NCBI GenBank assembly: GCA_045126895.1
Contig: JBGVPE010000020.1
Location: 60,306 to 124,305 of the forward strand
Reading direction: 5' to 3'
Length of the DNA stretch: 64,000 nucleotides
DNA from: Acutalibacteraceae bacterium
GTDB taxonomy: Bacteria > Bacillota > Clostridia > Oscillospirales > Acutalibacteraceae
Below are positions 1-64,000 of the stretch, piece after piece. The notes under the pieces were generated by a model that had not been told where the DNA came from, made no database searches, and saw nothing but the letters and a program-made list of their open reading frames with translations. Positions within the stretch are counted from its first letter, which is position 1. Every line of letters starts with the position of its first letter. The position numbers and the translations under genes were made by a program.

Positions 1-1291
1 ATTCAGGAGCTGTAAGACCGGCTGATTTACAGAATGAGGTGTACGCATAATATGCTCCCCTTGCAGTCCAGTGATGGTCTGTTCTGAAATAGATGTATTC
101 ATCAGATTTGGGAGCAATAGCTGAATAAGCATCAACTTTTATAACACCGGCATCCATTTTTGCATAAACCTTTTTGATTGCATCAAGCTGAGAGTGTTTG
201 CCTGTTGTATATGAATCTGTACCGTAAAACTCCACTGCAGTGGGAGCTATCAGAGAATAGAATTTCACACCCTCCGGCATAGCCTTAGCGGTTTTATTGA
301 CTATAGCTGCATATCTGTCGGCTGATTTTTCACCATATGTGAAAATTTCCATAGCTCTGTTACCGCTTAAAACAAGTGAGCCTTTTATTGATACAGGTTC
401 CTGAATTACAGGCTTGGTTGTGCTTTCTTCAACCTGAGTCTGTTCCTCTTCCGGCTGAGGTTTGTTGCCTAAATCAACACCTTCACCTGCAAAATCATCA
501 TCGGTTTTATCAACAGAAATAATAACATCACTGTTTTCCCCTGTTGAAAATCTTGTGAATACATCTTTAAGCTTACTGTTCACACCGATAAAAAATTCTC
601 TTCCGGGGAAATTATCTGAGTAATAATTTTCAAACTCAACTGTATACTTACCGTCAAAAAGCGTTGCAACACTGAATTCAGGTCTTTTGGCAAGAGTTCT
701 GTTTTCTGACTCTGAAACCAATTTATCTTTATCAAAAATACTTACTATGCCAAAGATAAGAAGAACTCCGACAAACAACACTGCTGATGCAGTATATAAA
801 ATTCTCAACCCGAGATATGACTTAGGCTTGTCAGCTTCATCAATTAACTCTTCCGGGTTTTCAATAACTTTTTCTTTAGATGACTCAAAGTTACTTTCAC
901 CGAAAAGCCTTATTAAAGTTTCTTCATCAGGGTCTTTTTCGTTAGCTGATTCAACTGCAATTTTAAAAGCCTGCATCATATCGGCAAACTCTTCTTTTTC
1001 CTGTTGCTCAAGAAGCTCCTGCTCATCCGGAGCTTCAGTTGAATCATCATTTTCAGCTTCGCTTTCAGTGTCGTCTTCTTTTGGAGCCTCATCGTTTTCA
1101 GTTGAATCTTCTGTGGATTTTTCGTCACTTTCCTGACAAGGTGATTGGGTAGTCACGTCCTGATTCGCAGCTTCATCGCCAGTTTCATCTTCCTGCTGAG
1201 TTTCTTCAGCAGTTTCAACCTGCACGTCAAGCTCGTTGTGCTTTTGTTCAAGCTGCTTTTGCTTTTTCTTTTTAGCTCTTTTTAATGACAT
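1..1291 (-). CDS. DHHW-family protein, partial (C-terminus lies beyond the window start); AlgJ/DltD-like partner of the adjacent MBOAT
   Basis: Absent from the ORF track because it runs off the window. My translation of the minus strand from ATG 1291 (RBS GGTGGTGAGAGG) stays open to base 1. It reads MSLKRAKKKKQKQ..., then a ~158-aa acidic tail, one TM helix (LRILYTASAVLFVGVLLIFGIV), then ...SDEYIYFRTDHHWTARGAYYAY, the DHHW signature. It starts 29 nt after the MBOAT stop. Confidence 0.8.
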   Translation of the reverse strand, partial: MSLKRAKKKKQKQLEQKHNELDVQVETAEETQQEDETGDEAANQDVTTQSPCQESDEKSTEDSTENDEAPKEDDTESEAENDDSTEAPDEQELLEQQEKEEFADMMQAFKIAVESANEKDPDEETLIRLFGESNFESSKEKVIENPEELIDEADKPKSYLGLRILYTASAVLFVGVLLIFGIVSIFDKDKLVSESENRTLAKRPEFSVATLFDGKYTVEFENYYSDNFPGREFFIGVNSKLKDVFTRFSTGENSDVIISVDKTDDDFAGEGVDLGNKPQPEEEQTQVEESTTKPVIQEPVSIKGSLVLSGNRAMEIFTYGEKSADRYAAIVNKTAKAMPEGVKFYSLIAPTAVEFYGTDSYTTGKHSQLDAIKKVYAKMDAGVIKVDAYSAIAPKSDEYIYFRTDHHWTARGAYYAYTSFCKSAGLTAPE

Positions 1292-1320
1292 ACCTCTCAC
1301 CACCTTTCAAAAAATTTGAT

Positions 1321-2727
1321 TTAAAATCTAAAATATAAGAACGGATTATATGTGGAGCCCACAAGAGCTGCCACACAAATAAACAATGTAATTAACTGAA
1401 AAATAATTGTTAAAATCTGCGCTGTTTCTTTGCCGAATTTTCTCTTTCTGATTCGGCTGATAATTTGCTTGACTGCATCAGATACCAACGGAGTTGATGC
1501 TATTACAGCAGCAACAATAAGTATTATTCTGTTAAGAACGGTTGTACCGTCACCTGCCTGAGCAAAACCGTTGAAGCCAAACATTGTTTTAAACAAACCG
1601 CCGACCTTTGATATATCTTCATAATAGAAAAATACCCAACCGAAAATAACCGCCAAAATCGAATACAAATGCTGAAAAAATGACGGCAGCTTTTCAAGCT
1701 TTTTGCCGTAAACTTTCTTTTCAAGAACAAGTAATACAAAATAGTAAAGTCCCCACAATAAAAAGTTCCAGCTCGCACCGTGCCAGAAGCCTGTGAGTGC
1801 CCACACAACAAACATATTAAGCAAATGGCGCTTACGGTTACCGCCAAGGGGAATATAGATATAATCACGGAAGAAAGAGCTCAATGTTATGTGCCAACGG
1901 CGCCAGAACTCTGTAATTGATTTTGAAATATAAGGGTAGCGGAAGTTTTCAGGGAAAGAAAATCCCATTATTCTGCCAAGGCCGATTGCCATATCCGAAT
2001 AACCTGAAAAATCGAAGTAAATCTGGAAGAAATATGCAATTATACCGAACCAACCCTGAACAGCAGAAACCTGTGACAAATCACCGTCAAGGAACATTGT
2101 TGCTGTTTCACCAAGGAAGTTGGCAAACACTGCTTTTTTGAAAAGACCTATTACAAACCGTGTTATGCCGTAAGAAATTTTGTCAAAGGTAACCGTTCTT
2201 ACTTCAATCTCTTTTTCTATATCACTGTAACGCACAATAGGCCCTGCAATAAGCTGAGGGAACATACTTACATAAAGAAGAAGCTTAGCGTAATTATTCT
2301 GGCACTTAACATCCTCCCTGTAAACATCAATAACATAAGACATCGCCTGGAAGGTGTAGAAAGATATACCTATAGGCAGAGCAATATTTGTTTTGAAATC
2401 CGAACCGAATAAAGAAAAAATATTCTCTGTAAAAAAGTTAAGGTATTTAAAGATTATAAGTGTGCTCAATGTAAGCACAATCGACAATATAAGCGCTGTT
2501 TTAGCTGCTTTAGTTCCTCTTTTACGGTCAATAATACGACCTGCCAAATAGTCGATAAGTGTAACCAGCAGCATAACAAAAATCCACTTGGGTTCACCCC
2601 ATGCATAGAAAAAAAGAGAAGCCGCAAGAACAACTATATTTTTCAGCCTGACACCCGGCACGAAATGTTGAGTCAGCAATACAACAGGCAAAAACATAAA
2701 CAAAAAGAATAAACTTGAAAATACCAA
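1321..2727 (-). CDS. MBOAT-family membrane O-acyltransferase (AlgI/DltB/PatA-like)
   Basis: 468 aa and polytopic. MBOAT blocks FWRRWHITLSSFFRDYIYIPLGGNR and TGFWHGASWNF (conserved His). Co-oriented with, and immediately upstream of, the DHHW gene. Confidence 0.9.
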   Translation of the reverse strand: MVFSSLFFLFMFLPVVLLTQHFVPGVRLKNIVVLAASLFFYAWGEPKWIFVMLLVTLIDYLAGRIIDRKRGTKAAKTALILSIVLTLSTLIIFKYLNFFTENIFSLFGSDFKTNIALPIGISFYTFQAMSYVIDVYREDVKCQNNYAKLLLYVSMFPQLIAGPIVRYSDIEKEIEVRTVTFDKISYGITRFVIGLFKKAVFANFLGETATMFLDGDLSQVSAVQGWFGIIAYFFQIYFDFSGYSDMAIGLGRIMGFSFPENFRYPYISKSITEFWRRWHITLSSFFRDYIYIPLGGNRKRHLLNMFVVWALTGFWHGASWNFLLWGLYYFVLLVLEKKVYGKKLEKLPSFFQHLYSILAVIFGWVFFYYEDISKVGGLFKTMFGFNGFAQAGDGTTVLNRIILIVAAVIASTPLVSDAVKQIISRIRKRKFGKETAQILTIIFQLITLFICVAALVGSTYNPFLYFRF

Positions 2728-2884
2728 ATGCCAAACCTCCCTAATATAATTTCATTAGAATATGATAATACTAAAAACGACAATATTCAAGTCTTTTTAC
2801 AAATAATTTATAATTAAAAATTTTACAGTTTTGGGGTTGTATTCATCAGCGACAGATTGTATAATCTATCTGAGGTGATTTACA

Positions 2885-3502
2885 GTGAAAACTTTCCTTT
2901 TTCAAGGGGATTCGATTACAGATGCCGACAGAGATCGCGACTGTGATGTTAAATTAGGTCTTGGATACCCAAACCTTGTTGCTGCTGAAATCGGCTTTAA
3001 ATACCCGGGTGAATTCAGATTTATCAACAAAGGTATAAGCGGTGACAGAAGCACTTCTGTTTATAACAGAATTTATACAGATATCATAAATCTTTCACCT
3101 GATTGCATGAGTATTCTGATCGGTGTTAATGACATCTGGCACGGTATCAACGGTGAAAACGGTGTTTCTGCCGAAAGATATGAGCAGATTCTCACCATGC
3201 TTATGGAAGATATTTTTGAAAAACTTCCTGATATTAAAATTGCAGTTCTTGAGCCTTTTGTTCTCAAAGGACCTGCAACCCAGGATAATTGGGATAAATT
3301 TGACACCGGCGTAAGAAATATTGCAAAAAAAGCAAAGGCGGTTGCTGACAAATTCGGTCTTATCTTTGTTCCTCTTCAGGATAAATTTGACGAACTCAGC
3401 AAAAAAGCGCCTGTTGAATGTTGGCTTACTGACGGTGTTCACCCTGCACCCGCAGGTCACGAATTAATTGCAAAAGAGCTTATCAAAGCTTTTGATTTAT
3501 AA
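2885..3502 (+). CDS. SGNH/GDSL-family hydrolase (esterase)
   Basis: 205 aa. GDSITD (block I Ser), GVNDIW (block III) and DGVHP (block V His). GTG start behind GAGGTGA. Confidence 0.85.
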
Positions 3503-3515
3503 GGAGGACTATATA

Positions 3516-4385
3516 ATGTTTAAATTTCCGGTTGGTGTAATTGTTGATTCATTCCGTTTACCTATACCTGAAGCAGTTAAAAAAGCTGCTTTGGTTGGTG
3601 CTGACGGTATTCAGGTTTATGCATCTAATGGTGATATGGCACCTGAAAATATGACTGCAGCTAAAAGAGCTGAGTTCAAAAATCTTGTTAAAGATAACGG
3701 TCTTGTTATCTCTGCGCTTTGCGGTGACCTTGGCGGCGGCGGATTTGTTCATAAAGATCAGAATCCTTTCAAGGTTGAAAAATCAAAAAGAATTCTTGAT
3801 ATGGCAAAAGAACTTGGCACTGATATCGTTACAACCCACATCGGTGTTGTTCCGCAGGATAAAAACTGTGACAGATACAAAATCATGCAGGAGGCTTGCT
3901 TTGAGTTAAGCTCATACGCTGACAGCATCGGTGCTCATTTCGCAGTTGAAACAGGCCCCGAAACATCTGCTATGCTCAAAGAATTCCTTGACTCTCTCGG
4001 CTCAACAGGCGTAGGCGTAAACCTTGACCCTGCAAACCTTGTTATGGTTACAGGTGATGACCCTGTTAAAGCAGTTTATAATCTTAAAGATTATATCGTT
4101 CATACCCACGCAAAAGACGGTGTTCAGAATTTCTACGTTCACCCTGACATAGTTTACGGTATGCCGGGCGCAAGAGAAGAACTTGCACTCGGTGAGCATG
4201 TAACAGATGCTGATTCATTTGAAGAGGTTCCGTTAGGTACAGGCAGCGTTCCGTTCCCTGAATACCTTGCTGCACTTGATGATATCGGCTACAAAGGCTT
4301 CCTCACAATCGAGAGAGAGGTCGGCGATGACCCTGCTAAAGATATTTCAATGGCAGTTGAATTTTTAAGAAATATAATCGGATAA
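3516..4385 (+). CDS. Sugar phosphate isomerase/epimerase (xylose-isomerase-like TIM barrel)
   Basis: Family-typical pattern (IQVYA..., VTTHIG, AVETGPE, NLDPANL, HAKD, TIERE). I moved the start to ATG 3516 behind AAGGAGG, because track start 3468 overlaps the upstream gene. Confidence 0.8.
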
Positions 4386-4393
4386 TTCAGCAT

Positions 4394-4421
4394 AAAAACC
4401 ACCGGAAAGCCGGTGGTTTTG
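4394..4421 (+). terminator. Rho-independent terminator after the isomerase gene
   Basis: CCACCGG-aaag-CCGGTGG stem followed by TTTT. Confidence 0.7.
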
Positions 4422-4451
4422 TCTTTGTTGCCTCTTCAGCAAAGACAAATT

Positions 4452-4486
4452 AAAACCCTACGGCTCGGATGAACCGTAGGGTTATT
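4452..4486 (-). terminator. Rho-independent terminator after the GH2 beta-galactosidase gene
   Basis: ACCCTACGG ... CCGTAGGGT stem. On the minus strand it is followed by TTTTAATT. Confidence 0.65.
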
Positions 4487-4487
4487 T

Positions 4488-7658
<3,171 letters not shown>

Positions 7659-7757
7659 TTAACAGCATTTTAGCATATACATCCGGTTTTATCAATAAAT
7701 TATTGACCTTTTGTTGATATTCTGCTATAATTTTTTTAAAACAAGCGGAGGTTTTTT

Positions 7758-8699
7758 ATGTCTCAGATTAAAGAATACAAAGGTAAAAAAGGTTTTGATG
7801 TTATCAAAACAACCCATTTTGATATACAGAGAAAAATTGTTGCAAATATGACGAGCGAATCATGGGAGACTATCCCTCATTCAGCAATTCAGTATGAGCC
7901 TGATGTTACCGACTTTATGAATTATTATAAAGCAAACCTTAAAGCAGAAGGCGTTTCAATAAATACTCTTATGCTTAAGATTATGGTTGAAGGTCTTAAA
8001 GCCTGCCCCGATATGAACGGTCATATTGATTTCAAACGCCGTCTTGTAAAAGGTAAAATCGAAACATATAAAGATATCAATATTTCTATGCCTATGATTA
8101 TGCCGAACGGCTCAATGATGACTATAAATTTACATAACTTTGAAAGCCGCAGCCTTAAAGAAATGCAGGAATATATTGCTGATGTTAAACGCAGAATGGA
8201 AAAGACTGACCTTACTGAAGCTATGTTCTCTGTTTCTATGGACAACACACTTACTGCCTTGAAAAAATGCAAGTTTATAACTACTTTCGGCAGACTTATA
8301 GGTGCAAAGCTTGGCAAACACAAAGTAGTTACCCTTAAAGGTAAAGCTAAGAAAGAATATAACAATATCCCTGAAACCGACAGAATTGTTAAAGAAGATA
8401 TTGAGCAAGGTACAATAACCATAACAAGCACAGGCTCTGTTTATAACAAGGGGGCTTTCTGTGCAACTACTCTTATTGAAGTTATCCCACCGCAGATAAC
8501 AGCTATCGGTATCGGCTCTTTCTCAGAGAAGCCGGGTGTTGTTATTGATGAAAACGGTGAGAAACAGATAGCTATAAGGAATTATCTGCCTATTCTTCTT
8601 GCGTTTGACCACAGAGCACTTGACTTTGGTGAAATGTTACCTTTCCTCAAACGTCTTGATGATATTTTTGCAAACCCTGAACAAATGAAAAATTGGTAA
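7758..8699 (+). CDS. Stand-alone E2-type (2-oxoacid dehydrogenase, CAT-fold) acyltransferase catalytic domain protein
   Basis: 313 aa. C-terminal LAFDHRALDFGEMLPFLKRL matches the E2 catalytic DHRxxDG block, and the N-terminal part matches the start of the E2 catalytic domain (R..IA..M..S....PH). No lipoyl or subunit-binding domain is present. Confidence 0.7.
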   Translation: MSQIKEYKGKKGFDVIKTTHFDIQRKIVANMTSESWETIPHSAIQYEPDVTDFMNYYKANLKAEGVSINTLMLKIMVEGLKACPDMNGHIDFKRRLVKGKIETYKDINISMPMIMPNGSMMTINLHNFESRSLKEMQEYIADVKRRMEKTDLTEAMFSVSMDNTLTALKKCKFITTFGRLIGAKLGKHKVVTLKGKAKKEYNNIPETDRIVKEDIEQGTITITSTGSVYNKGAFCATTLIEVIPPQITAIGIGSFSEKPGVVIDENGEKQIAIRNYLPILLAFDHRALDFGEMLPFLKRLDDIFANPEQMKNW

Positions 8700-8747
8700 A
8701 TTCAAAGCCGATGCCCAACAACATCGGCTTGTTTAACAGGTGATTTT

Positions 8748-9560
8748 ATGAGTGAATTAAACAGTTCAATTTGTATAACTTCGGTAGCATCAACTGCATT
8801 GAATTTATTTGGTATTGATGTACCTGACAGCTTTGAAAAGCCTAACTGTATACTTCAGTCCCTTGCAGAAAAGAAAGCAAACGGATCTCCCGTTGACAGA
8901 GTGGTTCTTTATAACCCTGATGCAGTAGCTCTCTGGGTTTATCAGAAATATACACATTTATTTACAGACGCTCTTCTCTGCTCAGATGTTGCGCTGCCGA
9001 TGCTGTCGGTAATGCCCAGTGTTACCCCCGTTTGTTTCGGCTCAATGTATTCCGGTGTTATGCCTGATATCCATGGTATAAAAAGATACGAAAAGCCTGT
9101 ACTGACAGTTGACACTGTTTTTGACGAATTTATAAAAGCCGGCAAAAAAGCTGCCATTGTTTCAACAAGTAATGACAGTATTTCAATGATTTTTCTTAAC
9201 AGAGAAATGGATTATTTTATTTATGATTCTGTTGAAGAAGTAAACGAAAAAGCACTTGAGTTAATTGACGAAGATAAATATGACCTTATCGTAATTTATA
9301 ACGGTAATTATGACGGCACCATGCATAAGCACGGTCCTGAAGCAGACGAATCAATCAATGCTCTTAAAATGAATATTGCATATTATAAGCAGTTAGTTGA
9401 TAAAATCAATTCTCAATGGCAGAATCACAAGGTGTTTTACGGATTTTGCCCTGACCACGGGTGCCATGAAATTGATGGCGGTTGCGGTTCACACGGTCTT
9501 GATATGGAAGAAGATATGAACGTTATACATTTTTACGGAATTAAAAATAAAGTAGGGTGA
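8748..9560 (+). CDS. Alkaline-phosphatase-superfamily protein, nucleotide pyrophosphatase/phosphodiesterase (NPP)-like
   Basis: 270 aa. MPSVTPVCFGSMYSGVMPDIHGI parallels the NPP nucleophile block (TFPNH..L.TG..P..HGI). YNGNYDGTMHKHGPE parallels the D..GH..GP block. PDHGCHE and GSHG are distal metal ligands. No signal peptide. Confidence 0.6.
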   Translation: MSELNSSICITSVASTALNLFGIDVPDSFEKPNCILQSLAEKKANGSPVDRVVLYNPDAVALWVYQKYTHLFTDALLCSDVALPMLSVMPSVTPVCFGSMYSGVMPDIHGIKRYEKPVLTVDTVFDEFIKAGKKAAIVSTSNDSISMIFLNREMDYFIYDSVEEVNEKALELIDEDKYDLIVIYNGNYDGTMHKHGPEADESINALKMNIAYYKQLVDKINSQWQNHKVFYGFCPDHGCHEIDGGCGSHGLDMEEDMNVIHFYGIKNKVG

Positions 9561-9564
9561 TTTT

Positions 9565-11322
9565 ATGAAAAAAGGATTGGCTGTATTCACTGCATTGGCA
9601 ACAGCTGCAGGTGCTTATATGTTTAAAAAGAAGCAGACACCTGTTCAGACAGTAAAAAAACTGTCAAAATATGTAAAGCCAAATGACCAGAAAGGTGAAC
9701 CGTATAATAACGGTGTTGCCCTGACTCCGCCTATGGGTTGGTCAAGCTGGAATATTTTTGACAGACGAATTACTGAAGATTTAATTTATGAAACTGCAAA
9801 GGCAATGAAAGCAAGCGGATTACTTGACGCCGGCTATAACTATATCAACATTGATGACTGTTGGCAGTCTGCTTTAAGAGATGAAAACGGCAGACTTCAG
9901 AGTGACCCGGTAAGCTTCCCTTCAGGTATTAAAGCTTTAGTCAAAAAAATCAACGATTTAGGTCTTAAGGTTGGCATTTATTCATCAAACGGTACTCTCA
10001 CCTGTGAAGATATGCCTGCAAGCCTTGGCAACGAAATGCTTGATGCCCGTACTTTTGCAGAGTGGGGCGTTGAATATTTCAAATATGATTTTTGCCATCA
10101 CGTATATACATCAAGAGTTGCACCTCAGATTGAAAAAATCTCAATCAAAAACAGCGATATGGATAAAGAGGCTGTTTATCTGCCTGATGATGCAAAGCTT
10201 GAAGGTGATGCGAAGATTTTAAGAGACGGTGACCTTATCGAAGGTGAATATATCACCGGTCTTTCTGACGGTAACGGATGTGCAACATTCTATAATGTTA
10301 AAGCTGACCGTGACGGAGAATATGTTCTTACTCTTTATATGAGAAAAAAGAGCAAGGTTGCAAAGCATATTGAGATTCTTGTAAATGATGACAACCACTA
10401 TTCAGCAGATATACCTGAAGCTAATTTTGCACATCCGACAGGTAAACACCACATCAATATCCGTCTTAAAACAGGCGAAAATAAAATCAAGCTTTATAAC
10501 CCTATTGCTTCTGTTATGGACAGCACTGCCCTTCAATACAAATACATGGGTCAGTGCCTGAAAAAAGCAACAAAAGAAGTTGCTCAGGCTAACGGCACAG
10601 AAGAAAAGCCTATTGTTTACTCAATTTGTGAATGGGGCCTCAATATGCCTTGGAATTGGGGCAGCACTGCAGGTAACCTCTGGCGCACTACCCCTGACAT
10701 CAAAGCAAACTGGGCATCAATTGTTGCCATTTATGAATTCAATGTTAATTTGTGGAAGCATGCAAAACCCGGCGCATGGAATGACCCTGATATGCTCGAG
10801 GTAGGCAACGGCTCACTCACTTATGAAGAAAACAAGAGTCATTTCTCTCTTTGGTGTATGATGGCTGCTCCCCTTATTTTAGGCAACGATGTGCGTCATT
10901 TTGTTTTCCCTGACGGTACAGCCGATAAAGACGATAAAATATTAAAAATCGTTACCAATAAAAATCTTATTGCTGTTAATCAGGACCCTTCAGGTATTCA
11001 GGCAAGAAGAATCAAAGCGTCCCTTACACACGACATTCTTGTAAAGCCATTGAGTGACGGCAGTTTTGCTGTATGCTTCTTTAATAAATCAAAAGAAGAT
11101 AAGCTTATCATCTTAACTATGGATGAGTTAGAGAAAAAGCTTTCTGACGACAGCGATTCATCAGGTATCTGGGGCGGCACCAAATTCGAAGTCGGATCTG
11201 ATTCTAAAGAATATGAAGTTGAGAATCTCTGGAACGGAACAAAATTCGATATCGATTATGCTTTAACAGAAACCGTTGCACCTCACGGTGTTGCAGTTTT
11301 TAAAATCAAAGAGAAAGACTAA
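9565..11322 (+). CDS. GH27 alpha-galactosidase with an N-terminal membrane anchor and an inserted beta-sandwich (CBM-like) module
   Basis: PPMGWSSWN, INIDDCW, YFKYDFC (nucleophile Asp), ICEWG, WRTTPDI (acid/base Asp) and NDPDMLEVGN. About 170 aa separate the KYDFC and CEWG blocks, where I recall only a few tens of residues in typical GH27 enzymes. N-terminal hydrophobic helix. Confidence 0.85.
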   Translation: MKKGLAVFTALATAAGAYMFKKKQTPVQTVKKLSKYVKPNDQKGEPYNNGVALTPPMGWSSWNIFDRRITEDLIYETAKAMKASGLLDAGYNYINIDDCWQSALRDENGRLQSDPVSFPSGIKALVKKINDLGLKVGIYSSNGTLTCEDMPASLGNEMLDARTFAEWGVEYFKYDFCHHVYTSRVAPQIEKISIKNSDMDKEAVYLPDDAKLEGDAKILRDGDLIEGEYITGLSDGNGCATFYNVKADRDGEYVLTLYMRKKSKVAKHIEILVNDDNHYSADIPEANFAHPTGKHHINIRLKTGENKIKLYNPIASVMDSTALQYKYMGQCLKKATKEVAQANGTEEKPIVYSICEWGLNMPWNWGSTAGNLWRTTPDIKANWASIVAIYEFNVNLWKHAKPGAWNDPDMLEVGNGSLTYEENKSHFSLWCMMAAPLILGNDVRHFVFPDGTADKDDKILKIVTNKNLIAVNQDPSGIQARRIKASLTHDILVKPLSDGSFAVCFFNKSKEDKLIILTMDELEKKLSDDSDSSGIWGGTKFEVGSDSKEYEVENLWNGTKFDIDYALTETVAPHGVAVFKIKEKD

Positions 11323-11915
11323 TCTTTCAGCTTTTCAATCAATTCAATAATTTTAAAACGGGGTTCGTATCTGGGATTTTTTTCAACGATACGGACTCCT
11401 TTTTCATCCAACACATCATCAATATCTGTATGAACTCTTGCTGCAGAAAGGCATAAAGACGGGAACATTACACACCACCAGTTCTGACCTTGACCTTCAT
11501 CTATAACTACCCTGACAGCTAAATATTTACCTGCGGGTAAGGTAATATCTTCATATGTTCTTGTATTAAAAAATTCCCGTGATAAAGTTACATCAACATC
11601 ATAATTGCAGCCATTTTCTCTGACAGTTTTTTCTGCTGCTGATTCTAATTCATGAAGTCGCGGCGTCAGTTTTTCAACCGCATTATCAACATTAACACTG
11701 CCGTCAAAAATATCTGCACCTGCAGTGAGCACAGCATCTCTTACTTTTAATTTTAATGCCTGATCAGCATCAGTGTCAGATGCAGCAATAACATGAAGCC
11801 TTAAAACACTTTGACGGATATCTTCACAATCTGAAGCAAAACCAACTATACTTAAAACCATTGATAATATGATACCGATAACAATCGACAGTCTGATTTT
11901 TTGTGATAATTTCAA
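11319..11915 (-). CDS. spoIIR: Stage II sporulation protein R
   Basis: 198 aa. Signal anchor, then LRLHVIAASDTDADQALKLKVRDAVL, the hallmark SpoIIR block, and WWCVMFPSLC. Confidence 0.85.
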   Translation of the reverse strand: MKLSQKIRLSIVIGIILSMVLSIVGFASDCEDIRQSVLRLHVIAASDTDADQALKLKVRDAVLTAGADIFDGSVNVDNAVEKLTPRLHELESAAEKTVRENGCNYDVDVTLSREFFNTRTYEDITLPAGKYLAVRVVIDEGQGQNWWCVMFPSLCLSAARVHTDIDDVLDEKGVRIVEKNPRYEPRFKIIELIEKLKD

Positions 11916-11962
11916 AAAAATTCCTCCCTTACTTTTAAAAGTGTGGGAGGAAATTTATATTT

Positions 11963-12985
11963 TTATTCATATAATTGAGAAATTGCTTTTGCTCTTTCTC
12001 TTATGGCAACCCTCAACTCACGAGGGTTAATCACCTGCATATTTTCACCGTACTGCATTATCCACGAAACAAGACCTTCGCTAAGCTCAACATTAGCTTT
12101 GGCTATAAAATAGTCGTCACCGTCAAGCTTCAACGGAACATCTTCACCGAATTTTTCGAGAATTTCATCAATAAGCTGGTTTGAACAGCGCAGATATACA
12201 TCTCCGCTTTCACCGCTGAACATACTGAACAATCGGTTAGCGTAATCAGCTGAATCAAACTCATCTTTGTATTTTGAAACAGCTGAAAAATGTCTGCTTT
12301 TTGTATTGGTAATCTCAATGTTGTTAATTCGGTCTAATCGCACATGCATAAGATTATTATATTTAGGATTGTTGCAAATAAGATAATAGTGGTCATTTGA
12401 CCAGATCAACGCATAAGGGTTTACCACAAAAGTTTTCAATTCCATACGTGTAACATAACGCTTTTTTAATGTTCTTTTTGCATAGTCGAACTGCACCTGA
12501 ACATTTTTTTCAATAGCTTCATTAAGTACACGTATAATGTCATACAGCTCTTCGTTTGTACATTTTACACTTGAATTAACATAAACCTGATTAAGCAGAG
12601 TGTCTTCATTGGATTCACTTGTAAGAGCACCGATTTTACCTATGAGAGATTTTGTTTTTCTTGGCGAAATAAACTTTGCAGCTGAAACAGCATCCATAAG
12701 CAATCTTACCTCTGCCATCTCAAAATCTCTTTTATCAAGATAATATCCTCTTTTAGGTGAACGTACATTGACTATATCAAGCCCATATTCGCAAAGAGCC
12801 TCAATATCTTTGTAAATTGCTTTTCTCTCAACCTTTATGCCGTATTCTTCAAGCAGAATATCACAAAGCTCTTCTGCGCTGAAGGTATTATCTTTATCAC
12901 TTCGCCTGACAAAGATATCTTTAAGATAAAGAATTCTCGCCTTTTTGCCTTCTTTATTCATAACATCAATATTTAAGCTGAGCAT
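11963..12985 (-). CDS. HTH + WYL-domain transcriptional regulator
   Basis: N-terminal winged-helix region (ARILYLKDIF...ERKAIYKDIEALCEYGLDI). Central WYL-type block (VQFDYAKRT...FVVNPYALIWSNDHYYLI) plus a C-terminal extension. An alternative start at ATG 12961 (MNKEGKK...) would remove the 20-nt overlap with the upstream GH2 gene. Confidence 0.7.
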   Translation of the reverse strand: MLSLNIDVMNKEGKKARILYLKDIFVRRSDKDNTFSAEELCDILLEEYGIKVERKAIYKDIEALCEYGLDIVNVRSPKRGYYLDKRDFEMAEVRLLMDAVSAAKFISPRKTKSLIGKIGALTSESNEDTLLNQVYVNSSVKCTNEELYDIIRVLNEAIEKNVQVQFDYAKRTLKKRYVTRMELKTFVVNPYALIWSNDHYYLICNNPKYNNLMHVRLDRINNIEITNTKSRHFSAVSKYKDEFDSADYANRLFSMFSGESGDVYLRCSNQLIDEILEKFGEDVPLKLDGDDYFIAKANVELSEGLVSWIMQYGENMQVINPRELRVAIRERAKAISQLYE

Positions 12986-14723
12986 TTATAGCTCTTGCAA
13001 TTTCAGGGTCAATCTTGAGAATCTCTCTGTCATAAGTGAGCATACCGTTAACCTCAAATTCGACATCACTTACCTGTGTATAAACTGTTGCACAAAGACC
13101 TTTTTTAACAAGAGGGATAATCTGTTTCTCGTGCATTCTCTTGAATGCCTGAGAATATTTTTCAGGGTCAGTGTAGTTGATGTTGTAGCCGAAGCTCTTA
13201 CGGTCGTTAAACACATGACCTGAAATCTTGTAGCTCAATCCGCCGTATTCACTTAAAACAAACGGTCTGCCGTCAAGCTTTGGCATTGTAACAGGCACAA
13301 CGTATCTGTGCATACTCTTAAGCTCAGGACCTTTCTGGTCATGCCAACCGCTTGCATGGTCAACGATTCGGCTCGGGTCATAAGCCTTGACCTCTGTGCC
13401 GATTCTCTTAGCGTCAAACTGACCCCATGCTTCATTGAAAGGTACCCAACAGCCAATACAAGGGAAGTTGTAGAGATTATCAATCATACGGTACATTTCT
13501 TTTTCAAAGTCATCGCGTGCTTTTTTATCTGCCCTGCCAAACCATTTATAGTGATGGTCAGGGATGTTGGTAATAGTAATATTCGGGAAACCGCCCACAA
13601 TCATCATCGGAAGCTTCTCAACACCGCTTACCATATCCTGCCATACAATCATACCGATTCTGTCACAATGGTAATACCATCTTGCAGGTTCAACTTTGAT
13701 ATGCTTTCTGAGCATATTGAAGCCAAGATCTTTCATTGTCTGAATATCATAAACCATAGCTTCATCTGTAGGCGGAGTCAGACCGCCGTCACACCAATAT
13801 CCCTGATCAAGAAGTCCGCGCTGAAAATATGGTTCGTTATTAAGCATAAGACGAGGCAAACCTGCTGAATCTTTACCGATAGAGAACTTTCTCATGCCGA
13901 AGTAACTGCCGACAACGTCAAGCTCTGCACCGTTTTTATCAACAGCTTTAATTGTCAGATCATAAAGGAAAGGATTCTCAGGGCTCCATAATTTTGCATC
14001 AGGAACAAGGATATTTTCGTCACCTGAAATTGCACCGTCAAAGATAACCTTATCACCGTCTTTAACAGTTGCATATAAATCAGCTTCACCTGAAAGAGTT
14101 GTTTTAATATTGATAACAGACGCATCAATATCAGGTAAAAGCTTTATTTTTTCAATATGAACAGGGTTTACAGGTTCAAGCCAGACTGTCTGCCATATAC
14201 CTGTAGTTGATGTATACCAGAATCCGTGAGATTCTGTTGCCTGTTTACCTCTCGGCTGAACAGCCTGATCAGTAGGGTCAAAAACTCTCAGGTTAAGTGT
14301 ATTTTCACCGTCAACAAGATAATCGGTAATATCAAAGCTGAACGGGTCATAACCGCCTGTATGTTCACCGATTTGTCTGCCGTTTATATAAACTCTGCAG
14401 TACCAGTCAACAGCGTCAAAATTAAGTTTAACGCGTTTGCCGTCAAAGCAAGGGTCCAGAGTAAACTTCTTTTCATACCATAACAGATTCTCTTTGCTTA
14501 CCCTTCTTGCAACACCGGATAAATCACTTTCAACTGCAAAGGGCACAAGAATATCACCGTCAAAGGCTGACGGCATTTCATCAGTGATACCTGTTATTGC
14601 ATACTTGAATATTCCGTTAAGATTCTGCCAGTCTTTTCTGACAAACTGAGGTCTCGGATATTCCTGCAAAGGAGTTTTTGTAATTTTATCAGTCCAACGA
14701 GTTTTCATAGTATCATCCTCCAT
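12966..14723 (-). CDS. GH2-family glycoside hydrolase (585 aa; beta-galactosidase/glucuronidase-like)
   Basis: Sugar-binding N-terminal region (LNFDAVDWYCRVYINGRQIGEHTGGYDPFSFDIT). TIM-barrel motifs WVPFNEAWGQ and LSEYGG. No signal peptide. Confidence 0.8.
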   Translation of the reverse strand: MEDDTMKTRWTDKITKTPLQEYPRPQFVRKDWQNLNGIFKYAITGITDEMPSAFDGDILVPFAVESDLSGVARRVSKENLLWYEKKFTLDPCFDGKRVKLNFDAVDWYCRVYINGRQIGEHTGGYDPFSFDITDYLVDGENTLNLRVFDPTDQAVQPRGKQATESHGFWYTSTTGIWQTVWLEPVNPVHIEKIKLLPDIDASVINIKTTLSGEADLYATVKDGDKVIFDGAISGDENILVPDAKLWSPENPFLYDLTIKAVDKNGAELDVVGSYFGMRKFSIGKDSAGLPRLMLNNEPYFQRGLLDQGYWCDGGLTPPTDEAMVYDIQTMKDLGFNMLRKHIKVEPARWYYHCDRIGMIVWQDMVSGVEKLPMMIVGGFPNITITNIPDHHYKWFGRADKKARDDFEKEMYRMIDNLYNFPCIGCWVPFNEAWGQFDAKRIGTEVKAYDPSRIVDHASGWHDQKGPELKSMHRYVVPVTMPKLDGRPFVLSEYGGLSYKISGHVFNDRKSFGYNINYTDPEKYSQAFKRMHEKQIIPLVKKGLCATVYTQVSDVEFEVNGMLTYDREILKIDPEIARAINAQLKY

Positions 14724-14819
14724 ACCCCTCCATTTTAACCTAAATATTTTAAAAAGTCTATAGCAACACTTGAAAAACTGCAGTTTTATGTTATAATCAT
14801 TTTATCTGAAATTAAATAT

Positions 14820-14904
14820 GCGGGTATGGTGGAATTGGCAGACACGCAAGATTTAGGATCTTGTGCTTCCCGGCGTGCAGGTTCGACCCCTGTTACCCGC
14901 ACCA
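14820..14904 (+). tRNA. tRNA-Leu (anticodon TAG), class II with a long variable arm and encoded CCA
   Basis: Manual cloverleaf. Acceptor GCGGGTA/TACCCGC, anticodon stem CAAGA/TCTTG with loop TTTAGGA, variable arm GCTTCCCGGCGTGC, T-arm GGTTCGACCCC, 3' ACCA. Confidence 0.95.
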
Positions 14905-14907
14905 TGT

Positions 14908-14950
14908 AAAAAGCCTCTTTTGTCTTGGTAGACAAAAGAGGTTTTTTGTT
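14908..14950. terminator. Bidirectional rho-independent terminator
   Basis: 11-bp stem CCTCTTTTGTC / GACAAAAGAGG with a 6-nt loop. T-run downstream on the + strand and A-run upstream. It serves the tRNA and the convergent small operon. Confidence 0.85.
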
Positions 14951-14954
14951 TTAA

Positions 14955-15077
14955 TTAAAATCTTCTTTTGCACCTACAGACATATTTATTATCAAAGAAT
15001 ATTCCACGAACTAAACCGTACATTACTCCACCGACAAATAATCCAATCTTTCTTACTTTAGTTGACTTCCTTGACAT
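14955..15077 (-). CDS. Unannotated 40-aa cationic single-TM peptide (candidate)
   Basis: Below the ORF-track size cut-off. ATG 15077 sits 17 nt after the stop of the 115-aa gene, behind GAAGGTGAG. My translation is MSRKSTKVRKIGLFVGGVMYGLVRGIFFDNKYVCRCKRRF: 11 K/R versus 1 D, with a hydrophobic core. Confidence 0.35.
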   Translation of the reverse strand: MSRKSTKVRKIGLFVGGVMYGLVRGIFFDNKYVCRCKRRF

Positions 15078-15094
15078 TATCTCACCTTCAACAA

Positions 15095-15442
15095 TTAAAG
15101 TTTATACTGAATACGAAGCGTAGTTCCATTCCCTTTTGGTGGTTGATATAAAATTATATCTCCAGGATTCATACAATATCTCATTGCATTGCACACCTGA
15201 GGGTGTCTTTGCTTTAATCCTAATTCGTTATGAACATCTCCGGATCTTAGAACAATCTCACTTTTACCCGCCATTTTGGCAATTCTTTTTTGATCTTGGA
15301 TATAGTCTCTGATATCGTCGGTAGTCATCTTTTCTTCCACCTTTTCTTCGTTAGATGTTTGTTGCCCAATTAACATAGAGACTTGTTCTTCTAATGTTTG
15401 TATTCTGCCCAATAATTCAATAATAATTTTTTCATATTCCAT
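15095..15442 (-). CDS. Hypothetical 115-aa protein (N-terminal coiled coil plus a compact C-terminal domain)
   Basis: Clean ORF with a heptad-like N-terminus (IIELLGRIQTLEEQVSML) and C-terminal ...VLRSGDVHNELGLKQRHPQVCNAMRYCMNPGDIILYQPPKGNGTTLRIQYKL. I cannot assign a family. Confidence 0.55.
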   Translation of the reverse strand: MEYEKIIIELLGRIQTLEEQVSMLIGQQTSNEEKVEEKMTTDDIRDYIQDQKRIAKMAGKSEIVLRSGDVHNELGLKQRHPQVCNAMRYCMNPGDIILYQPPKGNGTTLRIQYKL

Positions 15443-15467
15443 TAACTACGCAGCTCCTTTTTAATAA

Positions 15468-15500
15468 TTCTATTAGAATTCTAACTCAATTCTAATAGAA
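15468..15500. promoter_or_regulatory. Perfect 13-bp inverted repeat (operator-like) upstream of the 115-aa gene
   Basis: TTCTATTAGAATT-ctaactc-AATTCTAATAGAA. It lies 26-58 nt upstream of start codon 15442. Confidence 0.5.
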
Positions 15501-15585
15501 AGTCAATATGTTTCAGAAATATTTTTCCACACTACTTTCACTTACTTTTACAGCCATTCTGCACCATATGGTTACTTTTTCGCAA

Positions 15586-15626
15586 AAGAAAACCACTGTT
15601 GATAAATATATCAACAGTGGTTTTTG
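15586..15626. terminator. Bidirectional rho-independent terminator after the metallophosphoesterase gene
   Basis: 14-bp stem AACCACTGTTGATA / TATCAACAGTGGTT with a 4-nt loop, flanked by A- and T-runs. Confidence 0.8.
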
Positions 15627-15642
15627 TATTCAGATAAAATCA

Positions 15643-16914
15643 TCAATCCGAATAAGTTACTTGTCTGCCGGTAACGTTTTCTATAAACTCACGATAAATA
15701 TCTGTTGCAAACTTCTGGAATTTGCCTTTAAAAGCAAACTCACGTGCCATTTGGTATGTGAATTTATCGCCGTTCTGTTTTTCTTCTTTCACAGTTTCAG
15801 AATTATATATATCAAATATACGTTCCACCCTTGTTTTATAAACGGAAGTATCATTTTCATCAACTTCAATCACACGGTATCCGCATTGTGTGGAATGAAA
15901 AAGACCTATATAACGCGTACTGAGAGAATTTACAATATCAATACCCTTATATTTAACACCAAAAGCGTTTGTGTGGTCATGACCCGAAAACATCGCAAGA
16001 ACATCACCCTGCTCTACCATTGCCTCAAACTGACCAAAATTCTTATAACCCGGGCAGGGATATTCTCTTATTGTTCCGTAATTCACACGCTCGGGGTCAA
16101 ACATATAATACTCGTCTTTATTGTATAAATGCTTGTATGAATACGACTTCCATGAGTCTGACTTCTTAAGTGCATCATAAATTTCACCCACAATTATATG
16201 CTGAAAAACAATAGAATTTACAGCTTCACCATTGTTTTCTGATCTGAGTCTGTCCGAAGTCTGTTTATACCATTCAATCTGATCAGCCTTAACGCAGCTG
16301 TACTTTCCGTCTTCATCATAATCACCTGTATCGAACACCCATAGATTGAAGCTCACCTTTTTGCCGTCAGACGAAAGTACGGGTATGTTATATGTACCGC
16401 ACCCTGAAAGAGAAGCACCGTCATCAACAGAAACAGAGCATGAAAAAGTGTTATAATAAGCCATCAATTCTTCTCTTGTCAATGCGCCTTGCTCTGAATC
16501 GTGATTGCCGAAGGTTACTGCAACAGGGATATTTCTTGAATCAAAAATATTCATCAGTGCATTTATCATCTTCTTTGTATCTTCAGCATTATCACAATTC
16601 ACAACATTATCGCCTGTCAACATAACAATATCCGGTTTTTCTGCATCGCAAGCTCTCTCAACCAACCAGATTGTAGGGTCAAAGTTATTGTTGAGATTCA
16701 AATGAGTATCTGTTATATGCAAAATTTTTAATTTGCCGTTCGGGGAAAATCTGATAGTTTTATCTGTCTGATTTTGCTTATCTGCAGAATTATAATCAAC
16801 CCCTGTGTATTCAGGTCTGAAAAAAGAAGATAATAACCCTGTTACTATAGCAATACACAGTATTGATGAGATTGCAATTATAATTCGTTTTTTCATCATG
16901 ACCCTCCAAAACAA
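15643..16914 (-). CDS. Membrane-anchored calcineurin-like metallophosphoesterase (paralog A)
   Basis: N-terminal TM helix. HITDTHL, GDNV, GNHD and GHDH metal-binding blocks. About 60% identical by eye to the 20900-22012 product. Confidence 0.85.
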   Translation of the reverse strand: MFWRVMMKKRIIIAISSILCIAIVTGLLSSFFRPEYTGVDYNSADKQNQTDKTIRFSPNGKLKILHITDTHLNLNNNFDPTIWLVERACDAEKPDIVMLTGDNVVNCDNAEDTKKMINALMNIFDSRNIPVAVTFGNHDSEQGALTREELMAYYNTFSCSVSVDDGASLSGCGTYNIPVLSSDGKKVSFNLWVFDTGDYDEDGKYSCVKADQIEWYKQTSDRLRSENNGEAVNSIVFQHIIVGEIYDALKKSDSWKSYSYKHLYNKDEYYMFDPERVNYGTIREYPCPGYKNFGQFEAMVEQGDVLAMFSGHDHTNAFGVKYKGIDIVNSLSTRYIGLFHSTQCGYRVIEVDENDTSVYKTRVERIFDIYNSETVKEEKQNGDKFTYQMAREFAFKGKFQKFATDIYREFIENVTGRQVTYSD

Positions 16915-17003
16915 GTTTTTGCATCAAACATTATATCATCTGCTCTGAAACAAATCAACAAAAACCACATTTGCCGGCAAGACAGATGTGGTTTGAATAT
17001 TTT

Positions 17004-18161
17004 TTATTTTACAGCGTTTTTGATTTTTTCTGCAAGGGCATTGATCTCTTCCTGTGTCCAATCAGGATCCATAAAAATATGAGCACAGCGCTTCATTATT
17101 TCAAGGCTCTTCTGACACTGGTCTTCAGAATATTCTACATGCTTATTGCATTCCATTCTGAACGGGTCCATAAGAGGATGAGCTGCACCTCTTTTTTCAA
17201 GAATAGGCTTCCAGTCATTATAGACATGTTTACCTGTAAATCCGGGTATGGTTGCTCCCACTTTCTCAGCAAAATCAAGGCACTTTTCAACTGTATCAAA
17301 TCGGAATGTTATTGCAATAGCACTATCGCCCTCATCATCATTACAGGGAGGATAATCAAATCCCTCACCCAAAGCCTGTTTAAGAAGTGCCTTGTTCTTT
17401 TTTAAATCAGCAACAATTCCGTCAAGCTTTTTAAACTGCTGACGAAGAATAGCAGATGTAACCTCACCCACACGGAATTCAGTGCCGCAGAAAGGCTCTG
17501 TTGAAAAGCCGTTCATCTGATCACCAAAATATGCAACGGCACTGCTGTCATGATAAATAAGTGCTTTTTCAAAAATCTCTTTATTATTTGTGAGAAGGGC
17601 ACCGCCTTCACCACCTGCGCTTATTATTTTAAAATAGTTGAAGCTCAGGGCAGCAGCATCACCTATTGTGCCGAGACGTTTGCCGTCAAATTTAGCACCG
17701 TTTGCCTGACAGGCATCTTCAAGCACAAAAAGATTATGCTTTTTGGCAACTTCCGTAATCGCCTTCATATTACAAGGGTAACCCATCATGTGAACAGGTA
17801 TAACTGCCTTTGTTCTTTCAGTTATTTTATTTTCAATATCTTCAGGGTCAATCATAAGAGTTTCATCAACTTCAGCTATAACAGGCATCGCACCTGCGCC
17901 GACAACTGCCATCGCAGTTGCAATATATGTATAAGCCGGCACAATAACTTCATCACCCGGACCGATGCCCATACCTACAAGTGCAGATACAAGCGCTGCA
18001 TAGCCAGAGGTCATAAGCACTGTATGATCAAGACCAAAAAGCTCTCTCATATCTTTCTCGCAATTTTCAGTTTCTTTTAAAGCATCGTTACATTTAAAAA
18101 GCTGTTTTGATTCTATAACTCTTGCAACTGCATCTATCTCTTCTTTACCGATTCTGAACAT
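17004..18161 (-). CDS. DegT/DnrJ/EryC1/StrS-family PLP-dependent aminotransferase
   Basis: 385 aa. Fold-type I blocks (VIVPAYTYIATA, DACQANGA, SFNYFKIISAGGEGGALL with the PLP Lys). Confidence 0.85.
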   Translation of the reverse strand: MFRIGKEEIDAVARVIESKQLFKCNDALKETENCEKDMRELFGLDHTVLMTSGYAALVSALVGMGIGPGDEVIVPAYTYIATAMAVVGAGAMPVIAEVDETLMIDPEDIENKITERTKAVIPVHMMGYPCNMKAITEVAKKHNLFVLEDACQANGAKFDGKRLGTIGDAAALSFNYFKIISAGGEGGALLTNNKEIFEKALIYHDSSAVAYFGDQMNGFSTEPFCGTEFRVGEVTSAILRQQFKKLDGIVADLKKNKALLKQALGEGFDYPPCNDDEGDSAIAITFRFDTVEKCLDFAEKVGATIPGFTGKHVYNDWKPILEKRGAAHPLMDPFRMECNKHVEYSEDQCQKSLEIMKRCAHIFMDPDWTQEEINALAEKIKNAVK

Positions 18162-18171
18162 AAATATTACC

Positions 18172-19476
18172 TCATCTGTCTAATTTTTCAATATTATCAA
18201 GGGTTCCTTTTATCAGGTAGTAATCAGCATCATCAACAGGGCATTGAACACCGTTATATTTAAACATTGTTACTTCATAACCGCCTCTGCAAAGCTGATC
18301 CTGAGTAGGAAAATAGCCTTTTGAGCCGTTTGCATTTGAAAGAGAAAGCACGTTTAGGTCTTTGACTGCTTTGTTTATTCTCATTCCGATTTCTGAAAAA
18401 AGTTCATAAGGGAAGCTTACAAAAGCAACATCACCTAATCTGATCACGCTCTGTGGTGTCTGATCAAACTCTTTCTCAACAAAATCAGTTTCATAAGATT
18501 CTTTAACTTTAGTAAAATAAACAGCCATCTGCTTATCTTTGTTAATTGAATCATGAGGATATTTCTGACAGCCTTCAACTGCTTCAGCACAAGAGATTCT
18601 TTTGCTATAAGGCAATTTTACATCTCCGCATACTGAAGAAACAGAAAAATCTTTATACACCTGAATATTTTTGAATATGTTTATAGCATCCTGTGCACCT
18701 ATATTGCCTATTTCATATATGTACGGAAGTTCTGCAGTTGTTGCTCCGTTTGAAAGTCTCGGTCCTACATCACCCTCAGGGCCGTTAAAGAATGCCGTTA
18801 TTGCTCCGCTTTCTTTTTCGAGAGCATCTGTCATAACGCCTGACCAATCACGGCTTATCTCTTTATTAACACCTGCACATGTTCCATGACAACCGTAATG
18901 AATTATATTGCCCACAACCTTCCCCTCTTCATTTTTAAAAGAGAGGACTGTCATTTGAGGATTATAAGGTGCCCATGCACATTGACCCAGATTCACAGTA
19001 TTATCAGTTTCAAGCTGACGGCGATTAACACCAAGATCACTTTTGCCGATACCTACACCAATCTGAACACTCTGCATATTCATCAGCGCTTCTTCAACCG
19101 CATTGAGAATACCGGGTTTCATAATATTTTCATAATAAGGTACATCAATCTCTCCCCAACCGGGCATATTGTTGGTTGATGGTCCTGAATGAGTATGGGT
19201 AGCACAAATTATGATACTGCCGACTTTCACATCATATTTTTTACTTATCAGCATTCTTAACTCATCAGTAAGGCTTGTATCAAGAAGACATACGCAAACT
19301 GTAACAAGTATTGCCTTTTCATCATTCTGAGAAAAAGCAAAAACAGTAGCCGTAAGATTATCATTGATACTTTCAGAATACAAATCAGGTCTGTAGCCAA
19401 AAAGATTGCAGCCTATTTCAGGAGTTATATCTTTTCTCGCTACACCTAACAAAACTTTATTATTCACAAACATCAC
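18172..19476 (-). CDS. Neutral/alkaline ceramidase N-terminal-domain-like amidohydrolase (cytoplasmic)
   Basis: 434 aa. ICATHTHSGP, HYGCHGT...NKEISRDWSG and FNGPEGDVGP parallel the ceramidase blocks (HTHSGP; HGT..N..IS.DN.G; GDVSP). No signal peptide. Confidence 0.6.
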   Translation of the reverse strand: MMFVNNKVLLGVARKDITPEIGCNLFGYRPDLYSESINDNLTATVFAFSQNDEKAILVTVCVCLLDTSLTDELRMLISKKYDVKVGSIIICATHTHSGPSTNNMPGWGEIDVPYYENIMKPGILNAVEEALMNMQSVQIGVGIGKSDLGVNRRQLETDNTVNLGQCAWAPYNPQMTVLSFKNEEGKVVGNIIHYGCHGTCAGVNKEISRDWSGVMTDALEKESGAITAFFNGPEGDVGPRLSNGATTAELPYIYEIGNIGAQDAINIFKNIQVYKDFSVSSVCGDVKLPYSKRISCAEAVEGCQKYPHDSINKDKQMAVYFTKVKESYETDFVEKEFDQTPQSVIRLGDVAFVSFPYELFSEIGMRINKAVKDLNVLSLSNANGSKGYFPTQDQLCRGGYEVTMFKYNGVQCPVDDADYYLIKGTLDNIEKLDR

Positions 19477-19494
19477 CTTCAGTTTGATCGCACT

Positions 19495-20754
19495 TTATTT
19501 TTTTATATTATTTTTCAAAAGAATATGTGATAAATAATCTTTATAATAATGATGGTCCTGGCTGGTATAAAGAGTAGCTTTGCCGGATAGCACAAAACAA
19601 ATTACACATACGAGAGCAAAAAGGTGGAGGTTACCTCCCCCGAACATCTCTACACTCAACACAACAGATGCCAACGGTGATTTTGTTACTGCGCAAAACA
19701 GACCGATAAGACCTAATGCTGCGCAAAATCCCGGGTCTGCACCTAACAGTGTGCCCAAAGTGCAGCCGCACGTTGCGCCTATACAAAAAACAGGAACAAT
19801 CTCCCCGCCCTTGAAACCTGCCGCAAGGGTAATTGCCGTAAAAATAAGCTTTAAAATAAAATCATACCAATCAGCCTTACCATTTATTGCATCAAGAGCC
19901 ATATTCATACCTGCACCGTTGTATCGCTGGTCACCAACCAGAGCAGTGCCGATAATCACTACCACAGCACCTGTCAGGATTCTTATCCATTGATTCGGAA
20001 TAACCTTTGATGCAAGATGCTCACTGAAGTGAAAAATCCTGCACAGCAAAATTCCAACCAAAGATATCACAACCGCCACAATTCCAAATTTCCAAAAATT
20101 ATCCAAACCTAATTGCACGGTGCTTATTGCAGCTGTTTCTGCATGAACTCCAAGCTTGGCAGAAACCAGACTTGCCATATATGATGACAAATAACACTGT
20201 AACAGCGTGGGTGAAAAGATTGAGCCTACAGACACAACCTCAGCGGTAAAAATTGCAGCAGTCAGAGGTGTACCGAAAAGACCTGCAAAAACAGCACTCA
20301 TACCGCATCTGATTAAAACAGTTCTTTCCTGAGTCTTCAGGTGAAAAATATCAGCACAGGCTGAAGCTACACTGCCGCCTATCTGAAGGGCAGCACCTTC
20401 ACGGCCGCACGACCCGCCAAAAAGGTGTGTAATTGCCGTTGCTGTGAATATTGCAGGAGCAATCAAAGGCTTGACCGGTTTATTATTGGCAACATCATAA
20501 ATAATTTCATCTGTGCCGTGGTTATCTTTAAGCTTAAGTATTCTGTAAAGACCTACACTGAGAATACCGCCCACAGGCAACAGAAAAATGAGCCAGTTAT
20601 TATCACTTCTCAATTCTGTAACATACCCTAACACATGGTGAAACGCTGCACCTAAGGCACCGCCGATACAACCGATAGCCGTACCCAACAGCAACCACCT
20701 GAGCACCGGTATTATATATTTTTTAATTTGCTTCATATCTGTTATCCTACTCAA
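19495..20754 (-). CDS. CLC-family anion channel/antiporter, short form without CBS domains
   Basis: 419 aa and polytopic. GSCGREGAALQIGG (gating Glu) and KGGEIVPVF blocks. The short length and the GGE(I/V)xP-type motif are reminiscent of the fluoride-type CLC-F subclass, with low certainty. Confidence 0.85.
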   Translation of the reverse strand: MSRITDMKQIKKYIIPVLRWLLLGTAIGCIGGALGAAFHHVLGYVTELRSDNNWLIFLLPVGGILSVGLYRILKLKDNHGTDEIIYDVANNKPVKPLIAPAIFTATAITHLFGGSCGREGAALQIGGSVASACADIFHLKTQERTVLIRCGMSAVFAGLFGTPLTAAIFTAEVVSVGSIFSPTLLQCYLSSYMASLVSAKLGVHAETAAISTVQLGLDNFWKFGIVAVVISLVGILLCRIFHFSEHLASKVIPNQWIRILTGAVVVIIGTALVGDQRYNGAGMNMALDAINGKADWYDFILKLIFTAITLAAGFKGGEIVPVFCIGATCGCTLGTLLGADPGFCAALGLIGLFCAVTKSPLASVVLSVEMFGGGNLHLFALVCVICFVLSGKATLYTSQDHHYYKDYLSHILLKNNIKK

Positions 20755-20834
20755 AGTTTTTAGAAATTATATCACAATTGTTTTTTAACTGCAATATTAT
20801 CTGAAAATATATGATTTATAAAAATCTTTATGCA

Positions 20835-20863
20835 TTGAAAACAGCGGATTTTTATGTTAAACT
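20835..20863 (+). promoter_or_regulatory. Putative sigma-A promoter for metallophosphoesterase paralog B
   Basis: TTGAAA, 17 nt, TAAACT, with TG just upstream of the -10. Confidence 0.4.
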
Positions 20864-20899
20864 TTTATAGTATTTATTTTAATATTAAGAGGTATTATT

Positions 20900-22012
20900 A
20901 TGGCAAATAAAATCAAATTCAATAATGGTAAACTTAAAATAATGCATATAACAGACACCCATCTTGATAAAGATTTAATTGACAGGTCTGTATGGCTTAT
21001 TGAGCAGGCATGCGACAGAGAAAGCCCTGATGTAGTAACCGTTACAGGTGATAATGTAACTAACCAGGATAACGCTGAGATAACAAAAGGTTATATCAGC
21101 AGACTTATGAATGTTTTTGAGTCAAGGAACATCCCTGTCGCGGTAACATTCGGTAACCACGATTCAGAAGTTGGTGCCATGTCAAGAAAAGAGCTTATGG
21201 ATTACTACAATACATATACTTGCTCTTTGAGTAACGATGAAACTTCACCTGAATCAGGTACATACAACATACCTGTTATGTCATCTGACGATTCAGAAAT
21301 TAAATTTAACTTATGGATATTCGATTCAGGCGACTATGACAAAGAAGGTCATTACGGATGCGTTACTAAAAAATTGGTGGATTGGTACAAAAACACCTCT
21401 GATGCACTCACCAAAGAGAATAACGGGCAGAAGATTTACTCGTTGGCATTTCAGCATATAATCGTACCTGAAGTTTATGATGCATTAAAGAAAGTTAAAA
21501 GAAGGAAGCTATTTTCATTCAGCCATATGTATAATAAAAAAGATTTTTATACATTTGACCCTGCTGTTAAAAATTTCGGAACATTCAATGAAACACCCTG
21601 CTGCGGATATGAAAACTTCGGTCAGTTTGAAGCTATGGTCGAGAAAGGCGATGTACTTGCAATATTCTCAGGCCACGACCACACTAATGCATTCGGAGTC
21701 AAGCATAAAGGTATTGATATTGTCAACTCATTAAGCACACGATATACAGGCGATGAATTCTCAACACAATACGGCTACAGAATAATCGAGATTGATGAAA
21801 GCTGCACATCTGAATACACAAGCCGTGTTGAGCACTGGTTCAATATGTTCTCTTTTAAAGATGTTTTGTCTTTTAAATCAGATACAGATAATTTTGCCTA
21901 CAAAACTGCATTCAGAGTCAAAATGTTGGGACTTATTCAGAAGTTTTATACACAAGGCGGTCGCTTCGGCGCTGCAATTTTAACAGGCAGAAAAATTTCA
22001 TACAAAGATTAA
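20900..22012 (+). CDS. Calcineurin-like metallophosphoesterase (paralog B, no membrane anchor)
   Basis: HITDTHL, GDNV, GNHD and GHDH blocks. Colinear with paralog A except that the N-terminal TM region is missing. Confidence 0.85.
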   Translation: MANKIKFNNGKLKIMHITDTHLDKDLIDRSVWLIEQACDRESPDVVTVTGDNVTNQDNAEITKGYISRLMNVFESRNIPVAVTFGNHDSEVGAMSRKELMDYYNTYTCSLSNDETSPESGTYNIPVMSSDDSEIKFNLWIFDSGDYDKEGHYGCVTKKLVDWYKNTSDALTKENNGQKIYSLAFQHIIVPEVYDALKKVKRRKLFSFSHMYNKKDFYTFDPAVKNFGTFNETPCCGYENFGQFEAMVEKGDVLAIFSGHDHTNAFGVKHKGIDIVNSLSTRYTGDEFSTQYGYRIIEIDESCTSEYTSRVEHWFNMFSFKDVLSFKSDTDNFAYKTAFRVKMLGLIQKFYTQGGRFGAAILTGRKISYKD

Positions 22013-22058
22013 TTTTAAAAAAATAATATTCTTTTTTTAAAATCACTAATAATAACGC

Positions 22059-22087
22059 TTGAAAAAAAATCTTATTAATGTTATAAT
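22059..22087 (+). promoter_or_regulatory. Sigma-A-type promoter
   Basis: TTGAAA, 17 nt, TATAAT. It lies 33 nt upstream of ATG 22120. Confidence 0.6.
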
Positions 22088-22119
22088 ATTTTGAATTGTT
22101 TTTCGAAAGGAAGTTTAAA

Positions 22120-23244
22120 ATGGAAGCAATAACAGAAACTCTCTCAAGCTTGTCTGTAATCTTCGAAAACATATTAAACGTTGAATTAGGGCAAGTAATT
22201 ATGTGGATTATCGGCGGTGTGCTGGTTTTCCTCGCAATCAAAAAAGAAATGGAACCAACACTTCTTTTGCCTATGGGATTTGGTGCAATTCTTATTAACC
22301 TCCCTGAATCAGGTGCAAAAGCAGTTATCGACCATTTATTCAACATTGGTATTGACAGCCATGAGCTTATGCCGTTGATTCTTTTTATCGGTATCGGTGC
22401 TATGATTGACTTCGAGCCATTGTTAAGCAACCCGAAGCTTATGTTATTCGGTGCTGCTGCTCAGTTCGGTATTTTCTTCACAATGTGTATGGCATCACTT
22501 TTCGGCTTCGAATTACACGATGCTGCTTCAGTTGCTATCATCGGTGCTGCTGACGGCCCTACATCAATTTTCGTTGCCAATATGCTTAACTCAAACTACA
22601 CTGCTGCGATTATGGTTGCCGCCTACTCTTATATGGCTTTGGTACCTATGGTTCAGCCGCCAATCATCAAGCTTTGCACAACCAAAAAAGAGCGCAGAAT
22701 CCGTATGAAGAACGAAGGCAAAAAGGTTACAAAGCTCACAAAAATTCTTTTCCCAATCATTGTTACAGTTATCGTAGGTATGTTTGCACCTGACGCTGTT
22801 GCACTTATCGGTTTCCTTATGTTCGGTAACCTTATCAGAGAATGCGGTGTTCTTAACTCTCTTTCAGACACAGCTCAGAAGGTTCTTGCTAACCTTATCA
22901 CTATCTTCCTTGGTATCACAATCGCTTCAAGAATGACAGCTGACGAGTTCCTTCGTGGTGAAACATTACTTATTATGGGTCTTGGTCTTGTAGCATTTAT
23001 TGTTGATACTTTTGGTGGTATTATGCTCGCTAAGATTATGAACATTTTCTCAAAAACCAAAATCAATCCGATGATCGGTGCTGCAGGTATCTCTGCTTTC
23101 CCAATGTCAGCACGTGTTGTTCACAAAATGGGCCTTGATGAAGATAACCAGAATTTCCTTCTTATGCACGCAATCGGTGTTAATGTTTCAGGTCAGATTG
23201 CTTCTGTTATCGCAGGCGGTCTTATCCTTGCACTTGTTAAATAA
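22120..23244 (+). CDS. Na+-translocating decarboxylase beta subunit (OadB/GcdB/MmdB family)
   Basis: Polytopic protein with family-typical blocks (LLLPMGFGAILIN, IGAADGPTSIF, GAAGISAFPMSARV). I moved the start to ATG 22120 behind GAAAGGAAG; the track start is 22096. Confidence 0.85.
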   Translation: MEAITETLSSLSVIFENILNVELGQVIMWIIGGVLVFLAIKKEMEPTLLLPMGFGAILINLPESGAKAVIDHLFNIGIDSHELMPLILFIGIGAMIDFEPLLSNPKLMLFGAAAQFGIFFTMCMASLFGFELHDAASVAIIGAADGPTSIFVANMLNSNYTAAIMVAAYSYMALVPMVQPPIIKLCTTKKERRIRMKNEGKKVTKLTKILFPIIVTVIVGMFAPDAVALIGFLMFGNLIRECGVLNSLSDTAQKVLANLITIFLGITIASRMTADEFLRGETLLIMGLGLVAFIVDTFGGIMLAKIMNIFSKTKINPMIGAAGISAFPMSARVVHKMGLDEDNQNFLLMHAIGVNVSGQIASVIAGGLILALVK

Positions 23245-23258
23245 TAGGAGGTTGAATT

Positions 23259-23408
23259 ATGAATATCAGTTTAGATAATTTACTTGCTACACTGCCTATT
23301 ATGGGTAAAGGAATGGTTGGTATTTTTGTTGTAACAGCAATTATCATCCTCACAGTTACAGCGCTCAACTATTTAACCTCTCGCAAAGATAATAAAAAGA
23401 ACAAATAA
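23259..23408 (+). CDS. OadG-like small membrane subunit (49 aa; below the track cut-off)
   Basis: ATG 23259 sits behind AGGAGG, 14 nt after the beta-subunit stop. Sequence MNISLDNLLATLPIMGKGMVGIFVVTAIIILTVTALNYLTSRKDNKKNK, with a single TM helix and a basic tail like decarboxylase gamma/delta chains. Confidence 0.55.
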   Translation: MNISLDNLLATLPIMGKGMVGIFVVTAIIILTVTALNYLTSRKDNKKNK

Positions 23409-23493
23409 TTTTTTGACTCCCATGATTATCATGGGAGTTTTTCTTTACAAATAATTTTTGTTTGATATAATGAATTCATAAAGGAGGGTTATT

Positions 23494-25629
23494 ATGAACT
23501 ATTACGATATATATTATCAACCCGGTAACGAACCTGTATTCTGTTACAGAACAGGACTTGCAGTTTATGAAGAAAAGCTTGTAAACGGAGCCCTTGTTTC
23601 TTGCGGATATAACGCATCGGGCTATCCGTTAAATGTGCTTTCAGGTTATCCGTCAAGACTTGACCACACTGATTTTCACGAACCATTTGCATTTAATATT
23701 GAAATTGACGGTCAGAGTATTGACTATTGCCTGAAATTTGTTGACTTCACAACTAATAAAAATGACAATAATATAGAGGGCATACTTACACTTGACAGTG
23801 AAATAAAGCCTGTTCGTCTTAAAATCCATACAATTCTTGACGGTTCACAAATGTTCTCCCGCTTTATTGAGATTGAGAACTTATCTGACAACACCTTGAA
23901 TCTCAGCAGACTTTCTTTGCTCAGTGGCGGCATTGAAGAAATGAATAACGAAAGATTCAATTACACAGGTGAACTTGACAAAATATACTCTCTCGGTTAT
24001 TTTGATAATTGCACATGGGGTAATGAGGGAGATTTCGCATGGCATGATTTACCTGCTTGTGCAGTGAGTATCGATTCCCGTTTTAACAGGGACAGATTCA
24101 GACATCCTCTGATTTTTATCCGTAATAACGTAACGGGTGTTATGTATTTTTCTCAGATTGGCTGGAGTGCAGGCTGCAGATTTACGGTTGATTTTAATGC
24201 ATTCACAACAAGGAACGAAAATTATCTTTCTTTCAAGGCTGAAATCACATCACACAAGCCTATGACAGTAATTTTACCCCACGAAAATTTTGAAACTCCT
24301 CAGGTGCACATGGGGGTTGTTTTTGGCGGACTTGATGATGCTGTGAATGAAATGCATGACCATATACGAAAATCTGTACTCACTATGAAAGAAACTGACC
24401 CTACCCCATGCCATGTTTTTTCAGGAATGGGTGCGGAGCACGATATGTCGGTTGAAACTACAAAATCTTTCATCCGTCAGTTTGCTCAGATGGGAGCAGA
24501 AGCATTTACTGTTGATGCCGGGTGGGTTTGCCCGGTTACTCAAGGTAACATTAACTGGGGTGGCTATAACGGCTTAAATGTACCTGACCCTGACCGCTAT
24601 CCTAACGGAATTGCTGAAATTGTTGACTACTGCCACTCGCAAGGTCTCAAATTTGCTCTTTGGATGGATATAGAAACCTTTGGTGAATTAACAGATTTGA
24701 GAGAAAAGCATCCGGATTGGATGACCGGTGATATTTATGGCAATTCAAGCGGAGGGGCTTTAGACCTGACCTTACCTCACGTTGCACAATGGGCAGAAGA
24801 TGAACTCGCAAGAGTTATTGAAGAATATAAAATTGATATTCTCAGGGTTGACCACAACTTTTCGTTTAACGATTATTTTGCAGTACGCGATTTGGGTACA
24901 GATATAAAAGAATGCTTGTCAATTCGCAGATTTAAAGCAGTTTATCGTATGTATGAGAATCTCAAAAAGAGATTCCCTGATGTTATATTTGAAAACTGTG
25001 CCGGTGGCGGCGGACGAACTGATTTAGGCATAATGAAATACTTTAATCACACATGGGTATCTGACTGTCAGCGTGCACCACGCAGCGTTGTTATTACAAA
25101 CGGTATGACACTTGCACTTCCTCCGGAAAGAGTTGACAGACTCTCTTCAGGTATGGGTTGCCACGAATCAGGCTCACTGGACTTCCAGATGAGAAACACT
25201 ATGCTGACTCATATGACCCTTAATACAATCGCACCTGCTGAGGCTCAGCTTAATCCGATACAGATGGAATTTGTTAAGCACTGCACAGATATCCACAAAA
25301 ACTTCATAAGAAAATTCTTACCGGTTTCAAAGATTTATCATCATACGCCTGAAACTAAAGAAATGTATAAAAAAGGATATTGTGCTATCGAAGTTTCATC
25401 ACCTGACAAGCAACAAGGCGCGATCGGTGTATTCACAATGGCTAACACCTCAAAAAGTGATTATATAATCGCACCTAAAGGTATTGACGAAGGCGTAACT
25501 TATGAAGTTATGCTTGATAACAGCGGTTCAAAATTCATTATAAACGGATATGAATTAAAAGCAAAAGGCATCCCTGTTTCAATCAGCACTTCATTATCTT
25601 CTGAGTTGATTCTCTACAAAGCTTTATAA
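23494..25629 (+). CDS. GH36-family glycosidase (alpha-galactosidase-like)
   Basis: 711 aa. KFALWMDIE, ILRVDHNF (KxDxN-like nucleophile block), ENCAGGGGRTDLG (CxxGGGR signature) and WVSDCQ. Confidence 0.75.
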   Translation: MNYYDIYYQPGNEPVFCYRTGLAVYEEKLVNGALVSCGYNASGYPLNVLSGYPSRLDHTDFHEPFAFNIEIDGQSIDYCLKFVDFTTNKNDNNIEGILTLDSEIKPVRLKIHTILDGSQMFSRFIEIENLSDNTLNLSRLSLLSGGIEEMNNERFNYTGELDKIYSLGYFDNCTWGNEGDFAWHDLPACAVSIDSRFNRDRFRHPLIFIRNNVTGVMYFSQIGWSAGCRFTVDFNAFTTRNENYLSFKAEITSHKPMTVILPHENFETPQVHMGVVFGGLDDAVNEMHDHIRKSVLTMKETDPTPCHVFSGMGAEHDMSVETTKSFIRQFAQMGAEAFTVDAGWVCPVTQGNINWGGYNGLNVPDPDRYPNGIAEIVDYCHSQGLKFALWMDIETFGELTDLREKHPDWMTGDIYGNSSGGALDLTLPHVAQWAEDELARVIEEYKIDILRVDHNFSFNDYFAVRDLGTDIKECLSIRRFKAVYRMYENLKKRFPDVIFENCAGGGGRTDLGIMKYFNHTWVSDCQRAPRSVVITNGMTLALPPERVDRLSSGMGCHESGSLDFQMRNTMLTHMTLNTIAPAEAQLNPIQMEFVKHCTDIHKNFIRKFLPVSKIYHHTPETKEMYKKGYCAIEVSSPDKQQGAIGVFTMANTSKSDYIIAPKGIDEGVTYEVMLDNSGSKFIINGYELKAKGIPVSISTSLSSELILYKAL

Positions 25630-25635
25630 AAAGCC

Positions 25636-25679
25636 AAGACACAATCTGAATTTAAAAGTTCAGATTGTGTCTTTTTTAT
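25636..25679. terminator. Bidirectional terminator between the convergent GH36 and hydrolase genes
   Basis: 15-bp stem AAGACACAATCTGAA / TTCAGATTGTGTCTT followed by TTTTT. Confidence 0.8.
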
Positions 25680-26419
25680 TTATCATTATTTACAATAAAC
25701 TCTATAAGCTTCTCACATTGAGCGTCACTAAGACCTTCTAATGCGTGAGGATGATGATTATAGCCGTCTTTTTCAAAAGTCATAAAAGGAATATCTGTAT
25801 TTTTATATGCATCAATTATCAGCCTTGCATTTTCGTGGCAAAAAACCACATCATCACAATTACCGTAAACAAGACAGGCAGGAATTTTATTTTTAACTAA
25901 TGAAGGAAGATAGTCTAAAGGATGGTCTCTGTAAGCTATTAATTCGGAACGGCTTATTGAAAGAGCTTCGCAAATCTCCTCTTCTTCAATACTCTGATTT
26001 TTGTTTGGCGTACCCATACCGAGTAGACTTAAAATATTCACAACAGGTGCATCAAGGTAAAGAACTGATACATATTCAGGGTAACTACCGGCAAACTTTA
26101 TAGCAAAAAGTCCGCCACAGCTCATACCTACAGGCACACATTTCACCGCAAGTCCGTAAGTCTTGATCAGATAATCACAAAATCTCTTTTTGGCTTCCAG
26201 ATCTTCTCTCAACCCCCAACGGTTGATGTTTTCAACATATGCAAGGTGGTAACCGCTTTTTAAAAGCTCGATTTCTAAATCAGGGAAAGCGTTGAAATAT
26301 TCTGTTTTGAGCATCCAACGATTTTTAGCATTATTTTCATCAGGAAAAACAAGAATAGCTTCTCTGCCTTCAAAAGTAAAATCTATACGTCTGAAACCGT
26401 TCCAGGTTGACTCTGTCAT
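25676..26419 (-). CDS. Alpha/beta-fold hydrolase (esterase-like)
   Basis: 247 aa. GMSCGG nucleophile elbow, a later D and H (GYNHHPH). The start overlaps the mnmA stop by 4 nt. Confidence 0.7.
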   Translation of the reverse strand: MTESTWNGFRRIDFTFEGREAILVFPDENNAKNRWMLKTEYFNAFPDLEIELLKSGYHLAYVENINRWGLREDLEAKKRFCDYLIKTYGLAVKCVPVGMSCGGLFAIKFAGSYPEYVSVLYLDAPVVNILSLLGMGTPNKNQSIEEEEICEALSISRSELIAYRDHPLDYLPSLVKNKIPACLVYGNCDDVVFCHENARLIIDAYKNTDIPFMTFEKDGYNHHPHALEGLSDAQCEKLIEFIVNNDK

Positions 26420-27456
26420 TTTATTATTCCTCCACCGACAACAATATCTCCGTCATAAAAAACAACGGACTGACCGGGTGTAATTGCCCTTTGAGGTATA
26501 TCAAAACGAACCTGAATATTACCGTTTTCAAGAGGAGTAATCGTAGCTTCAGTTTCTTTTTGTTTGTATCTCACTTTTGCCTTGACTTTCATTGACTTAT
26601 CAAGTGACGCTATACTTATCAGGTTCACTTTTTCAGCCTCAAGTGTATCGCAGAAAAGGTCATCGTTACTGCCTAAAATAACCCGGTTTGAAGAAGGATC
26701 TTTTTCAAGCACATAGTACGGTGCAGGGGCAGCTATACCAAGACCTTTGCGCTGACCGATAGTGTAATTGATAAGCCCTTTATGCTTTGCGATAAACTCC
26801 CCTGCTTTATTGACAAAATCGCCCTGCTCAAATTTAGTGTTACACCAACATTCTATAAACGAAGCATATTCACCGTCAGGGATAAAGCATATATCCTGAC
26901 TGTCGTGCTTTTCGGCATTGTCAAAACCCACTTCACGGGCAATATCCCTTGCTGAATCTTTTGTAAATTCACCTAAAGGCAGAATAACACGGCTTAATTG
27001 CTCCTGAGAAAGAGACCACAGCATATAGCTCTGATCTTTTGATTCATCATCTGCTTTTTTTACGATGTACCGACCCGATTGATACTCAACTTTTGCATAA
27101 TGGCCCGTTGCAACATAATCAAATCCCAATTCAACAGCCTTATCGAGAAATCTGCCGAATTTAATATACTTGTTGCAAACTATACACGGATTTGGTGTAA
27201 GACCGTTTTTATATGCCTCAACAAAATCTGTAATGACATATTTTTTGAATTCATCGCTGAAATCAAAAATATTAAGAGGGATACCAAGGTTATCGGCTAC
27301 TCTTTGCGCATCTGCAATATCTTCAGAATTACCGCTGCCCGTATCACCGTAAAGTGACATAATAGCACCTTGTGTTTCATATCCCCGGGACATAATTATA
27401 TTCGCTGCTACAGACGAATCCACACCGCCACTCATAGCAATCAATACTTTTGACAT
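26416..27456 (-). CDS. mnmA: tRNA 2-thiouridine(34) synthase
   Basis: SGGVDSS PP-loop, NPCIxCN, and full-length colinearity with MnmA. Start at ATG 27456 behind AAGGAG; the track start is 27474. Confidence 0.95.
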   Translation of the reverse strand: MSKVLIAMSGGVDSSVAANIIMSRGYETQGAIMSLYGDTGSGNSEDIADAQRVADNLGIPLNIFDFSDEFKKYVITDFVEAYKNGLTPNPCIVCNKYIKFGRFLDKAVELGFDYVATGHYAKVEYQSGRYIVKKADDESKDQSYMLWSLSQEQLSRVILPLGEFTKDSARDIAREVGFDNAEKHDSQDICFIPDGEYASFIECWCNTKFEQGDFVNKAGEFIAKHKGLINYTIGQRKGLGIAAPAPYYVLEKDPSSNRVILGSNDDLFCDTLEAEKVNLISIASLDKSMKVKAKVRYKQKETEATITPLENGNIQVRFDIPQRAITPGQSVVFYDGDIVVGGGIIK

Positions 27457-27525
27457 AACATACTCCTTAAACAAAAGGGAGTCTTACGCCGACATCCGAC
27501 AAGGCATAAGACTCCCTGATAAAAT

Positions 27526-27963
27526 TTATCCGCAATGATCACAATGTTCACAACCGCCTGAGCAAGCACCGAAAATTTCAGGGTCAAGCTCAATGCCGTT
27601 TTTAGTATAATAATCTGCAACAGCTGCTTTAACAGCCTCCTCTGCAAGAACAGAACAATGGATTTTTGCCGGTGGAAGACCATCAAGAGCCTCAACAACG
27701 GCTTTATTGCTTAATTTCAAAGCATCCTCAACAGGCTGACCTTTGATAAGCTCTGTTGCCATTGAGCTTGTTGCAATAGCTGATGCACAGCCGAATGTAT
27801 TGAATTTTACATCGGATATAACACCGTCTTCAATTTTAAGATAAATTTTCATAATGTCGCCGCATTTTGCGTTGCCGACTTCACCGACACCGTCAGCGTC
27901 TTCCATTTTGCCGAGGTTTCTCGGGTTTTCAAAATGGTCCATAACTTTTTTACTATATGCCAT
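27526..27963 (-). CDS. nifU: Fe-S cluster scaffold protein NifU/IscU
   Basis: GNAKCGD, FGCASAIA and C-terminal Cys ligands. 145 aa. Confidence 0.9.
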   Translation of the reverse strand: MAYSKKVMDHFENPRNLGKMEDADGVGEVGNAKCGDIMKIYLKIEDGVISDVKFNTFGCASAIATSSMATELIKGQPVEDALKLSNKAVVEALDGLPPAKIHCSVLAEEAVKAAVADYYTKNGIELDPEIFGACSGGCEHCDHCG

Positions 27964-29147
27964 TATTCATTTTCCTCCTTGATAATACGTTCCCATACAG
28001 GAGACATATCACGCAATCTGCTGACTACCTCAGGCAACTTTTCAATAATATAGTCTGCCTCTTCCATAGTATTGTATTCACTTAAAGAAATTCTCAAAGA
28101 ACCATGTGCAATTTCATGTGGCAGACCCAACGCAAGAAGAACGTGACTGGGGTCAAGTGAGCCTGAAGTACAAGCCGAACCTGATGAACCGCAGATACCT
28201 TTCAAATCAAGGTATAAAAGAAGTGACTCACCTTCTATACCCTCAAAGCAAAAGCTTACATTACCGGGCAATCTTGCTTCTCTGCCGCCGTTTAATCTTG
28301 CTCTCGGTACAACAGAAAGAATTGAATCGATAATTTTATCTCTTATTTCACACATATAAGCAGAATTAGCGTCAATATTTGCACAAGCTTTTTTCAAAGC
28401 TGCAGCCATACCTACAATTGAAGGCAGGTTTTCTGTACCGGGGCGCTTGTTTTTCTCCTGCGCACCGCCGTGCATAATACCTAAAAGTGAAATACCTTTT
28501 CTGCAATAGAGAGCACCTACACCCTTAGGACCGTGAAATTTATGACCTGATAATGAGAGCATATCAATATTCTGCTCTTTAACATCAATTGTAATATGCC
28601 CCACTGCCTGAACTGCATCAGTATGGAAAATTACACCGTTGTCTTTGCAGACTTGTCCGATTTCTTTAACAGGCTGAATTGTGCCGATTTCATTGTTGGC
28701 ATACATAATTGTAACCAGACAAGTTTCTTCTTTAATAGCTGCCTGAACCTGCTGAGGTGTAACATAACCGTCTTCACTGACATCAAGATAAGTAACCTCA
28801 AATCCCTCTTTCTCAAGCTTTTTGAGGGTGTGAAGAACTGCGTGATGCTCAAATGCAGTTGAGATAATATGAGTTTTATTTTTATTAAGACCGATTCTTG
28901 CTGCGTTACGGATAGCCCAGTTATCTGACTCCGTACCGCCTGAGGTGAAATAAATTTCATTCACATCAGCATTAAGGCAATCAGCAACATCCTGACGGGC
29001 GTCAAAAAGAACCTCCGCTGCCTGCTGACCTACATGGTGTAAGCTTGAAGGGTTACCGTATGTGCTGCCGATACAATCGGTCATAGCTTTTATTGCTTCA
29101 GGACACATAGCGGTTGTAGCCGCATTGTCCACATAAACTGTTTTCAT
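27963..29147 (-). CDS. nifS: Cysteine desulfurase NifS/IscS
   Basis: SGHKFHGPKG (PLP Lys) and GSACTSG (catalytic Cys loop). 394 aa. Confidence 0.9.
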   Translation of the reverse strand: MKTVYVDNAATTAMCPEAIKAMTDCIGSTYGNPSSLHHVGQQAAEVLFDARQDVADCLNADVNEIYFTSGGTESDNWAIRNAARIGLNKNKTHIISTAFEHHAVLHTLKKLEKEGFEVTYLDVSEDGYVTPQQVQAAIKEETCLVTIMYANNEIGTIQPVKEIGQVCKDNGVIFHTDAVQAVGHITIDVKEQNIDMLSLSGHKFHGPKGVGALYCRKGISLLGIMHGGAQEKNKRPGTENLPSIVGMAAALKKACANIDANSAYMCEIRDKIIDSILSVVPRARLNGGREARLPGNVSFCFEGIEGESLLLYLDLKGICGSSGSACTSGSLDPSHVLLALGLPHEIAHGSLRISLSEYNTMEEADYIIEKLPEVVSRLRDMSPVWERIIKEENE

Positions 29148-29175
29148 TGATCAATCGCCTGACTTTCAAATAGTT

Positions 29176-29224
29176 ATACCTATACAACAGTAGGTATTAT
29201 ACAATATCAACTATTTCAATTCAA
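29176..29224 (-). promoter_or_regulatory. nifS promoter with an overlapping 7-bp inverted repeat (operator-like)
   Basis: Minus strand reads TTGAAT (29219-29224), 17 nt, TATAAT (29196-29201). The inverted repeat ATACCTA-N8-TAGGTAT (29176-29197) spans the -10 to early transcribed region. Confidence 0.5.
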
Positions 29225-29269
29225 TAGTAATCTCTGTAGAAAAAATATTGCCGATAAAGTTGTTTTTGG

Positions 29270-29974
29270 TTAGTCTTTCCTAATTTTTGCAATTAATGAC
29301 ACGCTGTTTTCAATATCTGCAATTCCGTAAATAACTTTTGAGCCTGAAACCCATCCTTCAAAATGATATCCGTCAGGGCAATAAGCACCTGCATTAGGCA
29401 TATCGGCTGATTCAAGGTCAGAGCCTACAGGCACGGTAAGAGTATCAATCACCTTACCGTCATCAAGGCAAAAATAGATATTACAATGGGTTCTGTTTTT
29501 AAGAACAACCTTTGAAGCATTAACCTGAGCAGGATAAGTTTCCATAACAGTACCGTCATAAGTAACGGTTATATCTCCAAAATTTTTAACATCGTCTGCT
29601 TTGACTTTTTTACCCTCAGAATCAACTACCTTGACATTTTTAAGTCCAATGGTTACTTTATCCGCAGATTCAGCAACGTCACTTTCTTTATCAGGAATCA
29701 ATATAAGCACATCACCTGAAACACTGTCAATCTCAGCGTCAAAGGTATAAATTTTATTCTGCTTTTCTGTTGTAGAGGATGTGGTCTTTTCTGTATCTTT
29801 TTTGTTGTCAGATTCTTTATCATTATTATCATAACCGTTATCTGACTGAACATAAGATGTTGACGATGATGTTGTGCTGTCAACAGGGGTGCTTTCGATT
29901 TTATCACTGAGATAAACAACACCCACTGTTCCCGCAACTGCTAATGCTGCTATAGCAGCAACATATTTTTTCAT
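29270..29974 (-). CDS. Secreted or anchored protein with an S/T/D-rich linker and a C-terminal Listeria-Bacteroides-repeat-like motif
   Basis: Signal anchor MKKYVAAIAALAVAGTVGVV, a low-complexity linker, and C-terminal ...CPDGYHFEGW... typical of the Flg_new repeat. Confidence 0.5.
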   Translation of the reverse strand: MKKYVAAIAALAVAGTVGVVYLSDKIESTPVDSTTSSSTSYVQSDNGYDNNDKESDNKKDTEKTTSSTTEKQNKIYTFDAEIDSVSGDVLILIPDKESDVAESADKVTIGLKNVKVVDSEGKKVKADDVKNFGDITVTYDGTVMETYPAQVNASKVVLKNRTHCNIYFCLDDGKVIDTLTVPVGSDLESADMPNAGAYCPDGYHFEGWVSGSKVIYGIADIENSVSLIAKIRKD

Positions 29975-29987
29975 AAATTATTCCCCT

Positions 29988-31463
29988 TTAGGATTCTTTA
30001 GAAACCTGACGGATGTATGATTTAAAGAATGCTACGCCTTCCTTAAGTGCAAACACAGGGCAGCGTTCGTTTGTGCCGTGTGATGTAGCAATAATGCTTA
30101 CAGGGAATCTGAATGGTGCAAAGCGTAATACGTTTTCACTGATCTGCTCATAGAAATATGCATCAGTACCGCCCATTACAAGATAAGGAACAACTGCATT
30201 TGCTCTGTTTGTATAAGTTGCGCTTGTAATATTTTCAATAGCGTTGAATGCTCTTGAACCTGTAGGTGAAAATCTTGACGGTTCTTTCTTTCTTAAGCAT
30301 TCAATCTCTGCATCTTTATATCTGATTACTTCACGAAGGTGGTTTGCAACATCTTCAGATGTTTCACCGAAAATAGGACGGAAGTTTACTGTGCAGCTTG
30401 CTCTCTGTGCAAGAACGTTAGGTGCAGGGCTGCCTTCACACATTGTAACTGCAGTAACTGTACGGACAAGACATGCAAGGAATGGGATTCTCTTGCCGAG
30501 GAATTTGATGATAGGTCCGAAAAGCTTGTAGTTGCAAAGCAGGAATCTTGCAGGGAATGTACCTGTTCTGCCAACGCGGTTAAGCAAATCATACATAAAA
30601 GGAAGAATTTTGATTTTGAACTGATTGTTTTCAATATCAAGAATTGTATTCGCAAGCTTACCTAAGCCGTTATGGTCAGGAGCCTGTGATGAGTGACCGC
30701 CTTTGTCTGTAACAGTGATTTTAAAATCGCAATAGCCTTTTTCAGCCATACCGATAGCAATAATGTTTGTATTAAGAAGGCCTTTGATATCTGCAGTGAT
30801 AATTGCACCGCCTTCGTCAAGAACACTGTCAAGGTGAATGCCTCTTGACTGAAGGGTTTTAACAATTTCACTTGCACCCGGGTCTTTTGCACAAACAACC
30901 TCTTCGTTATGACCGAAGCAAAGATATACATCTCTTTCAGGTACAAAGCCTTCTTCAAGTAAGGTTTCAACTGATTCCATAACGCAGATAAGATGGTTTT
31001 TCATATCAACAGCGCCACGGCCCCAGATATATTCACCGTCATTGTGGCCTTCAAACGGATTGTGAGTCCAGTCACCCTCTGTGCCTTCTGTAACAGGAAC
31101 AACATCCTGATGAGCAAGAAGTGCCATTGGTTCAAGGTCAGGGTTCTGACCTTCCCATTTAAAAATAAGGCTCGCAGCTGATACAACCTCTTTTTTGAGG
31201 TTTTTGTGAATCATAGGATATGCCTCTTCAAGAAAAGCGTGGAATTTTTCAAACTCTGACCAATCAGTTTCACTCGGGTCATCGTGAGAAATTGTTTTGC
31301 ACTGAATAGCTTTTGAAAGATTTTTCTGTACTCTTTCAAAATCAACATTCTCTGCCTGAATTTCAACACTCTCTTTCTTTTCAGGAACAAACTTTGCTGC
31401 TTTGATTGCAGTGATAATAATTGCAAGAGCAATAACTGCAAGAATTACATAAAGAACTACCAT
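29988..31463 (-). CDS. M20-family metallopeptidase with an N-terminal membrane anchor
   Basis: HQDVVP, GRGAVDMKN, GHNEEV and HSSQ blocks. 491 aa. Confidence 0.8.
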   Translation of the reverse strand: MVVLYVILAVIALAIIITAIKAAKFVPEKKESVEIQAENVDFERVQKNLSKAIQCKTISHDDPSETDWSEFEKFHAFLEEAYPMIHKNLKKEVVSAASLIFKWEGQNPDLEPMALLAHQDVVPVTEGTEGDWTHNPFEGHNDGEYIWGRGAVDMKNHLICVMESVETLLEEGFVPERDVYLCFGHNEEVVCAKDPGASEIVKTLQSRGIHLDSVLDEGGAIITADIKGLLNTNIIAIGMAEKGYCDFKITVTDKGGHSSQAPDHNGLGKLANTILDIENNQFKIKILPFMYDLLNRVGRTGTFPARFLLCNYKLFGPIIKFLGKRIPFLACLVRTVTAVTMCEGSPAPNVLAQRASCTVNFRPIFGETSEDVANHLREVIRYKDAEIECLRKKEPSRFSPTGSRAFNAIENITSATYTNRANAVVPYLVMGGTDAYFYEQISENVLRFAPFRFPVSIIATSHGTNERCPVFALKEGVAFFKSYIRQVSKES

Positions 31464-31498
31464 GATAAAACTCCTTTTGTTAAGTTTTTAACAGAAAT

Positions 31499-31527
31499 AT
31501 TATACACTCTGTCTTACAATAAATCAA
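31499..31527 (-). promoter_or_regulatory. Sigma-A-type promoter for the M20 peptidase gene
   Basis: Minus strand reads TTGATT, 17 nt, TATAAT, preceded by TG. Confidence 0.5.
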
Positions 31528-31534
31528 GGTTAAA

Positions 31535-34500
31535 TTAAAAACTAAAAAGACTCATCTGAGAGCTTTCGGGAAGCCCGTTCAAAGCACCTGCAACACGCAG
31601 GGTTTCAATAACAGATTTACTTACACCTGCACGCTGTTGAAGCTCTTCTATCGACATATATTCGCCCTGACCGTCATCTCTTGCAGCAGCAAGAGCTTTA
31701 GCAGCACTTTCACCCGTACCGGCCATAGATAAAAACGGAAGGCGTATTTTGCCGTCTTCAATTTTATAAACGGTTGCCTCTGATTTATAAATATCAACAG
31801 GTAAGAATTCCACACCTCGTGCCATCATTTCATTAACAACCTGCATAGCAACATACATATTTTCTTCTTTGGCAGTGGCTTCATTACCTTTTGCTTTGAT
31901 TTCGTCCATAACAGCTTTAACTGCTTTTCTGCCGTTCATAATAGCAACGGTGTCAAGGTCTTCACCTCGTACTGTCATATAAGTTGCATAGTACTCTTTC
32001 GGATGATAAATCTTATACCAGGCAAGTCGCATAGCCGCAATAACATAAGCTGCAGCATGGGCTTTAGGGAACATATATTTAATTTTCATACAAGAATCAA
32101 TGTACCACTGTGGTACATCGTGGTCTTTCATCGCCTTAAAATGAACATCTGTAAGAAGCTTTGTTGCATTACCCTTACGTACAATTTCCATAATTTTAAA
32201 TGCCATATCAGGCTCAAGACCTCTGTGCATAAGGTAAACCATAATACTGTCTCGTGTACCGATAACATCTGAAATGGTACAGGTTCCGTTTTTGATAAGG
32301 TCCTGCGCATTTCCCAGCCATACGTCTGTACCGTGAGAAAGACCTGAAATCTGAAGCATATCAGAAAAGTTTTTCGGCTGAGCATCAATAAGCATCTGAC
32401 GGACAAATGGCGTACCCAATTCAGGAAGTGAAAGCGTACCTGTTTCACAGTCAATATCTTCACAGGTTACGCCTAAAGGCTCGGGCGTTGTAAGAAGCTT
32501 ATAAACATTAGGGTCGCAAACATCGGCATCCATAACTGAAATACCTGTCGCATCTTCAAGATGCTTATAAATTGTGGGCACATCATGACCCAGGTTATCA
32601 AGCTTCAGAATTGTATCATGAAGAGCGTGGAAGTCGAAGTGGGTTGTGCGAAGTCCTTTATCGGCATCGTCTGCCGGATGCTGAATAGGTGTGAAATCTT
32701 CAGCCTCCATATCACCGGGAACAACAACCATGCCGCCCGGATGCTGACCGGTTGTTCTCTTAACACCTACGCAACCTCTTGTCAGACGGTCTTCCTCTGC
32801 TCTATGAAGAATTTTCCCTTTTTCTTCAAGCCATTTTTTAACAAAGCCGTATGCAGTTTTATCAGCAAGGGTGCCGATTGTACCTGCTTTGAAGGTATGA
32901 GTAACACCGAAAAGTGTTTCTGTATATCGATGAGCATAGAACTGATATTCACCGCTGAAGTTAAGGTCAATATCAGGCTGCTTATCACCTTTGAATCCGA
33001 GGAAGGTTTCAAACGGAATATCGTGACCTTCACGGGTCATAAATGTATCACAATGAGGGCAATTCTTAGGCGGCAGGTCAAAACCGGAGCCTACGCTGCC
33101 GTCTGTAAAAAATTCACTGTGTTTACACTTTGGGCATACATAATGAGGCGGTAAGGGATTAACCTCAGAAATACCTGCCGCATGGGCTACGAAAGACGAG
33201 CCTACACTGCCTCGTGAGCCGACATAATAACCGTTTTCTTCAGAGTTATATACAAGCTTCTGTGCAATCATATAAAGAACACCGAAACCGTTTGAAATAA
33301 TCGAAGTAAGCTCTTTATCAAGACGCTTACTGATAAGCTCAGGCAACGGGTCGCCGTATTGCTCTTTGGTTCTTCTCCAACAGATTTCTGTAAGCTCCTC
33401 GTCAGCTCCCTCAATTTTAGGCGGGAATGTACCGTATGGAATAGGTCGTATTTTTTCACACATATCAGCAATTTTATTGGGGTTAGTAATAACAACCTCT
33501 TTTGCTGTTTCGTCACCAAGATATGCAAACTCATCAAGCATTTCCTGTGTTGTACGAAGGTAAAGGGGTGCTTGCTGAGAAGCATCAGCAAAGCCCTGAC
33601 CTGCCATAAGAATCTCACGGAAAATTGCATCACCTTTATCAAGGAAATGAACGTCACCGGTAGCTACAACAGGTTTGCCTAACTTATCTGCAATAGCAAT
33701 AATTTTTCTGTTTATGTTTTCAATGTCGGCAAAAGAGTTAATATCTTCATACTCTTCTCTCTGACTTCTTATCATAAACTCGTTATTGCCGTTTGGCTGA
33801 ATTTCAAGGTAATCATAAAATTCAGCAATCTGCATTATCTTCTCTTCGCTTTCGCCAAAAACTATGGCGTGATACAGCTCACCTGCTTCACAGGCACTGC
33901 CCACAAGTATACCTTCACGATGTTTGATGAGCATACTTTTAGGGATTCTCGGTCTGCGCTTGTAATATTCAAGATTTGAAGCTGTAATCAATTTATAAAG
34001 ATTTTTTAAACCAACATTGTTTTTTGCTATAAGAATCTGATGGTAAGTTTTAAGCTCTTTAGGGTTAGAACCCGGTTCTGCCAGATCATCAACAAAATAT
34101 CCTTCCATACCGTAAAGGATTTTAATACCTGCTTTATCAGCTGTATTCATAGCTTCAGGGAAAGCCTGAACAACACCGTGGTCAGTGATTGCAATCGCTT
34201 TATGCCCCCATTTTGCAGCGCGTGATACCAGAGCCTTTGCACTTGCCATACCGTCCATTGATGACATATTTGTATGAAGATGAAGCTCCACACGTTTTTC
34301 CTGAGCATCATCATTTCTTGTTTCTAATTTTTCAATAAGAGTTACGGCTTTTGTGTCAATTACATAACAACGCATATACGGGTCGTGGGTAACAAAACCG
34401 CGAATCATAACGGTTACACCGTCTTTCATCTTATCAACAAGCTCTTTACAAATAGCTTTTTCACCAAAGATTTTTGCTGAGTAAGATGATGTATAGTCAG

Positions 34501-35281
34501 TAAGATTGAATGTGATAATATTCTTTTTGCCGTCTCGGGTTTCTCTTGCTTCAAATCCGAAAACATCACCCCAGACAACAACTGTTCCGTCTTCAGGTGA
34601 AATATCTGCAATCGGAACGGGTTTAACTTTAATCTGATTGCCAAAAATCGGTTTTGCATTTGAAAGAGAAATCGGCAAATCGTCAAAGGTCTTTTCTGTA
34701 GGTTTTTTAGGTGTGTCAGCCTTGGGCTTTTCTTCAACAATTTTGACTTTAGATGCTTCTGCCTGCTGAATTTTTTCAAGCTCTTTTTTTTCGTCAAAAT
34801 CTACAGCTTCGACAGAAGACTCAATTTTAACGCTGACTGCTTTTGAAAACTTATGACGAACAAGCTTAACGATATATTCTTCAACACCTAATTGCTTTAA
34901 GATTTCTTTTCCGTTTCTTTTTAATGTAATTTTAATATTATCCTGATTCAACGAATATGTAGCACTTTCAAGGAATGTATGGCCCGCACTGAAAGTATCT
35001 TTTAAATCAGCTGCAAGATAAGGCAACCAAGCTTCACCAAATAAATCCGAGTTAAAATAATACTCTGCTTTTATTTCATTAAGGCGCATAAATGCATTGA
35101 TTTGTGAAACAGCCGAATCAAACTCTTTTTTATGAATAAAGTGGCCAAACCGTACAACCATTGAGATTGTACGGTTATCAAGATTTGCATCGATTGTTGC
35201 AATCTGCACATTTTCAAATTTTGCACTTAAATTTTTATCTATACACTCACCGAAAAGCGATAAAAATTCAACATCCTGCAT
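31535..35281 (-). CDS. polC: PolC-type DNA polymerase III alpha subunit lacking the 3'-5' exonuclease insert (1248 aa)
   Basis: PolC N-terminal domain, OB fold, PHP (RVELHLHTNMSSMDG...AITDHGVVQAFPEA), palm/fingers (KRTTGQHPGGMVVVPG) and C-terminal HhH. It sits in the canonical rseP-ispG-polC position. PHP runs straight from GMEGYFVDD through a ~13-aa linker into HQILIAKNNVGLKNLYKL, with no DEDD motifs. Confidence 0.9.
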   Translation of the reverse strand: MQDVEFLSLFGECIDKNLSAKFENVQIATIDANLDNRTISMVVRFGHFIHKKEFDSAVSQINAFMRLNEIKAEYYFNSDLFGEAWLPYLAADLKDTFSAGHTFLESATYSLNQDNIKITLKRNGKEILKQLGVEEYIVKLVRHKFSKAVSVKIESSVEAVDFDEKKELEKIQQAEASKVKIVEEKPKADTPKKPTEKTFDDLPISLSNAKPIFGNQIKVKPVPIADISPEDGTVVVWGDVFGFEARETRDGKKNIITFNLTDYTSSYSAKIFGEKAICKELVDKMKDGVTVMIRGFVTHDPYMRCYVIDTKAVTLIEKLETRNDDAQEKRVELHLHTNMSSMDGMASAKALVSRAAKWGHKAIAITDHGVVQAFPEAMNTADKAGIKILYGMEGYFVDDLAEPGSNPKELKTYHQILIAKNNVGLKNLYKLITASNLEYYKRRPRIPKSMLIKHREGILVGSACEAGELYHAIVFGESEEKIMQIAEFYDYLEIQPNGNNEFMIRSQREEYEDINSFADIENINRKIIAIADKLGKPVVATGDVHFLDKGDAIFREILMAGQGFADASQQAPLYLRTTQEMLDEFAYLGDETAKEVVITNPNKIADMCEKIRPIPYGTFPPKIEGADEELTEICWRRTKEQYGDPLPELISKRLDKELTSIISNGFGVLYMIAQKLVYNSEENGYYVGSRGSVGSSFVAHAAGISEVNPLPPHYVCPKCKHSEFFTDGSVGSGFDLPPKNCPHCDTFMTREGHDIPFETFLGFKGDKQPDIDLNFSGEYQFYAHRYTETLFGVTHTFKAGTIGTLADKTAYGFVKKWLEEKGKILHRAEEDRLTRGCVGVKRTTGQHPGGMVVVPGDMEAEDFTPIQHPADDADKGLRTTHFDFHALHDTILKLDNLGHDVPTIYKHLEDATGISVMDADVCDPNVYKLLTTPEPLGVTCEDIDCETGTLSLPELGTPFVRQMLIDAQPKNFSDMLQISGLSHGTDVWLGNAQDLIKNGTCTISDVIGTRDSIMVYLMHRGLEPDMAFKIMEIVRKGNATKLLTDVHFKAMKDHDVPQWYIDSCMKIKYMFPKAHAAAYVIAAMRLAWYKIYHPKEYYATYMTVRGEDLDTVAIMNGRKAVKAVMDEIKAKGNEATAKEENMYVAMQVVNEMMARGVEFLPVDIYKSEATVYKIEDGKIRLPFLSMAGTGESAAKALAAARDDGQGEYMSIEELQQRAGVSKSVIETLRVAGALNGLPESSQMSLFSF

Positions 35282-35294
35282 AATTCTTCCTCTT

Positions 35295-36353
35295 TTATAA
35301 TTTATCTATTTCTTCAAGTAATGCCTTGACAATTTCTTTTTCGGGTACTTTTCTGAGAATCTCGCCTTTTTTGAAAATCATACCGCATCCGTCTCCCCCT
35401 GCGACACCTATATCAGCCTCTCTTGCTTCACCGGGTCCGTTTACAATACAACCCATTACAGCAACTTTTATAGGTTTTTCACAATTTTCAAGGGCAGATT
35501 CCACCTCATTAGCAAGACCTATAAGGTCAATTTTTGTTCTACCGCAAGTGGGACACGCAACTATCTGAACTGAATTCTTTTTAAGACCTACAGCCTTAAG
35601 AATGTCATATCCTGCAGAAATTTCTCTTACAGGGTCATCGGTCAACGACACACGGATAGTATCACCTATACCGTTTAACAACAATGAGCCGATGCCTACG
35701 CTCGATTTAACAATCCCCATTCTGCTTGTGCCGGCTTCTGTAACACCGAGATGTAACGGATAATTACACTTTTCACTTGCGAGGGTGTAGGCCTTCACCA
35801 TATTCTGAACATCTGATGATTTGATTGAAATAACTATGTCATCAAAATCAAATTTGTTAAGTAAAGATGCATGATACATCGCACTTTCTACCAACGCATC
35901 AGGGGTAGGTGCTCCGTATTTTGCAAGAATTTCTTTTTCTACAGAGCCGGAATTAACACCGATTCTGATAGGGATATTTTTTTGTTTGCAGATATCGGCA
36001 ACAGCTTTCACTCTGTCGTCAGAGCCGATATTACCGGGGTTGATTCTTATCTTATCAACACCTGCATTTGCACATTCTATTGCAAGACGATAGTCAAAAT
36101 GAATATCTGCAACAACCGGGATTGATACATTATTTTTAAGCGCTTCAATAAGCTTGACTGCATCTTTATCAGGCACAGCACTTCTTATAATCTGACACCC
36201 TGCTTTTTCAAGCTCAACAGCCTGTTTAACACTTGCATCAATATCTGATGCCGGTTTATTTAGCATAGACTGAACACTCACGGGCGCACCGCCGCCGATT
36301 AAAAGGTTACCGACTTTAACTTGCTTTGTATTTTTTCTTTCCATATTAACCAC
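35295..36353 (-). CDS. ispG: 4-hydroxy-3-methylbut-2-en-1-yl diphosphate synthase
   Basis: Full-length IspG pattern (PVSVQSM, RINPGNIG, CPTCGR, MGCIVNGPGE). Alternative start at 36344. Confidence 0.95.
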   Translation of the reverse strand: MVNMERKNTKQVKVGNLLIGGGAPVSVQSMLNKPASDIDASVKQAVELEKAGCQIIRSAVPDKDAVKLIEALKNNVSIPVVADIHFDYRLAIECANAGVDKIRINPGNIGSDDRVKAVADICKQKNIPIRIGVNSGSVEKEILAKYGAPTPDALVESAMYHASLLNKFDFDDIVISIKSSDVQNMVKAYTLASEKCNYPLHLGVTEAGTSRMGIVKSSVGIGSLLLNGIGDTIRVSLTDDPVREISAGYDILKAVGLKKNSVQIVACPTCGRTKIDLIGLANEVESALENCEKPIKVAVMGCIVNGPGEAREADIGVAGGDGCGMIFKKGEILRKVPEKEIVKALLEEIDKL

Positions 36354-37425
36354 CTGTCACTAATACCCATATATCTTTAAAACATATAACTACCATAAAG
36401 ACTAACAATAAAGCTAACCCTACACCGTGGATAATTGATTCATACTTCTGATTCATCGGCTTTCTTCTTATCAATTCGATAAATAAAAACAGTAATCTGC
36501 CGCCGTCAAGAGCAGGTATAGGAAGAAGATTCATAATACCGATATTTATTGTGATAAGAGCCATTATTTTAAACAGTCCTGTATAATCCTTTGCCTGTTG
36601 TGATGCCTCTGCCGTTTCTGAAACAAAATCAACAACGCCTATCGGACCTGATACATCTTTGATAGAGTATTTGCCCGTTATCATATCAAAAAGGCTGAGA
36701 TACACCATTCGGCATATAGATACCGACTGCTTGAAAGTATCTTTAAAAATTGTACCTGCTGTTGTATCAACACCTACGATTATAAGATTATTCAGAATAT
36801 CAGTTTTTACACCGTCAACCTGAATTTTTTTACCGTCTCGCATAACCGTAGCCGAGAATTCACCGTCACCGTCAAAATCGCGTGAGGCAAGGTAATAAAT
36901 ATCTTCATAATAAAAGACATTTTTACCGTCAATTTTTTTGATTACATCACCGGATTTAAGACCTTCATATTCTTTTATCTGTTTTACTTCTTTGCTTTGA
37001 GAAGAAACGGGCACATTAAAGTAGTTGACCATATTTGTTGCTGAAAGCTCATCACTGTTCACTGTGAGTATACATGCAACAATAATAAGACCTAAAAGAA
37101 TATTTATAACTGCACCTGCAGCCACAATAATTATCCTCTGCCAACAAGGCTTGTTGTTAAAAGCACGCTCATCATCGCTGGCTTCATCCTCACCTTCCAT
37201 GCTGACAAATCCACCGATAGGGAGCAAACGCCATGAATAAGCGGTTTCACCCTTTTTGCGACTTAAAATTTTAGGGCCCATACCCAAAGCAAATTCATTC
37301 ACCTTAACTTTAAAAAGCTTGGCAAATGAAAAATGGCCGAATTCATGCACCATTACTATAATGCCAAAAAATAAAATTGCAACAAGTATTGTCCACTTGC
37401 CTGCAAGCCATGAGAGAAATTCCAA
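36346..37425 (-). CDS. rseP: RIP metalloprotease RseP (M50 site-2 protease)
   Basis: HEFGH zinc motif in TM1, a PDZ-like middle region, and NLLPIPALDGG. Confidence 0.9.
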   Translation of the reverse strand: MEFLSWLAGKWTILVAILFFGIIVMVHEFGHFSFAKLFKVKVNEFALGMGPKILSRKKGETAYSWRLLPIGGFVSMEGEDEASDDERAFNNKPCWQRIIIVAAGAVINILLGLIIVACILTVNSDELSATNMVNYFNVPVSSQSKEVKQIKEYEGLKSGDVIKKIDGKNVFYYEDIYYLASRDFDGDGEFSATVMRDGKKIQVDGVKTDILNNLIIVGVDTTAGTIFKDTFKQSVSICRMVYLSLFDMITGKYSIKDVSGPIGVVDFVSETAEASQQAKDYTGLFKIMALITINIGIMNLLPIPALDGGRLLFLFIELIRRKPMNQKYESIIHGVGLALLLVFMVVICFKDIWVLVTGG

Positions 37426-37485
37426 AATTGTTTCACCCCGTGATGCAAATAATCAATTTATAAAAGTTTATGTTGGTTTGTAGTT

Positions 37486-38628
37486 TTATATCCTTGAAAG
37501 AACATAATTTCTTGCCCATTTATCTGTTTCATTAACATCAGCAAGTGTATAATCATCCTTGCTTGCAGCGTCTGAAACAGCAGCACCAACCAATTCCTCG
37601 ATTTCAAGGAACTTTATTTTACCCTGTCTGAAAGCAAGATTTGCAGCTTCGTTAGCTGAATTTGCCACTGCAGGATAAAGACCGCCCTTTTTGATAGCTT
37701 CACGGCAGATATTTATACAACCGAAAGTTTCATAATCAGGCTTTTCAAATGTCAATGTAGCGTAATCTGTTAAAGACAGCTGCTTAACCGGTGAAGGTAT
37801 ACGGTTAGGATAAGTAAGAGCATACTGAATAGGGATTCTCATATCAGGCACACCAAGCTGAGCAATAACAGAATTATCACAATATTCAACAAGTGAATGA
37901 ATAACGCTCTGACGATGAACTACTATATCCACATCGTCAGGATTCATATCAAAAAGCCATACAGCTTCAATAAGCTCAAGACCCTTATTCATCATTGACG
38001 CGGAATCAATGGTAATTTTTGCACCCATGCTCCAGTTAGGGTGATTAAGTGCCTGTTCAACAGTTACACCCTCAAGCTCATTTCTTTTTTTGTCAAAGAA
38101 AGGTCCGCCTGATGCAGTAAGAATAAGACGTTTGATTTCTTTTTTGTCGACACAGCCCTGTAATGACTGAAAAATAGCTGAATGCTCACTGTCAACAGGC
38201 AAAAGATTGACACCTTTTGCACGGGCATTTTTTGTAACCAATGCACCACCTGCAACTAAAGTTTCTTTATTGGCAAGGGCAATTTCGTTACCTGATTCAA
38301 TTGCAGCAAGAGTAGGCTCAAGACCTGCCATACCCACAACGCTGTTTAAAACATAATCAGCTTCAAGGCCGGCGCAATAACAAACACCTTCAAGACCTGC
38401 AAGAACCTTTGTTGATGTATCAGCAACCTTAACTGCAAGCTCCTGTGCTGATTTTACATCAGCCAAAGCTGCGAACTTTGGTTTATATTTTCTGATTTGT
38501 TGCTCAAGAATATCAGCATTACTGCCGGCAGTCAGCGCAAGCACTTCATAGCCTTGCATATCAACAACCTCAAGAGCCTGCGTACCGATTGAACCTGTTG
38601 AACCCAGAATTGTAAGCAACTTACTCAT
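37486..38628 (-). CDS. dxr: 1-deoxy-D-xylulose 5-phosphate reductoisomerase
   Basis: ILGSTGSIG, LANKE, DSEHSA and NHPNWSMG blocks. Start taken at ATG 38628 (MSKLLTILG). The track start 38676 would overlap uppS by 44 nt. Confidence 0.95.
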   Translation of the reverse strand: MSKLLTILGSTGSIGTQALEVVDMQGYEVLALTAGSNADILEQQIRKYKPKFAALADVKSAQELAVKVADTSTKVLAGLEGVCYCAGLEADYVLNSVVGMAGLEPTLAAIESGNEIALANKETLVAGGALVTKNARAKGVNLLPVDSEHSAIFQSLQGCVDKKEIKRLILTASGGPFFDKKRNELEGVTVEQALNHPNWSMGAKITIDSASMMNKGLELIEAVWLFDMNPDDVDIVVHRQSVIHSLVEYCDNSVIAQLGVPDMRIPIQYALTYPNRIPSPVKQLSLTDYATLTFEKPDYETFGCINICREAIKKGGLYPAVANSANEAANLAFRQGKIKFLEIEELVGAAVSDAASKDDYTLADVNETDKWARNYVLSRI

Positions 38629-38632
38629 ATTT

Positions 38633-39355
38633 TCACACTCCACCGAAACGTCTGTTTCTGTTGTTGTAATCATCAATAGCTCTGTCTAAATCTTCCGTTG
38701 TGAAATCAGGCCATAAAATGTCAGAAAACCAGAATTCAGAATACGCTGATTGCCATAAAAGGAAATTTGATATTCTGTATTCACCGCTCGGTCTGATTAT
38801 AAGGTCCGGGTCAGGCTGACCTGCAGTGTAGATATTGGCAGAGATATCATCCTCTGTAATATCATCAGGGTCAAGCTCACCGTTTTTAACTTTTCGGGCA
38901 ATTTTTTTAACTGCCTCTGCAATTTCAAGTCTGCCGCCATAATTGATTGCAATATTAACATCGATTTTAGCAGCGTCTTTTGAATTTTCTTCAGCACTTT
39001 CCATAAGGCTGACAATATCTTCAGGCATATCATCACGTCTGCCGATGAAGTGCATCCTCATACCCTTCTGAACATTTTCGCTTTCTCTGTCTTCAGCTTC
39101 ACCAAGATAATCTCTGAAAAGGTCCATTATTGCTGCAACCTCTTCAGGCGGTCTGCGCCAATTCTCTGTAGAAAAAGCATAAAATGTTATACTCTGAATA
39201 CCGATTTCACACGCATAATCGCAGATTTTACGAAAAACATTTGCGCCTTCTTTATGACCGTCCCACCGTTTAAGGCCTCTCTGTTTTGCCCAACGGCCGT
39301 TACCGTCCATAATAATACCGATATGTTTCGGCATATTTCTTTGCATAAAATTCAC
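38633..39355 (-). CDS. uppS: Isoprenyl transferase (undecaprenyl diphosphate synthase)
   Basis: HIGIIMDGNGRWA, FSTENWRRP and RISNFLLWQ blocks. Confidence 0.95.
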   Translation of the reverse strand: MNFMQRNMPKHIGIIMDGNGRWAKQRGLKRWDGHKEGANVFRKICDYACEIGIQSITFYAFSTENWRRPPEEVAAIMDLFRDYLGEAEDRESENVQKGMRMHFIGRRDDMPEDIVSLMESAEENSKDAAKIDVNIAINYGGRLEIAEAVKKIARKVKNGELDPDDITEDDISANIYTAGQPDPDLIIRPSGEYRISNFLLWQSAYSEFWFSDILWPDFTTEDLDRAIDDYNNRNRRFGGV

Positions 39356-39416
39356 CTCTCATAAAGCCTGAAAATGCACAATAAGGGGAGCAATGCTCCC
39401 CTCGTAAGAAATGTAA

Positions 39417-39971
39417 TCAGATTTCCATAACTTCCTTTTCTTTTGCAGAAGCAAGCTTATCAATATCTTTGATAAAGCCGTCAGTAATTTTCTGAACTTC
39501 ATCTTCACCGTTTTTAAGATCATCTTCTGTGATTTCAGATGCCTTCTGCATTTTCTTGAGTTTGTCCATAGCATCACGGCGGATTGAGCGAACTGCAACT
39601 TTTGAATCCTCTGCCATTTTGCTTACATCTTTAACGATTACTTTTCTGTTTTCTTCAGTAAGCTGTGGGAATGTAAGGCGGATAACAGTACCGTCATTCT
39701 GTGGGTTGATACCGATATCTGATGCCTGAATTGCTTTTTCAATTGCATTAAGTACAGATTTATCCCATGGCTGAATTGTGAGAATTCTTGCTTCAGCAAC
39801 AGAAACTGATGCGAGCTGATTAACCGGAGTAGGTGTTCCGTAATAGTCAACTGTTACTTTATCAAGAACAGCAGCATTGGCTCTGCCTGCGCGGATTGCA
39901 GCATAATCCTTTCTGAGTACCTCAAGTGTTTTACCCATTTTTTCTTTGGTATTAGCATAAAGTTCTTTCAT
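39417..39971 (-). CDS. frr: Ribosome recycling factor
   Basis: 184 aa, colinear with Frr (IRAGRANAAVLD..., LTEENRK). Confidence 0.95.
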   Translation of the reverse strand: MKELYANTKEKMGKTLEVLRKDYAAIRAGRANAAVLDKVTVDYYGTPTPVNQLASVSVAEARILTIQPWDKSVLNAIEKAIQASDIGINPQNDGTVIRLTFPQLTEENRKVIVKDVSKMAEDSKVAVRSIRRDAMDKLKKMQKASEITEDDLKNGEDEVQKITDGFIKDIDKLASAKEKEVMEI

Positions 39972-39992
39972 AATGAAATCTCCTGTCTTTAA

Positions 39993-40691
39993 TTATTCTT
40001 TAACAATTGTTCCTATATTTTCACCTTTGACTGCTCTGATAATATTCTCAGGGTCTTCAAGGTTAAAAACAAGAATTGAAATACCGTTATCACGGCAGAG
40101 TGATGCAGCAGTACTGTCCATAACCTTGAGGCCTTTTGCAAGCACCTCAGAATGAGAAAGGACATCATATTTAACCGCATCATCAAACTTATTCGGGTCT
40201 TTATCATAAACACCGTCAACATTTGTTGCTTTAAAAATAATATCTGCCTGAATTTCAGCAGCTCTTAATGCAGCAGTTGTATCTGTTGAGAAAAACGGAC
40301 ATCCTGTTCCGCAGCCAAAAATCACAACCTCACCGTCTTCCAGGTGTTTAACTGCATCGCGGGCAACAAACTGCTCAGCTATAGGCTGCATACCAACAGC
40401 TGACATAACCCTTGCTTTTACGCCTAATTGCTCAAGAGCTTCACAAAGAGCAAGTGAATTCATAACAGTTGCAAGCATACCCATATTATCTGCTCTCGTT
40501 CTGTTCATATCACCGCTTGAACGGCCGCGCCAGAAGTTACCGCCGCCCACAACAAGACCAACCTGAACACCGGTGTCAACAACTTGTTTAACATAGGAAC
40601 AAACATTGGTAACTGTATCAAAATCAATACCGTGACCGGCTTCTCCTGCAAGCACCTCACCGCTTAATTTCAGAAGTATTCTTTTATACAT
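39993..40691 (-). CDS. pyrH: UMP kinase
   Basis: [11 protein letters not shown] and [10 protein letters not shown]. Start at ATG 40691 behind GGAGGG; the track start is 40721. Confidence 0.95.
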
Positions 40692-40919
40692 AAAATCCCT
40701 CCGACCTACATTTATATTCAATTTATTTTAACTTAAAATCGGCTTTATGTAAAGAGTAATTTATATAAAATTTATATATTTTTCTTTACCTGACCTTTTT
40801 GAAATATAAATTCAAAAATATCTGAAAATATGCAATAAATTTCTCTTTTGATATAGACAAAAAACACTTAAAATAGTATAATAATCGATGTATGTATTAT
40901 TTTGAATGGAGGCGATAAA

Positions 40920-41849
40920 ATGTTGTACCCTAAGGTAAGCGTAGTTATACCTACCTATAAGCGCGCGCACTTTTTAAGCAGAGCTATCGACTCCGTTTTA
41001 GCTCAGACATACCCTAATGTTGAGGTTATTGTTGTAGATGATAATGCTAATGACGCCGAAAGCAGAGAAAGCACTAAGCAGACAATGCGTACTTATGAAA
41101 ATAACGAAAAAGTACGATATATTCTCAGCTCCGAAAAATTAGGCGGAGGTCCTGCCCGTAATTTAGGTATTGACTCTGCTGACGGTGAATATATAACTTT
41201 CCTCGATGATGACGATGCTTATGAGCCGCCAAAAATCGAGATGCAGCTTAAATTCATGATGATGCATAATCTTGATTTCTGTTTTTCAGACCTTCATCTG
41301 TACAATCATGACGGAACAAAAATCGTTGAGCATCGCACCCGTCCTTATGTTAAAAGCTGGGACCCTGAGCATTTATTGAAGATGCATATTCTTTATTCAA
41401 TTTCAGGCACTGACTGTTATATGGCAAAAAAAGAGCTGCTTCTTAACATAGGCGGTTTCAGAGATGTTAAAGTCGGCCAGGAATTCCTTTTGATGTGGGA
41501 TGTACTTGAAGCTGCACAAAAAGACTCTTACAAAGTAGGCTACTACCCTAACTCATATATCAGGATGTATCTTCATAAAGGAGAAAGAGTTTCTGTAGGT
41601 CATAATAAAATTGCCGGTGAAGAGGATATTTATAAATTAAAGTGTTCCAAAAAACATACATTCAACAAAAAGCAGGCAAGATATATTGACTTCCGCCATT
41701 ATATGGTGTTATGCGTTGCTTGTAAAAGAAGCTTTAAACCTGCAGCAAGTTTAAAGCATCTGCTTACTGCATTCAATATTTCACCCTATGACTTCTTTAA
41801 TGAGTTAATTATTGACATAAAAAAGAAAAATACTTTCAGACGCAAATAA
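40920..41849 (+). CDS. GT2-family glycosyltransferase
   Basis: VSVVIPTYKR...VIVVDDNA and the FLDDDD DxD motif. Start at ATG 40920 behind GGAGG. Confidence 0.85.
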   Translation: MLYPKVSVVIPTYKRAHFLSRAIDSVLAQTYPNVEVIVVDDNANDAESRESTKQTMRTYENNEKVRYILSSEKLGGGPARNLGIDSADGEYITFLDDDDAYEPPKIEMQLKFMMMHNLDFCFSDLHLYNHDGTKIVEHRTRPYVKSWDPEHLLKMHILYSISGTDCYMAKKELLLNIGGFRDVKVGQEFLLMWDVLEAAQKDSYKVGYYPNSYIRMYLHKGERVSVGHNKIAGEEDIYKLKCSKKHTFNKKQARYIDFRHYMVLCVACKRSFKPAASLKHLLTAFNISPYDFFNELIIDIKKKNTFRRK

Positions 41850-41865
41850 TCTAAGGAGGGCTTGT

Positions 41866-43140
41866 ATGCCTAAAATCAAAGCTGAAAACAGAATAGGCTC
41901 TGACAAAGGCAACATGTTTTTTGAACGTTTTTTTACAATCGGTTTTTTTGTCCTCATTGTCGGTTATTACATTTTTCACGATACCAGAAGTCTTATGACT
42001 GCATCTGTAGGATTCGGCTTAATAACAGGTGCTTTATTAACACTTAACAATCTTAAAGCTTCAAAGGTGAAATTGCCTTTAGGCGCTTTTTGGTATTTCT
42101 TGTTTTTTGTTTACAGTGAAGCTTCTTCAATGTGGTCAATCAGACCTCTTTTTTCTGCTCAGTACTACCTTGTAGTTATGATTTTGATAATTCTGTTGTC
42201 GTTTTTTATGTCGCAGTATGTTTTCGTTGTTTCTGATGCAGAAAATTTGTTAAAAGTATTTATTTATTCTGTTTTGTTCATCTCAATTATTCAGCTTGTA
42301 TTTACACCTGTTGATGAGATAACTGCAGGCTTCCTTGGTTCACGTATCGGTGGTAACAACCCTAACACCTTCGGATATATCAATATGTTTTCTACAATAA
42401 TATCTTTCTACTTTGCTTATATCAAAAGTGATAAGAAATATTATTGGCTTGTAGCTATTTTCTTCGTTTTCAGCTTTTTATCAAGCTCAAGAAAAGCTAT
42501 TTCAATGAGCCTTGCAGGTATAATGCTGATAATTCTTTTTGCCATAAAAAGAAGACATCACCTTTTACACTTCGCTATTCTTGGTTTTGCAGCGGTTATT
42601 TCTTTAATTCTCATTATTGAAATCGATTTCTTATTCGATATCGTAGGCAATCGATTTTCAACACTTATCAACTTCATCCGTTTCGGACCTGTTGAAGGCG
42701 GACGAGGCAGCCTTGAAATGAGAAGCTACTTTATTGAGTTTGCAAAAATCCTGTTTCATGAGAAGCCTATTGCAGGCCACGGACTTGCTTGCTTTTCTAT
42801 TCTTCTCGGTACAGAAAGTAATGCCGGTATTGCCGTTTATGCCCACAATAATTTTTGGGAAATACTTGCCGACTTAGGTATTTTAGGCTTTATTATATAC
42901 TATTGGTTTTATGCTTTTCTTATCATCAAATCAATAATAAAAATTTTTCAGAAGAACAATTCAAGTACCATTCACATACTTGTTTTAACAATAGTAGTAA
43001 CCGAATTAATTCTTGAGTTTGGTGTTGTTTCTATGACATCATTCTACCCTCAAGTTATTATGGCGTTAGCTTATTTGTGTTCGTCAGCTTCCAATTCGAA
43101 GAGAAAATTCCACTATTCACCTAATCAGGTTAAGGGGTAA
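41866..43140 (+). CDS. O-antigen ligase/polymerase (Wzy-like) polytopic membrane protein
   Basis: 424 aa, roughly 10 or more TM segments with one larger loop (RFGPVEGGRGSLEMRS...HGLA). Its position between two GT genes supports the call. Confidence 0.7.
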   Translation: MPKIKAENRIGSDKGNMFFERFFTIGFFVLIVGYYIFHDTRSLMTASVGFGLITGALLTLNNLKASKVKLPLGAFWYFLFFVYSEASSMWSIRPLFSAQYYLVVMILIILLSFFMSQYVFVVSDAENLLKVFIYSVLFISIIQLVFTPVDEITAGFLGSRIGGNNPNTFGYINMFSTIISFYFAYIKSDKKYYWLVAIFFVFSFLSSSRKAISMSLAGIMLIILFAIKRRHHLLHFAILGFAAVISLILIIEIDFLFDIVGNRFSTLINFIRFGPVEGGRGSLEMRSYFIEFAKILFHEKPIAGHGLACFSILLGTESNAGIAVYAHNNFWEILADLGILGFIIYYWFYAFLIIKSIIKIFQKNNSSTIHILVLTIVVTELILEFGVVSMTSFYPQVIMALAYLCSSASNSKRKFHYSPNQVKG

Positions 43141-43143
43141 TTT

Positions 43144-44247
43144 ATGAAAAATATTTTATTTGCTCTGAATTTTAACAATTCTTTTGAGGGCAGCTTTATG
43201 CGTTCTATACTCACTTTAAGTGAGCAAATCAAGAATGACGGCGGCAAGGTTGTTTATTTGTTGCCGGATGATTCAAAAAGTAATTCATGGACTCAGGCCC
43301 TGAAAGATATCGGTGACGCTGTTTTCTTCTGCAAAAACAGTATAAGCGGAGCCATAAAAAATTCAAAACTTATAAAAAAGATAATTAAAGATTACGATAT
43401 AAAAATCATTCATTCTCATTTTTGCAGTTACACTCAGCATATACCTATTGCCCTGGCAAAAGGACTTAATAAAAACATTGATTATATAGTTCATGTTCAT
43501 AAAAACTCACCGAAAAGAAATCCTTTATATGAGAAACTTGCAATTTTCATCACAAACGCAACAGTTTATATTGGAGTAAGCGAATCAATAAGCAACGACC
43601 TGTCAATCAACGGCAGACCTACGCTTACACTTGCGAATGCAGTTGATTTTTCAAGGCTTGAGTTTTCTGACGCTTCAATAAAAAAATCAGATTATATTGC
43701 AGACGGTTGCGAAAAAACGCTTCTGATGTTTGGTCATGACTTTAAAGAAAAAGGTGTTGACGATATAATAAGAATGCTTATGGATTTTGATAAAGAACAT
43801 AAAATCCAGCTTCTTATTGCCGTTTCAGAAAATGTAGATGACGGTTTAAAAGCCGTTAAAGAGTTATGCGGTGATGTTCCTGATTGGATTAAGCTCTTAC
43901 CTGCGAGAAACGATGTGGCTACTTATTTTAAACTTGCCGATGCATTTATACTTGCTAACAAAAAAGAAGGCAGTCCGTATACTATGATTGAGAGCGCTTA
44001 TATGGGTGTTCCGATTATTTATTATAACATCCCCGGCCAGAACGAGATGTGTATCCCTTGGTCCGTTAAAGTCAACCCTGATAATCCGCAAGAGACTTAC
44101 AAAGCTCTTTGTGAAATTTACAGAGAAGACGAAAAAGAAACATATTCAATGGGTCTTGAATCAAAAGAGTATGTTATCAAAAACTATTCTTTAGGAACAT
44201 GGGTGTATGAGATGTTGAATATTTATAAAAATATTCAACGAATGTAA
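43144..44247 (+). CDS. GT4-family (GT-B) glycosyltransferase
   Basis: C-terminal EGSPYTMIESAYMGVPII (EX7E-type motif). 367 aa. Confidence 0.8.
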   Translation: MKNILFALNFNNSFEGSFMRSILTLSEQIKNDGGKVVYLLPDDSKSNSWTQALKDIGDAVFFCKNSISGAIKNSKLIKKIIKDYDIKIIHSHFCSYTQHIPIALAKGLNKNIDYIVHVHKNSPKRNPLYEKLAIFITNATVYIGVSESISNDLSINGRPTLTLANAVDFSRLEFSDASIKKSDYIADGCEKTLLMFGHDFKEKGVDDIIRMLMDFDKEHKIQLLIAVSENVDDGLKAVKELCGDVPDWIKLLPARNDVATYFKLADAFILANKKEGSPYTMIESAYMGVPIIYYNIPGQNEMCIPWSVKVNPDNPQETYKALCEIYREDEKETYSMGLESKEYVIKNYSLGTWVYEMLNIYKNIQRM

Positions 44248-44261
44248 CAGGAGGTATTACT

Positions 44262-45743
44262 TTGTACTACGAAAAAAAGGAAAACAATAAAGGCATTCAG
44301 GTTAATATAGTTGCTTTTATGCGACTTGCAATTAAGAAAATTTGGGTTATCGTTGCGCTTGCATTGGTTTTCACTATTGCAGGCATAGTTGCTTCAAATA
44401 TGATAGTCAAAGAAACATATACATCAAAGGTTTCTTTCGTTGTTAATACTATCGGTGACTCTTCATTGGCAGAAAACTCTGATGTTTCTGCTTCAATCAG
44501 CATCGCTTCCACATATAAGTACATTCTTCAGAGCCGTCCGGTTCTTGAAGCTGCAGTAAAAAACAGTGCTGTTCCCGTAACTTACGGTGAGGTAGACGCC
44601 GCCGTTCTTGTTGAAGCTATTACATCATCAAGCGTTCTTGAAATGACAATCAAAACAGATAATCCTCAGAAATCATATGCAATTGCAAAAGCCATAGTTG
44701 AAACTTATGGCGATATTGTTCCTGAAATTTATTCTAATGCTAATCTTAAAATCTGTGAATATCCTACAGAGGCAGTTGCCCCTAACTCAAATGCATCAAA
44801 AACACTTGTTCCTTTATTAGGATTCCTGCTCGGTGCAATAATCGGAATTATACTTCTTCTCATCTACTACCTTGTGAATGACACAATCCGCGATGTTGAA
44901 GAAATCGACAGCAAGGTTGGCCTTAACATTCTTGGTACAGTAAGCAAAATTGATTCTAAAAAGAAAAAGGTTTCAGGCGGCTTACTGCTGACAAATAAGA
45001 ATGTAGGTTTTGCATTCACTGAAACATTCAAAGCTATCAGAACAAAGGTTGAAAGTAACGCTGTTAAAGAAAATAACAATGTTTATATGGTTACCAGTGC
45101 TTGTGAGAACGAAGGTAAGACCACTGTTTCTTGTAACCTTGCAATTACACTTGCACAAAACGGTAAATCTGTTCTTCTCATTGACGCCGACTTGAGAAAA
45201 CCTGCTGTCAGCACCCTGCTTGAGCTTGACAAGAGTCAGGCTAAAGGTCTCGGCAGTGTTATTTCAGGCAAAAGTACTCTCGAATCAACAATCAGATATA
45301 TTGAAAAATATAATATCTTTGTTATTGCTGACACACATGCATCTGAAAATCCGTCAGAGCTTCTTTCAACCAAAACAATGGCTGATATAGTTAAGGCTGT
45401 CCGTAGTGAATTTGACTTTATCATTATTGACACAGCACCTGCAAGTGTTGTAACTGACGCCAGTGTTATCTCTTCACTTTCAGACGCTGCTATTCTTGTT
45501 ATCTGTGAAAACAACGCCCCTGTAAACCGTATCAGAATGTCTATTGATGATATTAACAACGGTGGCGCTCAGGTTATCGGTTGTGTTTATAACAACACTG
45601 TTACCGGCACCAAAAAAGGTTATGGTAGAAAATACGGCAAATATGGATACGGCAGATATGGCTACGGCTCTTACGGTTCATATGGCTCATATGGTTATGG
45701 CGGTTATGGTTACGGTTACGGCCAGAATAAAACCGGTAAATAA
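44262..45743 (+). CDS. Fused Wzz-type chain-length modulator and BY-kinase (Wzc-like) with a Gly/Tyr-rich tail
   Basis: TTG start behind AGGAGG. Two TM helices flank a Wzz-like loop. Walker A is SACENEGKTT, Walker A' is LLIDADLRKP, and Walker B is IIIDTAP. The C-terminal tail YGRKYGKYGYGRYGYGSYGSYGSYGYGGYGYGYG has 13 Tyr. Confidence 0.85.
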   Translation: MYYEKKENNKGIQVNIVAFMRLAIKKIWVIVALALVFTIAGIVASNMIVKETYTSKVSFVVNTIGDSSLAENSDVSASISIASTYKYILQSRPVLEAAVKNSAVPVTYGEVDAAVLVEAITSSSVLEMTIKTDNPQKSYAIAKAIVETYGDIVPEIYSNANLKICEYPTEAVAPNSNASKTLVPLLGFLLGAIIGIILLLIYYLVNDTIRDVEEIDSKVGLNILGTVSKIDSKKKKVSGGLLLTNKNVGFAFTETFKAIRTKVESNAVKENNNVYMVTSACENEGKTTVSCNLAITLAQNGKSVLLIDADLRKPAVSTLLELDKSQAKGLGSVISGKSTLESTIRYIEKYNIFVIADTHASENPSELLSTKTMADIVKAVRSEFDFIIIDTAPASVVTDASVISSLSDAAILVICENNAPVNRIRMSIDDINNGGAQVIGCVYNNTVTGTKKGYGRKYGKYGYGRYGYGSYGSYGSYGYGGYGYGYGQNKTGK

Positions 45744-45762
45744 TAAAACTTAATCAACAAAA

Positions 45763-45801
45763 AACCTCTTTCGCATAAAATAAAGCGAAGGAGGTTTTTT
45801 T
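45763..45801 (+). terminator. Terminator hairpin whose 3' arm contains the RBS of the next gene
   Basis: AACCTCTTTCGC-ataaaataaa-GCGAAGGAGGTT, then TTTTTTT, then ATG 45802. Confidence 0.7.
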
Positions 45802-46461
45802 ATGAACGATATAGAAAACATAATTGAAAAATACAAAAAAGAGCTGATGGAATTTGCAGCTCAAAACCCGCCGGTTATTTCTGAAGCTATCCCAGTTATA
45901 GCAGAAATGAATAAACCGGAGCCTGAGCAAATCACGGTTGACGAAGAACCGATACCTGTAGCGGAGGGCGGCGTAATAGGCAACTTTTTTCCTCAATACG
46001 ATAGTTATGATGAATTTTTATCTTTAAATACTGAAAGAGGAGAGCTAAAGGTTCAGGTTTTTGCAGCTAATCAGACTTTCCCTGTTTCAGGTGCAAGAGT
46101 GAATGTGTTTTTGCCACTAAGCAATAACAGCAGGGTTGATTTATTTGAGGGGCTGACCGATATTAACGGCATTGTTGACGGTATAGTTTTACCTGCACCT
46201 TTGATGGAATATTCTCAATCACCCGAAACAGCAAACATCAGACCTTTTGCAACATATTCAATTTTAGTAACACATCCTGATTTTGCAAATGCAAGATTTC
46301 TCAATGTACCTGTTTTTTCAAACACTAAATCTATTCAGGGCGTTGAATTGGTGCCGCTTGTGAACACAGGTGAAGTCCCCGGTGAGAATGTTACCTCATC
46401 CCCTGAGCCTTATCTTAATTTAAGAGGAGGTAATGAAAATGGCAACACCGATAATTCCTGA
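45802..46461 (+). CDS. SleC N-terminal (pre-pro region)-like protein
   Basis: 219 aa. ...ARVNVFLP...GIVDGIVLPAPLMEYSQSPETANIRPFATYSILVTHPDF... resembles, from my memory of C. difficile SleC, its N-terminal region (VNIYS...GLVLPAPDVDYSLQPSDVRPYSQYIV). Confidence 0.55.
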   Translation: MNDIENIIEKYKKELMEFAAQNPPVISEAIPVIAEMNKPEPEQITVDEEPIPVAEGGVIGNFFPQYDSYDEFLSLNTERGELKVQVFAANQTFPVSGARVNVFLPLSNNSRVDLFEGLTDINGIVDGIVLPAPLMEYSQSPETANIRPFATYSILVTHPDFANARFLNVPVFSNTKSIQGVELVPLVNTGEVPGENVTSSPEPYLNLRGGNENGNTDNS

Positions 46462-47782
46462 ATTCATTACCGTTCACCTTGGTCCGCCTAATTCAAATGC
46501 AAGAAATGTAAGAGTTTCTTTTCCTGAATATATAAAAAATGTAGCTTCAAGTGAAATATACCCTACATGGCCCGAGAACGCTATAAGAGCCAACATTTAC
46601 GCTCAGACAACATTCGCCCTGAACAGAATTTTCAATGAATATTACCGTTCTCAGGGCTATGATTTTGATATTACAAACTCAACTCAGTTTGACCAGTCAT
46701 TCCAACCCGGCAGAGACATTTTTGAAAATATAAGCAGAATTGTTGATGAGCTTTTTAATGATTATGTTGTACGGCAAGGTCAGGTTCAGCCTTATTTCAC
46801 TCAATACTGTAACGGCACCACCGTTACTTGTGACGGCCTTTCACAATGGGGAACAGTTTCACTTGCAAACAGGGGTTTAGCCCCCTATCAGATGCTGCAA
46901 AGAGCATACGGTAACGATATAAATATTGTATTCAATGCTCCGATCAAAGGTAACATCCCCTCGTACCCCGGTCTGCCTTTACGCTTGGGAAGTGCCGGTG
47001 AAGATGTGCGTACTATTCAGCGACAGCTTAACAGAATAGGCAGAAATTACCCTGCAATCCCCCGAATCAGCAACACAAACGGAATTTTTGAAGCACAGAC
47101 AGAAGCTGCAGTAAAGCAATTTCAAAGAATCTTCAATCTGAGAGATGACGGTATTGTAGGTAAACTCACATGGTATAAAATCAAATATCTTTATAACGGT
47201 GTGAAAGGTTTGTCAGAGCTTTATTCAGAAGGCATTTCAATAAGTGAGGCAGACAGAGCTTTTTCTGCCATTGTCCGCCGGGGAGACAGAGGAATCCCGG
47301 TTCAGACAATTCAGTATTATCTGAATTTTCTTGCATTTTTTAATCCAAAATTAAGCCCTGTTAATGTTGATGGTATTTTCGGTCAGCAGACCTATGACGC
47401 TGTGCTTACATTTCAGAATCAATACGGACTTAATGTTGACGGTATTGTAGGCCGTGATACATGGAATATGCTCCAGAATGCATACCAGGGTGTACTTAAT
47501 TCTTTACCTAATCAATATAAGAATTTTGCTTCATTGATTTATCCCGGGTATTTTATAACTACAGGTGCTACAGGCTCAGCAGTTTCGCAGGTTCAGCGAT
47601 TTATCCAAAGAATAGCCGCAGTAGACCCATCTATTCCTTCTGTTACAGTCGACGGTGTTTACGGTCCGCAGACAGCAGCAGCCGTGCGTGCAATTCAGGC
47701 ACAGGCAGGATACACTCAGACAGGTCAGGTCGGTCCGCAGACATGGCTTTATATGGCAGACCTTTATGATGAGTTAAGTTAA
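46439..47782 (+). CDS. SleC-like spore cortex-lytic enzyme: catalytic domain plus three PG_binding_1-like repeats
   Basis: PIIPEFITVHLGPP...FPEYIKNVASSEIYPTWPENAIRANIYAQTTFALNRIFNEYYRSQGYDFDITNST matches the SleC core. Three repeats of the type G..G..V..IQ..LN......P.....DGIFG..T..AV..FQ. Start at ATG 46439, 8 nt after AGGAGG; track start 46433. Confidence 0.7.
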   Translation: MATPIIPEFITVHLGPPNSNARNVRVSFPEYIKNVASSEIYPTWPENAIRANIYAQTTFALNRIFNEYYRSQGYDFDITNSTQFDQSFQPGRDIFENISRIVDELFNDYVVRQGQVQPYFTQYCNGTTVTCDGLSQWGTVSLANRGLAPYQMLQRAYGNDINIVFNAPIKGNIPSYPGLPLRLGSAGEDVRTIQRQLNRIGRNYPAIPRISNTNGIFEAQTEAAVKQFQRIFNLRDDGIVGKLTWYKIKYLYNGVKGLSELYSEGISISEADRAFSAIVRRGDRGIPVQTIQYYLNFLAFFNPKLSPVNVDGIFGQQTYDAVLTFQNQYGLNVDGIVGRDTWNMLQNAYQGVLNSLPNQYKNFASLIYPGYFITTGATGSAVSQVQRFIQRIAAVDPSIPSVTVDGVYGPQTAAAVRAIQAQAGYTQTGQVGPQTWLYMADLYDELS

Positions 47783-47842
47783 GGAATAATTTTTTATTGG
47801 CAGTAAATAATAGTTATAAATATTTGTAAACGGGGTATGTAA

Positions 47843-49270
47843 ATGGATAAGCAGATTCCTTTTAAAGATACTTATAACGGAAATATTGCTCTTTTAGATA
47901 ATTTTTTCAGAGTAAATCAGAATTTTGACATTGTTGCCCGTGAAATCAAAATCGCATCCCGCAGTGCAAAAATGTACTTTATAGACGGATTTGCAAAAGA
48001 TGAAGTGCTTGAAAGAATTATGGCTTTTATTATGAAAATATCTGATGACGATATTGCTCATTGTAATACAACAAGAGATTTTGCAAATAAGTTTTTGCCA
48101 TATATTGAAATAGATGTCCACAGCGATTTAGCACCTTTTTCAACTTTTATTTATGCAGGAGCAATCGGTCTTATTATTGACGGATTCCCCGGAGGAATTA
48201 TAATTGATGCAAGAACCTACCCCGTCAGAAGTGTGGATGAACCTGATAATGACAGAGTTTTGCGAGGCGCTCGGGAAGGCTTTGTTGAAACGCTGATTTT
48301 TAACACTGCACTTATACGCCGCAGAATCCGCGACAGAGAGCTTACAATGGAAATTCATCAGGTAGGCAAACGCTCACATACAGATGTTGTCATGTGTTAC
48401 CTTGAAAATAAGGTAGATAAAAAGATGCTGAAAAAAATGCAGAAAAGGCTTGATAATATTGATGTAAATGCGCTTTCAATGAGTCAGGAAAGTCTGGCAG
48501 AATGCCTTGTAAAAAAGCAGTATTTCAACCCTTTCCCAAAAGTGAGATACACCGAAAGGCCTGATGCTGCTTCTGCCTGCATATATGAAGGTGATATCAT
48601 CGTTATTGTTGACGGCTCACCTGCTGCGATGATTGTACCAACAAGTTTTTTTGAGTTTCTTCAGGATACCAATGACTTTTACTTCCCGCCAATTGTAGGC
48701 TCATACCTGAGAATTGTCAGGGCTATAATTTTCGGCCTTGCATTATTGCTCACACCCGTATGGTATCTTCTTATATCAAACCCGGATATGATACCTGAAT
48801 GGCTGTCGTTTATTCAGATAAAAGAACCTTACAGCGTGCCGATTTTTATTCAGCTGATGATAATAGAGCTTGTGGTCGATGCCTTTAAATTAGCATCATT
48901 AAATACGCCCAATTCTTTGAGCAACTCATTAAGTATAATCGGAGCTTTGGTTTTAGGTGAGTTGGCTGTTTCTGCAAAGCTGTTTTCTTCAGAGGTTGTA
49001 TTGTTTATGGCATTTGTAGCAATTGCTAACTTCGCTCAGCCAAGCATAGAATTAGGCTATGCATTTAAACTTTCACGCGTATTTATTCTTGTAATGACAG
49101 CCTTATTTAATGTCGCAGGTTTCGCCGTTGCACTTGCTATGACTATTTTAACAATAGCCTTCACAAGCACAATTTCAGGTAAAAGCTATCTTTACCCGGT
49201 TATCCCTTTTAATGCAAAAGTTTTAGCAAGTCTGCTTTTCAGGTTGCCGATAAATAACAAGAATAACTGA
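47843..49270 (+). CDS. GerA-family spore germination protein (A-subunit / SpoVAF-like)
   Basis: 475 aa. The soluble N-terminal half has family blocks (GAREGFVETLIFNTALIRRRI), and the C-terminal half has about 5 TM helices. Confidence 0.8.
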   Translation: MDKQIPFKDTYNGNIALLDNFFRVNQNFDIVAREIKIASRSAKMYFIDGFAKDEVLERIMAFIMKISDDDIAHCNTTRDFANKFLPYIEIDVHSDLAPFSTFIYAGAIGLIIDGFPGGIIIDARTYPVRSVDEPDNDRVLRGAREGFVETLIFNTALIRRRIRDRELTMEIHQVGKRSHTDVVMCYLENKVDKKMLKKMQKRLDNIDVNALSMSQESLAECLVKKQYFNPFPKVRYTERPDAASACIYEGDIIVIVDGSPAAMIVPTSFFEFLQDTNDFYFPPIVGSYLRIVRAIIFGLALLLTPVWYLLISNPDMIPEWLSFIQIKEPYSVPIFIQLMIIELVVDAFKLASLNTPNSLSNSLSIIGALVLGELAVSAKLFSSEVVLFMAFVAIANFAQPSIELGYAFKLSRVFILVMTALFNVAGFAVALAMTILTIAFTSTISGKSYLYPVIPFNAKVLASLLFRLPINNKNN

Positions 49271-49287
49271 TATCTTAACAATATCAC

Positions 49288-49331
49288 AAAAAACTACCGA
49301 TACACTTTATATCAGCGTATCGGTAGTTTTA
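49288..49331. terminator. Bidirectional terminator between the convergent gerA-like and GH89 genes
   Basis: ACTACCGATAC ... GTATCGGTAGT stem flanked by A- and T-runs. Confidence 0.8.
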
Positions 49332-49347
49332 ATTTAACAAGCAGAAT

Positions 49348-51447
49348 TTAAAATTCCATTATAATCGGTTCATATTTTTCAATAATTTCATTGACAACCT
49401 GTAATGTATCTTCTTCACAAATTCCTGACGGTCTTGGAATATAATCTTTAATCCAATCATTTTCCATATACTCAATTCGTTTTGAAAGCAAAGTATCGGC
49501 ATACTCGTTCCTGTCATACGGACGGTGTTTTGACATATCTTTAAATTTTTTAGGTTTTTCAAAATATGATGCCATCATTCTGAAAAACACATACCATCTT
49601 TTTAGATAAAAATCTTTAACCATTCCGCCCCATTCACGCCAGTAAGTGTCAAACACCTGAGAGTTTTTAATAGGTCCGTAAGTCGTGTGATACATTAAAA
49701 AATTAACTTCAAGATTCTGTTTTATCTGTTTGGTATCACCTAACTGCCTTGCACCTTCAATCTGAGTGAAGAGATTTGTTGATTTAACAGTTTTAAGGAG
49801 TCTGTCCATATCCTGCGCAATTTCCATAAAAGCATTTGTAGTTTTTTCAAAAGGTTCTACAGCTTTATTTCTGAAGCACTCAACAGACTGTTGATAAATC
49901 GGGTAAAGAACATTGTTAAGAACCTGCTTCATAATCTGCTGAATATCAGATCTGAAAACATCATTCTTTTTTACATCATCAGCCATAACTTTTTTTACAA
50001 GAGAAAACAGTGCTTTATTGTCATAAGGCAATTCAAATGTATCTCCCGGTGCAGTGTGATAAACCTCTGTGCACGGTCTTGCACATATAGCTGATGCCTG
50101 ATTAAGTACACTTTTTTCATTATAGCAAAGCTTCTGTAAGCTAACTAAGAAATCACTATGCTGCTGAGTACCGTATCTGCATAATGAATAACGCTCTAAA
50201 AACTCTTCTATATTCAATTCACTGTCAGATGTTAAAACTTCACAAGCAAAGGAATAGTAAATCGGGTTTGAAGCGTCACTGTCAAAAAGTAGAGCTGAAC
50301 CAACTGCATTATCATACTTCTCTTTAGCTTTAAGATATGGGTTTTTGCTCAGGGCATTCATATTACCTGCAATTACAGTTCTGCCATTAAGGTTACCTCT
50401 GTAACCAACAACAAAATCGTTGCCGTTAAAACCGTCATATTTTAAGTAATCATCACCGTTTTCATCAATAATAACCATACCGTCAACTTTTGACGGATAG
50501 CTATTGATTGCGCTTGAATGAACAAACCAGGTTGCCTCACTGTCAAAATCCCTTATGAAGTTAATATACATAGCTATAGTTTTTTCAACAAAAGAGTTAA
50601 ATCCTTTGAAATTAACATCATAAAGCGGATCAAACAAATAATTATGAACCTCGCCTAAAAGCTCTTTTTGCTTTTCAAGATAAGCTTTCTGAAAAACTCC
50701 GATATGAATATCATCATTAGGTTCAATGGTCATAGCAGGTGGGAACTTGTTCCATACAGGTCGTTTAATCAAATCAGTTTTTGTGTAATTTCGTCTGAAG
50801 CTGAATGGTACAGTTGACATAAATCCCTGATGAACAGGGTTCATACCAAGTTCCTTTGCTCTATCGGTAACACGTCTGCCGATTTCAATCTTTTTATCAA
50901 AATACTCTTCACTGTAAATAGGAAGATATCCGAAAATGTTACCCGTTAACTGTCTATAATAAAAAGATGAACCTGCGATAAACTCAAGGGCATTTTCTTT
51001 TTTGAACCTGAATTCCATCAAAGCTTTATATAAAACGCCATCACTGCCTGTCAGAATTATCGGGGCATTCACACCGGTCATAGCCATAAAATCAAGTTCT
51101 TTTTCCCATCGGTCAAATCCCCATGAATCAATCTCACAGCCGTATCTTTCATAGGTGAACGACACTCTTAATTTCTGTAAAACGGTATTTTCAAGCTTCT
51201 CTGTAGGCAAAGGTGCTGATTTGATATAAGAAATATCGTAATCACCATTTGTAATCAGCACATTACAGTAGCTTTTTAAATAGCGGTAATAGCCCATCGC
51301 TTTAGCAATATCACTGCTGCCGGATATAACAATATTTTTATCCCTTGAAAAGACTTCATATCTGTCATAACCATTGTCAGCTTCACAATCTTCAAATATA
51401 AAAACATCTGCAATTTTAGGGGTATTTCTTAAAACTAAATCTAACAT
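49348..51447 (-). CDS. GH89 alpha-N-acetylglucosaminidase (NAGLU-like)
   Basis: 699 aa. NAGLU N-terminal domain pattern (ISGSSDIAKAMGYYRYLKSYC). TIM-barrel start WGFDRWEKELDFMAMTGVNAPI. All-helical C-terminal domain. No signal peptide or CBM. Confidence 0.8.
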   Translation of the reverse strand: MLDLVLRNTPKIADVFIFEDCEADNGYDRYEVFSRDKNIVISGSSDIAKAMGYYRYLKSYCNVLITNGDYDISYIKSAPLPTEKLENTVLQKLRVSFTYERYGCEIDSWGFDRWEKELDFMAMTGVNAPIILTGSDGVLYKALMEFRFKKENALEFIAGSSFYYRQLTGNIFGYLPIYSEEYFDKKIEIGRRVTDRAKELGMNPVHQGFMSTVPFSFRRNYTKTDLIKRPVWNKFPPAMTIEPNDDIHIGVFQKAYLEKQKELLGEVHNYLFDPLYDVNFKGFNSFVEKTIAMYINFIRDFDSEATWFVHSSAINSYPSKVDGMVIIDENGDDYLKYDGFNGNDFVVGYRGNLNGRTVIAGNMNALSKNPYLKAKEKYDNAVGSALLFDSDASNPIYYSFACEVLTSDSELNIEEFLERYSLCRYGTQQHSDFLVSLQKLCYNEKSVLNQASAICARPCTEVYHTAPGDTFELPYDNKALFSLVKKVMADDVKKNDVFRSDIQQIMKQVLNNVLYPIYQQSVECFRNKAVEPFEKTTNAFMEIAQDMDRLLKTVKSTNLFTQIEGARQLGDTKQIKQNLEVNFLMYHTTYGPIKNSQVFDTYWREWGGMVKDFYLKRWYVFFRMMASYFEKPKKFKDMSKHRPYDRNEYADTLLSKRIEYMENDWIKDYIPRPSGICEEDTLQVVNEIIEKYEPIIMEF

Positions 51448-51465
51448 AAAAAGAATGCACTTCCA

Positions 51466-52311
51466 TTATCTGTTTAAAATATCATTTATTGTAGTTAATC
51501 CTGTTACAATCTGTAATACTGCCAGACTGTCTGAGGAGTTGATTTTTCCGTTACGGTCAGTGTCTGCGGCTTCAAGCTTTTCTGAAGATAAGCTCAGAAT
51601 GCCTGTTGAATACTGCAAAATATTCAGCGCGTCACCTGAAGTAATGTTGCCGTCTGAATTTGTATCACCTGCATTGGTTATTTTAATACCGATATCAGCA
51701 TTAGTTAAATCAAAATTGATTGCTTCACCATAATCGTATCTTTTGCCGTCAAGCTTACCGTTATCTGTATAGCAAGCAAGATAAGTTTCACCAAAAGGAT
51801 TTGATGTGTTTCTGATTGATTTATCTGATAAATAAATGCTGCCGATATCATTATTTTTACCTTTTGCAATAAACCGCATATTGACTACCGATTCATTTAA
51901 TGAAGACGGAGCCACACTGCAATCAGCAGAAGTAGGTATCATATCAATTTTTAAGTGAGCTTCTTTATTACCCGATGCACTTTTCAGTGCAAGGTTACTA
52001 TATGTTTTGCAACAAGAATAAAATCTGCTGCTTGTATTCCAATTAAAAGAGTTATATTGAACGCCACCTGAAAATAAAATCTCAGTGGCAAAAGGACCAG
52101 CATAATAATCCTCATTCGTTTTTAAAAACAACGAAATATCTATTGTATCACCGTTATATAAATAAATAAAATCTTTATCTGTTTTTACATCTGAGCCGTT
52201 AACAGAGGCCTTCAAATCAATATCTGCATCATAGCGAGGCTGAGCAATAACAACTATCGGCAGAATCGCAATACAAACCGCCAACAAAACAATAATAAGC
52301 TTTCGTTTCAT
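51466..52311 (-). CDS. Secreted cohesin-like module + dockerin protein (P4)
   Basis: Signal peptide. The beta-rich module has GDTIDISLFLKTNEDYYAGPFATEILFS (cohesin-like strand pattern). C-terminal dockerin GDTNSDGNITSGDALNILQY...ADTDRNGKINSSDSLAVLQIVTG. Confidence 0.6.
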   Translation of the reverse strand: MKRKLIIVLLAVCIAILPIVVIAQPRYDADIDLKASVNGSDVKTDKDFIYLYNGDTIDISLFLKTNEDYYAGPFATEILFSGGVQYNSFNWNTSSRFYSCCKTYSNLALKSASGNKEAHLKIDMIPTSADCSVAPSSLNESVVNMRFIAKGKNNDIGSIYLSDKSIRNTSNPFGETYLACYTDNGKLDGKRYDYGEAINFDLTNADIGIKITNAGDTNSDGNITSGDALNILQYSTGILSLSSEKLEAADTDRNGKINSSDSLAVLQIVTGLTTINDILNR

Positions 52312-52330
52312 TATGTCAACCTCCTTATTT

Positions 52331-52363
52331 AAAAAATGGGGTCACAGGATAACCCGTGACCCC
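52331..52363 (-). terminator. Rho-independent terminator after P3
   Basis: GGGGTCAC(A)GG-ataa-CCCGTGACCCC. On the minus strand it is followed by TTTTTT. Confidence 0.8.
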
Positions 52364-52379
52364 TGAATGCTAAAGGGAA

Positions 52380-55300
52380 TTATTTAGAAGCTGTAACTGT
52401 TGCTGAGAAGCCGTCAACTGATGACCAACCGTCAGCTGTCTTGATGTTGAGAGTTACAGTGTTTTCGCCAACTGCATAGAACTTAGCATAAATATCATAT
52501 GTTGCTTTGCCGTCTGCAATTGTTGCATTTGCGAATGTCTTAAGAACTACACCGTTAACAACAACCTGAACTTTAAGTACGTCTGTACCAGTTACAACTG
52601 TAAGAGGAATTTCAGTGTACATTTTTGCTGTGTCAGCAATATCCATTGAGTATACTTCTGCATCATCTGTTGAATATTTGTAATCACAGATGTATGAGAG
52701 TGAAAGGTCTTCCCAACCTTCGTTGCCCTTAACGTTGAGGTAGTAAACGTCTGGGTTGATTGCAAGATCAAATGTCCAGATTTCATAAGCGATGTTTCTT
52801 GAAAGGTCGCTAACAACATTATTGTCTGCATCGTAGCTTACGATTTTACCTAATTCTCTTGCACGAGTTCTGTTAAGAGTAACTGTGTTGAGTTCGTTGT
52901 CTTTGTCAACGAAACGAAGTTTAACAGGTCTGCCTTCGATCTTAACTGTGAATGTGTTAGCAGCATAAGGAGTATCTGTGTAAGAAGCTTCCATTACTCT
53001 GCCTTCTGTTGGTTTAAGCTCGAGTTTGCCGATAGCTTCTGTGATAGCGTCTGCCATAGCGTCAACGTCAGCCTGTTTTGTGATGTCAAGGCCTTCAACT
53101 ACTGCTGCAACTGCATCTCTGAGAGCTGCAACTGATTTGTCAGTGTAGATTGAAAGGTCTGCTGGGATCTTACCTTTAGCTGCTTCAACTTTAGCGTAGT
53201 CAGCTGCTTTAACGTCGAGGTCTTTAACTGCTGCATTGATAGCTGCTGCAAAACCGTCAACTGTATCCTGCTGTGTTTCGCCAAGGCCGTAAACAACTGC
53301 ATCAACTGCATCGTCAACAACTTTGAGTGATTCTGTAGTGTAGATTGATCTGTCAGCAGGGATAGCTGCGATAGCTGCTTCAACTGCTGCATAGTTAGCA
53401 AGTTTTTCGAGGTCTGCGATAGCTGCATTGATAGCTGCTGCAAAACCGTCAACTGTTGTCTGTTCTGTCTTGTCAAGGCCTTCAACTACTGCTGCAAGAG
53501 CTTTTTCAAGTTTTGCCCATGAAGCATCTGTGTAGTCTTCTGCATTGAGAGCTGCTGCTGCATCTTCAGCTTCTGTTACTGCATCGTAATCAGCTGCTGC
53601 GATAACAAGCTGAGCTTTTGCTGTGTTAAGAGCGCTAGCTGCTGCTGCAACTACTGCTGCTGATGCGTTATCATCTGCATAAACTGACTCTGCGTTTGCA
53701 AGAGCCTGTGCATATACGCTCCAGTTAGAGTAGTAATCTGCTGTGTATTCTGGTTTAGCATCGATAGCTGCTTTAAGAGCTGTTTTGTCAGCTTTTTCTG
53801 CAAGGAGAGCAACTGCATTTACAAGATCTGCTGCTGCTGCGTTAAGAGCTGCCTGATCACCTGCTACTTCTGCTACTGCTTTAGCTGCATAAGCTGCTGC
53901 TTTAGCTGCCTCGTAAGCTGCAACTGAGTTTGGTGTGTAAGCGTCTGTGTCAGCTGGTTCCTGAGCTGTTGCCTGTTTCCATGCTGTGTAATCAAGAACG
54001 ATTGGTTTTGGATCAAGAGCATCGATAGCATCATAGATAGCTTCTGCTGCTGCATTAACAGCTGCCTGCTGTGATGAACCTGTTTCATCTCTGTCGAATA
54101 ACTGAGCTGCTGCTACTGCATCCTGGAGAGCATCATAAGATTCTTCTGTCCAATCATCAGCGTTTACGTCTGCTGCTTCTTCAAGTGCAGCGTCAAGACC
54201 TGTGAAGTTAGCTTTAGCCTCAAGAGCTGCTACTGCGCCTTCAAGAGTTGCTGCTGCGTTGTCAAGGTCTGCCTGAGTTGTAGCTGTTGCTACAGCTGCT
54301 TCTGCTGCTGCTTTAGCGCTTGTAGCTGCAGTAGCAGTTGATTTTGTGTAAGCTGAAAGGTCAGCCGGAACTGAACCGATAGCGTTGTTGATTCTTGTGT
54401 AGTTAAGAACAACTTTTTCTTCAAGGTTCTTAATAGCATCTGCAAGAGCATTAGCTGCTGCTGTAACAACTGTCTGGTCTGTTGACTCTTTAGCTTTTAC
54501 TGCATTGTTATAAGCTGTTACAACTGCTGCCCATGAATCTGATGTATATGCATCACCGTCAAGATCTTTATAGGCGTTGATTGCATTTTCAAGAGCTGTG
54601 TAGTCAACTGATGAACCACCTGCAACTTTGAATGTAAGAACCTGATTTTCAACAATGTGGCCTTCTTCAGGAATAGCATACATTGTGTCAATCCAGTCGC
54701 CTTCACCGTCGTCACAAACAAGGAAACCGTTGTTTGTCATAAGGATTGTACCAACTGCGCCAGGAGTTGCATCCGCTCTAACATATACAGGGAATGCATA
54801 GATATCCTCGTCAAGAGCTTCATAAAGTTCTCCGCCGTATTCGTCGTTCATCATTGTAACGTCGTACTGAACAACGATGTGGTTAACATGATGAGAAGCT
54901 TTCTGAGCTGCTGTCAAACCTTTTGCGTTCTGAACCCAGTTTGTTCTGTAGCTCTCAAGCATACGGCCCCAAGGTGCACCTGAAACTGTGCCGTCAGCAA
55001 ATGCCATAATCTGGCTGTCCTCGTTAACCCATGTTGCCTGAGTGATTGACATAGCAGATGTCATAAATATGTTTGAATCATAGTACCAGTCCTGAGAAAG
55101 AGTACCGATGTAAAGGCTGTCAGAAGCTTCTACATGTGTTGTAACCCAAACCATGTCACCAGGATTAACTTCGATTGGAGTTGTGTTGCCTGCTGCGTAA
55201 ACAGGGAGATCGTCTCTGCTTGATTTGTAAGCTGTTACGTCAGCACGCTGTGCTTTAATCTCAGCAGCTTTAACTGATGTGAGAACTTTGTTCTCTGCAT

Positions 55301-55508
55301 CAAGTGCAACAGATTCAGAAACAGCAGTACCTTCTTCTGTTTTATCTGTTGTGCCGACACTTTCCATAACCTGAGCACTAAGTGTCCAAGTTAATGTTTC
55401 AGAACCGTCAAGTACTTCATCGCGTTCTCTTGCAAATGATACTACTGCCATTGAAAGAACCATAGCAACAGCAAGTACAATGCTAAGAACTTTTTTGGTC
55501 ATTTTCAT
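52380..55508 (-). CDS. Large secreted or anchored protein (P3): cohesin-like N-terminal module, eight FIVAR-like helical repeats, two C-terminal beta modules
   Basis: Signal/anchor MKMTKKVLSIVLAVAMVLSMAVVSFA. NPGDMVWVTTHVEASDSLYIGTLSQDWYYDSNIF cohesin-like pattern. Ala-rich 64-70-aa repeats. No dockerin, LPXTG or SLH seen. Confidence 0.6.
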   Translation of the reverse strand: MKMTKKVLSIVLAVAMVLSMAVVSFARERDEVLDGSETLTWTLSAQVMESVGTTDKTEEGTAVSESVALDAENKVLTSVKAAEIKAQRADVTAYKSSRDDLPVYAAGNTTPIEVNPGDMVWVTTHVEASDSLYIGTLSQDWYYDSNIFMTSAMSITQATWVNEDSQIMAFADGTVSGAPWGRMLESYRTNWVQNAKGLTAAQKASHHVNHIVVQYDVTMMNDEYGGELYEALDEDIYAFPVYVRADATPGAVGTILMTNNGFLVCDDGEGDWIDTMYAIPEEGHIVENQVLTFKVAGGSSVDYTALENAINAYKDLDGDAYTSDSWAAVVTAYNNAVKAKESTDQTVVTAAANALADAIKNLEEKVVLNYTRINNAIGSVPADLSAYTKSTATAATSAKAAAEAAVATATTQADLDNAAATLEGAVAALEAKANFTGLDAALEEAADVNADDWTEESYDALQDAVAAAQLFDRDETGSSQQAAVNAAAEAIYDAIDALDPKPIVLDYTAWKQATAQEPADTDAYTPNSVAAYEAAKAAAYAAKAVAEVAGDQAALNAAAADLVNAVALLAEKADKTALKAAIDAKPEYTADYYSNWSVYAQALANAESVYADDNASAAVVAAAASALNTAKAQLVIAAADYDAVTEAEDAAAALNAEDYTDASWAKLEKALAAVVEGLDKTEQTTVDGFAAAINAAIADLEKLANYAAVEAAIAAIPADRSIYTTESLKVVDDAVDAVVYGLGETQQDTVDGFAAAINAAVKDLDVKAADYAKVEAAKGKIPADLSIYTDKSVAALRDAVAAVVEGLDITKQADVDAMADAITEAIGKLELKPTEGRVMEASYTDTPYAANTFTVKIEGRPVKLRFVDKDNELNTVTLNRTRARELGKIVSYDADNNVVSDLSRNIAYEIWTFDLAINPDVYYLNVKGNEGWEDLSLSYICDYKYSTDDAEVYSMDIADTAKMYTEIPLTVVTGTDVLKVQVVVNGVVLKTFANATIADGKATYDIYAKFYAVGENTVTLNIKTADGWSSVDGFSATVTASK
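53090..54620 (-). repeat. Tandem coding repeats (about eight units of 64-70 aa, FIVAR-like)
   Basis: Units such as ADYAKVEAAKGKIPADLSIYTDKSVAALRDAVAAVVEGLDITKQADVDAMADAITEAIGKLE. A 34-nt segment, CTGCATTGATAGCTGCTGCAAAACCGTCAACTGT, occurs identically at 53231 and 53423, giving a 192-nt period. Confidence 0.8.
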
Positions 55509-55568
55509 TACTGAATTTCCTCCTAAAAAATTTTTATTTCAAATAAGTTAGCTTATTTAAAACCAAAA

Positions 55569-56630
55569 TTACATTGTCTGGTCAAGATCTGCCAAACCTG
55601 CAGCTACTTTAGATAATGCAGTTGAGTCAGAAGCGTTGACCGCACCGGAACCGTCAACATCAGCTGCGATGTTGAAGATATCCTCTGTTATTTCACCTAA
55701 ACCTGCAGCAACCTTATTCAAGTCAGTTGAGTCAGATGCGTTGATAGCACCGTCACCATTAAGGTCACCGTAAATTAAGATTTTATAAGTGTCAAGTAAT
55801 CCACCGTTAGCAAATACTCTGACACCTGCGCCTGTGCCGAAACCACCTGCAGTACCTGTTGTAGCAAGAGGCTGAAGTGTTGCAGCACCAAGAGGCTGAA
55901 CATTAGCTAAAATTGTAGCTTTGCTCATTGTAAGACCGGCCCAGTTTTTGATTATCTTTTCTGAATAGTCGATGATAACCTGTGAGCCCGGATAAGTTGT
56001 AATACCATCTACAGCACCCTGGTTGATTTCAACATCAACGCCTTCGAATGAGAGGGTATTATCTACGCGACAAAGAGTTGTTGCGTCGGCAGGGTCAATA
56101 ACTGCCTGATTGTAGAAGAGTGTTGACTCTTCAGGAATAAAGATTGAACCTGTAGCACCGCCTGCAGTTGATTTTACCTGCAACTGGAATGAGAAGCACT
56201 TAACAGACTCAGCGCTGTTGAAGCTACCGATATTTGTTGATGTAACAGCAGCAGTCCACTGAACAAGAACACAACCGTAAGCTGATGGATCGTACTCTAC
56301 AGGATAGAGAGAATAATCGTTGCTTGTGTTAGCTTCAAGTGAGCCTTTGTAAGTAAGGCAATCATCATAAGCGGTCAATTTTATATTACCTGTTGATGGA
56401 AGTTCAAATACATCTGCACTGTAAAGAACAGGGAAACGCAAGCAAGTAGCATTGTAATTGTTTTTAAGGTAAACATTTACAGTAACTACATCGCCTGTTG
56501 AGTATGTAGATGAATCTGCCGCAACAGTATAAGTCATTGTACCATCAACGGCGAAAGCGGAGACAGCAAAAACAGAGAAAGCAAGAACTACAGCAAGAGC
56601 AATTGCTAAAATTCTTTTTGAAGTTTTCAT
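55569..56630 (-). CDS. Secreted cohesin-like module + dockerin adaptor protein (P2)
   Basis: Signal peptide ending AFA. GDVVTVNVYLKNNYNATCLRFPVLYSADVFELPS (cohesin-like). C-terminal dockerin GDLNGDGAINASDSTDLNKVAAGL...ADVDGSGAVNASDSTALSKVAAGL. Confidence 0.7.
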   Translation of the reverse strand: MKTSKRILAIALAVVLAFSVFAVSAFAVDGTMTYTVAADSSTYSTGDVVTVNVYLKNNYNATCLRFPVLYSADVFELPSTGNIKLTAYDDCLTYKGSLEANTSNDYSLYPVEYDPSAYGCVLVQWTAAVTSTNIGSFNSAESVKCFSFQLQVKSTAGGATGSIFIPEESTLFYNQAVIDPADATTLCRVDNTLSFEGVDVEINQGAVDGITTYPGSQVIIDYSEKIIKNWAGLTMSKATILANVQPLGAATLQPLATTGTAGGFGTGAGVRVFANGGLLDTYKILIYGDLNGDGAINASDSTDLNKVAAGLGEITEDIFNIAADVDGSGAVNASDSTALSKVAAGLADLDQTM

Positions 56631-56656
56631 CTGTATACCTCCTTAATTATCTGGGG

Positions 56657-56689
56657 ATATCCCGGGCAGGGAGTCCCTGCCCAAGATAT
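56657..56689 (-). promoter_or_regulatory. GC-rich intercistronic stem-loop between P1 and P2
   Basis: ATATC-cc-GGGCAGGGAGTCCCTGCCC-aa-GATAT. On the coding (minus) strand no U-run follows it. It lies in the 65-nt spacer just upstream of the P2 RBS (AAGGAGG). Confidence 0.6.
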
Positions 56690-56695
56690 TTAGAA

Positions 56696-59600
56696 TTAAC
56701 CTCTGTCAGCGTAGTTAATTTCTGCAAGACCTGCTGCAACTTTATCAAGAGCAGTAGCGTCAGATGCGTTAACGATAGCTGAGTTGTCCATATCAGCTGC
56801 GAAGTCAAATGCTGAGTCAGCTGTAGCGCTGAATTCTGCAAGACCTGCTGCAACCTTGTTAAGTACTGTTGAGTCAGATGCGTTAACTGTACCGTCACCG
56901 TTAAGGTCACCTGTAATAACAATTACATACTCATCGATAACATTACCGTTTGCATCAGAGATTGTGATTGTTGAACCTGTTGCGATAGCATCACATTCAA
57001 CTGTAGCATCACCTGTGATGTTGAAGTATTCAGCAACATCAGCAACTACATCTCCGGGGAATGCACCAAGAAGGAGTTTACCGAATGTTGTTTCTTCAAC
57101 AACGAGTGAGTAGCCGTTGTCGCCAGGGTTTGCGCCTGCGATTTCAACTACAACTTCATCACCGCTGCCGCTGCCGCTGCCACCTTCGCCCTTCATAAGT
57201 CTCTTCTGAGCTTCGATGAGCTGAACATAAGCTTCGTTGATCTTTGTCTGTCTTGGAGCTTCTTCATTGTTTACGCTTGTTGCAAAAGCAATAGCTCTTG
57301 AATAATTGTTCCAAGAATCTTCTGTGTAATCATCTTCGTTATAACCTGCTGCATTTGCATTAGCAACTGCGATGTTAAGGTTTGTCTTTAAGCTTGGAGT
57401 CTTAACAAGTCTGCCTGCATAAAGTGAAAGACGATGGTTTGTATAAGCAACTGAAAGTGAGTCAACAGGGCCGTATGTAAAGTCTTCGTAATCAACGATT
57501 TCTTCTTCGCCTGTTTCTTCATTTATAACAGTTTTGTAGATTTTTGCGCTTTCAACAAGGCCGTTAGCATCGTTACGAGCGCTTCTGTAGTTTTCATATG
57601 TGTAAGCTACATAGTCATCTTTACCAAAGTAGTTGAAGTTAGGAGCATCGTATTCAACGCCTTCTTCATTGCTTGGAGAGATGCTTTCAAGGAGATCGTA
57701 TGTGCTCTGTGCACCGCCGCCTGCAGCTGATGCTTCAAGAGTTTCGATAGCTGCCTCAAGAGATTCTGATACAGTCTTGAACTTCTTAGCATCACCTGAT
57801 GTTGCATTACAGAATGTAGCTGCTGTTCTCTTACCGTTGATAAGAGCTGAAGCTGCATCCATAGCTGCAAGGTAAGCTGTCCATGCTGCTGAATCAGTGT
57901 AGTCATATGCCTGACGCTGAGCATTAACTTCTGAATTAAAGAGTCCAGGAAGTCCAAAGTCATCATAAAGACAGATGTTACCCTGATAGGTAAGGTTAGT
58001 AGTGCCTACAGTAACACCAATGTTCTGATAATAACGTTTGAAACCGTTAGCTGAGAAAGCTTCTAATTTAGCTGCTTCAAGCTGCTCTTCTGTGTATTCA
58101 CCATAAGCTTCTTTGAACTTGAATGGTTCAATATCAGCCTGGAAGCCTGCTTTGATTTCAACTTCTTCTGTGTTAGCTTCCATAAATGAAAGTTTACCGA
58201 TTGAAGTTGCTGTTGTTGTAATTGCATAAGGTTTTACTGTAACTGCACCTGCGTTAGGATTGTTTTCATCCATTTCGTTGTTATTTTTAACACGAGATGA
58301 GAGATCATCCAAACCGCTGATATCAGTTCTGTAAAGGTTCATGTTACCGTCAACAATGCTTGCTGCTACGCCTGAAGCTGATTTAGCTGCTGTCTTAGCT
58401 TCGTCAGTATCAGTCTTAGAAAGACATGAATAGATACGAGCATCAAGAGGCTGAGATGTAAGTTTTGAACCGTCTTCAACAAGAACATCATAGTTGATTG
58501 TAAATACGATAGGCTGTGTACCTGTGAAAGAACCGCCAACTGTGAATGTTGTTGATTCACCACCGTCAAGAGTTGTCTGAGCAGGTGTTGAAACTGTTAC
58601 TGTTGAAACTGAAGATTTAACAGAGTTAATCTTGATAGCATAACGTGAATCCTGATGGAAACCTGATGCATCTGTATAACCTGTGTTAATACCTGATGAT
58701 GGGTTTGTGATTGTAACCTGGAAGTTTGGAGCTGTTGAAATATAGTAGAATGAATCAAGTGTAAATTCAGGAGCTTCAAATTCCTGTGGGTTTGTAAGGT
58801 CAAGGATAGGACAAACAATTGGAAGAACTGCAGCTGCAAGAGTTACTCTGTAGCTGTAAAGGTCAGTGAAGAGAGCGTTTACTGTACCAGCAAGGTTCTC
58901 TTTCTTGATGATGTCTTCAAGAGTTGTCATATTTGTAGCAAGAAGGTTCGGGAAAACAATGTTAATTGTTCTTGGAAGGAGGTTAAGGATAACCTGCTTG
59001 ATTGGTTTCTGAAGTTCTGAACCTTCAACCTCTGTTGTGAGGATTGAGATAAGACCATCAAAGTTAAGTGAGAGAAGGTTTTCAAAAATAACCTTTTTGA
59101 TTAACTCTTCAAAGTTAACTGTACCTGATGGGAAGAGAGAAGCGTCAAACCAGTTTCTGTTGAAGATTGTGAAAAGAATCTTGTCGATATTTTTCCAACC
59201 TGAGTCAGAAGTGCTGAGATTGATACCGCTGAGAAGACCTGCATACTTAGGAATAGCCCAGTTTGCAATCTGTGTTAATACGTCATCAATGCTTGTGCCG
59301 TATTCAATACCGATATCGAAGAGGTCGTTAAGAGCTTCTGCAGCATAGTCAGCAAGAACGTTGTAGATTGTATCTACAGAATCATTCGGATATACTGACA
59401 AGTCGCTGTAGTCTCTGCCAGGAAGGTCGATTGCTACGATACCTTTAACAGTGTAGTTAGCAACTTCTACAAGAGTATCTGCGCTTTCAGGGATCCATAC
59501 ACCGTCAACTGATGAGTTGATGATTGCACGAGCAACGTATGAAACAACCTGCATATCAGTCATAGCAGCAAGCTCTTCTGCAGTCTTAACTTCTACGAAT

Positions 59601-60706
59601 GATGCGAAGAATGTGTCACCTGTCTGAGCGAGAACTTCTCTACCGAATTTGATGATGTTAGGAACGATCTGGCTGTTTGGACCTGTTGACCAGTCAAAGC
59701 CGAGTTCATCAGAGATGACAACATTAACGATTGATGCGATAATGTTGTTAAGCTCACCCATGAATGTTACACCATCAGTGAATGTGTAATTCTGGAATGT
59801 AAAGTTACATGTACCCTCAGCTGTAAGGTTAAAGAACTTAGTATAACCTTCGATTGCGTCAGCATTATCAGCGAGCATATCATTGATAGCGCCGAGCCAT
59901 TTCTCATTAGCCATTGGAACGAGTAATTCGTTGTAAAGTACTTTAAGAAGGTTATCTACGAAGTCATAAGTTGAACCCTTTGAAATGTTTGTGTAACCTT
60001 CAAGTGCAGGAACTAAGCCTTCAACAAATGTTCCGTCTGCATCAACATAACCAACAACAAACTTGTCGATAAGATGCTGAGCCATATCGTCTACAGTTTC
60101 TGTGATTGTTTCAGGAGCGTCTTTTTCGTAAACAAGGTCATAAAGTAAACCTTTAACAAGCGGTGTTACGTCAAGAGGACCGCCAAGAAGGCCTTCAAGA
60201 AGAGGACCAACAAGTGAACCTAAGTCGATTGAACCGTCGATTACGCCTGTGAAGATACCTTTGTTGTCATAAAGGAACTCGAGCAAAGCATAAATTACCT
60301 GAAGGTCAGCGTCTGCTGTTTTTGCTGATCTACGTGGTTTTTCAAGTGCTGAAGCGTCTAATTTTGAAAGGTCGCCAAGCATTGGTCCGAACTGGTTCCA
60401 AAGGCTGCCTTTCAACAATTCCTGAACACTGTCAAGAGCTTTGTCGATTGATCTAAGGTCGAGATTACCAACAAAGATGTCGTCCGCTGTCAACATGATC
60501 TGTTCTTCGTTGAGCATACGGTCAACTTCGTCCAATGCTGCAGAAGCATACTGCTCTGTGGTAAGAACCGGCTTATCCATGCCATCATACTGGCCTGCGA
60601 TAGCTTCGTCTTTCCATGGTGCGTATGCACTTGCTGCGATTGCAACTGTTGAGAAAACCATTACTACTGCAAGAAGAACGCTGAGTAATTTTTTGGACTG
60701 TCTCAT
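56696..60706 (-). CDS. Large secreted dockerin-bearing protein of unknown function (P1, 1336 aa)
   Basis: Start at ATG 60706 behind GGAGG (MRQSKKLLSVLLAVVMVFSTVAIAASAYA); the track start is 60787. About 700 aa of unassigned, mostly helical domain, then beta-rich modules and FIVAR-like helices (YNEDDYTEDSWNNYSRAIAFA). C-terminal dockerin GDLNGDGTVNASDSTVLNKVAAGL...ADMDNSAIVNASDATALDKVAAGL. Confidence 0.7.
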   Translation of the reverse strand: MRQSKKLLSVLLAVVMVFSTVAIAASAYAPWKDEAIAGQYDGMDKPVLTTEQYASAALDEVDRMLNEEQIMLTADDIFVGNLDLRSIDKALDSVQELLKGSLWNQFGPMLGDLSKLDASALEKPRRSAKTADADLQVIYALLEFLYDNKGIFTGVIDGSIDLGSLVGPLLEGLLGGPLDVTPLVKGLLYDLVYEKDAPETITETVDDMAQHLIDKFVVGYVDADGTFVEGLVPALEGYTNISKGSTYDFVDNLLKVLYNELLVPMANEKWLGAINDMLADNADAIEGYTKFFNLTAEGTCNFTFQNYTFTDGVTFMGELNNIIASIVNVVISDELGFDWSTGPNSQIVPNIIKFGREVLAQTGDTFFASFVEVKTAEELAAMTDMQVVSYVARAIINSSVDGVWIPESADTLVEVANYTVKGIVAIDLPGRDYSDLSVYPNDSVDTIYNVLADYAAEALNDLFDIGIEYGTSIDDVLTQIANWAIPKYAGLLSGINLSTSDSGWKNIDKILFTIFNRNWFDASLFPSGTVNFEELIKKVIFENLLSLNFDGLISILTTEVEGSELQKPIKQVILNLLPRTINIVFPNLLATNMTTLEDIIKKENLAGTVNALFTDLYSYRVTLAAAVLPIVCPILDLTNPQEFEAPEFTLDSFYYISTAPNFQVTITNPSSGINTGYTDASGFHQDSRYAIKINSVKSSVSTVTVSTPAQTTLDGGESTTFTVGGSFTGTQPIVFTINYDVLVEDGSKLTSQPLDARIYSCLSKTDTDEAKTAAKSASGVAASIVDGNMNLYRTDISGLDDLSSRVKNNNEMDENNPNAGAVTVKPYAITTTATSIGKLSFMEANTEEVEIKAGFQADIEPFKFKEAYGEYTEEQLEAAKLEAFSANGFKRYYQNIGVTVGTTNLTYQGNICLYDDFGLPGLFNSEVNAQRQAYDYTDSAAWTAYLAAMDAASALINGKRTAATFCNATSGDAKKFKTVSESLEAAIETLEASAAGGGAQSTYDLLESISPSNEEGVEYDAPNFNYFGKDDYVAYTYENYRSARNDANGLVESAKIYKTVINEETGEEEIVDYEDFTYGPVDSLSVAYTNHRLSLYAGRLVKTPSLKTNLNIAVANANAAGYNEDDYTEDSWNNYSRAIAFATSVNNEEAPRQTKINEAYVQLIEAQKRLMKGEGGSGSGSGDEVVVEIAGANPGDNGYSLVVEETTFGKLLLGAFPGDVVADVAEYFNITGDATVECDAIATGSTITISDANGNVIDEYVIVITGDLNGDGTVNASDSTVLNKVAAGLAEFSATADSAFDFAADMDNSAIVNASDATALDKVAAGLAEINYADRG

Positions 60707-60978
60707 TATAAATGCACCTCCATAATATTTGCATTTTAAAAATGCAGTTTGCACATTAGCGGTTGTGCCTACCGAATTGGCAACCACTGTCGTCGCCGAG
60801 CCGATTGAGCGCCGTCAAGGCCACGCCTTGATGCTCAATCATCAATCGGCGATGGCTGCCGTTCTCTGCTCCGCGGCAGTGATATCAAACCATTCCCGCG
60901 AGAGCGGAGTTCTGGTGTTACGGTTTTATGCACAACAGCTGAGAATGCGCACGTACCCTATTACACCATTACTATGGT
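60707..60978 (-). promoter_or_regulatory. Long (~270 nt) GC-rich structured 5' leader of the P1 operon (unclassified cis-regulatory RNA candidate)
   Basis: It lies between a consensus-like promoter and the P1 start. By hand count, 60761-60960 is 56% GC against 29% for 61021-61120. There are at least five stable hairpins. Two helices have G-U pairs on the minus strand that would be A-C mismatches on the plus strand. Confidence 0.55.
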
Positions 60979-60984
60979 TAGTAT

Positions 60985-61013
60985 AAATATAACCCACCTT
61001 TTATGTTTTGTCA
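60985..61013 (-). promoter_or_regulatory. Sigma-A promoter of the cohesin/dockerin cluster
   Basis: Minus strand reads TTGACA (61008-61013), 17 nt, TATATT (60985-60990). Confidence 0.65.
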
Positions 61014-61288
61014 ATAAATTTTCATCAATTAAATTCGCGTTTTTATCAACTTTGTGCATAATACACATAATGCACATTGAGTTTTTGTAAACACCGATTT
61101 TATTATCTTTCACAACATGTGTAAAGGTATTTTCTTTACCTCCATAAACAATCAAAATTTCGGTAAAGTCTTATTGCTTTACAGACTCATTTTCGTATAC
61201 ATTTATAATATATAGAGTGTCAGATACACATATATTTGCTATAATTTTGTAACTTTAGCGCCAAAATATATAAAATATGGTAAAAACG

Positions 61289-61317
61289 CTTGATTTTCAG
61301 TTTGATTTCAACTATAA
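61289..61317 (+). promoter_or_regulatory. Sigma-A promoter of the BMP-family lipoprotein gene
   Basis: TTGATT, 17 nt, TATAAT. It lies 35 nt upstream of ATG 61353 (RBS GGGAGG). Confidence 0.6.
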
Positions 61318-61352
61318 TTTATTTGTATTTATTCTATGGGAGGTAAGATGGT

Positions 61353-62378
61353 ATGAATCTTACAAAGAAAATTACAGCAATTTTACTTGTTTTAGCTATG
61401 TTATTTGCTTTTTCATCCTGTATGGGTATTGAAGAAGATGAAACAGGAGAGCTTGATATCGGCACAATCAACATCGGTATCATCTACAACGGTGATATGG
61501 AAGAAGAAGGCACACTTGCTAACAAGCACTTCGCCGCTTTCCAGACTGCTTTTGATTTAGCAGGTGCAGGCGGAAGCCAGATTAACCAGCGTGACGGTGT
61601 AACACCCGGCGATGCTGAAGCTATGGACAAAACAATGAACGACCTTCTCTCAAGAGGATGCCGTCTTATCATCACAACAGATGCAGGTTATTATGACGGT
61701 GCATTGAAGTTTGCTAAAGAAAACCCATCAGTTTTCTTTGTTGCTATGACTGAATATGGTTCAGCCGCTCAGGAAATGTCAAACTTTGCTACATTTGATA
61801 TCAGAACCTTTGAAACAGAGTACCTCGAGGGTATGATGGCTGCAGCTTCATCTGCAAACGGTAAAATCGGTTATGTTGCAGCAACAGAAAACGCTACTGA
61901 AGTAAATGCATTTGCAAACGGTGCTAAGAGCATTAACCCAAATGCAACAATCTCTCTTGTAGTTACTGATGATGTTAAGGCCGGTATTGATAAAATTACC
62001 GCTACAGGATGCGACACAGTTTATTCTATGAACTATGAAGTTGACGAAGAAGGCAACAGATTCTTCAACGTTCCTGAATCAGTTAAGTATGATATGTGCG
62101 TTAACACTCTTGGTGATAACGGCAAATTCATCTCTGCCTCATGCCTTAACCTTGACAGACTTTATACCGAAATCATCACTGACACTGTTAATGAGAAATT
62201 TGAAGACATCAAGTTATTCTCAGCAGGTGTTAAAGAAGGTGTAGTTGATGTCAGACCTGCAGAAGATGCAGCATTACAGGCAAAAGTAAACGCTGAAAAA
62301 GATAAGCTTTTTGCAGGAACAAGCAATATCAATAAATTAGTATCAACAAGCATTGTACTTTACACATTAGTTAAATAA
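61353..62378 (+). CDS. BMP-family (PnrA/Med-like) substrate-binding lipoprotein
   Basis: Lipobox-like LFAFSSC, and periplasmic-binding-protein type I fold pattern (INIGIIYNG..., RGCRLIITTD, IGYVAA). The family call is moderate. Confidence 0.55.
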   Translation: MNLTKKITAILLVLAMLFAFSSCMGIEEDETGELDIGTINIGIIYNGDMEEEGTLANKHFAAFQTAFDLAGAGGSQINQRDGVTPGDAEAMDKTMNDLLSRGCRLIITTDAGYYDGALKFAKENPSVFFVAMTEYGSAAQEMSNFATFDIRTFETEYLEGMMAAASSANGKIGYVAATENATEVNAFANGAKSINPNATISLVVTDDVKAGIDKITATGCDTVYSMNYEVDEEGNRFFNVPESVKYDMCVNTLGDNGKFISASCLNLDRLYTEIITDTVNEKFEDIKLFSAGVKEGVVDVRPAEDAALQAKVNAEKDKLFAGTSNINKLVSTSIVLYTLVK

Positions 62379-62428
62379 TCAAAAAGTCCCGAAAGGGACT
62401 TTTTTGATATAGTTTCGGAGGAATAGCT

Positions 62429-63670
62429 ATGAATTCAAGATATGAATATGCAAAAGAGCTTTATGCTAAAATAGGTATTGATACAGAAGCAGTTTTAGAG
62501 AAACTTGCAAATGTACCTGTTTCAATTCATTGTTGGCAAGGTGATGATATTGCCGGTTTTGAGAGCAACACCGCTTTAAGCGGCGGTATTATGACAACAG
62601 GCAATTACCCAGGTAAAGCAAGAAACGCTGAAGAGCTTATGGCTGATATTGAAAAAGTATTATCATTAGTACCGGGTAAACACAAAATCAATCTTCACGC
62701 GATTTATGCAATATCTGATACACCTGTCAGCCGTGATAAATTAGAGCCTGAGCATTTTGACAAATGGATTGACTTTGCAAAGAAAAACGGTATCGGCCTT
62801 GATATCAACCCTACCCTTTTCTCACATCCGATGGCAGCTGACGGTCTTACCTTATCTCATCCTGATGAAAAAGTACGCAGATTCTGGATTGACCACTGTA
62901 AAGCAATCAGAAAAATCGGCGCATATATAGGCAAAGAGCTTGGTATCACTTGTGTAAACAACATCTGGATACCTGACGGATACAAAGAAATCCCTGCGGA
63001 CAGATTCGGTCCTCGTCAAAGACTTAAGGAATCACTTGATGAGATTCTCAGTGTTAAGTACGACAAACAGTACCTTATAGATACTGTTGAATCAAAGGTT
63101 TTTGGCATTGGTGTTGAAGCATACACTGTCGGCTCACATGAATTCTATATGAATTATGCTGCTAAAAATGATTGCCTTTGCTTACTTGATAACGGGCACT
63201 ATCATCCTACAGAGGTTGTAAGCGATAAAATCCCTTCAATGCTTCTTTTCGCTGATAAAGTTGCACTTCATGTTACAAGAGGAATCAGATGGGATAGCGA
63301 CCACGTTGTTATTTTTGATGATGAGCTTAAAGAAATTGCAAAAGAAATTGTCCGTTGCGATGCTCTTGATAAGGTTATTATAGGCCTTGACTATTTTGAT
63401 GCATCAATAAACCGTGTTGCAGCATGGGTTGTCGGTACCCGTAATATGAGAAAAGCTTTACTTTTTGCAATGCTTCTTCCTCATGATGAGCTTAAAAAGT
63501 GTCAGGATAGCGGCAACTTCACAAAAATGCTTGCATTGAGTGAAGAATATAAATTCTACCCTTTTGCAGATGTTTGGGATGAGCTTTGTGCAAGAGAAAA
63601 CACACCTCAGGGTGACAGCTGGTATTCTGTTGTTGAGGAATACGAAAAAGAAGTTCTTTCTAAGAGATAA
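62429..63670 (+). CDS. rhaA: L-rhamnose isomerase
   Basis: [34 protein letters not shown] and RWDSDHVV blocks. 413 aa. Confidence 0.9.
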
Positions 63671-63681
63671 AACTATAAAAG

Positions 63682-63715
63682 AAAACCTCGGTTCAGTGAA
63701 CCGAGGTTTTTATTT
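63682..63715. terminator. Bidirectional terminator between the convergent rhaA and GH78 genes
   Basis: AACCTCGG-ttcagtga-ACCGAGGTT followed by TTTTATTTT. Confidence 0.8.
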
Positions 63716-63721
63716 TGCTGT

Positions 63722-64000
63722 TTATTTGATATATTCGTATTCGCCGCCTGAAACTTCATAAGTTTCATCACCGATAATAATTGTGGCTGTTGCACCTTCA
63801 GGGATCCGGATATTATAAGTAACCTTATCACCATTGTATTCCCATGAAGATTTAACCAAACCATTCCTTGTTTCAAGTGAGGTTTTAACCCAATTGATTC
63901 TCTTGTCAGGCACAGGCTTAACTATTATATGTTTATATGCAGGTTTGTTTTCATCATAGTTAATACCACCCATAACGCCATACATCCAGCTTGCAACTGC
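63722..64000 (-). CDS. GH78 alpha-L-rhamnosidase, C-terminal fragment (N-terminus beyond the window end)
   Basis: The frame is open to base 64000. The C-terminal beta-sandwich pattern ...YKHIIVKPVPDKRINWVKTSLETRNGLVKSSWEYNGDKVTYNIRIPEGATATI is typical of bacterial rhamnosidase C-termini. It lies next to rhaA. Confidence 0.65.
   Translation of the reverse strand, partial: AVASWMYGVMGGINYDENKPAYKHIIVKPVPDKRINWVKTSLETRNGLVKSSWEYNGDKVTYNIRIPEGATATIIIGDETYEVSGGEYEYIK

Follow-up and report, generated by a model that had tools for sequence, protein, structure and literature searches.

The analysed stretch of DNA (64,000 nucleotides, hereafter the window) encodes a PolC-type replicative DNA polymerase that lacks the DnaQ-like proofreading exonuclease (Exo) domain. 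In the reading that we favour, with a probability of roughly 60%, the gene is a genuine polC from which Exo was deleted in frame, the PHP domain proofreads, and a DnaE1-type polymerase possibly shares this task. PolC-type replicases usually hold two candidate proofreading sites, the DnaQ-like Exo and PHP, and natural Exo-less PolCs are a ready-made test of the PHP site as an active proofreader in Clostridia. The gene is located as follows.

31535..35281, minus strand: polC coding sequence (PolC-type DNA polymerase III alpha subunit without the DnaQ-like Exo insert), 1248 aa plus stop, based on a single ORF, NCBIfam matches and colinearity with 3F2B

The ORF exceeded the cut-offs of both NCBIfam PolC equivalogs, NF001688 (1500.2 bits, cut-off 873) and TIGR01405 (1352.8 bits, cut-off 1043), and Pfam recognized PHP (residues 332-495), DNA_pol3_alpha (629-898), the finger domain (911-1041) and HHH_6. 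In trees, the protein grouped with PolC clusters. NCBIfam equivalog matches also yielded the gene order pyrH-frr-uppS-dxr-rseP-ispG-polC, in which the genes upstream of polC occupy the following positions.

35295-36353, minus strand: ispG
36346-37425, minus strand: rseP
37486-38676, minus strand: dxr
38633-39355, minus strand: uppS
39417-39971, minus strand: frr
39993-40721, minus strand: pyrH

The equivalog scores and the gene order agree with the first-pass annotation, which had recognized a genuine PolC at the canonical Firmicute locus. A profile search of the contigs of the 93%-complete assembly did not reveal a second polC. The window gene is the genuine PolC replicative polymerase of its host. 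With the canonical PolCs (B. subtilis, S. aureus, E. faecium 9QPC) it shares the equivalog family, the genomic context, the polymerase core and the clamp motif, but these enzymes carry an integral DnaQ-like proofreading domain, whereas the window PolC does not. The host is an uncultured gut bacterium of the Acutalibacteraceae (Oscillospirales, Clostridia), and relatives are labelled Acutalibacteraceae, Oscillospiraceae or Clostridia.

The domains of the protein were arranged as follows, from the N- to the C-terminus.

34322..34606, minus strand: OB-fold domain, residues ~226-320, N-terminal to PHP, which is the PolC-specific order (3F2B alignment, Pfam, AF2)
34085..34306, minus strand: N-terminal half of PHP, residues 326-399, with the ligands H334, H336, D343, H368 and E393
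34043..34084, minus strand: linker LAEPGSNPKELKT-Y, ~14-15 residues (400-413), replacing the ~207-residue Exo-containing segment of exo+ relatives
33452..34042, minus strand: C-terminal half of PHP, residues 414-~610, with the ligands H414, C464, D543 and H545
31832..33451, minus strand: polymerase core (palm, thumb, fingers), residues ~611-1150 (Pfam), with D770 and D772 in PDIDLNF
31568..31816, minus strand: tandem helix-hairpin-helix (HhH) domain, residues 1156-1238 (Pfam HHH_6, E=1.3e-13)
31544..31558, minus strand: putative sliding-clamp-binding motif QMSLF at the C-terminus, residues 1242-1246, read from the sequence

The alignment with 3F2B starts at residue 226, at the OB fold, for which the AF2 model predicts a beta-barrel (pLDDT ~87-93) and Pfam gave weak matches to tRNA_anti-codon (residues 250-301) and DNA_pol3_a_NI. 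The model as a whole had a mean pLDDT of 82 and superposed on 3F2B at TM 0.87/0.92. The catalytic residues D770 and D772 were kept in 212/212 relatives, and nearly all of these 212 also kept the C-terminal pattern Q[MIL][ST][LF]F. QMSLF was called clamp-binding on the basis of the published QxxLF clamp-motif consensus (PMC12926913).

The absence of Exo was evident from several kinds of analysis. In the window ORF, neither RNase_T (PF00929) nor any other exonuclease family was detected with Pfam at E<=1, the NCBIfam search returned no exonuclease domain either, and a motif search found none of the ExoI, ExoII and ExoIII motifs; together, these searches rule out a hidden exonuclease domain in the ORF. 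The PolC profile matched in two stretches, with residues 408-1246 corresponding to profile positions 610-1444, such that about 200 profile positions (about 410-610), which represent the Exo insert, were skipped. In the AF2 model, the linker at this site forms a short loop that joins two PHP strands (pLDDT 82-92). Its C-terminal part, NPKELKTYH, aligns with the post-Exo sequences ADPLKLKSYH and ADPKKIKNIYH of exo+ relatives, and reads DPKEIKNTYH in close kin. This part of the linker is homologous to the post-Exo segment of the exo+ relatives, and the gene therefore originated by in-frame deletion of ~195 aa. From the letters alone, the first-pass annotation had described a missing DEDD insert of ~190 aa, a junction at about 34043-34084 and a lack of the Exo I/II/III motifs, and had suggested an RNase_T scan. 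The linker lies exactly at that junction, and the Pfam result, the gap in the profile match and the motif search bear out the rest.

The arrangement closely resembles that of PolCs from which Exo was removed in the laboratory. Engineered delta-Exo enzymes (G. kaustophilus 3F2B/3F2C/3F2D; S. aureus delta-415-609, PMC3656037) have near-identical excision boundaries and a short linker, and they are active polymerases. The G. kaustophilus protein 3F2B is colinear with the window PolC from residue 226, at 52% identity. Two differences were noted: the laboratory constructs also lack the N-terminal domain, whereas the natural enzyme has kept its N-terminal region, and the engineered linker is of the Gly/Ser type (...lgsgsg...), whereas the window PolC contains native post-Exo sequence.

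Because the genome is a MAG of 84 contigs, the missing domain could in principle be an assembly or binning artefact, or polC could be a decaying pseudogene. The first-pass annotation had proposed a survey of relatives, and Exo loss was indeed seen across the lineage. Within the genus, every genome with a PolC (24 congeneric genomes) contained a match colinear over residues 1-1248, and the Exo-less architecture was also present at 80 named public Acutalibacteraceae/Clostridia loci. PF00929 was found in none of the best 120 independent protein clusters (contigs up to 506 kb), which come from many studies and show the same colinear architecture. The reading frame is open, the catalytic motifs are all intact, and dN/dS was ~0.05 for the whole of polC, ~0.04 for PHP and 0.2-0.3 for the linker. 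The conservation across genomes and clusters and the dN/dS values rule out both an assembly artefact and a pseudogene, the probability of which we put at next to nothing. The OB fold, the PHP barrel, the polymerase active site, the HhH domain and the clamp motif are all kept under strong purifying selection.

Exo-less PolCs as such have already been published in 2014, for related anaerobes, and the window gene is a further example. According to Timinskas et al. 2014 (PMC3919608), Exo is missing from 6% of PolCs, the hosts of which are Clostridia and Negativicutes. The enzymes described there are alike in having the NTD, OB, PHP, Pol3 and HhH domains without an Exo insertion, a Clostridia host and a conserved PHP metal site; unlike them, the window PolC comes from a new lineage, uncultured animal-gut Acutalibacteraceae. 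The first-pass annotation had left open whether the variant was new, and because of this earlier description the novelty is small. Added here are the repeated, independent loss of Exo and the homology of what remains as the linker, neither of which is stated in the accessible part of Timinskas et al. 2014.

With regard to these losses, one common origin of all Exo-less PolCs was rejected (AU p=1.3e-68). A single loss within an Acutalibacteraceae-level clade, a group defined post hoc from the tree, was not rejected (p=0.16). Exo+ and exo-less sister enzymes occur inside one family, the Acutalibacteraceae, and such sister pairs suit comparative fidelity assays; one genus appears to contain both types. 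Exo was lost many times independently, and what is left behind is almost always an intact PHP site.

The question arises how a polymerase of this kind proofreads. Three options had been listed in the first-pass annotation, a DnaQ-like protein acting in trans, the PHP domain and a second polymerase, and we judge these to be the right ones. It had also named the PHP metal ligands as a point to check, and all nine proved to be intact in the window PolC. The corresponding motif HHDHEHCDH was intact in 212/212 exo-less relatives; in PMC12926913, a PHP is likewise called 'active' by these nine residues. When sequences were grouped into 50%-identity clusters, the motif was intact in 23/24 exo-less clusters versus 67/105 exo+ clusters, an association that is confounded by phylogeny, as the PHP-degenerate exo+ clusters are probably mostly from Bacilli-type lineages without reported Exo loss. 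The one exo-less cluster with a degenerate motif, P0250, indicates that an intact PHP is no absolute requirement.

The gene descends from an Exo-containing PolC that lost ~195 residues in frame; the deletion took out the DnaQ-like DEDDh domain, and the PHP halves were rejoined via the short loop. We infer that the PHP site of the window PolC acts catalytically at the 3' ends of DNA. In the mechanism that we propose, the enzyme's own PHP trinuclear metal site would most likely excise 3' mismatches, with a possible contribution to proofreading from a partner polymerase of the DnaE1 type. PHP-domain ('ancestral') proofreading has been demonstrated for M. tuberculosis DnaE1 (PMC5636811), which, like the window PolC, is a C-family replicase with a nine-residue PHP site and no covalent DEDD exonuclease. 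It differs in belonging to the DnaE1 group, with a different domain order, and the PHP activity demonstrated there is for the window PolC a deduction. The literature that we found contains neither a demonstrated exonuclease activity for any PolC PHP domain nor a test of how Exo-less PolCs proofread. That the excision is tolerated is seen from the engineered S. aureus delta-N delta-Exo construct, which polymerizes fast (kpol 330 per s) and speaks in this respect for the favoured reading; its description as exonuclease-deficient speaks against it (PMC3656037). The intact PHP ligands could alternatively serve a structural or another catalytic role.

As to the trans option, no nuclease gene was found beside polC, where the neighbours encode an M20 peptidase, a 234-aa protein, NifS, NifU and MnmA. 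The 234-aa protein had no significant match to any family.

In E. coli-type replicases, the epsilon subunit is encoded separately, and this precedent makes proofreading in trans conceivable, by an undetected DnaQ or by a separate DEDDh exonuclease such as the KapD/ERI1-like protein encoded on another contig than polC.

G000 C33:18227-19099: KapD-like candidate gene

The assembly contained no RNase_T-family gene other than this one, and no further match to the family was found there. The protein has 291 aa and a C-terminal zinc ribbon, and from its motifs (DLE near the N-terminus, HHRALDD) it is apparently active. The search for a stand-alone dnaQ-like gene, as envisaged in the first-pass annotation, was thus successful in that such an RNase_T gene exists, but the gene is KapD-like and not a dnaQ: the best match was KapD (NF005838, 90.8 bits, below the cut-off of 169), and the score for TIGR00573 (dnaq) was 55.7 bits, also below the cut-off (71.5). 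Orthologues occurred throughout the family, in 75/78 exo+ and 53/70 exo-less genomes. They were missing from 17/70 exo-less versus 3/78 exo+ genomes, and ten of the 17 were explicitly listed without a match while being 93-100% complete. Because the distribution of the orthologues is not linked to the type of PolC, the KapD-like DEDDh protein was rejected as a specific substitute, and we regard proofreading by a separate exonuclease in general as improbable.

The third option concerns DnaE. Neither DnaE nor a second PF07733 match was found in the 93%-complete assembly, and DnaE was likewise not found in two of the four closest relatives of the window genome. Most congeners gave DnaE-like matches, among them every one of the nine genus genomes with a completeness of at least 94%, and the length of DnaE in most congeners is ~1160-1190 aa. 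In Timinskas et al. (PMC3919608), all but one Exo-less PolC are assigned to Clostridia with PolC plus DnaE1; this DnaE1 pairing, reported for all such genomes, was not found in the incomplete window assembly.

The DnaE1 option states that PolC is non-proofreading and that a DnaE1-type polymerase with an intact PHP mainly replicates or edits in trans, assisted by mismatch repair; the role of PolC would be reduced, and the domain loss therefore tolerated. The idea was raised by Timinskas et al. for PolC plus DnaE1 Clostridia, and the presence of DnaE in most congeners speaks for it. No PolC polymerase match at all was obtained in 24/301 family genomes, and several of these PolC-negative genomes belong to twice-sampled genera and are >95% complete, which fits a dispensable PolC. 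Exo-less genomes are also smaller than exo+ genomes (median 1.8 Mb versus 2.5 Mb). However, the very strong purifying selection acts on PolC with its PHP domain included, the invariant PHP ligands of the 212 exo-less sequences are hard to explain if the site is idle, and the window assembly and two close relatives provided no DnaE. We consider this explanation unlikely, albeit a serious one, and prefer a PolC that proofreads with its own PHP site, possibly together with DnaE1.

At the other extreme, the Exo-less PolC could be the sole C-family polymerase of the sub-lineage, replicating both strands with PHP-only proofreading, which we hold to be very improbable. This reading starts from the missing DnaE in the window genome and in two of its four closest relatives. 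The published rule is that a DnaE-type subunit is present in every bacterium, and this reading, if true, would contradict it.

PolC is an antibiotic target, e.g. of ibezapolstat (PMC12592400), and its variation in gut commensals is therefore of some practical interest.

The first-pass annotation had described a PolC at the canonical locus that lacks the 3'-5' exonuclease (Exo) insert, and this observation was confirmed in every particular. The gene and its relevant features are as follows.

31535-35281, minus strand: polC, 1248 aa in a single unbroken frame
Residues 332-495: PHP domain (Pfam)
Residues 629-898: DNA_pol3_alpha domain (Pfam)
Residues 400-413, nt 34043-34084, minus strand: linker LAEPGSNPKELKT, at the very junction that had been proposed

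Pfam also recognized the finger domain and HHH_6. No exonuclease family was matched by Pfam, even at E<=1, and a motif search of the protein revealed none of the ExoI, ExoII and ExoIII motifs, as had been claimed. The two NCBIfam PolC equivalogs matched with 1500 bits (cut-off 873) and 1353 bits (cut-off 1043). The match came in two pieces, and because residues 408-1246 align with profile positions 610-1444, about 200 profile positions, which represent the Exo insert, are skipped. The top solved structure by sequence, colinear with residues 226-1247, was 3F2B, the G. kaustophilus PolC from which Exo was removed by engineering, whereas the window PolC naturally lacks it. The uppS-dxr-rseP-ispG-polC context described there was found, and the genes upstream of polC also include frr and pyrH. 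A 234-aa ORF without a significant Pfam or NCBIfam family lies between an M20 peptidase gene and nifS (29270-29974, minus strand).

The gene thus encodes a true PolC that is conserved, naturally devoid of Exo and of a known type. In Timinskas et al. 2014 (PMC3919608), 6% of PolCs are reported to lack the Exo insertion; these stem, with one exception, from Clostridia and Negativicutes, always from genomes with PolC and DnaE1, and the PHP ligands of PolC are described as strongly conserved. A text search of the literature yielded no study with experiments on a PolC that naturally lacks Exo. The present analysis adds to this published variant that Exo was lost many times independently across the PolC tree.

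The genome assembly of the window comprises 84 contigs and 1.98 Mb and is 93% complete. Public relatives, titled Acutalibacteraceae, Oscillospiraceae, Ruminococcaceae or Clostridia bacterium, originate mostly from gut metagenomes of ruminants, horses and humans; among the loci listed, a roe-deer colon MAG is closest. In all same-genus genomes bearing PolC, the protein was colinear with residues 1-1248 (frames of 1252-1300 aa), whereas in other families of the order PolC is 1398-1572 aa long and its match is split near residue 402. The best 120 protein clusters (90% identity), drawn from NCBI, ENA, Logan and JGI assemblies with contigs of up to 506 kb, were 965-1267 aa long, the majority 1247-1267 aa, and PF00929 was among the precomputed domains of none of the 120. 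dN/dS values against close relatives, rough because dS is close to saturation, were about 0.05 for the whole gene, about 0.04 for PHP and about 0.03 for the polymerase core; the linker had 0.2-0.3. The Exo-less architecture is therefore real and lineage-wide.

In relatives with a DEDDh (DnaQ-like) Exo insert inside PHP (exo+), about 207 residues separate the fifth PHP ligand from the sixth, a segment that starts with ...VDD-x(15-20)-FDxETTGL and ends with ...ADPLKLKSYH or ...ADPKKIKNIYH. The window junction reads GMEGYFVDD-LAEPGS-NPKELKTYH, and the closest kin have ...DPKEIKNTYH. Because NPKELKTYH and DPKEIKNTYH resemble the exo+ segment ends, the C-terminal part of the linker is native sequence from behind Exo. 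The best reading is that an ancestral gene with Exo lost about 195 residues by an in-frame deletion. Linker lengths range from 6 to 38 aa between sub-lineages, with 14-15 aa in the subgroup of the window and 28 aa in the remaining genus. In an AlphaFold2 model of residues 200-1248 (mean pLDDT 82.4), the linker is predicted to form a short loop joining two PHP strands (pLDDT 82-92). An engineered S. aureus PolC from which residues 415-609 were removed polymerizes fast (PMC3656037). As the model also superposes on 3F2B (TM 0.87/0.92), excision at the Exo site is compatible with catalysis.

The Acutalibacteraceae hold both types, with about 70 exo-less and 78 exo+ PolCs among 150 rows listed from 300 genomes. 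Median genome sizes were 1.8 Mb versus 2.5 Mb, respectively, in a comparison that ignores phylogeny. A FastTree of 129 representatives (50%-identity clusters, >=1100 aa) was calculated with the insert columns left out. Sixteen changes of the Exo state were required, and well-supported branches force no fewer than 13 of them. IQ-TREE analysis of 47 sequences placed the window PolC among 22 exo-less Acutalibacteraceae sequences that form a clade with full support; an exo+ cluster is sister to this clade (SH-aLRT 90). The classification of key rows was confirmed by Pfam. A single grouping of all exo-less sequences was rejected (p-AU 1.3e-68), and one loss shared by the 29 exo-less members of the family-level clade, a group chosen after the tree had been seen, was not rejected (p 0.16). 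Because of this tree pattern, and because regain of the domain at the identical site is unlikely, Exo was excised from PolC recurrently and independently.

In 24 of 301 Acutalibacteraceae genomes (e.g. G050, G061/G239, G099/G263, G100/G264, G113/G276, G141, G148 and G188), the PolC polymerase had no match at E<=1e-60; several of these genomes are >95% complete and from genera sampled twice. Full, Exo-less and polymerase-less polC states seem to coexist in the family.

The first-pass annotation had named a second polymerase, a trans-acting DnaQ-like protein and the PHP domain as potential sources of proofreading. Neither a second polC nor any other C-family polymerase was found in the window's own assembly. 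Most congeners carry a DnaE that is about 1160-1190 aa long, among them nine out of nine genus genomes that are >=94% complete; one of the four closest relatives has DnaE and another has a dnaE cut by a contig end. The absence from the window's genome would most simply be due to assembly incompleteness. A DnaE-type polymerase was not found in three of the five closest-subgroup genomes (the window's own, G002 and G021; 93, 87 and 86% complete), which reflects either a hard-to-assemble locus or a real loss.

A profile search of the assembly revealed a single RNase_T-family match:

G000 (own genome) contig C33, 18227-19099, minus strand; locus L001, 1150-2025: KapD/ERI1-like DEDDh exonuclease, 291 aa

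Its top family match is KapD, under the cut-off. The DEDDh site of the protein seems to be intact, and at the C-terminus the protein bears a CxxC...CxxC zinc ribbon. About 85% of the Acutalibacteraceae genomes share the gene; among the matches listed, an orthologue was present in 75 of the 78 exo+ genomes and in 53 of the 70 exo-less ones, and a match was explicitly absent from ten exo-less genomes with a completeness of 93-100%. Recruitment as a replacement upon Exo loss was rejected, and the presence across both PolC types argues for a family-wide housekeeping nuclease. Overall, the interpretation given in the first-pass annotation was partly supported. The KapD-like gene is also one difference between two genomes of genus g35 with different PolC types:

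G058 contig C74, 6752-9274: PolC, 1433-aa frame, split match, exo+
G237 contig C4, 6810-10511: PolC, 1243 aa, colinear, exo-less

This discrepancy represents either a very recent Exo loss or a mis-binned contig.

All nine PHP metal ligands are intact in the window PolC (H334, H336, D343, H368, E393, H414, C464, D543, H545). The pattern HHDHEHCDH is the literature criterion for an 'active' PHP site in a 2026 survey of where 'active' PHP and DnaQ proofreaders occur, which reports three in most Clostridia (PMC12926913). It was complete in 212 of 212 exo-less sequences collected. Among the 129 representatives, 23 of 24 exo-less versus 67 of 105 exo+ clusters kept it (Fisher p 0.001, uncorrected), an association that is confounded by relatedness and only suggestive. 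PHP proofreading has been proven for M. tuberculosis DnaE1 (PMC5636811); proof for any PolC was not found in the literature. Judged by this conservation, PHP-based proofreading would be the most likely mechanism for the window PolC, with a probability of roughly 0.6.

Two other PolC clusters deviate from these patterns. P0250 (1178 aa) lacks Exo and has a degenerate PHP motif (HRSLE-TDQ); PHP is degenerate in its exo+ sister P0180 as well. P0250 would be a PolC without either recognizable proofreading site. P0183 (1515 aa) has kept the Exo insert, but at ExoI it has ...VSIHIGTTGDS in place of FDxETTG, and its DEDDh site may be dead.

Follow-up and report, generated by a model that had tools for sequence, protein, structure and literature searches.

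Four consecutive genes in a 64-kb stretch of Acutalibacteraceae DNA (the window) encode cohesin- and dockerin-type proteins with no recognisable enzyme among them, which raises the question of what these proteins assemble and which partners they recognise. P1 to P4 are all minus-strand ORFs, each with an N-terminal hydrophobic signal sequence, and every feature given below lies on this strand. Searches of P1-P4 against Pfam and NCBIfam detected neither a cohesin nor an enzyme or catalytic domain, and Pfam gave no SLH match. A C-terminal LPXTG motif or transmembrane segment is absent from P1-P4 and from 30 P3 homologues. Despite many glycoside hydrolase (GH) genes in the window, a dockerin HMM matched only P1, P2 and P4 among its ORFs. 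An earlier sequence-only reading had been right on the signal sequences, the lack of catalytic, LPXTG and SLH motifs and the dockerin-free glycosidases. It had further proposed a self-contained, non-enzymatic complex of four genes.

P2 (353 aa; 55569..56630) consists of a signal peptide, a conserved cohesin (residues 27-200; 56031..56552), a beta "X" module (residues 205-285; 55776..56018) and a hypervariable dockerin (residues 287-340; 55611..55772). The cohesin fold is a nine-stranded beta-sandwich (jelly-roll) of types I-III, whose dockerin binding is calcium-dependent, and type I dockerins (PF00404) contain a duplicated segment of ~22 residues with EF-hand-like Ca loops. The dockerins of P1, P2 and P4 were called correctly from the outset: both repeats are visible in each sequence, and all three exceed the Pfam Dockerin_1 gathering score of 22.9 bits (27.8, 33.4 and 40.3 bits, respectively). 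Foldseek searches with the P2 model (pLDDT 86) returned 93 PDB matches at E <= 0.001, and cohesins account for 49 of the top 50 (top match 5lxv_A, E = 5e-9). This confident model confirms the predicted cohesin fold of P2. The model also aligns with the Coh-X-Doc of CipA over ~355 columns; its strands and the Coh-X-Doc alignment to 3kcp and 4fl4 define the X module, which had been missed when P2 was described as a cohesin plus a dockerin.

P3 (1042 aa; 52380..55508) carries a signal peptide, a hypervariable cohesin-like module (residues 85-300; 54609..55256), FIVAR-like repeats (residues 302-829; 53022..54605) and a C-terminal module pair, but no dockerin. P4 (281 aa; 51466..52311) has a signal peptide, a cohesin-like module (residues 25-212) and a dockerin (residues 214-265), so that P2, P3 and P4 hold one cohesin-like module each. 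The N-terminal module of P3 was assigned by homology to the P2 cohesin (hhalign 97%, E = 3e-11, with HMM cross-matches) and that of P4 by its match to P3 (hhalign 97%, E = 1e-11); the cohesin folds of P3 and P4 would thus follow indirectly, via profile-profile homology. Iterative search recovered exactly the eight FIVAR-like repeats that had been counted by eye (E = 3e-12 to 1e-23), one of which exceeds the Pfam gathering score for FIVAR (PF07554; 32.1 versus 29.2). The conserved C-terminal region of P3 (residues 840-1042; 52383..52991), with invariant Trp and Tyr in the alignment, had no PDB match in a profile search and no consistent Pfam match, and we infer "beta modules" here from sequence features. 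No known anchoring motif was found in P3.

P1 (1336 aa; 56696..60706) comprises a signal peptide, an all-helical head, a beta-sandwich, FIVAR-like helices and a hypervariable dockerin (residues 1266-1322; 56741..56911). The N-terminal domain of ~700 aa that had been left unassigned is in fact a head of ~590 residues (residues 47-634; 58805..60568; AF2 model with block pLDDT mostly 80-90), followed by the beta-sandwich (residues 647-765; 58412..58768; from model secondary structure), which gave only Ig-like matches in Foldseek. The FIVAR-like call for P1 stands against the P3-repeat profile, with E = 2.5e-20 for a three-helix module (residues 1107-1170; 57197..57388), and falls short in Pfam (24.8 bits, under the gathering score of 29.2). 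The head resembles nothing known: Foldseek against the PDB gave alpha-solenoid noise only (best TM-score ~0.1), and in 31 distant members of the P1 family, scanned with Pfam at E <= 1, no match recurred in the head. The head family comprises 230 representative clusters, in which the head is always N-terminal. The C-terminal end of the broad P1 family is mostly a dockerin, which argues for a role of the head as cargo.

The promoter and structured leader that had been proposed for this locus are both conserved, as is a terminator. The sigma-70-type promoter (TTGACA-17-TATATT; 60986..61014) matches 11 of 12 consensus positions, and both boxes are kept in the aligned leaders of both clades. It is followed by a structured 5' leader of ~270 nt (60707..60980; MFE -110.8 kcal/mol, z = -6.6), which has a 5'-terminal hairpin, ACCAT-AGTA-ATGGT, at 60965-60978 that is conserved across related leaders and an RBS, GGAGGTG, that is invariant in the aligned related loci. 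Some helices covary among related loci, most of which have GC-enriched, structured leaders; an Rfam search of the region and leader gave no match. A P1 ORF extended to a GTG (60787) overlaps the leader and was dismissed as an artefact. GGAGGTG lies upstream of the ATG at 60706, which is the conserved start. Behind P3 lies an intrinsic terminator (52338..52363; 11-bp stem, 8 GC pairs and a T-run), with an equivalent hairpin and T-run in 24 of the 25 related loci checked and, in the exception (L020), a hairpin without the T-run.

P1, P2 and P3 occur together in 32 of 38 related species-level genomes (gut Acutalibacteraceae/Oscillospiraceae), in two different genomic neighbourhoods. The conserved functional unit is therefore the P1-P2-P3 operon and not the four genes originally grouped together. 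P4 lies outside this unit, since its SD is located 5 nt past the T-run of the terminator, it is found in the near clade only, and it does not covary with the other cohesin and dockerin modules; its membership in the matched set described below was rejected on the last ground. P4 is a clade-restricted accessory gene and is probably co-expressed with a cytoplasmic GH89 (NAGLU; 49348..51447), which lacks a signal peptide, starts 18 nt downstream of P4 and forms part of the context, outside the assembly. A promoter-like site at 52319-52292 overlaps the RBS and start codon of P4 and was taken as chance.

The dockerins of P1 and P2 are 63% identical and differ in sequence class from that of P4, as had been noted. 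Comparison of related operons revealed where these proteins vary: operons that are 91-97% identical in DNA drop to 44-63% identity at exactly three modules, namely the dockerins of P1 and P2 and the cohesin of P3. These modules share one tree, at odds with the remaining parts of the proteins that carry them. The P1/P2 dockerin pair found within one genome is the best match in 27 of 36 genomes and has a mean score of 164; permuted pairings reach 90 +/- 5, and orthologues in distant genomes 63-81. After removal of baseline divergence, partial Mantel tests gave r = 0.66 for P2 dockerin-P3 cohesin, 0.58 for P1 dockerin-P2 dockerin and 0.40 for P1 dockerin-P3 cohesin (all p = 0.0005), and only 0.06-0.18 with the P2 cohesin, whose phylogeny is the species tree. 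Locus L008 illustrates the conflict: by the P1 head, the P2 cohesin and the C-terminus of P3, its nearest locus is L009 (90-96%), and by the two dockerins and the P3 cohesin it is L010 (81-94%), with L008 and L009 only 33-43% identical at these last three modules. The 37 P2 proteins of the near clade carry 19 dockerin types, and P2 bodies at least 85% identical have dockerins less than 50% identical in 70 of 142 pairs.

What is new here, judging by these sequence comparisons, is that the P3 cohesin and the dockerins of P1 and P2 form a hypervariable matched set. Because the three modules co-diversify, the data point to the single cohesin of P3 as the putative receptor of both dockerins. The P2 cohesin is conserved and does not covary with the dockerins, suggesting that it is not the cognate partner of the P2 dockerin; its partner must then, on this evidence, be something other than the matched set. 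As the P2 dockerin is contiguous with the P3 cohesin, joint transfer of neighbouring DNA could account for part of the co-diversification. Co-diversification supports at least one pairing within the operon, in which the P3 cohesin would take up the dockerins of P1 and P2. Self-containment does not extend to the P2 cohesin, P4 cohesin and P4 dockerin, which have no identifiable partner in the cluster and hence are likely linked to proteins encoded elsewhere.

Taken together, we propose that P1-P2-P3 is probably an operon dedicated to one surface assembly, whose subunits are joined non-covalently through a single cohesin-dockerin lock. P3 would serve as the stalk, with its N-terminal cohesin, a rod of eight FIVAR modules and an aromatic-rich C-terminal module pair that may fix it to the cell envelope or to glycan. 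P1 and P2 would compete for the P3 cohesin through their near-identical dockerins; since P3 has a single cohesin, each stalk would hold either P1 or P2. P1 would be cargo that displays the large helical head, and P2 a minimal Coh-X-Doc adaptor, whose conserved cohesin may recruit a further dockerin protein. The lock (the P3 cohesin) and its keys (the two dockerins) diversify jointly between close species, which would let a species reserve the subunits it secretes for its own stalks. P4 may be a later, clade-specific Coh-Doc adaptor with partners elsewhere. More tentatively, we suggest a privatised lock-and-key fibre, in which a non-enzymatic P3 stalk captures the P1 tip, with its helical head of new fold, and the P2 adaptor of its own species and the interface is under diversifying selection or cassette-swapped between close relatives, such that sister gut species cannot share subunits.

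Several other explanations have to be weighed against a dedicated P1-P2-P3 assembly. The cluster may supply the core scaffoldins of a larger complex that bears enzymes, similar to an amylosome or mucinolysome; the P2 and P4 cohesins, and perhaps that of P3, would then mainly take up CAZymes or peptidases from elsewhere in the genome, with P1 as one of many cargoes. The P2 and P4 cohesins and P4 dockerin, with no co-varying partner in the cluster, agree with this, as do the systems of this kind that Limousia (PMC12997984) and R. bromii (PMC4611034), both of the same family, build and the multi-cohesin scaffoldins and one Metallophos-dockerin protein that adjoin outlier loci. However, the GH-rich window holds no other dockerin, each protein has a single cohesin, and the P3 cohesin co-diversifies specifically with the two operon dockerins, a pattern that many unlinked dockerins could hardly follow; we consider an enzyme-bearing complex possible but not likely. 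Somewhat more doubtful is the idea that the P1 head is an enzyme of new fold, acting for example on glycan or cell wall, and that the operon displays this one enzyme. The dockerins of known systems usually sit on enzymes, and the head is conserved across its many clusters, with D59, D62, S86, D112, R126, D134 and D206 invariant or near-invariant; an active site would likewise be compatible with these Asp, Arg and Ser residues. Yet the head has no relative in Pfam, NCBIfam, the PDB or the viral structures of BFVD, no family member has a recognisable catalytic partner domain, and the irregular helical architecture differs from an (alpha/alpha)6 toroid. Ligand binding or adhesion is the most likely role of the head, and a new enzyme less likely. 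The label "non-enzymatic" is supported only in part: no catalytic domain is detectable, but the head is a conserved domain with invariant acidic residues.

Two further readings concern how the modules pair. If all four proteins made up one self-contained adhesive fibre, P2 would form head-to-tail chains through its own cohesin and dockerin, with P3 at the root and P1 as the cap. The Coh-X-Doc architecture of P2 permits such chains, and R. bromii Amy4 offers a precedent for self-recognition (PMC4611034), but the conserved P2 cohesin next to its hypervariable dockerin and the position of P4 outside the conserved unit make this fibre improbable, and the lack of covariation between the P2 cohesin and the dockerins led us to reject P2 self-polymerisation as the main model. 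Finally, the cohesin-like modules could be unrelated beta-sandwiches and the dockerins calcium-binding stabilisers that do not pair. In favour of this, no window protein matched Pfam Cohesin (PF00963) even at E <= 0.1, P1-P4 matched PDB sequences at dockerins and FIVAR modules only, with no match in a cohesin region, and profiles of the P3 and P4 N-terminal modules found no match among PDB sequences. Nevertheless, the P2 model matches cohesins almost exclusively, and the co-diversification with dockerins is module-specific. In addition, 15 of 33 P2-family members show weak Pfam Cohesin matches (best E = 7e-4), and an HMM connects the P2 cohesin to the P2-type cohesins of L040 and L044, which pass Pfam (32.0 and 38.9 bits versus a gathering score of 24.1). 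Unrelated sandwiches are already disfavoured and very improbable; the cohesin-like assignment stands for P2 by model and for P3 and P4 by homology, below the Pfam threshold in each case.

The sequence-only reading knew of no described function for such a complex, but the R. flavefaciens scaC-scaA-scaB-cttA-scaE genes are a described cluster of non-catalytic cohesin-dockerin genes, in which ScaE uses its cohesin to anchor ScaB as well as CttA, a non-catalytic adhesin (PMC4081043). ScaE binding ScaB and CttA is the closest analogue of the present operon. Both clusters contain non-catalytic cohesin and dockerin genes and bimodular Coh+Doc adaptors. In R. flavefaciens a single-cohesin protein receives two proteins with similar dockerins, one an adaptor or scaffoldin and the other a non-enzymatic binder, and co-diversification strongly suggests that P3 would do likewise; strain-level variability of the sca cluster has also been reported. 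In structure, the P2 cohesin comes closest to the R. flavefaciens ScaC cohesin, a likeness at the fold level only, and PDB sequence and profile searches found no homology to ScaE, ScaB or CttA. Moreover, the single-cohesin protein here lacks a sortase signal, no multi-cohesin scaffoldin is present, a FIVAR stalk replaces short linkers, the cargo is a helical domain without known relative instead of CBMs, and the present host is not known as cellulolytic.

The "mucinolysome" of Limousia is likewise a cohesin-dockerin system of gut Acutalibacteraceae outside cellulose degradation, in genomes rich in GH families for host or plant glycans (PMC12997984). Its scaffoldins carry several cohesins that Pfam detects, as many as 22 of its GHs bear a dockerin, and a scaffoldin with LPxTG serves as anchor (PMC12997984), whereas here there is one cohesin per protein, no dockerin-bearing GH in the window and no LPxTG. 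The R. bromii amylosome, from the same family, shares single-cohesin scaffoldins and many dockerin proteins without known function; its Sca3 is a cohesin protein with X25 modules and Amy4 combines cohesin and dockerin (PMC4611034). Unlike the present proteins, the cohesins of R. bromii take up GH13 amylases and its Sca2 carries a sortase signal, and a dedicated scaffoldin operon with matched dockerins is not reported in that study (PMC4611034). The 38 loci include no genome of Limousia, Anaeromassilibacillus or R. bromii. The C. perfringens toxin-complex pairs are also non-cellulosomal, with one cohesin per protein and FIVAR adjoining the dockerin (PMC12997984; references within 10.1101/2020.07.17.206995), and their cohesins 2w1n and 2jh2 are among the structural matches of the P2 model; both partners there are glycoside hydrolases or toxins, whereas no partner here has a catalytic domain. 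Overall, P1-P4 include neither the several-cohesin scaffoldin of cellulosome, amylosome and mucinolysome nor an SLH- or sortase-anchored scaffoldin, and no CAZyme-borne dockerin occurs within the 64-kb window.

These data take cohesin-dockerin assembly in gut Oscillospirales beyond enzyme complexes: the operon is small and conserved in many genomes, and its cargo belongs to a large domain family without known relative. Matched hypervariable modules may allow binding partners to be assigned before any experiment, and they suggest that binding specificity is itself under selection between sister species. If the privatised fibre proposed above is real, nature would have put many mutually orthogonal cohesin-dockerin pairs onto one and the same conserved chassis. 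The ~19 or more natural dockerin types, each with its cognate cohesin on a scaffold that is otherwise almost identical, would supply orthogonal protein connectors for designer complexes. The Pfam Cohesin model misses the present cohesin clade, and surveys relying on Pfam therefore under-count such systems. A homologue search with the 76-residue P2 dockerin drew only 4 candidates from the word index, none of which matched, and hence says little on whether this dockerin type also sits on other proteins such as enzymes. In locus L042, an apparent series of seven P4-type cohesins was rejected, as Pfam identifies 13 Flg_new repeats and, behind them, a single P4-type module with a dockerin.

P1 (56696-60706; 1336 aa), P2 (55569-56630; 353 aa), P3 (52380-55508; 1042 aa) and P4 (51466-52311; 281 aa) are consecutive minus-strand genes, as the sequence-only reading had placed them, and a hydrophobic signal sequence stands at the start of each product, in line with the signal peptides proposed there. 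P1 starts at a conserved ATG (60706); a GTG at 60787, which opens the longest ORF and runs through the leader, was rejected because the homologues and the GGAGGTG ribosome-binding site, invariant across both clades, point to the ATG. Pfam scored a dockerin above threshold in P1, P2 and P4, and no other gene in the 64-kb window carries one, as had been noted for its glycosidases. FIVAR modules passed the Pfam threshold in P3 and fell slightly below it in P1, and NCBIfam added no further domain to P1-P4. Iterative searching found exactly the eight FIVAR-like repeats first counted in P3 (residues 302-829). The reported absence of LPXTG sorting signals also holds: P1-P4 have neither a C-terminal LPXTG motif nor a C-terminal membrane segment, and the one string in them that resembles LPXTG, LPSTG at residue 77 of P2, sits within the cohesin. 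G+C content at 52000-58000 (0.42-0.43) is slightly above that of the flanks (0.36-0.40), probably reflecting the Ala- and Gly-rich repeat proteins.

The same Pfam search that recovered the dockerins did not return the proposed cohesins; those of P2, P3 and P4 were invisible to both Pfam and PDB sequence searches, and fold and profile homology were therefore tested. An AlphaFold2 model of P2, built on 33 homologues (mean pLDDT 86), gave 93 Foldseek matches in the PDB at E <= 0.001. Cohesins make up 49 of the 50 best matches, the remaining one being a pilin, and the cohesin of R. flavefaciens ScaC ranks first (5lxv_A, E = 5e-9). Moreover, the model aligned over ~355 columns with the CipA Coh-X-Doc fragments 3kcp and 4fl4. 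Because it matches both cohesins and Coh-X-Doc fragments, P2 is assigned a signal peptide, a cohesin (27-200), a beta X module (205-285) and a dockerin (287-340), the X module being an addition to the cohesin and dockerin first described. Profile-profile comparison linked the N-terminal module of P3 to the P2 cohesin (97% probability, E = 3e-11) and that of P4 to that of P3 (97%, E = 1e-11); P2 and P4 compared directly gave a weak match, and HMM cross-hits among the modules agreed with these results. Profile homology thus points to a cohesin fold in P3 and P4. Sub-threshold Pfam Cohesin matches occur in 15 of 33 P2-family members. The P2-cohesin HMM matches two modules in each third gene of the outlier loci L040 and L044 (E ~1e-26), whose proteins pass the Pfam Cohesin threshold; these matches bridge the P2 family to canonical cohesins by way of sequence.

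The dockerins of P1 and P2 are 63% identical. In 27 of 36 genomes, the P1 dockerin has its closest P2 counterpart within its own genome. Own-genome P1-P2 pairs score 164 on average, compared with 90 +/- 5 for permuted pairings and with 63-81 when orthologous dockerins from distant genomes are paired. Between the related loci L008 and L009, the P1 head, P2 cohesin and P3 C-terminus are 90-96% identical and the P1 dockerin, P2 dockerin and P3 cohesin 33-43%; between L008 and L010, the corresponding values are 69-87% and 81-94%. L010 and L019 share 93-95% in the P1 head and P2 cohesin, 66% in the P3 C-terminus and 34-45% in the three variable modules. At the DNA level, identity between L008 and L009 is 91-97% along the P1 body and drops to 51-57% at the P1 dockerin. 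It is 91-97% again where the P2 cohesin and X module are encoded, 44-63% over the stretch that spans the P2 dockerin and the N-terminus and cohesin of P3, and 84-97% for the stalk and C-terminus of P3; the breakpoints in the mosaic of L010 and L019 are the same. Metagenomes supplied 37 near-clade P2 proteins, which carry 19 dockerin types; median identity is 79% for the body and 44% for the dockerin, and of the 142 pairs whose bodies match at 85% or more, 70 have dockerins less than 50% identical.

Partial Mantel tests on 27 genomes, with baseline divergence removed, associated the P2 dockerin with the P3 cohesin (r = 0.66), the P1 with the P2 dockerin (r = 0.58) and the P1 dockerin with the P3 cohesin (r = 0.40; p = 0.0005 for each). 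Correlations with the P2 cohesin were r = 0.06 for the P1 dockerin (p = 0.17), r = 0.14 for the P2 dockerin (p = 0.03) and r = 0.18 for the P3 cohesin (p = 0.02). The likeness of the two dockerins could be explained by gene conversion, which cannot make a non-homologous cohesin vary with them. From this covariation, we infer that the dockerins of P1 and P2 share the P3 cohesin as their cognate receptor. The P2 cohesin tracks the species tree, and we infer for it a different, conserved partner.

With each species represented by a single genome, a scan yielded 38 loci, all from uncultured gut Acutalibacteraceae, Oscillospiraceae or Clostridia, sampled from deer, goat, sheep, cattle, horse and human. 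The conserved unit is not the four genes supposed earlier: the order P1-P2-P3 is kept in 32 of the 38 loci and the trio occupies at least two unrelated genomic neighbourhoods, and P4 followed by GH89 is confined to 10 loci of the nearer clade. The two modules of P4 evolve together, with neither the cassette pattern nor a clean fit to the species tree, and its partners are predicted to lie outside the P1/P2/P3 set. The whole P4 gene is 59-66% identical between L008 (L008:14789-15539) and L009, whose operons are otherwise ~95% identical, and 83-91% between L010 and L019. On these values, P4 appears to be exchanged as an intact gene, separately from the P1/P2/P3 cassette. The GH89 (NAGLU) gene (49348-51447) lies 18 nt downstream of secreted P4 and encodes no signal peptide; the order P4-GH89-GerA is kept in 10 related genomes. 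No functional link of this cytoplasmic alpha-N-acetylglucosaminidase to the surface proteins was found.

The operon has its own promoter and structured leader, as first read. The minus-strand promoter (TTGACA-17-TATATT, 61014-60986) lies upstream of a ~270-nt leader (60707-60980, minus strand) that is strongly structured relative to shuffles (z = -6.6) and matches no Rfam family. The promoter boxes are conserved across both clades, as is a hairpin (60965-60978) with which the transcript is predicted to begin. In the leaders of L008-L041, GC enrichment and structure are seen at most loci; a few helices covary, with few independent events behind them. In Firmicutes, 5'-terminal stem-loops stabilise mRNAs, and by analogy expression from this leader is probably high and stable; the leader may act in mRNA stabilisation or as a cis-regulatory RNA not yet described. 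Downstream of P3, a strong intrinsic terminator (52338-52363 in the window) is present in 24 of 25 loci checked, L020 having a hairpin without a T-run. In the window (52311-52363), the P4 ribosome-binding site starts 5 nt past the T-run of this terminator, which leaves no room for a promoter between them; the tight spacing recurs in seven near-clade loci, including L008-L011, L019 and, with a slightly larger gap of ~8 nt, L013. With its Shine-Dalgarno sequence directly after the T-run, P4, together with GH89, would be expressed only via terminator read-through or from a promoter in the P3 3' end.

The ~700-aa N-terminal domain of P1 that could not be assigned from sequence resolves into an all-helical head (~47-634) and a separate beta-sandwich (647-765) in a model of residues 1-780 (mean pLDDT 79; head blocks mostly 80-90). 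The head has no meaningful relative in the PDB (best E = 9e-4, TM 0.10, alpha-solenoids) and no match in a viral structure library; the confident PDB matches of the model span ~110-145 columns and fall on the beta-sandwich, not the head. An exhaustive profile-free search gathered 230 representative clusters, in which the head is invariably N-terminal in proteins of 1,000-3,100 residues. Among 31 diverse members, 21 have a dockerin, 13 have FIVAR modules, some distant ones carry Listeria-Bacteroides repeats and none has a catalytic domain. A dockerin-type Ca loop ends 50 of 115 long members, and a terminal sortase signal none of the 115. The family-wide conserved residues D59, D62, S86, D112, R126, D134, G163 and D206 lie together in the first 210 residues, and the cluster in residues 47-215 could serve in metal binding or catalysis. 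In many distant homologues, the match is restricted to this first subdomain (window ~60062-60568). The statement that no enzyme module is recognisable holds for this locus; overall, the earlier observation is confirmed with corrections, and its interpretation is partly supported, the self-contained and non-enzymatic character of the complex being putative.

We propose that P3 would serve as a stalk composed of a terminal cohesin, a series of eight FIVAR three-helix modules, and a C-terminal region that is conserved, with Trp and Tyr invariant; the adhesins Ebh and Embp carry FIVAR modules in tandem (10.1101/2020.07.17.206995). Each stalk would hold either P1, displaying the helical head, or P2, which would offer a second cohesin and thus extend the reach of the system to another dockerin protein. 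The P3 C-terminus may bind the cell wall as an anchor or a substrate for targeting, for which the X25 modules in Sca3 of R. bromii offer a parallel (PMC4611034); P3 contains no known anchor motif. The co-diversifying interface would prevent capture of subunits by sister species.

The locus is a minimal sca-like scaffoldin operon. Closest in logic is the R. flavefaciens sca cluster, which varies between strains and in which bimodular Coh+Doc adaptors are common and the single cohesin of ScaE is the anchor point for the scaffoldin ScaB as well as for CttA, a cellulose-binding protein that is not catalytic (PMC4081043, PMC5429695). However, the present locus lacks sequence similarity to sca, a sortase signal and a multi-cohesin scaffoldin, and its stalk and cargo differ. 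The Limousia mucinolysome and the R. bromii amylosome come from the same bacterial family, have dockerin-bearing GHs and LPxTG anchors as their core (PMC12997984, PMC4611034), and neither taxon is represented in the 38 loci. In C. perfringens, too, single cohesins partner FIVAR-dockerin dyads, yet these are carried by enzymes. In open-access text, we found no paper on this operon, on the P1 head family or on matched hypervariable cohesin-dockerin modules. Of interest here are the large P1 cargo domain without a known fold and the co-diversifying lock-and-key set, whose putative partners are read from sequence.

In the outlier lineages L040, L042 and L044, the gene after P1-P2 differs. The third gene of L040 (L040:11144-14191) and L044 (L044:11101-14022) encodes two cohesins and a dockerin. 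In L042 (region L042:8679-16300), the third gene encodes a protein in which 13 Flg_new repeats are combined with a P4-type module and a dockerin, and three Pfam cohesins are present in the protein that comes next. L043 keeps a P3-like third gene, with a 2027-residue Metallophos-dockerin protein further downstream (L043:14358-20441).

What the first reader, a model, noticed from the sequence alone, without database searches (positions are those of the whole stretch)
60707..60978. Unclassified ~270-nt GC-rich structured leader RNA upstream of the cohesin/dockerin cluster
A near-consensus promoter (TTGACA-17-TATATT, 60985-61013, minus strand) sits about 280 nt upstream of the P1 start codon. The intervening leader is compositionally anomalous. 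By hand count, 60761-60960 is 56% GC, against 29% in the next 100 nt of intergenic DNA.

The leader folds into several strong helices (minus-strand RNA):
- UGCGCA...UGUGCA (60950-60928).
- CUCCGC-UCUC-GCGGGA (60908-60893).
- CUGCCG...CGGCAG.
- A long hairpin, GCCGAUUGA(UGA)UUGAGC-A-UCAAGGC-GUG-GCCUUGA-CGGC-GCUCAAUCGGC, with a duplicated GAUUGA segment that allows two mutually exclusive pairings.
- GGUUG...CAACC.

Two helices contain G-U pairs on the minus strand that would be A-C mismatches on the plus strand. This supports an RNA transcribed with P1. I could not match the leader to any riboswitch consensus I know, so it is a candidate new cis-regulatory RNA controlling a surface complex.
Basis: seen in the sequence. 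Interest (0 to 1): 0.7.

Follow-up and report, generated by a model that had tools for sequence, protein, structure and literature searches.

The report
New structured leader RNA, dockerin operon
The GC-rich stretch is a real, previously uncatalogued ~280-nt folded RNA leader, with a three-way junction and a pseudoknot kept by compensatory mutations, that always precedes one operon of secreted dockerin proteins in uncultured gut Firmicutes; what it does has not been tested.

Summary
Window 60985-60707 (minus strand) lies between a conserved TTGACA-17-TATATT promoter and the P1 start codon, and contains the most GC-rich 200 nt of the window.

I recovered about 20 homologous leaders upstream of P1 orthologs (40-99% protein identity) from Acutalibacteraceae/Ruminococcus-like MAGs. 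They share this architecture:
- a 5' three-way junction (P1-P3) starting about where the transcript should begin
- hairpin P4
- a long rod, P5
- an H-type pseudoknot with an A-rich loop
- hairpin P7
- a strong SD that is not specifically sequestered

P3, P4, pseudoknot stem S1 and pseudoknot helix S2 all covary (0 of 500 shuffles reach the observed values). G-U pairs put the RNA on the P1 sense strand. No Rfam 15 family matches in any lineage.

Function is inferred only. Junction and loop nucleotides vary, no terminator is shared, and the leader does not hide the SD. I therefore favour a cis-acting mRNA stability or processing module (about 0.45) over a metabolite riboswitch or protein-controlled switch (about 0.35).

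It is a new RNA family of a known general kind, with a narrow distribution.

The parts
60986..61014 (-). Sigma-70-type promoter TTGACA-17-TATATT
   Evidence: 11/12 match. Both hexamers and the spacing are kept in every P1 lineage from 40 to 99% protein identity.
60707..60985 (-). Whole leader RNA, from the first base after the -10 hexamer to the base before the ATG (about 279 nt). The predicted TSS lies within a few nt of 60979.
   Evidence: Leaders in the other lineages are 260-347 nt.
60974..60979 (-). P1 5' strand AACCAU. It pairs with AUGGUU at 60888-60893 and closes the three-way junction at the very 5' end of the transcript.
   Evidence: the core ACCA/UGGU pairs in 16 of 16 sequences but never varies, so it is consistent with the model without proving it.
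60888..60893 (-). P1 3' strand AUGGUU
60962..60968 (-). P2 5' strand UGGUGUA. It pairs with AACACCA at 60913-60919. P2 is capped by hairpin GUGCGCA/UGUGCAU (60946-60952 with 60928-60934).
   Evidence: 83% of cells paired, with U-A to C-G in L012 and L030 and A-U to C-G in L024. for the cap.
60913..60919 (-). P2 3' strand AACACCA
60895..60908 (-). P3 hairpin UCCGC-UCUC-GCGGG
   Evidence: 5 of 5 pairs show compensatory changes (CCGC/GCGG, UCCC/GGGA, CCUGA/UCAGG, CCUGU/ACAGG, UCCAG/CUGGA). P3 is absent in the L024/L027 lineage.
60856..60879 (-). P4 hairpin CUGCCG-(12-nt loop CGGAGCAGAGAA)-CGGCAG
   Evidence: 5 of 5 pairs compensatory, 97% of cells paired. The loop is invariant in the close lineage.
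60783..60856 (-). P5 long rod: base GCCAUCGCCGA / UCGGCGA...UGGU, middle UGAUUGAGC/GCUCAAUCG, apex AUCAAGGC-GUG-GCCUUGA. This is the GC-rich, nearly invariant core.
   Evidence: In the six close genomes 96% of 77 core columns are invariant, against 35% of third codon positions. The base motif RCCAUCRGCCGA recurs in the L009, L010, L020 and L024 lineages.
60751..60774 (-). H-type pseudoknot: S1 CGGU (60771-60774) with ACCG (60760-60763); loop GCACA (60764-60768) pairs with UGUGC (60751-60755); loop 3 is CUAA.
   Evidence: found without prior bias at the homologous place in 10 lineages. (92% of cells paired against 69% in shuffles, 0 of 500; 11 of 12 pairs compensatory; slid registers 15-46%). 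(alignment-free Fisher p about 2e-6).
60730..60746 (-). P7 AU-rich hairpin UGCAUUU-UUA-AAAUGCA just upstream of the SD
   Evidence: Six different stem sequences occur across lineages, and 41 of 42 cells pair (read from the sequences).
60704..60721 (-). Shine-Dalgarno GGAGGUG (60715-60721) and the P1 start codon ATG (60704-60706)
   Evidence: Predicted accessibility equals that of shuffled-leader controls.
61053..61076 (.). Conserved upstream DNA box TGTG-N7-CACA (61053-61067), within the palindrome TGTGCATAAT/ATTATGCACA. It is a probable transcription-factor site and not part of the RNA.
   Evidence: fixed 53 nt upstream of the -35 in 12 lineage representatives, and 41 nt upstream in three.

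Best explanation
The region is a genuine, previously uncatalogued structured 5' leader RNA of about 280 nt. It is transcribed on the minus strand from a conserved sigma-70-type promoter, together with an operon of secreted dockerin- and FIVAR-bearing proteins.

**Shown by comparative analysis**
- A 5' three-way junction (P1-P3) whose closing helix uses the bases where the transcript should begin.
- Hairpin P4.
- A long GC-rich rod, P5, that is almost invariant in the window's lineage.
- An H-type pseudoknot with an A-rich third loop.
- An AU-rich hairpin, P7.
- A near-perfect Shine-Dalgarno sequence that the leader does not specifically hide.

**Inferred**
The leader most likely acts in cis as a stability or processing module for a highly expressed surface-protein mRNA. 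It would bury the 5' end and leave compact folded domains, possibly after cleavage in the rod, that resist 5'-end-dependent RNases such as RNase J and RNase Y. This would set the level and stoichiometry of the operon's products. It probably does not sense a metabolite. The near-invariant P4-P5 core suggests a sequence-specific partner (a protein or an RNase) in that lineage.

Confidence that this is a real structured cis leader is about 0.9. The confidence figure of 0.45 applies to the stability/processing mechanism.
For: **Existence, strand and structure**
- The promoter is conserved in all lineages.
- The leader lies upstream of every P1 ortholog examined at 40-99% identity, and the 5' motif was found nowhere else in a metagenome-wide pattern scan: 9 of 9 true hits precede P1 genes.
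- Covariation is seen in S1 and the pseudoknot helix, in P3 and P4, and in the alignment-free pseudoknot test.
- G-U pairs exist only on the sense strand.
- The leader is more conserved than coding DNA: 74% invariant columns overall and 96% in the core, against 35% at third codon positions.
- Frame-breaking indels exclude a coding explanation.

**Mechanism**
- P1 starts 7 nt after the -10 hexamer, about where the TSS should be.
- There is a strong promoter and a strong SD.
- SD accessibility equals shuffled controls, so there is no built-in OFF helix.
- No terminator is shared.
- Junction and loop nucleotides vary, and whole modules are lineage-specific: P3 is absent in L024/L027, the rod is remodelled in L005/L011/L012, and an SD-like GAAAGGGGAGAU box occurs only in some lineages. 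That fits selection for a fold rather than for a ligand pocket.
- Precedents: stem-loop-controlled processing and stability of cellulosomal operon mRNAs (PMC4423207, PMC10311766), and, from my own knowledge, 5' stabilisers of S-layer, aprE and cryIIIA mRNAs in Firmicutes.
Against: - No expression, TSS, half-life or cleavage data exist for any carrier; all are uncultured MAGs.
- A simple stabiliser would not obviously need a conserved pseudoknot and three-way junction, nor explain a 77-nt core that is 96% invariant. Both look more like specific recognition.
- The helix alignments were curated by hand, which favours the proposed structure. The slid-register and shuffle controls and the unbiased search only partly offset this.
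- P1 never varies, so it is unproven.
- An alternative 5' hairpin, ACCAU-NNNN-AUGGU, could form instead of P1 and P2, which would allow a switch.
Confidence: 0.45

Rival explanations
1. A factor-responsive riboregulator. The folded leader binds a small molecule (a new riboswitch class) or a dedicated RNA-binding protein, and that binding changes translation, processing or elongation of the operon mRNA in response to a signal such as substrate availability.
For: - The fold is complex and supported by covariation, with a three-way junction and a pseudoknot, both typical of aptamers.
- The first ~25 nt of the RNA (AACCAUAGUAAUGGUGUAAU) and the P4-P5 core are extremely conserved.
- Mutually exclusive pairings are possible: the 5' hairpin ACCAU/AUGGU against P1+P2, and, in the window lineage, P3/P4 against a long-range helix.
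- Precedent: the long 5'-UTR of the dockerin-encoding xyl-doc cluster, reported to block expression until relieved by substrate and called a putative riboswitch (PMC5815224).
- Regulators of amylosome-type systems are unknown (PMC12663171).
Against: - Junction strands J2/3 and J3/1 and pseudoknot loops L1 and L3 vary in length and sequence even among close relatives, unlike known aptamer cores.
- No shared terminator or SD-sequestering helix is present.
- It occurs once per genome, before one gene family of no known metabolic role.
- The U-to-C change that breaks the alternative 5' hairpin is compensated in P2, which argues that P2 is the selected state.
Confidence: 0.35
2. The leader, or a processed part of it, is a stable RNA with its own function in trans (an sRNA or scaffold derived from the 5' UTR), and its position upstream of P1 is secondary.
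For: - The core is near-invariant, as expected for an RNA with a conserved partner.
- The xyl-doc 5'-UTR accumulates as a free RNA at a much higher level than its downstream genes (PMC5815224).
Against: - No terminator separates it from P1.
- It is always immediately upstream of P1 and followed by the P1 SD.
- The invariant core is specific to one lineage and is remodelled in others.
Confidence: 0.08
3. It is not an RNA element. The conservation would reflect DNA-level sites (operators), a small ORF or leader peptide, a mobile-element remnant, or a chance GC island.
For: - Both strands fold equally well by energy.
- ACCAT-N4-ATGGT just after the promoter is a DNA palindrome.
- A genuine DNA box exists upstream.
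- Mechanical ORFs overlap the region.
- Short uORFs preceded by an SD-like box exist in some other lineages (read).
Against: - Compensatory changes and G-U wobbles only make sense for sense-strand RNA.
- L024 and L027 turn the palindrome into ACCAT/GTGGT, which pairs in RNA but not in DNA.
- 1-nt indels break every ORF.
- It is single-copy, syntenic, and absent from viral contigs.
Confidence: 0.03

Closest known systems
[quoted passage not shown]
   Same: Both are long (>250 nt), conserved, highly structured leaders between a sigma-70-type promoter and the first gene of an operon of secreted dockerin proteins. Both have been proposed to control expression at the RNA level.
   Different: The xyl-doc leader is over 400 nt and was proposed to act through two perfect terminator-like stem-loops. 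Here no shared terminator exists. The xyl-doc structure rests on four sequences more than 85% identical, whereas this one has cross-lineage covariation and a pseudoknot. Homology was not tested because no xyl-doc sequence was at hand. The hosts belong to different families.
Selective RNA processing and stabilisation (SRPS) stem-loops of the cip-cel operon (PMC4423207, PMC10311766)
   Same: RNA structures within a cohesin/dockerin-system operon mRNA that determine processing, transcript stability and subunit stoichiometry. This is the mechanism I favour here.
   Different: SRPS elements are simple stem-loops at the 3' ends of cistrons in intergenic regions. This is a multi-domain 5' leader with a junction and a pseudoknot, and no processing site has been mapped.
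5' mRNA stabilisers of Firmicutes and S-layer genes (aprE leader, cryIIIA STAB-SD, slpA 5' UTRs; from my own knowledge, not re-read here)
   Same: Strong promoter, a structured leader with the 5' end base-paired, and a strong SD. Several sister lineages carry an internal SD-like box, GAAAGGGGAGAU, close to the STAB-SD GAAAGGAGG.
   Different: Those stabilisers are short (about 60-130 nt) hairpins without a demonstrated tertiary fold. The window's own leader lacks the SD-like box. This leader is 280 nt with a pseudoknot.
H-type pseudoknot riboswitches (preQ1-II/III, SAM-II/V) and exoribonuclease-resistant RNAs (xrRNA)
   Same: A classic H-type topology (S1, short L1, S2, A-rich L3) lies upstream of the start codon. 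Like xrRNAs, it combines a three-way junction with a pseudoknot.
   Different: None of these Rfam models matches. The pseudoknot's 3' strand ends 44-68 nt before the start codon and does not include the SD. Loop nucleotides are not conserved. In xrRNAs the pseudoknot rings the 5' end, and no such pairing was seen here.

Membership tests
Any Rfam 15 family (4227 covariance models) | Score at or above the family's gathering threshold | tested here: not met
   The window's only hit is a tRNA at 14820-14901. No hit in 13 homologous loci. At E<=10 in the window and E<=1 in six loci there are only scattered chance matches, and none recurs at the leader.
Riboswitch (generic) | Highly conserved unpaired nucleotides in junctions or loops that form a ligand pocket | tested here: not met
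   J1/2 is purine-rich but variable (AGUAA, AAAGA, AAUAA, AGAAA, AAGAG, AAAAG). J2/3 is 0-4 nt and J3/1 is 1-5 nt of unrelated sequence. Pseudoknot L1 and L3 vary.
Riboswitch (generic) | Expression platform: an intrinsic terminator or an SD-sequestering helix that alternates with the aptamer | tested here: not met
   No terminator in the window and none shared across lineages. SD unpaired probability is 0.25-0.5, the same as shuffled-leader controls (nested structures only).
Riboswitch (generic) | Direct, specific ligand binding that changes expression | not testable with these tools
   Needs in-line probing or reporter assays.
H-type RNA pseudoknot | A hairpin whose loop pairs with a downstream strand (S1-L1-S2-L2-S1'-L3-S2'), supported by covariation in both helices | tested here: met
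   S1 has 6 of 6 and S2 has 5 of 6 pairs with compensatory changes. L3 is A-rich, and it is short (4 nt) where S1 is short (4 bp, window lineage).
5'-terminal mRNA stabiliser (aprE / S-layer type) | Secondary structure within a few nucleotides of the transcript's 5' end | tested here: inconclusive
   P1 begins 7 nt after the -10 hexamer, where the TSS is expected, and pairs in 16 of 16 sequences. But the TSS is not mapped and P1 shows no covariation.
5'-terminal mRNA stabiliser (aprE / S-layer type) | The leader lengthens mRNA half-life | not testable with these tools
   Needs rifampicin-chase experiments with and without the leader.
STAB-SD element (cryIIIA type) | An SD-like sequence in the leader, far from any start codon, that pairs with the 16S rRNA 3' end | tested here: not met
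   GAAAGGGGAGAU (AAAGGUGA in L027) is present in the L009, L010, L020, L024 and L027 lineages but absent from the window and its five close relatives.
xyl-doc 5'-UTR (putative riboswitch, PMC5815224) | Sequence homology, and two perfect terminator-like stem-loops with a convertible structure | not tested
The terminator-like feature is not present here.
Exoribonuclease-resistant RNA (xrRNA-like) | A three-way junction whose 5' end is encircled through a pseudoknot between the 5' strand and the junction | tested here: inconclusive
   A three-way junction and a pseudoknot both exist, but the pseudoknot is a separate domain about 120 nt downstream. No 5'-end-to-junction pseudoknot was looked for systematically.

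The most novel reading that the evidence does not exclude
The leader is a new class of signal-responsive RNA that governs production of a dockerin-based surface complex in gut Acutalibacteraceae, a family that, on my recollection of GTDB classification, includes the resistant-starch degrader Ruminococcus bromii. It could be a riboswitch for a carbohydrate-derived or second-messenger ligand. It could instead be a bacterial exoribonuclease-resistant fold (three-way junction plus pseudoknot) that halts RNase J and creates a long-lived mRNA.
Probability: 0.2. Interest if true: 0.8.

Novelty: new variant of a known kind. Interest (0 to 1): 0.55.

Why it matters
How dockerin-based surface complexes (cellulosomes and amylosomes) are regulated in gut Firmicutes is largely unknown. 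[quoted passage not shown]

This leader is a concrete, testable RNA element at the head of such an operon. One lineage that carries it is common in human gut metagenomes (a protein cluster of 288 members).

For RNA biology it adds a multi-domain, covariation-supported fold (junction, rod, pseudoknot) with no Rfam counterpart. It also shows how much of such a leader can be remodelled between lineages while its architecture is kept.

If it turns out to be only a constitutive stabiliser, it is of modest interest, though still a useful part for high-level expression in anaerobic Firmicutes.

Tried and rejected
- **Known RNA family:** rejected.
- **Repeat or mobile element:** a single copy in the window, the core is absent from viral contigs, and the locus is always syntenic.
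- **Coding (plus-strand 85-aa ORF 60729-60986; in-frame GTG extension of P1 from 60787; 28-codon AUG ORF in the core):** 1-nt indels between close relatives break the frames, and the SD-supported start is ATG 60706.
- **Transcription attenuation:** no terminator in the window and none shared across lineages. P3 followed by AUUUUGG in some lineages is only weakly terminator-like and is not conserved.
- **SD sequestration:** not different from shuffled controls.
broken in relatives.
specific to the window.
- **5'-terminal hairpin ACCAU/AUGGU as the selected structure:** the U-to-C change in L012 and L030 breaks it but is compensated in P2. It may still form transiently.
- **P1 function by homology:** only the dockerin matches the PDB and Pfam.
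- **First single-sequence protein search:** found only 4 homologs; the profile search was needed.
- **P7 mini-alignment:** MAFFT re-gapped it, so the tool count could not be made.
- **Breaker-lab 50-genome survey:** does not mention Ruminococcus, dockerin or S-layer motifs.

Full report
**1. The observation**

Read on the minus strand, window 61014-60704 shows, in order:
- TTGACA-17-TATATT at 61014-60986
- a leader of about 279 nt
- a strong Shine-Dalgarno, GGAGGUG, at 60721-60715
- the P1 start codon at 60706-60704

The mechanical ORF list extends P1 to a GTG at 60787. The SD and the conserved N-terminus MRQSKKLLS place the true start at 60706.

60761-60960 is 56.5% GC against 26% in the next 100 nt, and this is the most GC-rich 200 nt of the whole window.

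The leader folds much better than dinucleotide shuffles (z = -6.6), but so does its complement (z = -6.95). Energy alone therefore says nothing about strand. The element is single-copy in the window.

**2. Not a known RNA**

Rfam 15 gives nothing at gathering thresholds in the window apart from a tRNA elsewhere. A sensitive local scan gives nothing meaningful at E<=10. There is no hit in 13 homologous loci, and nothing recurs at E<=1 in six divergent loci. A viral-contig scan for the core was empty. The Breaker-lab 50-genome survey mentions no Ruminococcus, dockerin or S-layer motif.

**3. Homologs**

P1 is a 1336-aa secreted protein with FIVAR and dockerin domains. Only its dockerin matches solved structures. 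It heads an operon with a 353-aa dockerin protein, a 1042-aa FIVAR protein and a 281-aa dockerin protein. Pfam finds no cohesin in them.

Sources of homologous loci:
- A genome scan gave four close loci in Acutalibacteraceae/Clostridia MAGs.
- A profile search gave 125 P1-family proteins from 99% down to about 26% identity.
- Twelve contig look-ups sampled the identity tiers.
- One metagenome scan, anchored on the invariant 5' motif, returned ten loci. Nine sit directly upstream of a P1-family ORF and one is a chance match.

All carriers are uncultured MAGs labelled Ruminococcus sp., Acutalibacteraceae or Clostridia, from human and animal guts.

Every ortholog of at least 40% identity has the same promoter followed by a 260-347-nt leader. 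The 34% tier (L006/L025) keeps the promoter but has a 143-nt leader without the motif. L007 has a rearranged variant.

**4. Conservation**

In the window's lineage (six genomes, 77-94% CDS nucleotide identity), the share of invariant alignment columns is:

| Region | Invariant columns |
|---|---|
| Leader overall | 74% |
| 77-nt P4-P5 core | 96% |
| Codon position 1 | 74% |
| Codon position 2 | 83% |
| Codon position 3 | 35% |
| Upstream intergenic DNA | 45% |

One-nucleotide indels between relatives exclude a coding explanation on either strand.

**5. Structure**

Across lineages the sequence drifts but the architecture stays.

*Three-way junction at the 5' end.*
- P1 (AACCAU/AUGGUU, core ACCA/UGGU) pairs in 16 of 16 sequences but never varies.
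- P2 (UGGUGUA/ACACCA) is 83% paired. U-A becomes C-G in two lineages and A-U becomes C-G in one.
- P3 shows compensatory changes at 5 of 5 pairs.

*Hairpin P4.* It also shows compensatory changes at 5 of 5 pairs, with 97% of cells paired.

For P1-P4 together, 87.6% of cells pair against 75.4% in shuffles (0 of 500 reach it). Slid-register controls give 35-51%.

*Rod P5.* Its base motif, RCCAUCRGCCGA, recurs in several lineages.

*H-type pseudoknot.* An unbiased search for hairpin-plus-loop pairing in the last 135 nt returned the same element, at the homologous place, as the top candidate in 10 of 10 non-window lineages, each with different helix sequences. On a curated alignment of 16 sequences:
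- 91.9% of cells pair, against 69.4% in shuffles (0 of 500)
- 11 of 12 pairs carry changes on both sides
- slid registers fall to 15-46%

An alignment-free test of loop-to-downstream complementarity gives a Fisher combined p of about 2e-6.

Loop 3 is A-rich, and it is short where S1 is short. The pseudoknot's 3' strand ends 44-68 nt before the start codon.

*Hairpin P7.* It has six unrelated stem sequences across lineages, with 41 of 42 cells paired (read). The tool count failed because MAFFT re-gapped the tiny alignment.

*Caveat.* The helix alignments were built by hand, with N as gap filler, and so lean towards the model. The controls and only partly offset this.

*Strand.* About 20 G-U cells in these helices would be A-C mismatches on the other strand. 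With the promoter, this fixes the RNA as the P1 sense strand.

**6.

- The helix GGUUG...CAACC is broken in four of six close relatives. Its 3' half is really S1 of the pseudoknot.
- The 'duplicated GAUUGA' alternative pairing exists only in the window.
- The promoter coordinates are one base off.
- 'Cohesin' is unverified.

**7. Mechanism (inference)**

*Against a classical riboswitch:*
- Junction strands and pseudoknot loops vary in length and sequence even among close relatives.
- No terminator is shared.
- The predicted unpaired probability of the SD (0.25-0.5) equals that of controls with shuffled leader bodies.
- The element occurs once per genome, before a single gene family.
- Modules come and go between lineages.

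*For a stability or processing role:*
- The promoter and the SD are both strong.
- P1 starts where the transcript should start.
- The RNA is a chain of compact helices.
- The P5 rod resembles an RNase III-type substrate (my reading).
- Several sister lineages carry a STAB-SD-like GAAAGGGGAGAU box.
- Stem-loop-controlled processing and stabilisation is established for cellulosomal operons (PMC4423207, PMC10311766).

*What this does not explain well:* the conserved pseudoknot and the 96%-invariant core. Both point to specific recognition by a protein, an RNase or another RNA. This keeps a factor-responsive riboregulator as a serious rival. So does the precedent of the xyl-doc 5'-UTR, a long structured leader of a dockerin operon reported to repress expression until substrate relieves it (PMC5815224).

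My estimates are about 0.9 that this is a real structured cis leader, 0.45 for stability/processing as its main role, 0.35 for a ligand- or protein-responsive switch, and under 0.1 each for a trans-acting RNA or a non-RNA explanation.

**8. Novelty and interest**

This is a new RNA family (no Rfam or literature match found) within a known general kind, the structured 5' leaders of surface-protein or cellulosome-type operons. Its distribution is narrow: one family of gut Firmicutes, one operon.

It matters mainly because regulation of dockerin-based complexes in these bacteria is uncharacterised (PMC12663171), and because it is a well-defined fold that can be tested directly.

Noticed in passing
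window 61053-61076 (box TGTGTATTATGCACA at 61067-61053, minus strand): A conserved TGTR-N7-YACA dyad, in the window part of the perfect palindrome TGTGCATAAT/ATTATGCACA. It starts exactly 53 nt upstream of the -35 in 12 lineage representatives and 41 nt upstream in L024, L027 and L006, about one helical turn closer. This looks like a Crp/Fnr-type activator site centred near -82 or -70. It would be a DNA-level control separate from the RNA.
   Followed up: partly
L009 (leader nt ~195-260), L010, L020, L024, L027; not in the window: An SD-like box GAAAGGGGAGAU (AAAGGUGA in L027) lies 9-16 nt upstream of an AUG that opens a 9-24-codon uORF running through pseudoknot stem S1. The peptides are not conserved and the spacing is mostly too long for a real SD. 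The box resembles the cryIIIA STAB-SD. The window lineage lacks it.
   Followed up: partly
window 51469-60706 (minus strand): The 'cohesin/dockerin cluster' contains three dockerin-bearing proteins and two FIVAR proteins, but Pfam detects no cohesin even at E<=1. The N-terminal ~1000 aa of P1 match no family or solved structure. The gene order P1, ~355-aa dockerin protein, >1000-aa FIVAR protein is kept in all lineages.
   Followed up: partly
window 60787 and L005 416: Start-codon calls are misleading here. The mechanical ORF extends P1 27 codons upstream into the leader (GTG at 60787), and the public gene call in L005 starts 18 nt upstream of the ATG supported by the SD.
   Followed up: yes
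L006, L025, L026 (34% P1 tier) and L007 (40% tier): The most distant P1 relatives keep the TTGACA promoter and strong SD. L006/L025/L026 have a 143-nt leader without the 5' motif or pseudoknot. L007 has a rearranged version: a 5' hairpin GACCAU/GUGGUU, a GGUGUC/GGCACC hairpin, and a UUGCAC...GUGCAA loop pairing across a long linker. This gives a view of how the leader was built up or lost.
   Followed up: no
L011, L012, L030, L005, L015, L020 (leader nt ~78-105): In these lineages the P3 hairpin (CCC.../GGGG) is followed by a conserved AUUUUGGUAAAAUG. This is weakly terminator-like, and its UGGU is also the 3' strand of P1, so P1 formation and a P3 'mini-terminator' would compete. The feature is not present in the window lineage.
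   Followed up: no
window 14820-14901 (+): An 82-nt tRNA with a long variable arm is the only Rfam hit in the window (53.8 bits).
   Followed up: no
window 47843-51447 and 61353-63670: Neighbouring genes are a NAGLU-type (alpha-N-acetylglucosaminidase) glycoside hydrolase and a GerA spore-germination protein downstream of the operon. Divergently upstream are a Bmp/PnrA-like ABC substrate-binding lipoprotein and L-rhamnose isomerase. The Bmp gene is the conserved upstream neighbour in the 47-100% tiers, but it is replaced by TruB or IMPDH in the ~40% tier.
   Followed up: no
L014, L016-L019, L022 (human gut metagenome contigs): The L009-type leader is nearly identical across many human gut metagenomes, and its P1 cluster has 288 member sequences. 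This carrier is therefore a common, still unnamed human gut species (one MAG is labelled Ruminococcus sp.). That makes public metatranscriptomes a realistic way to map the TSS.
   Followed up: partly
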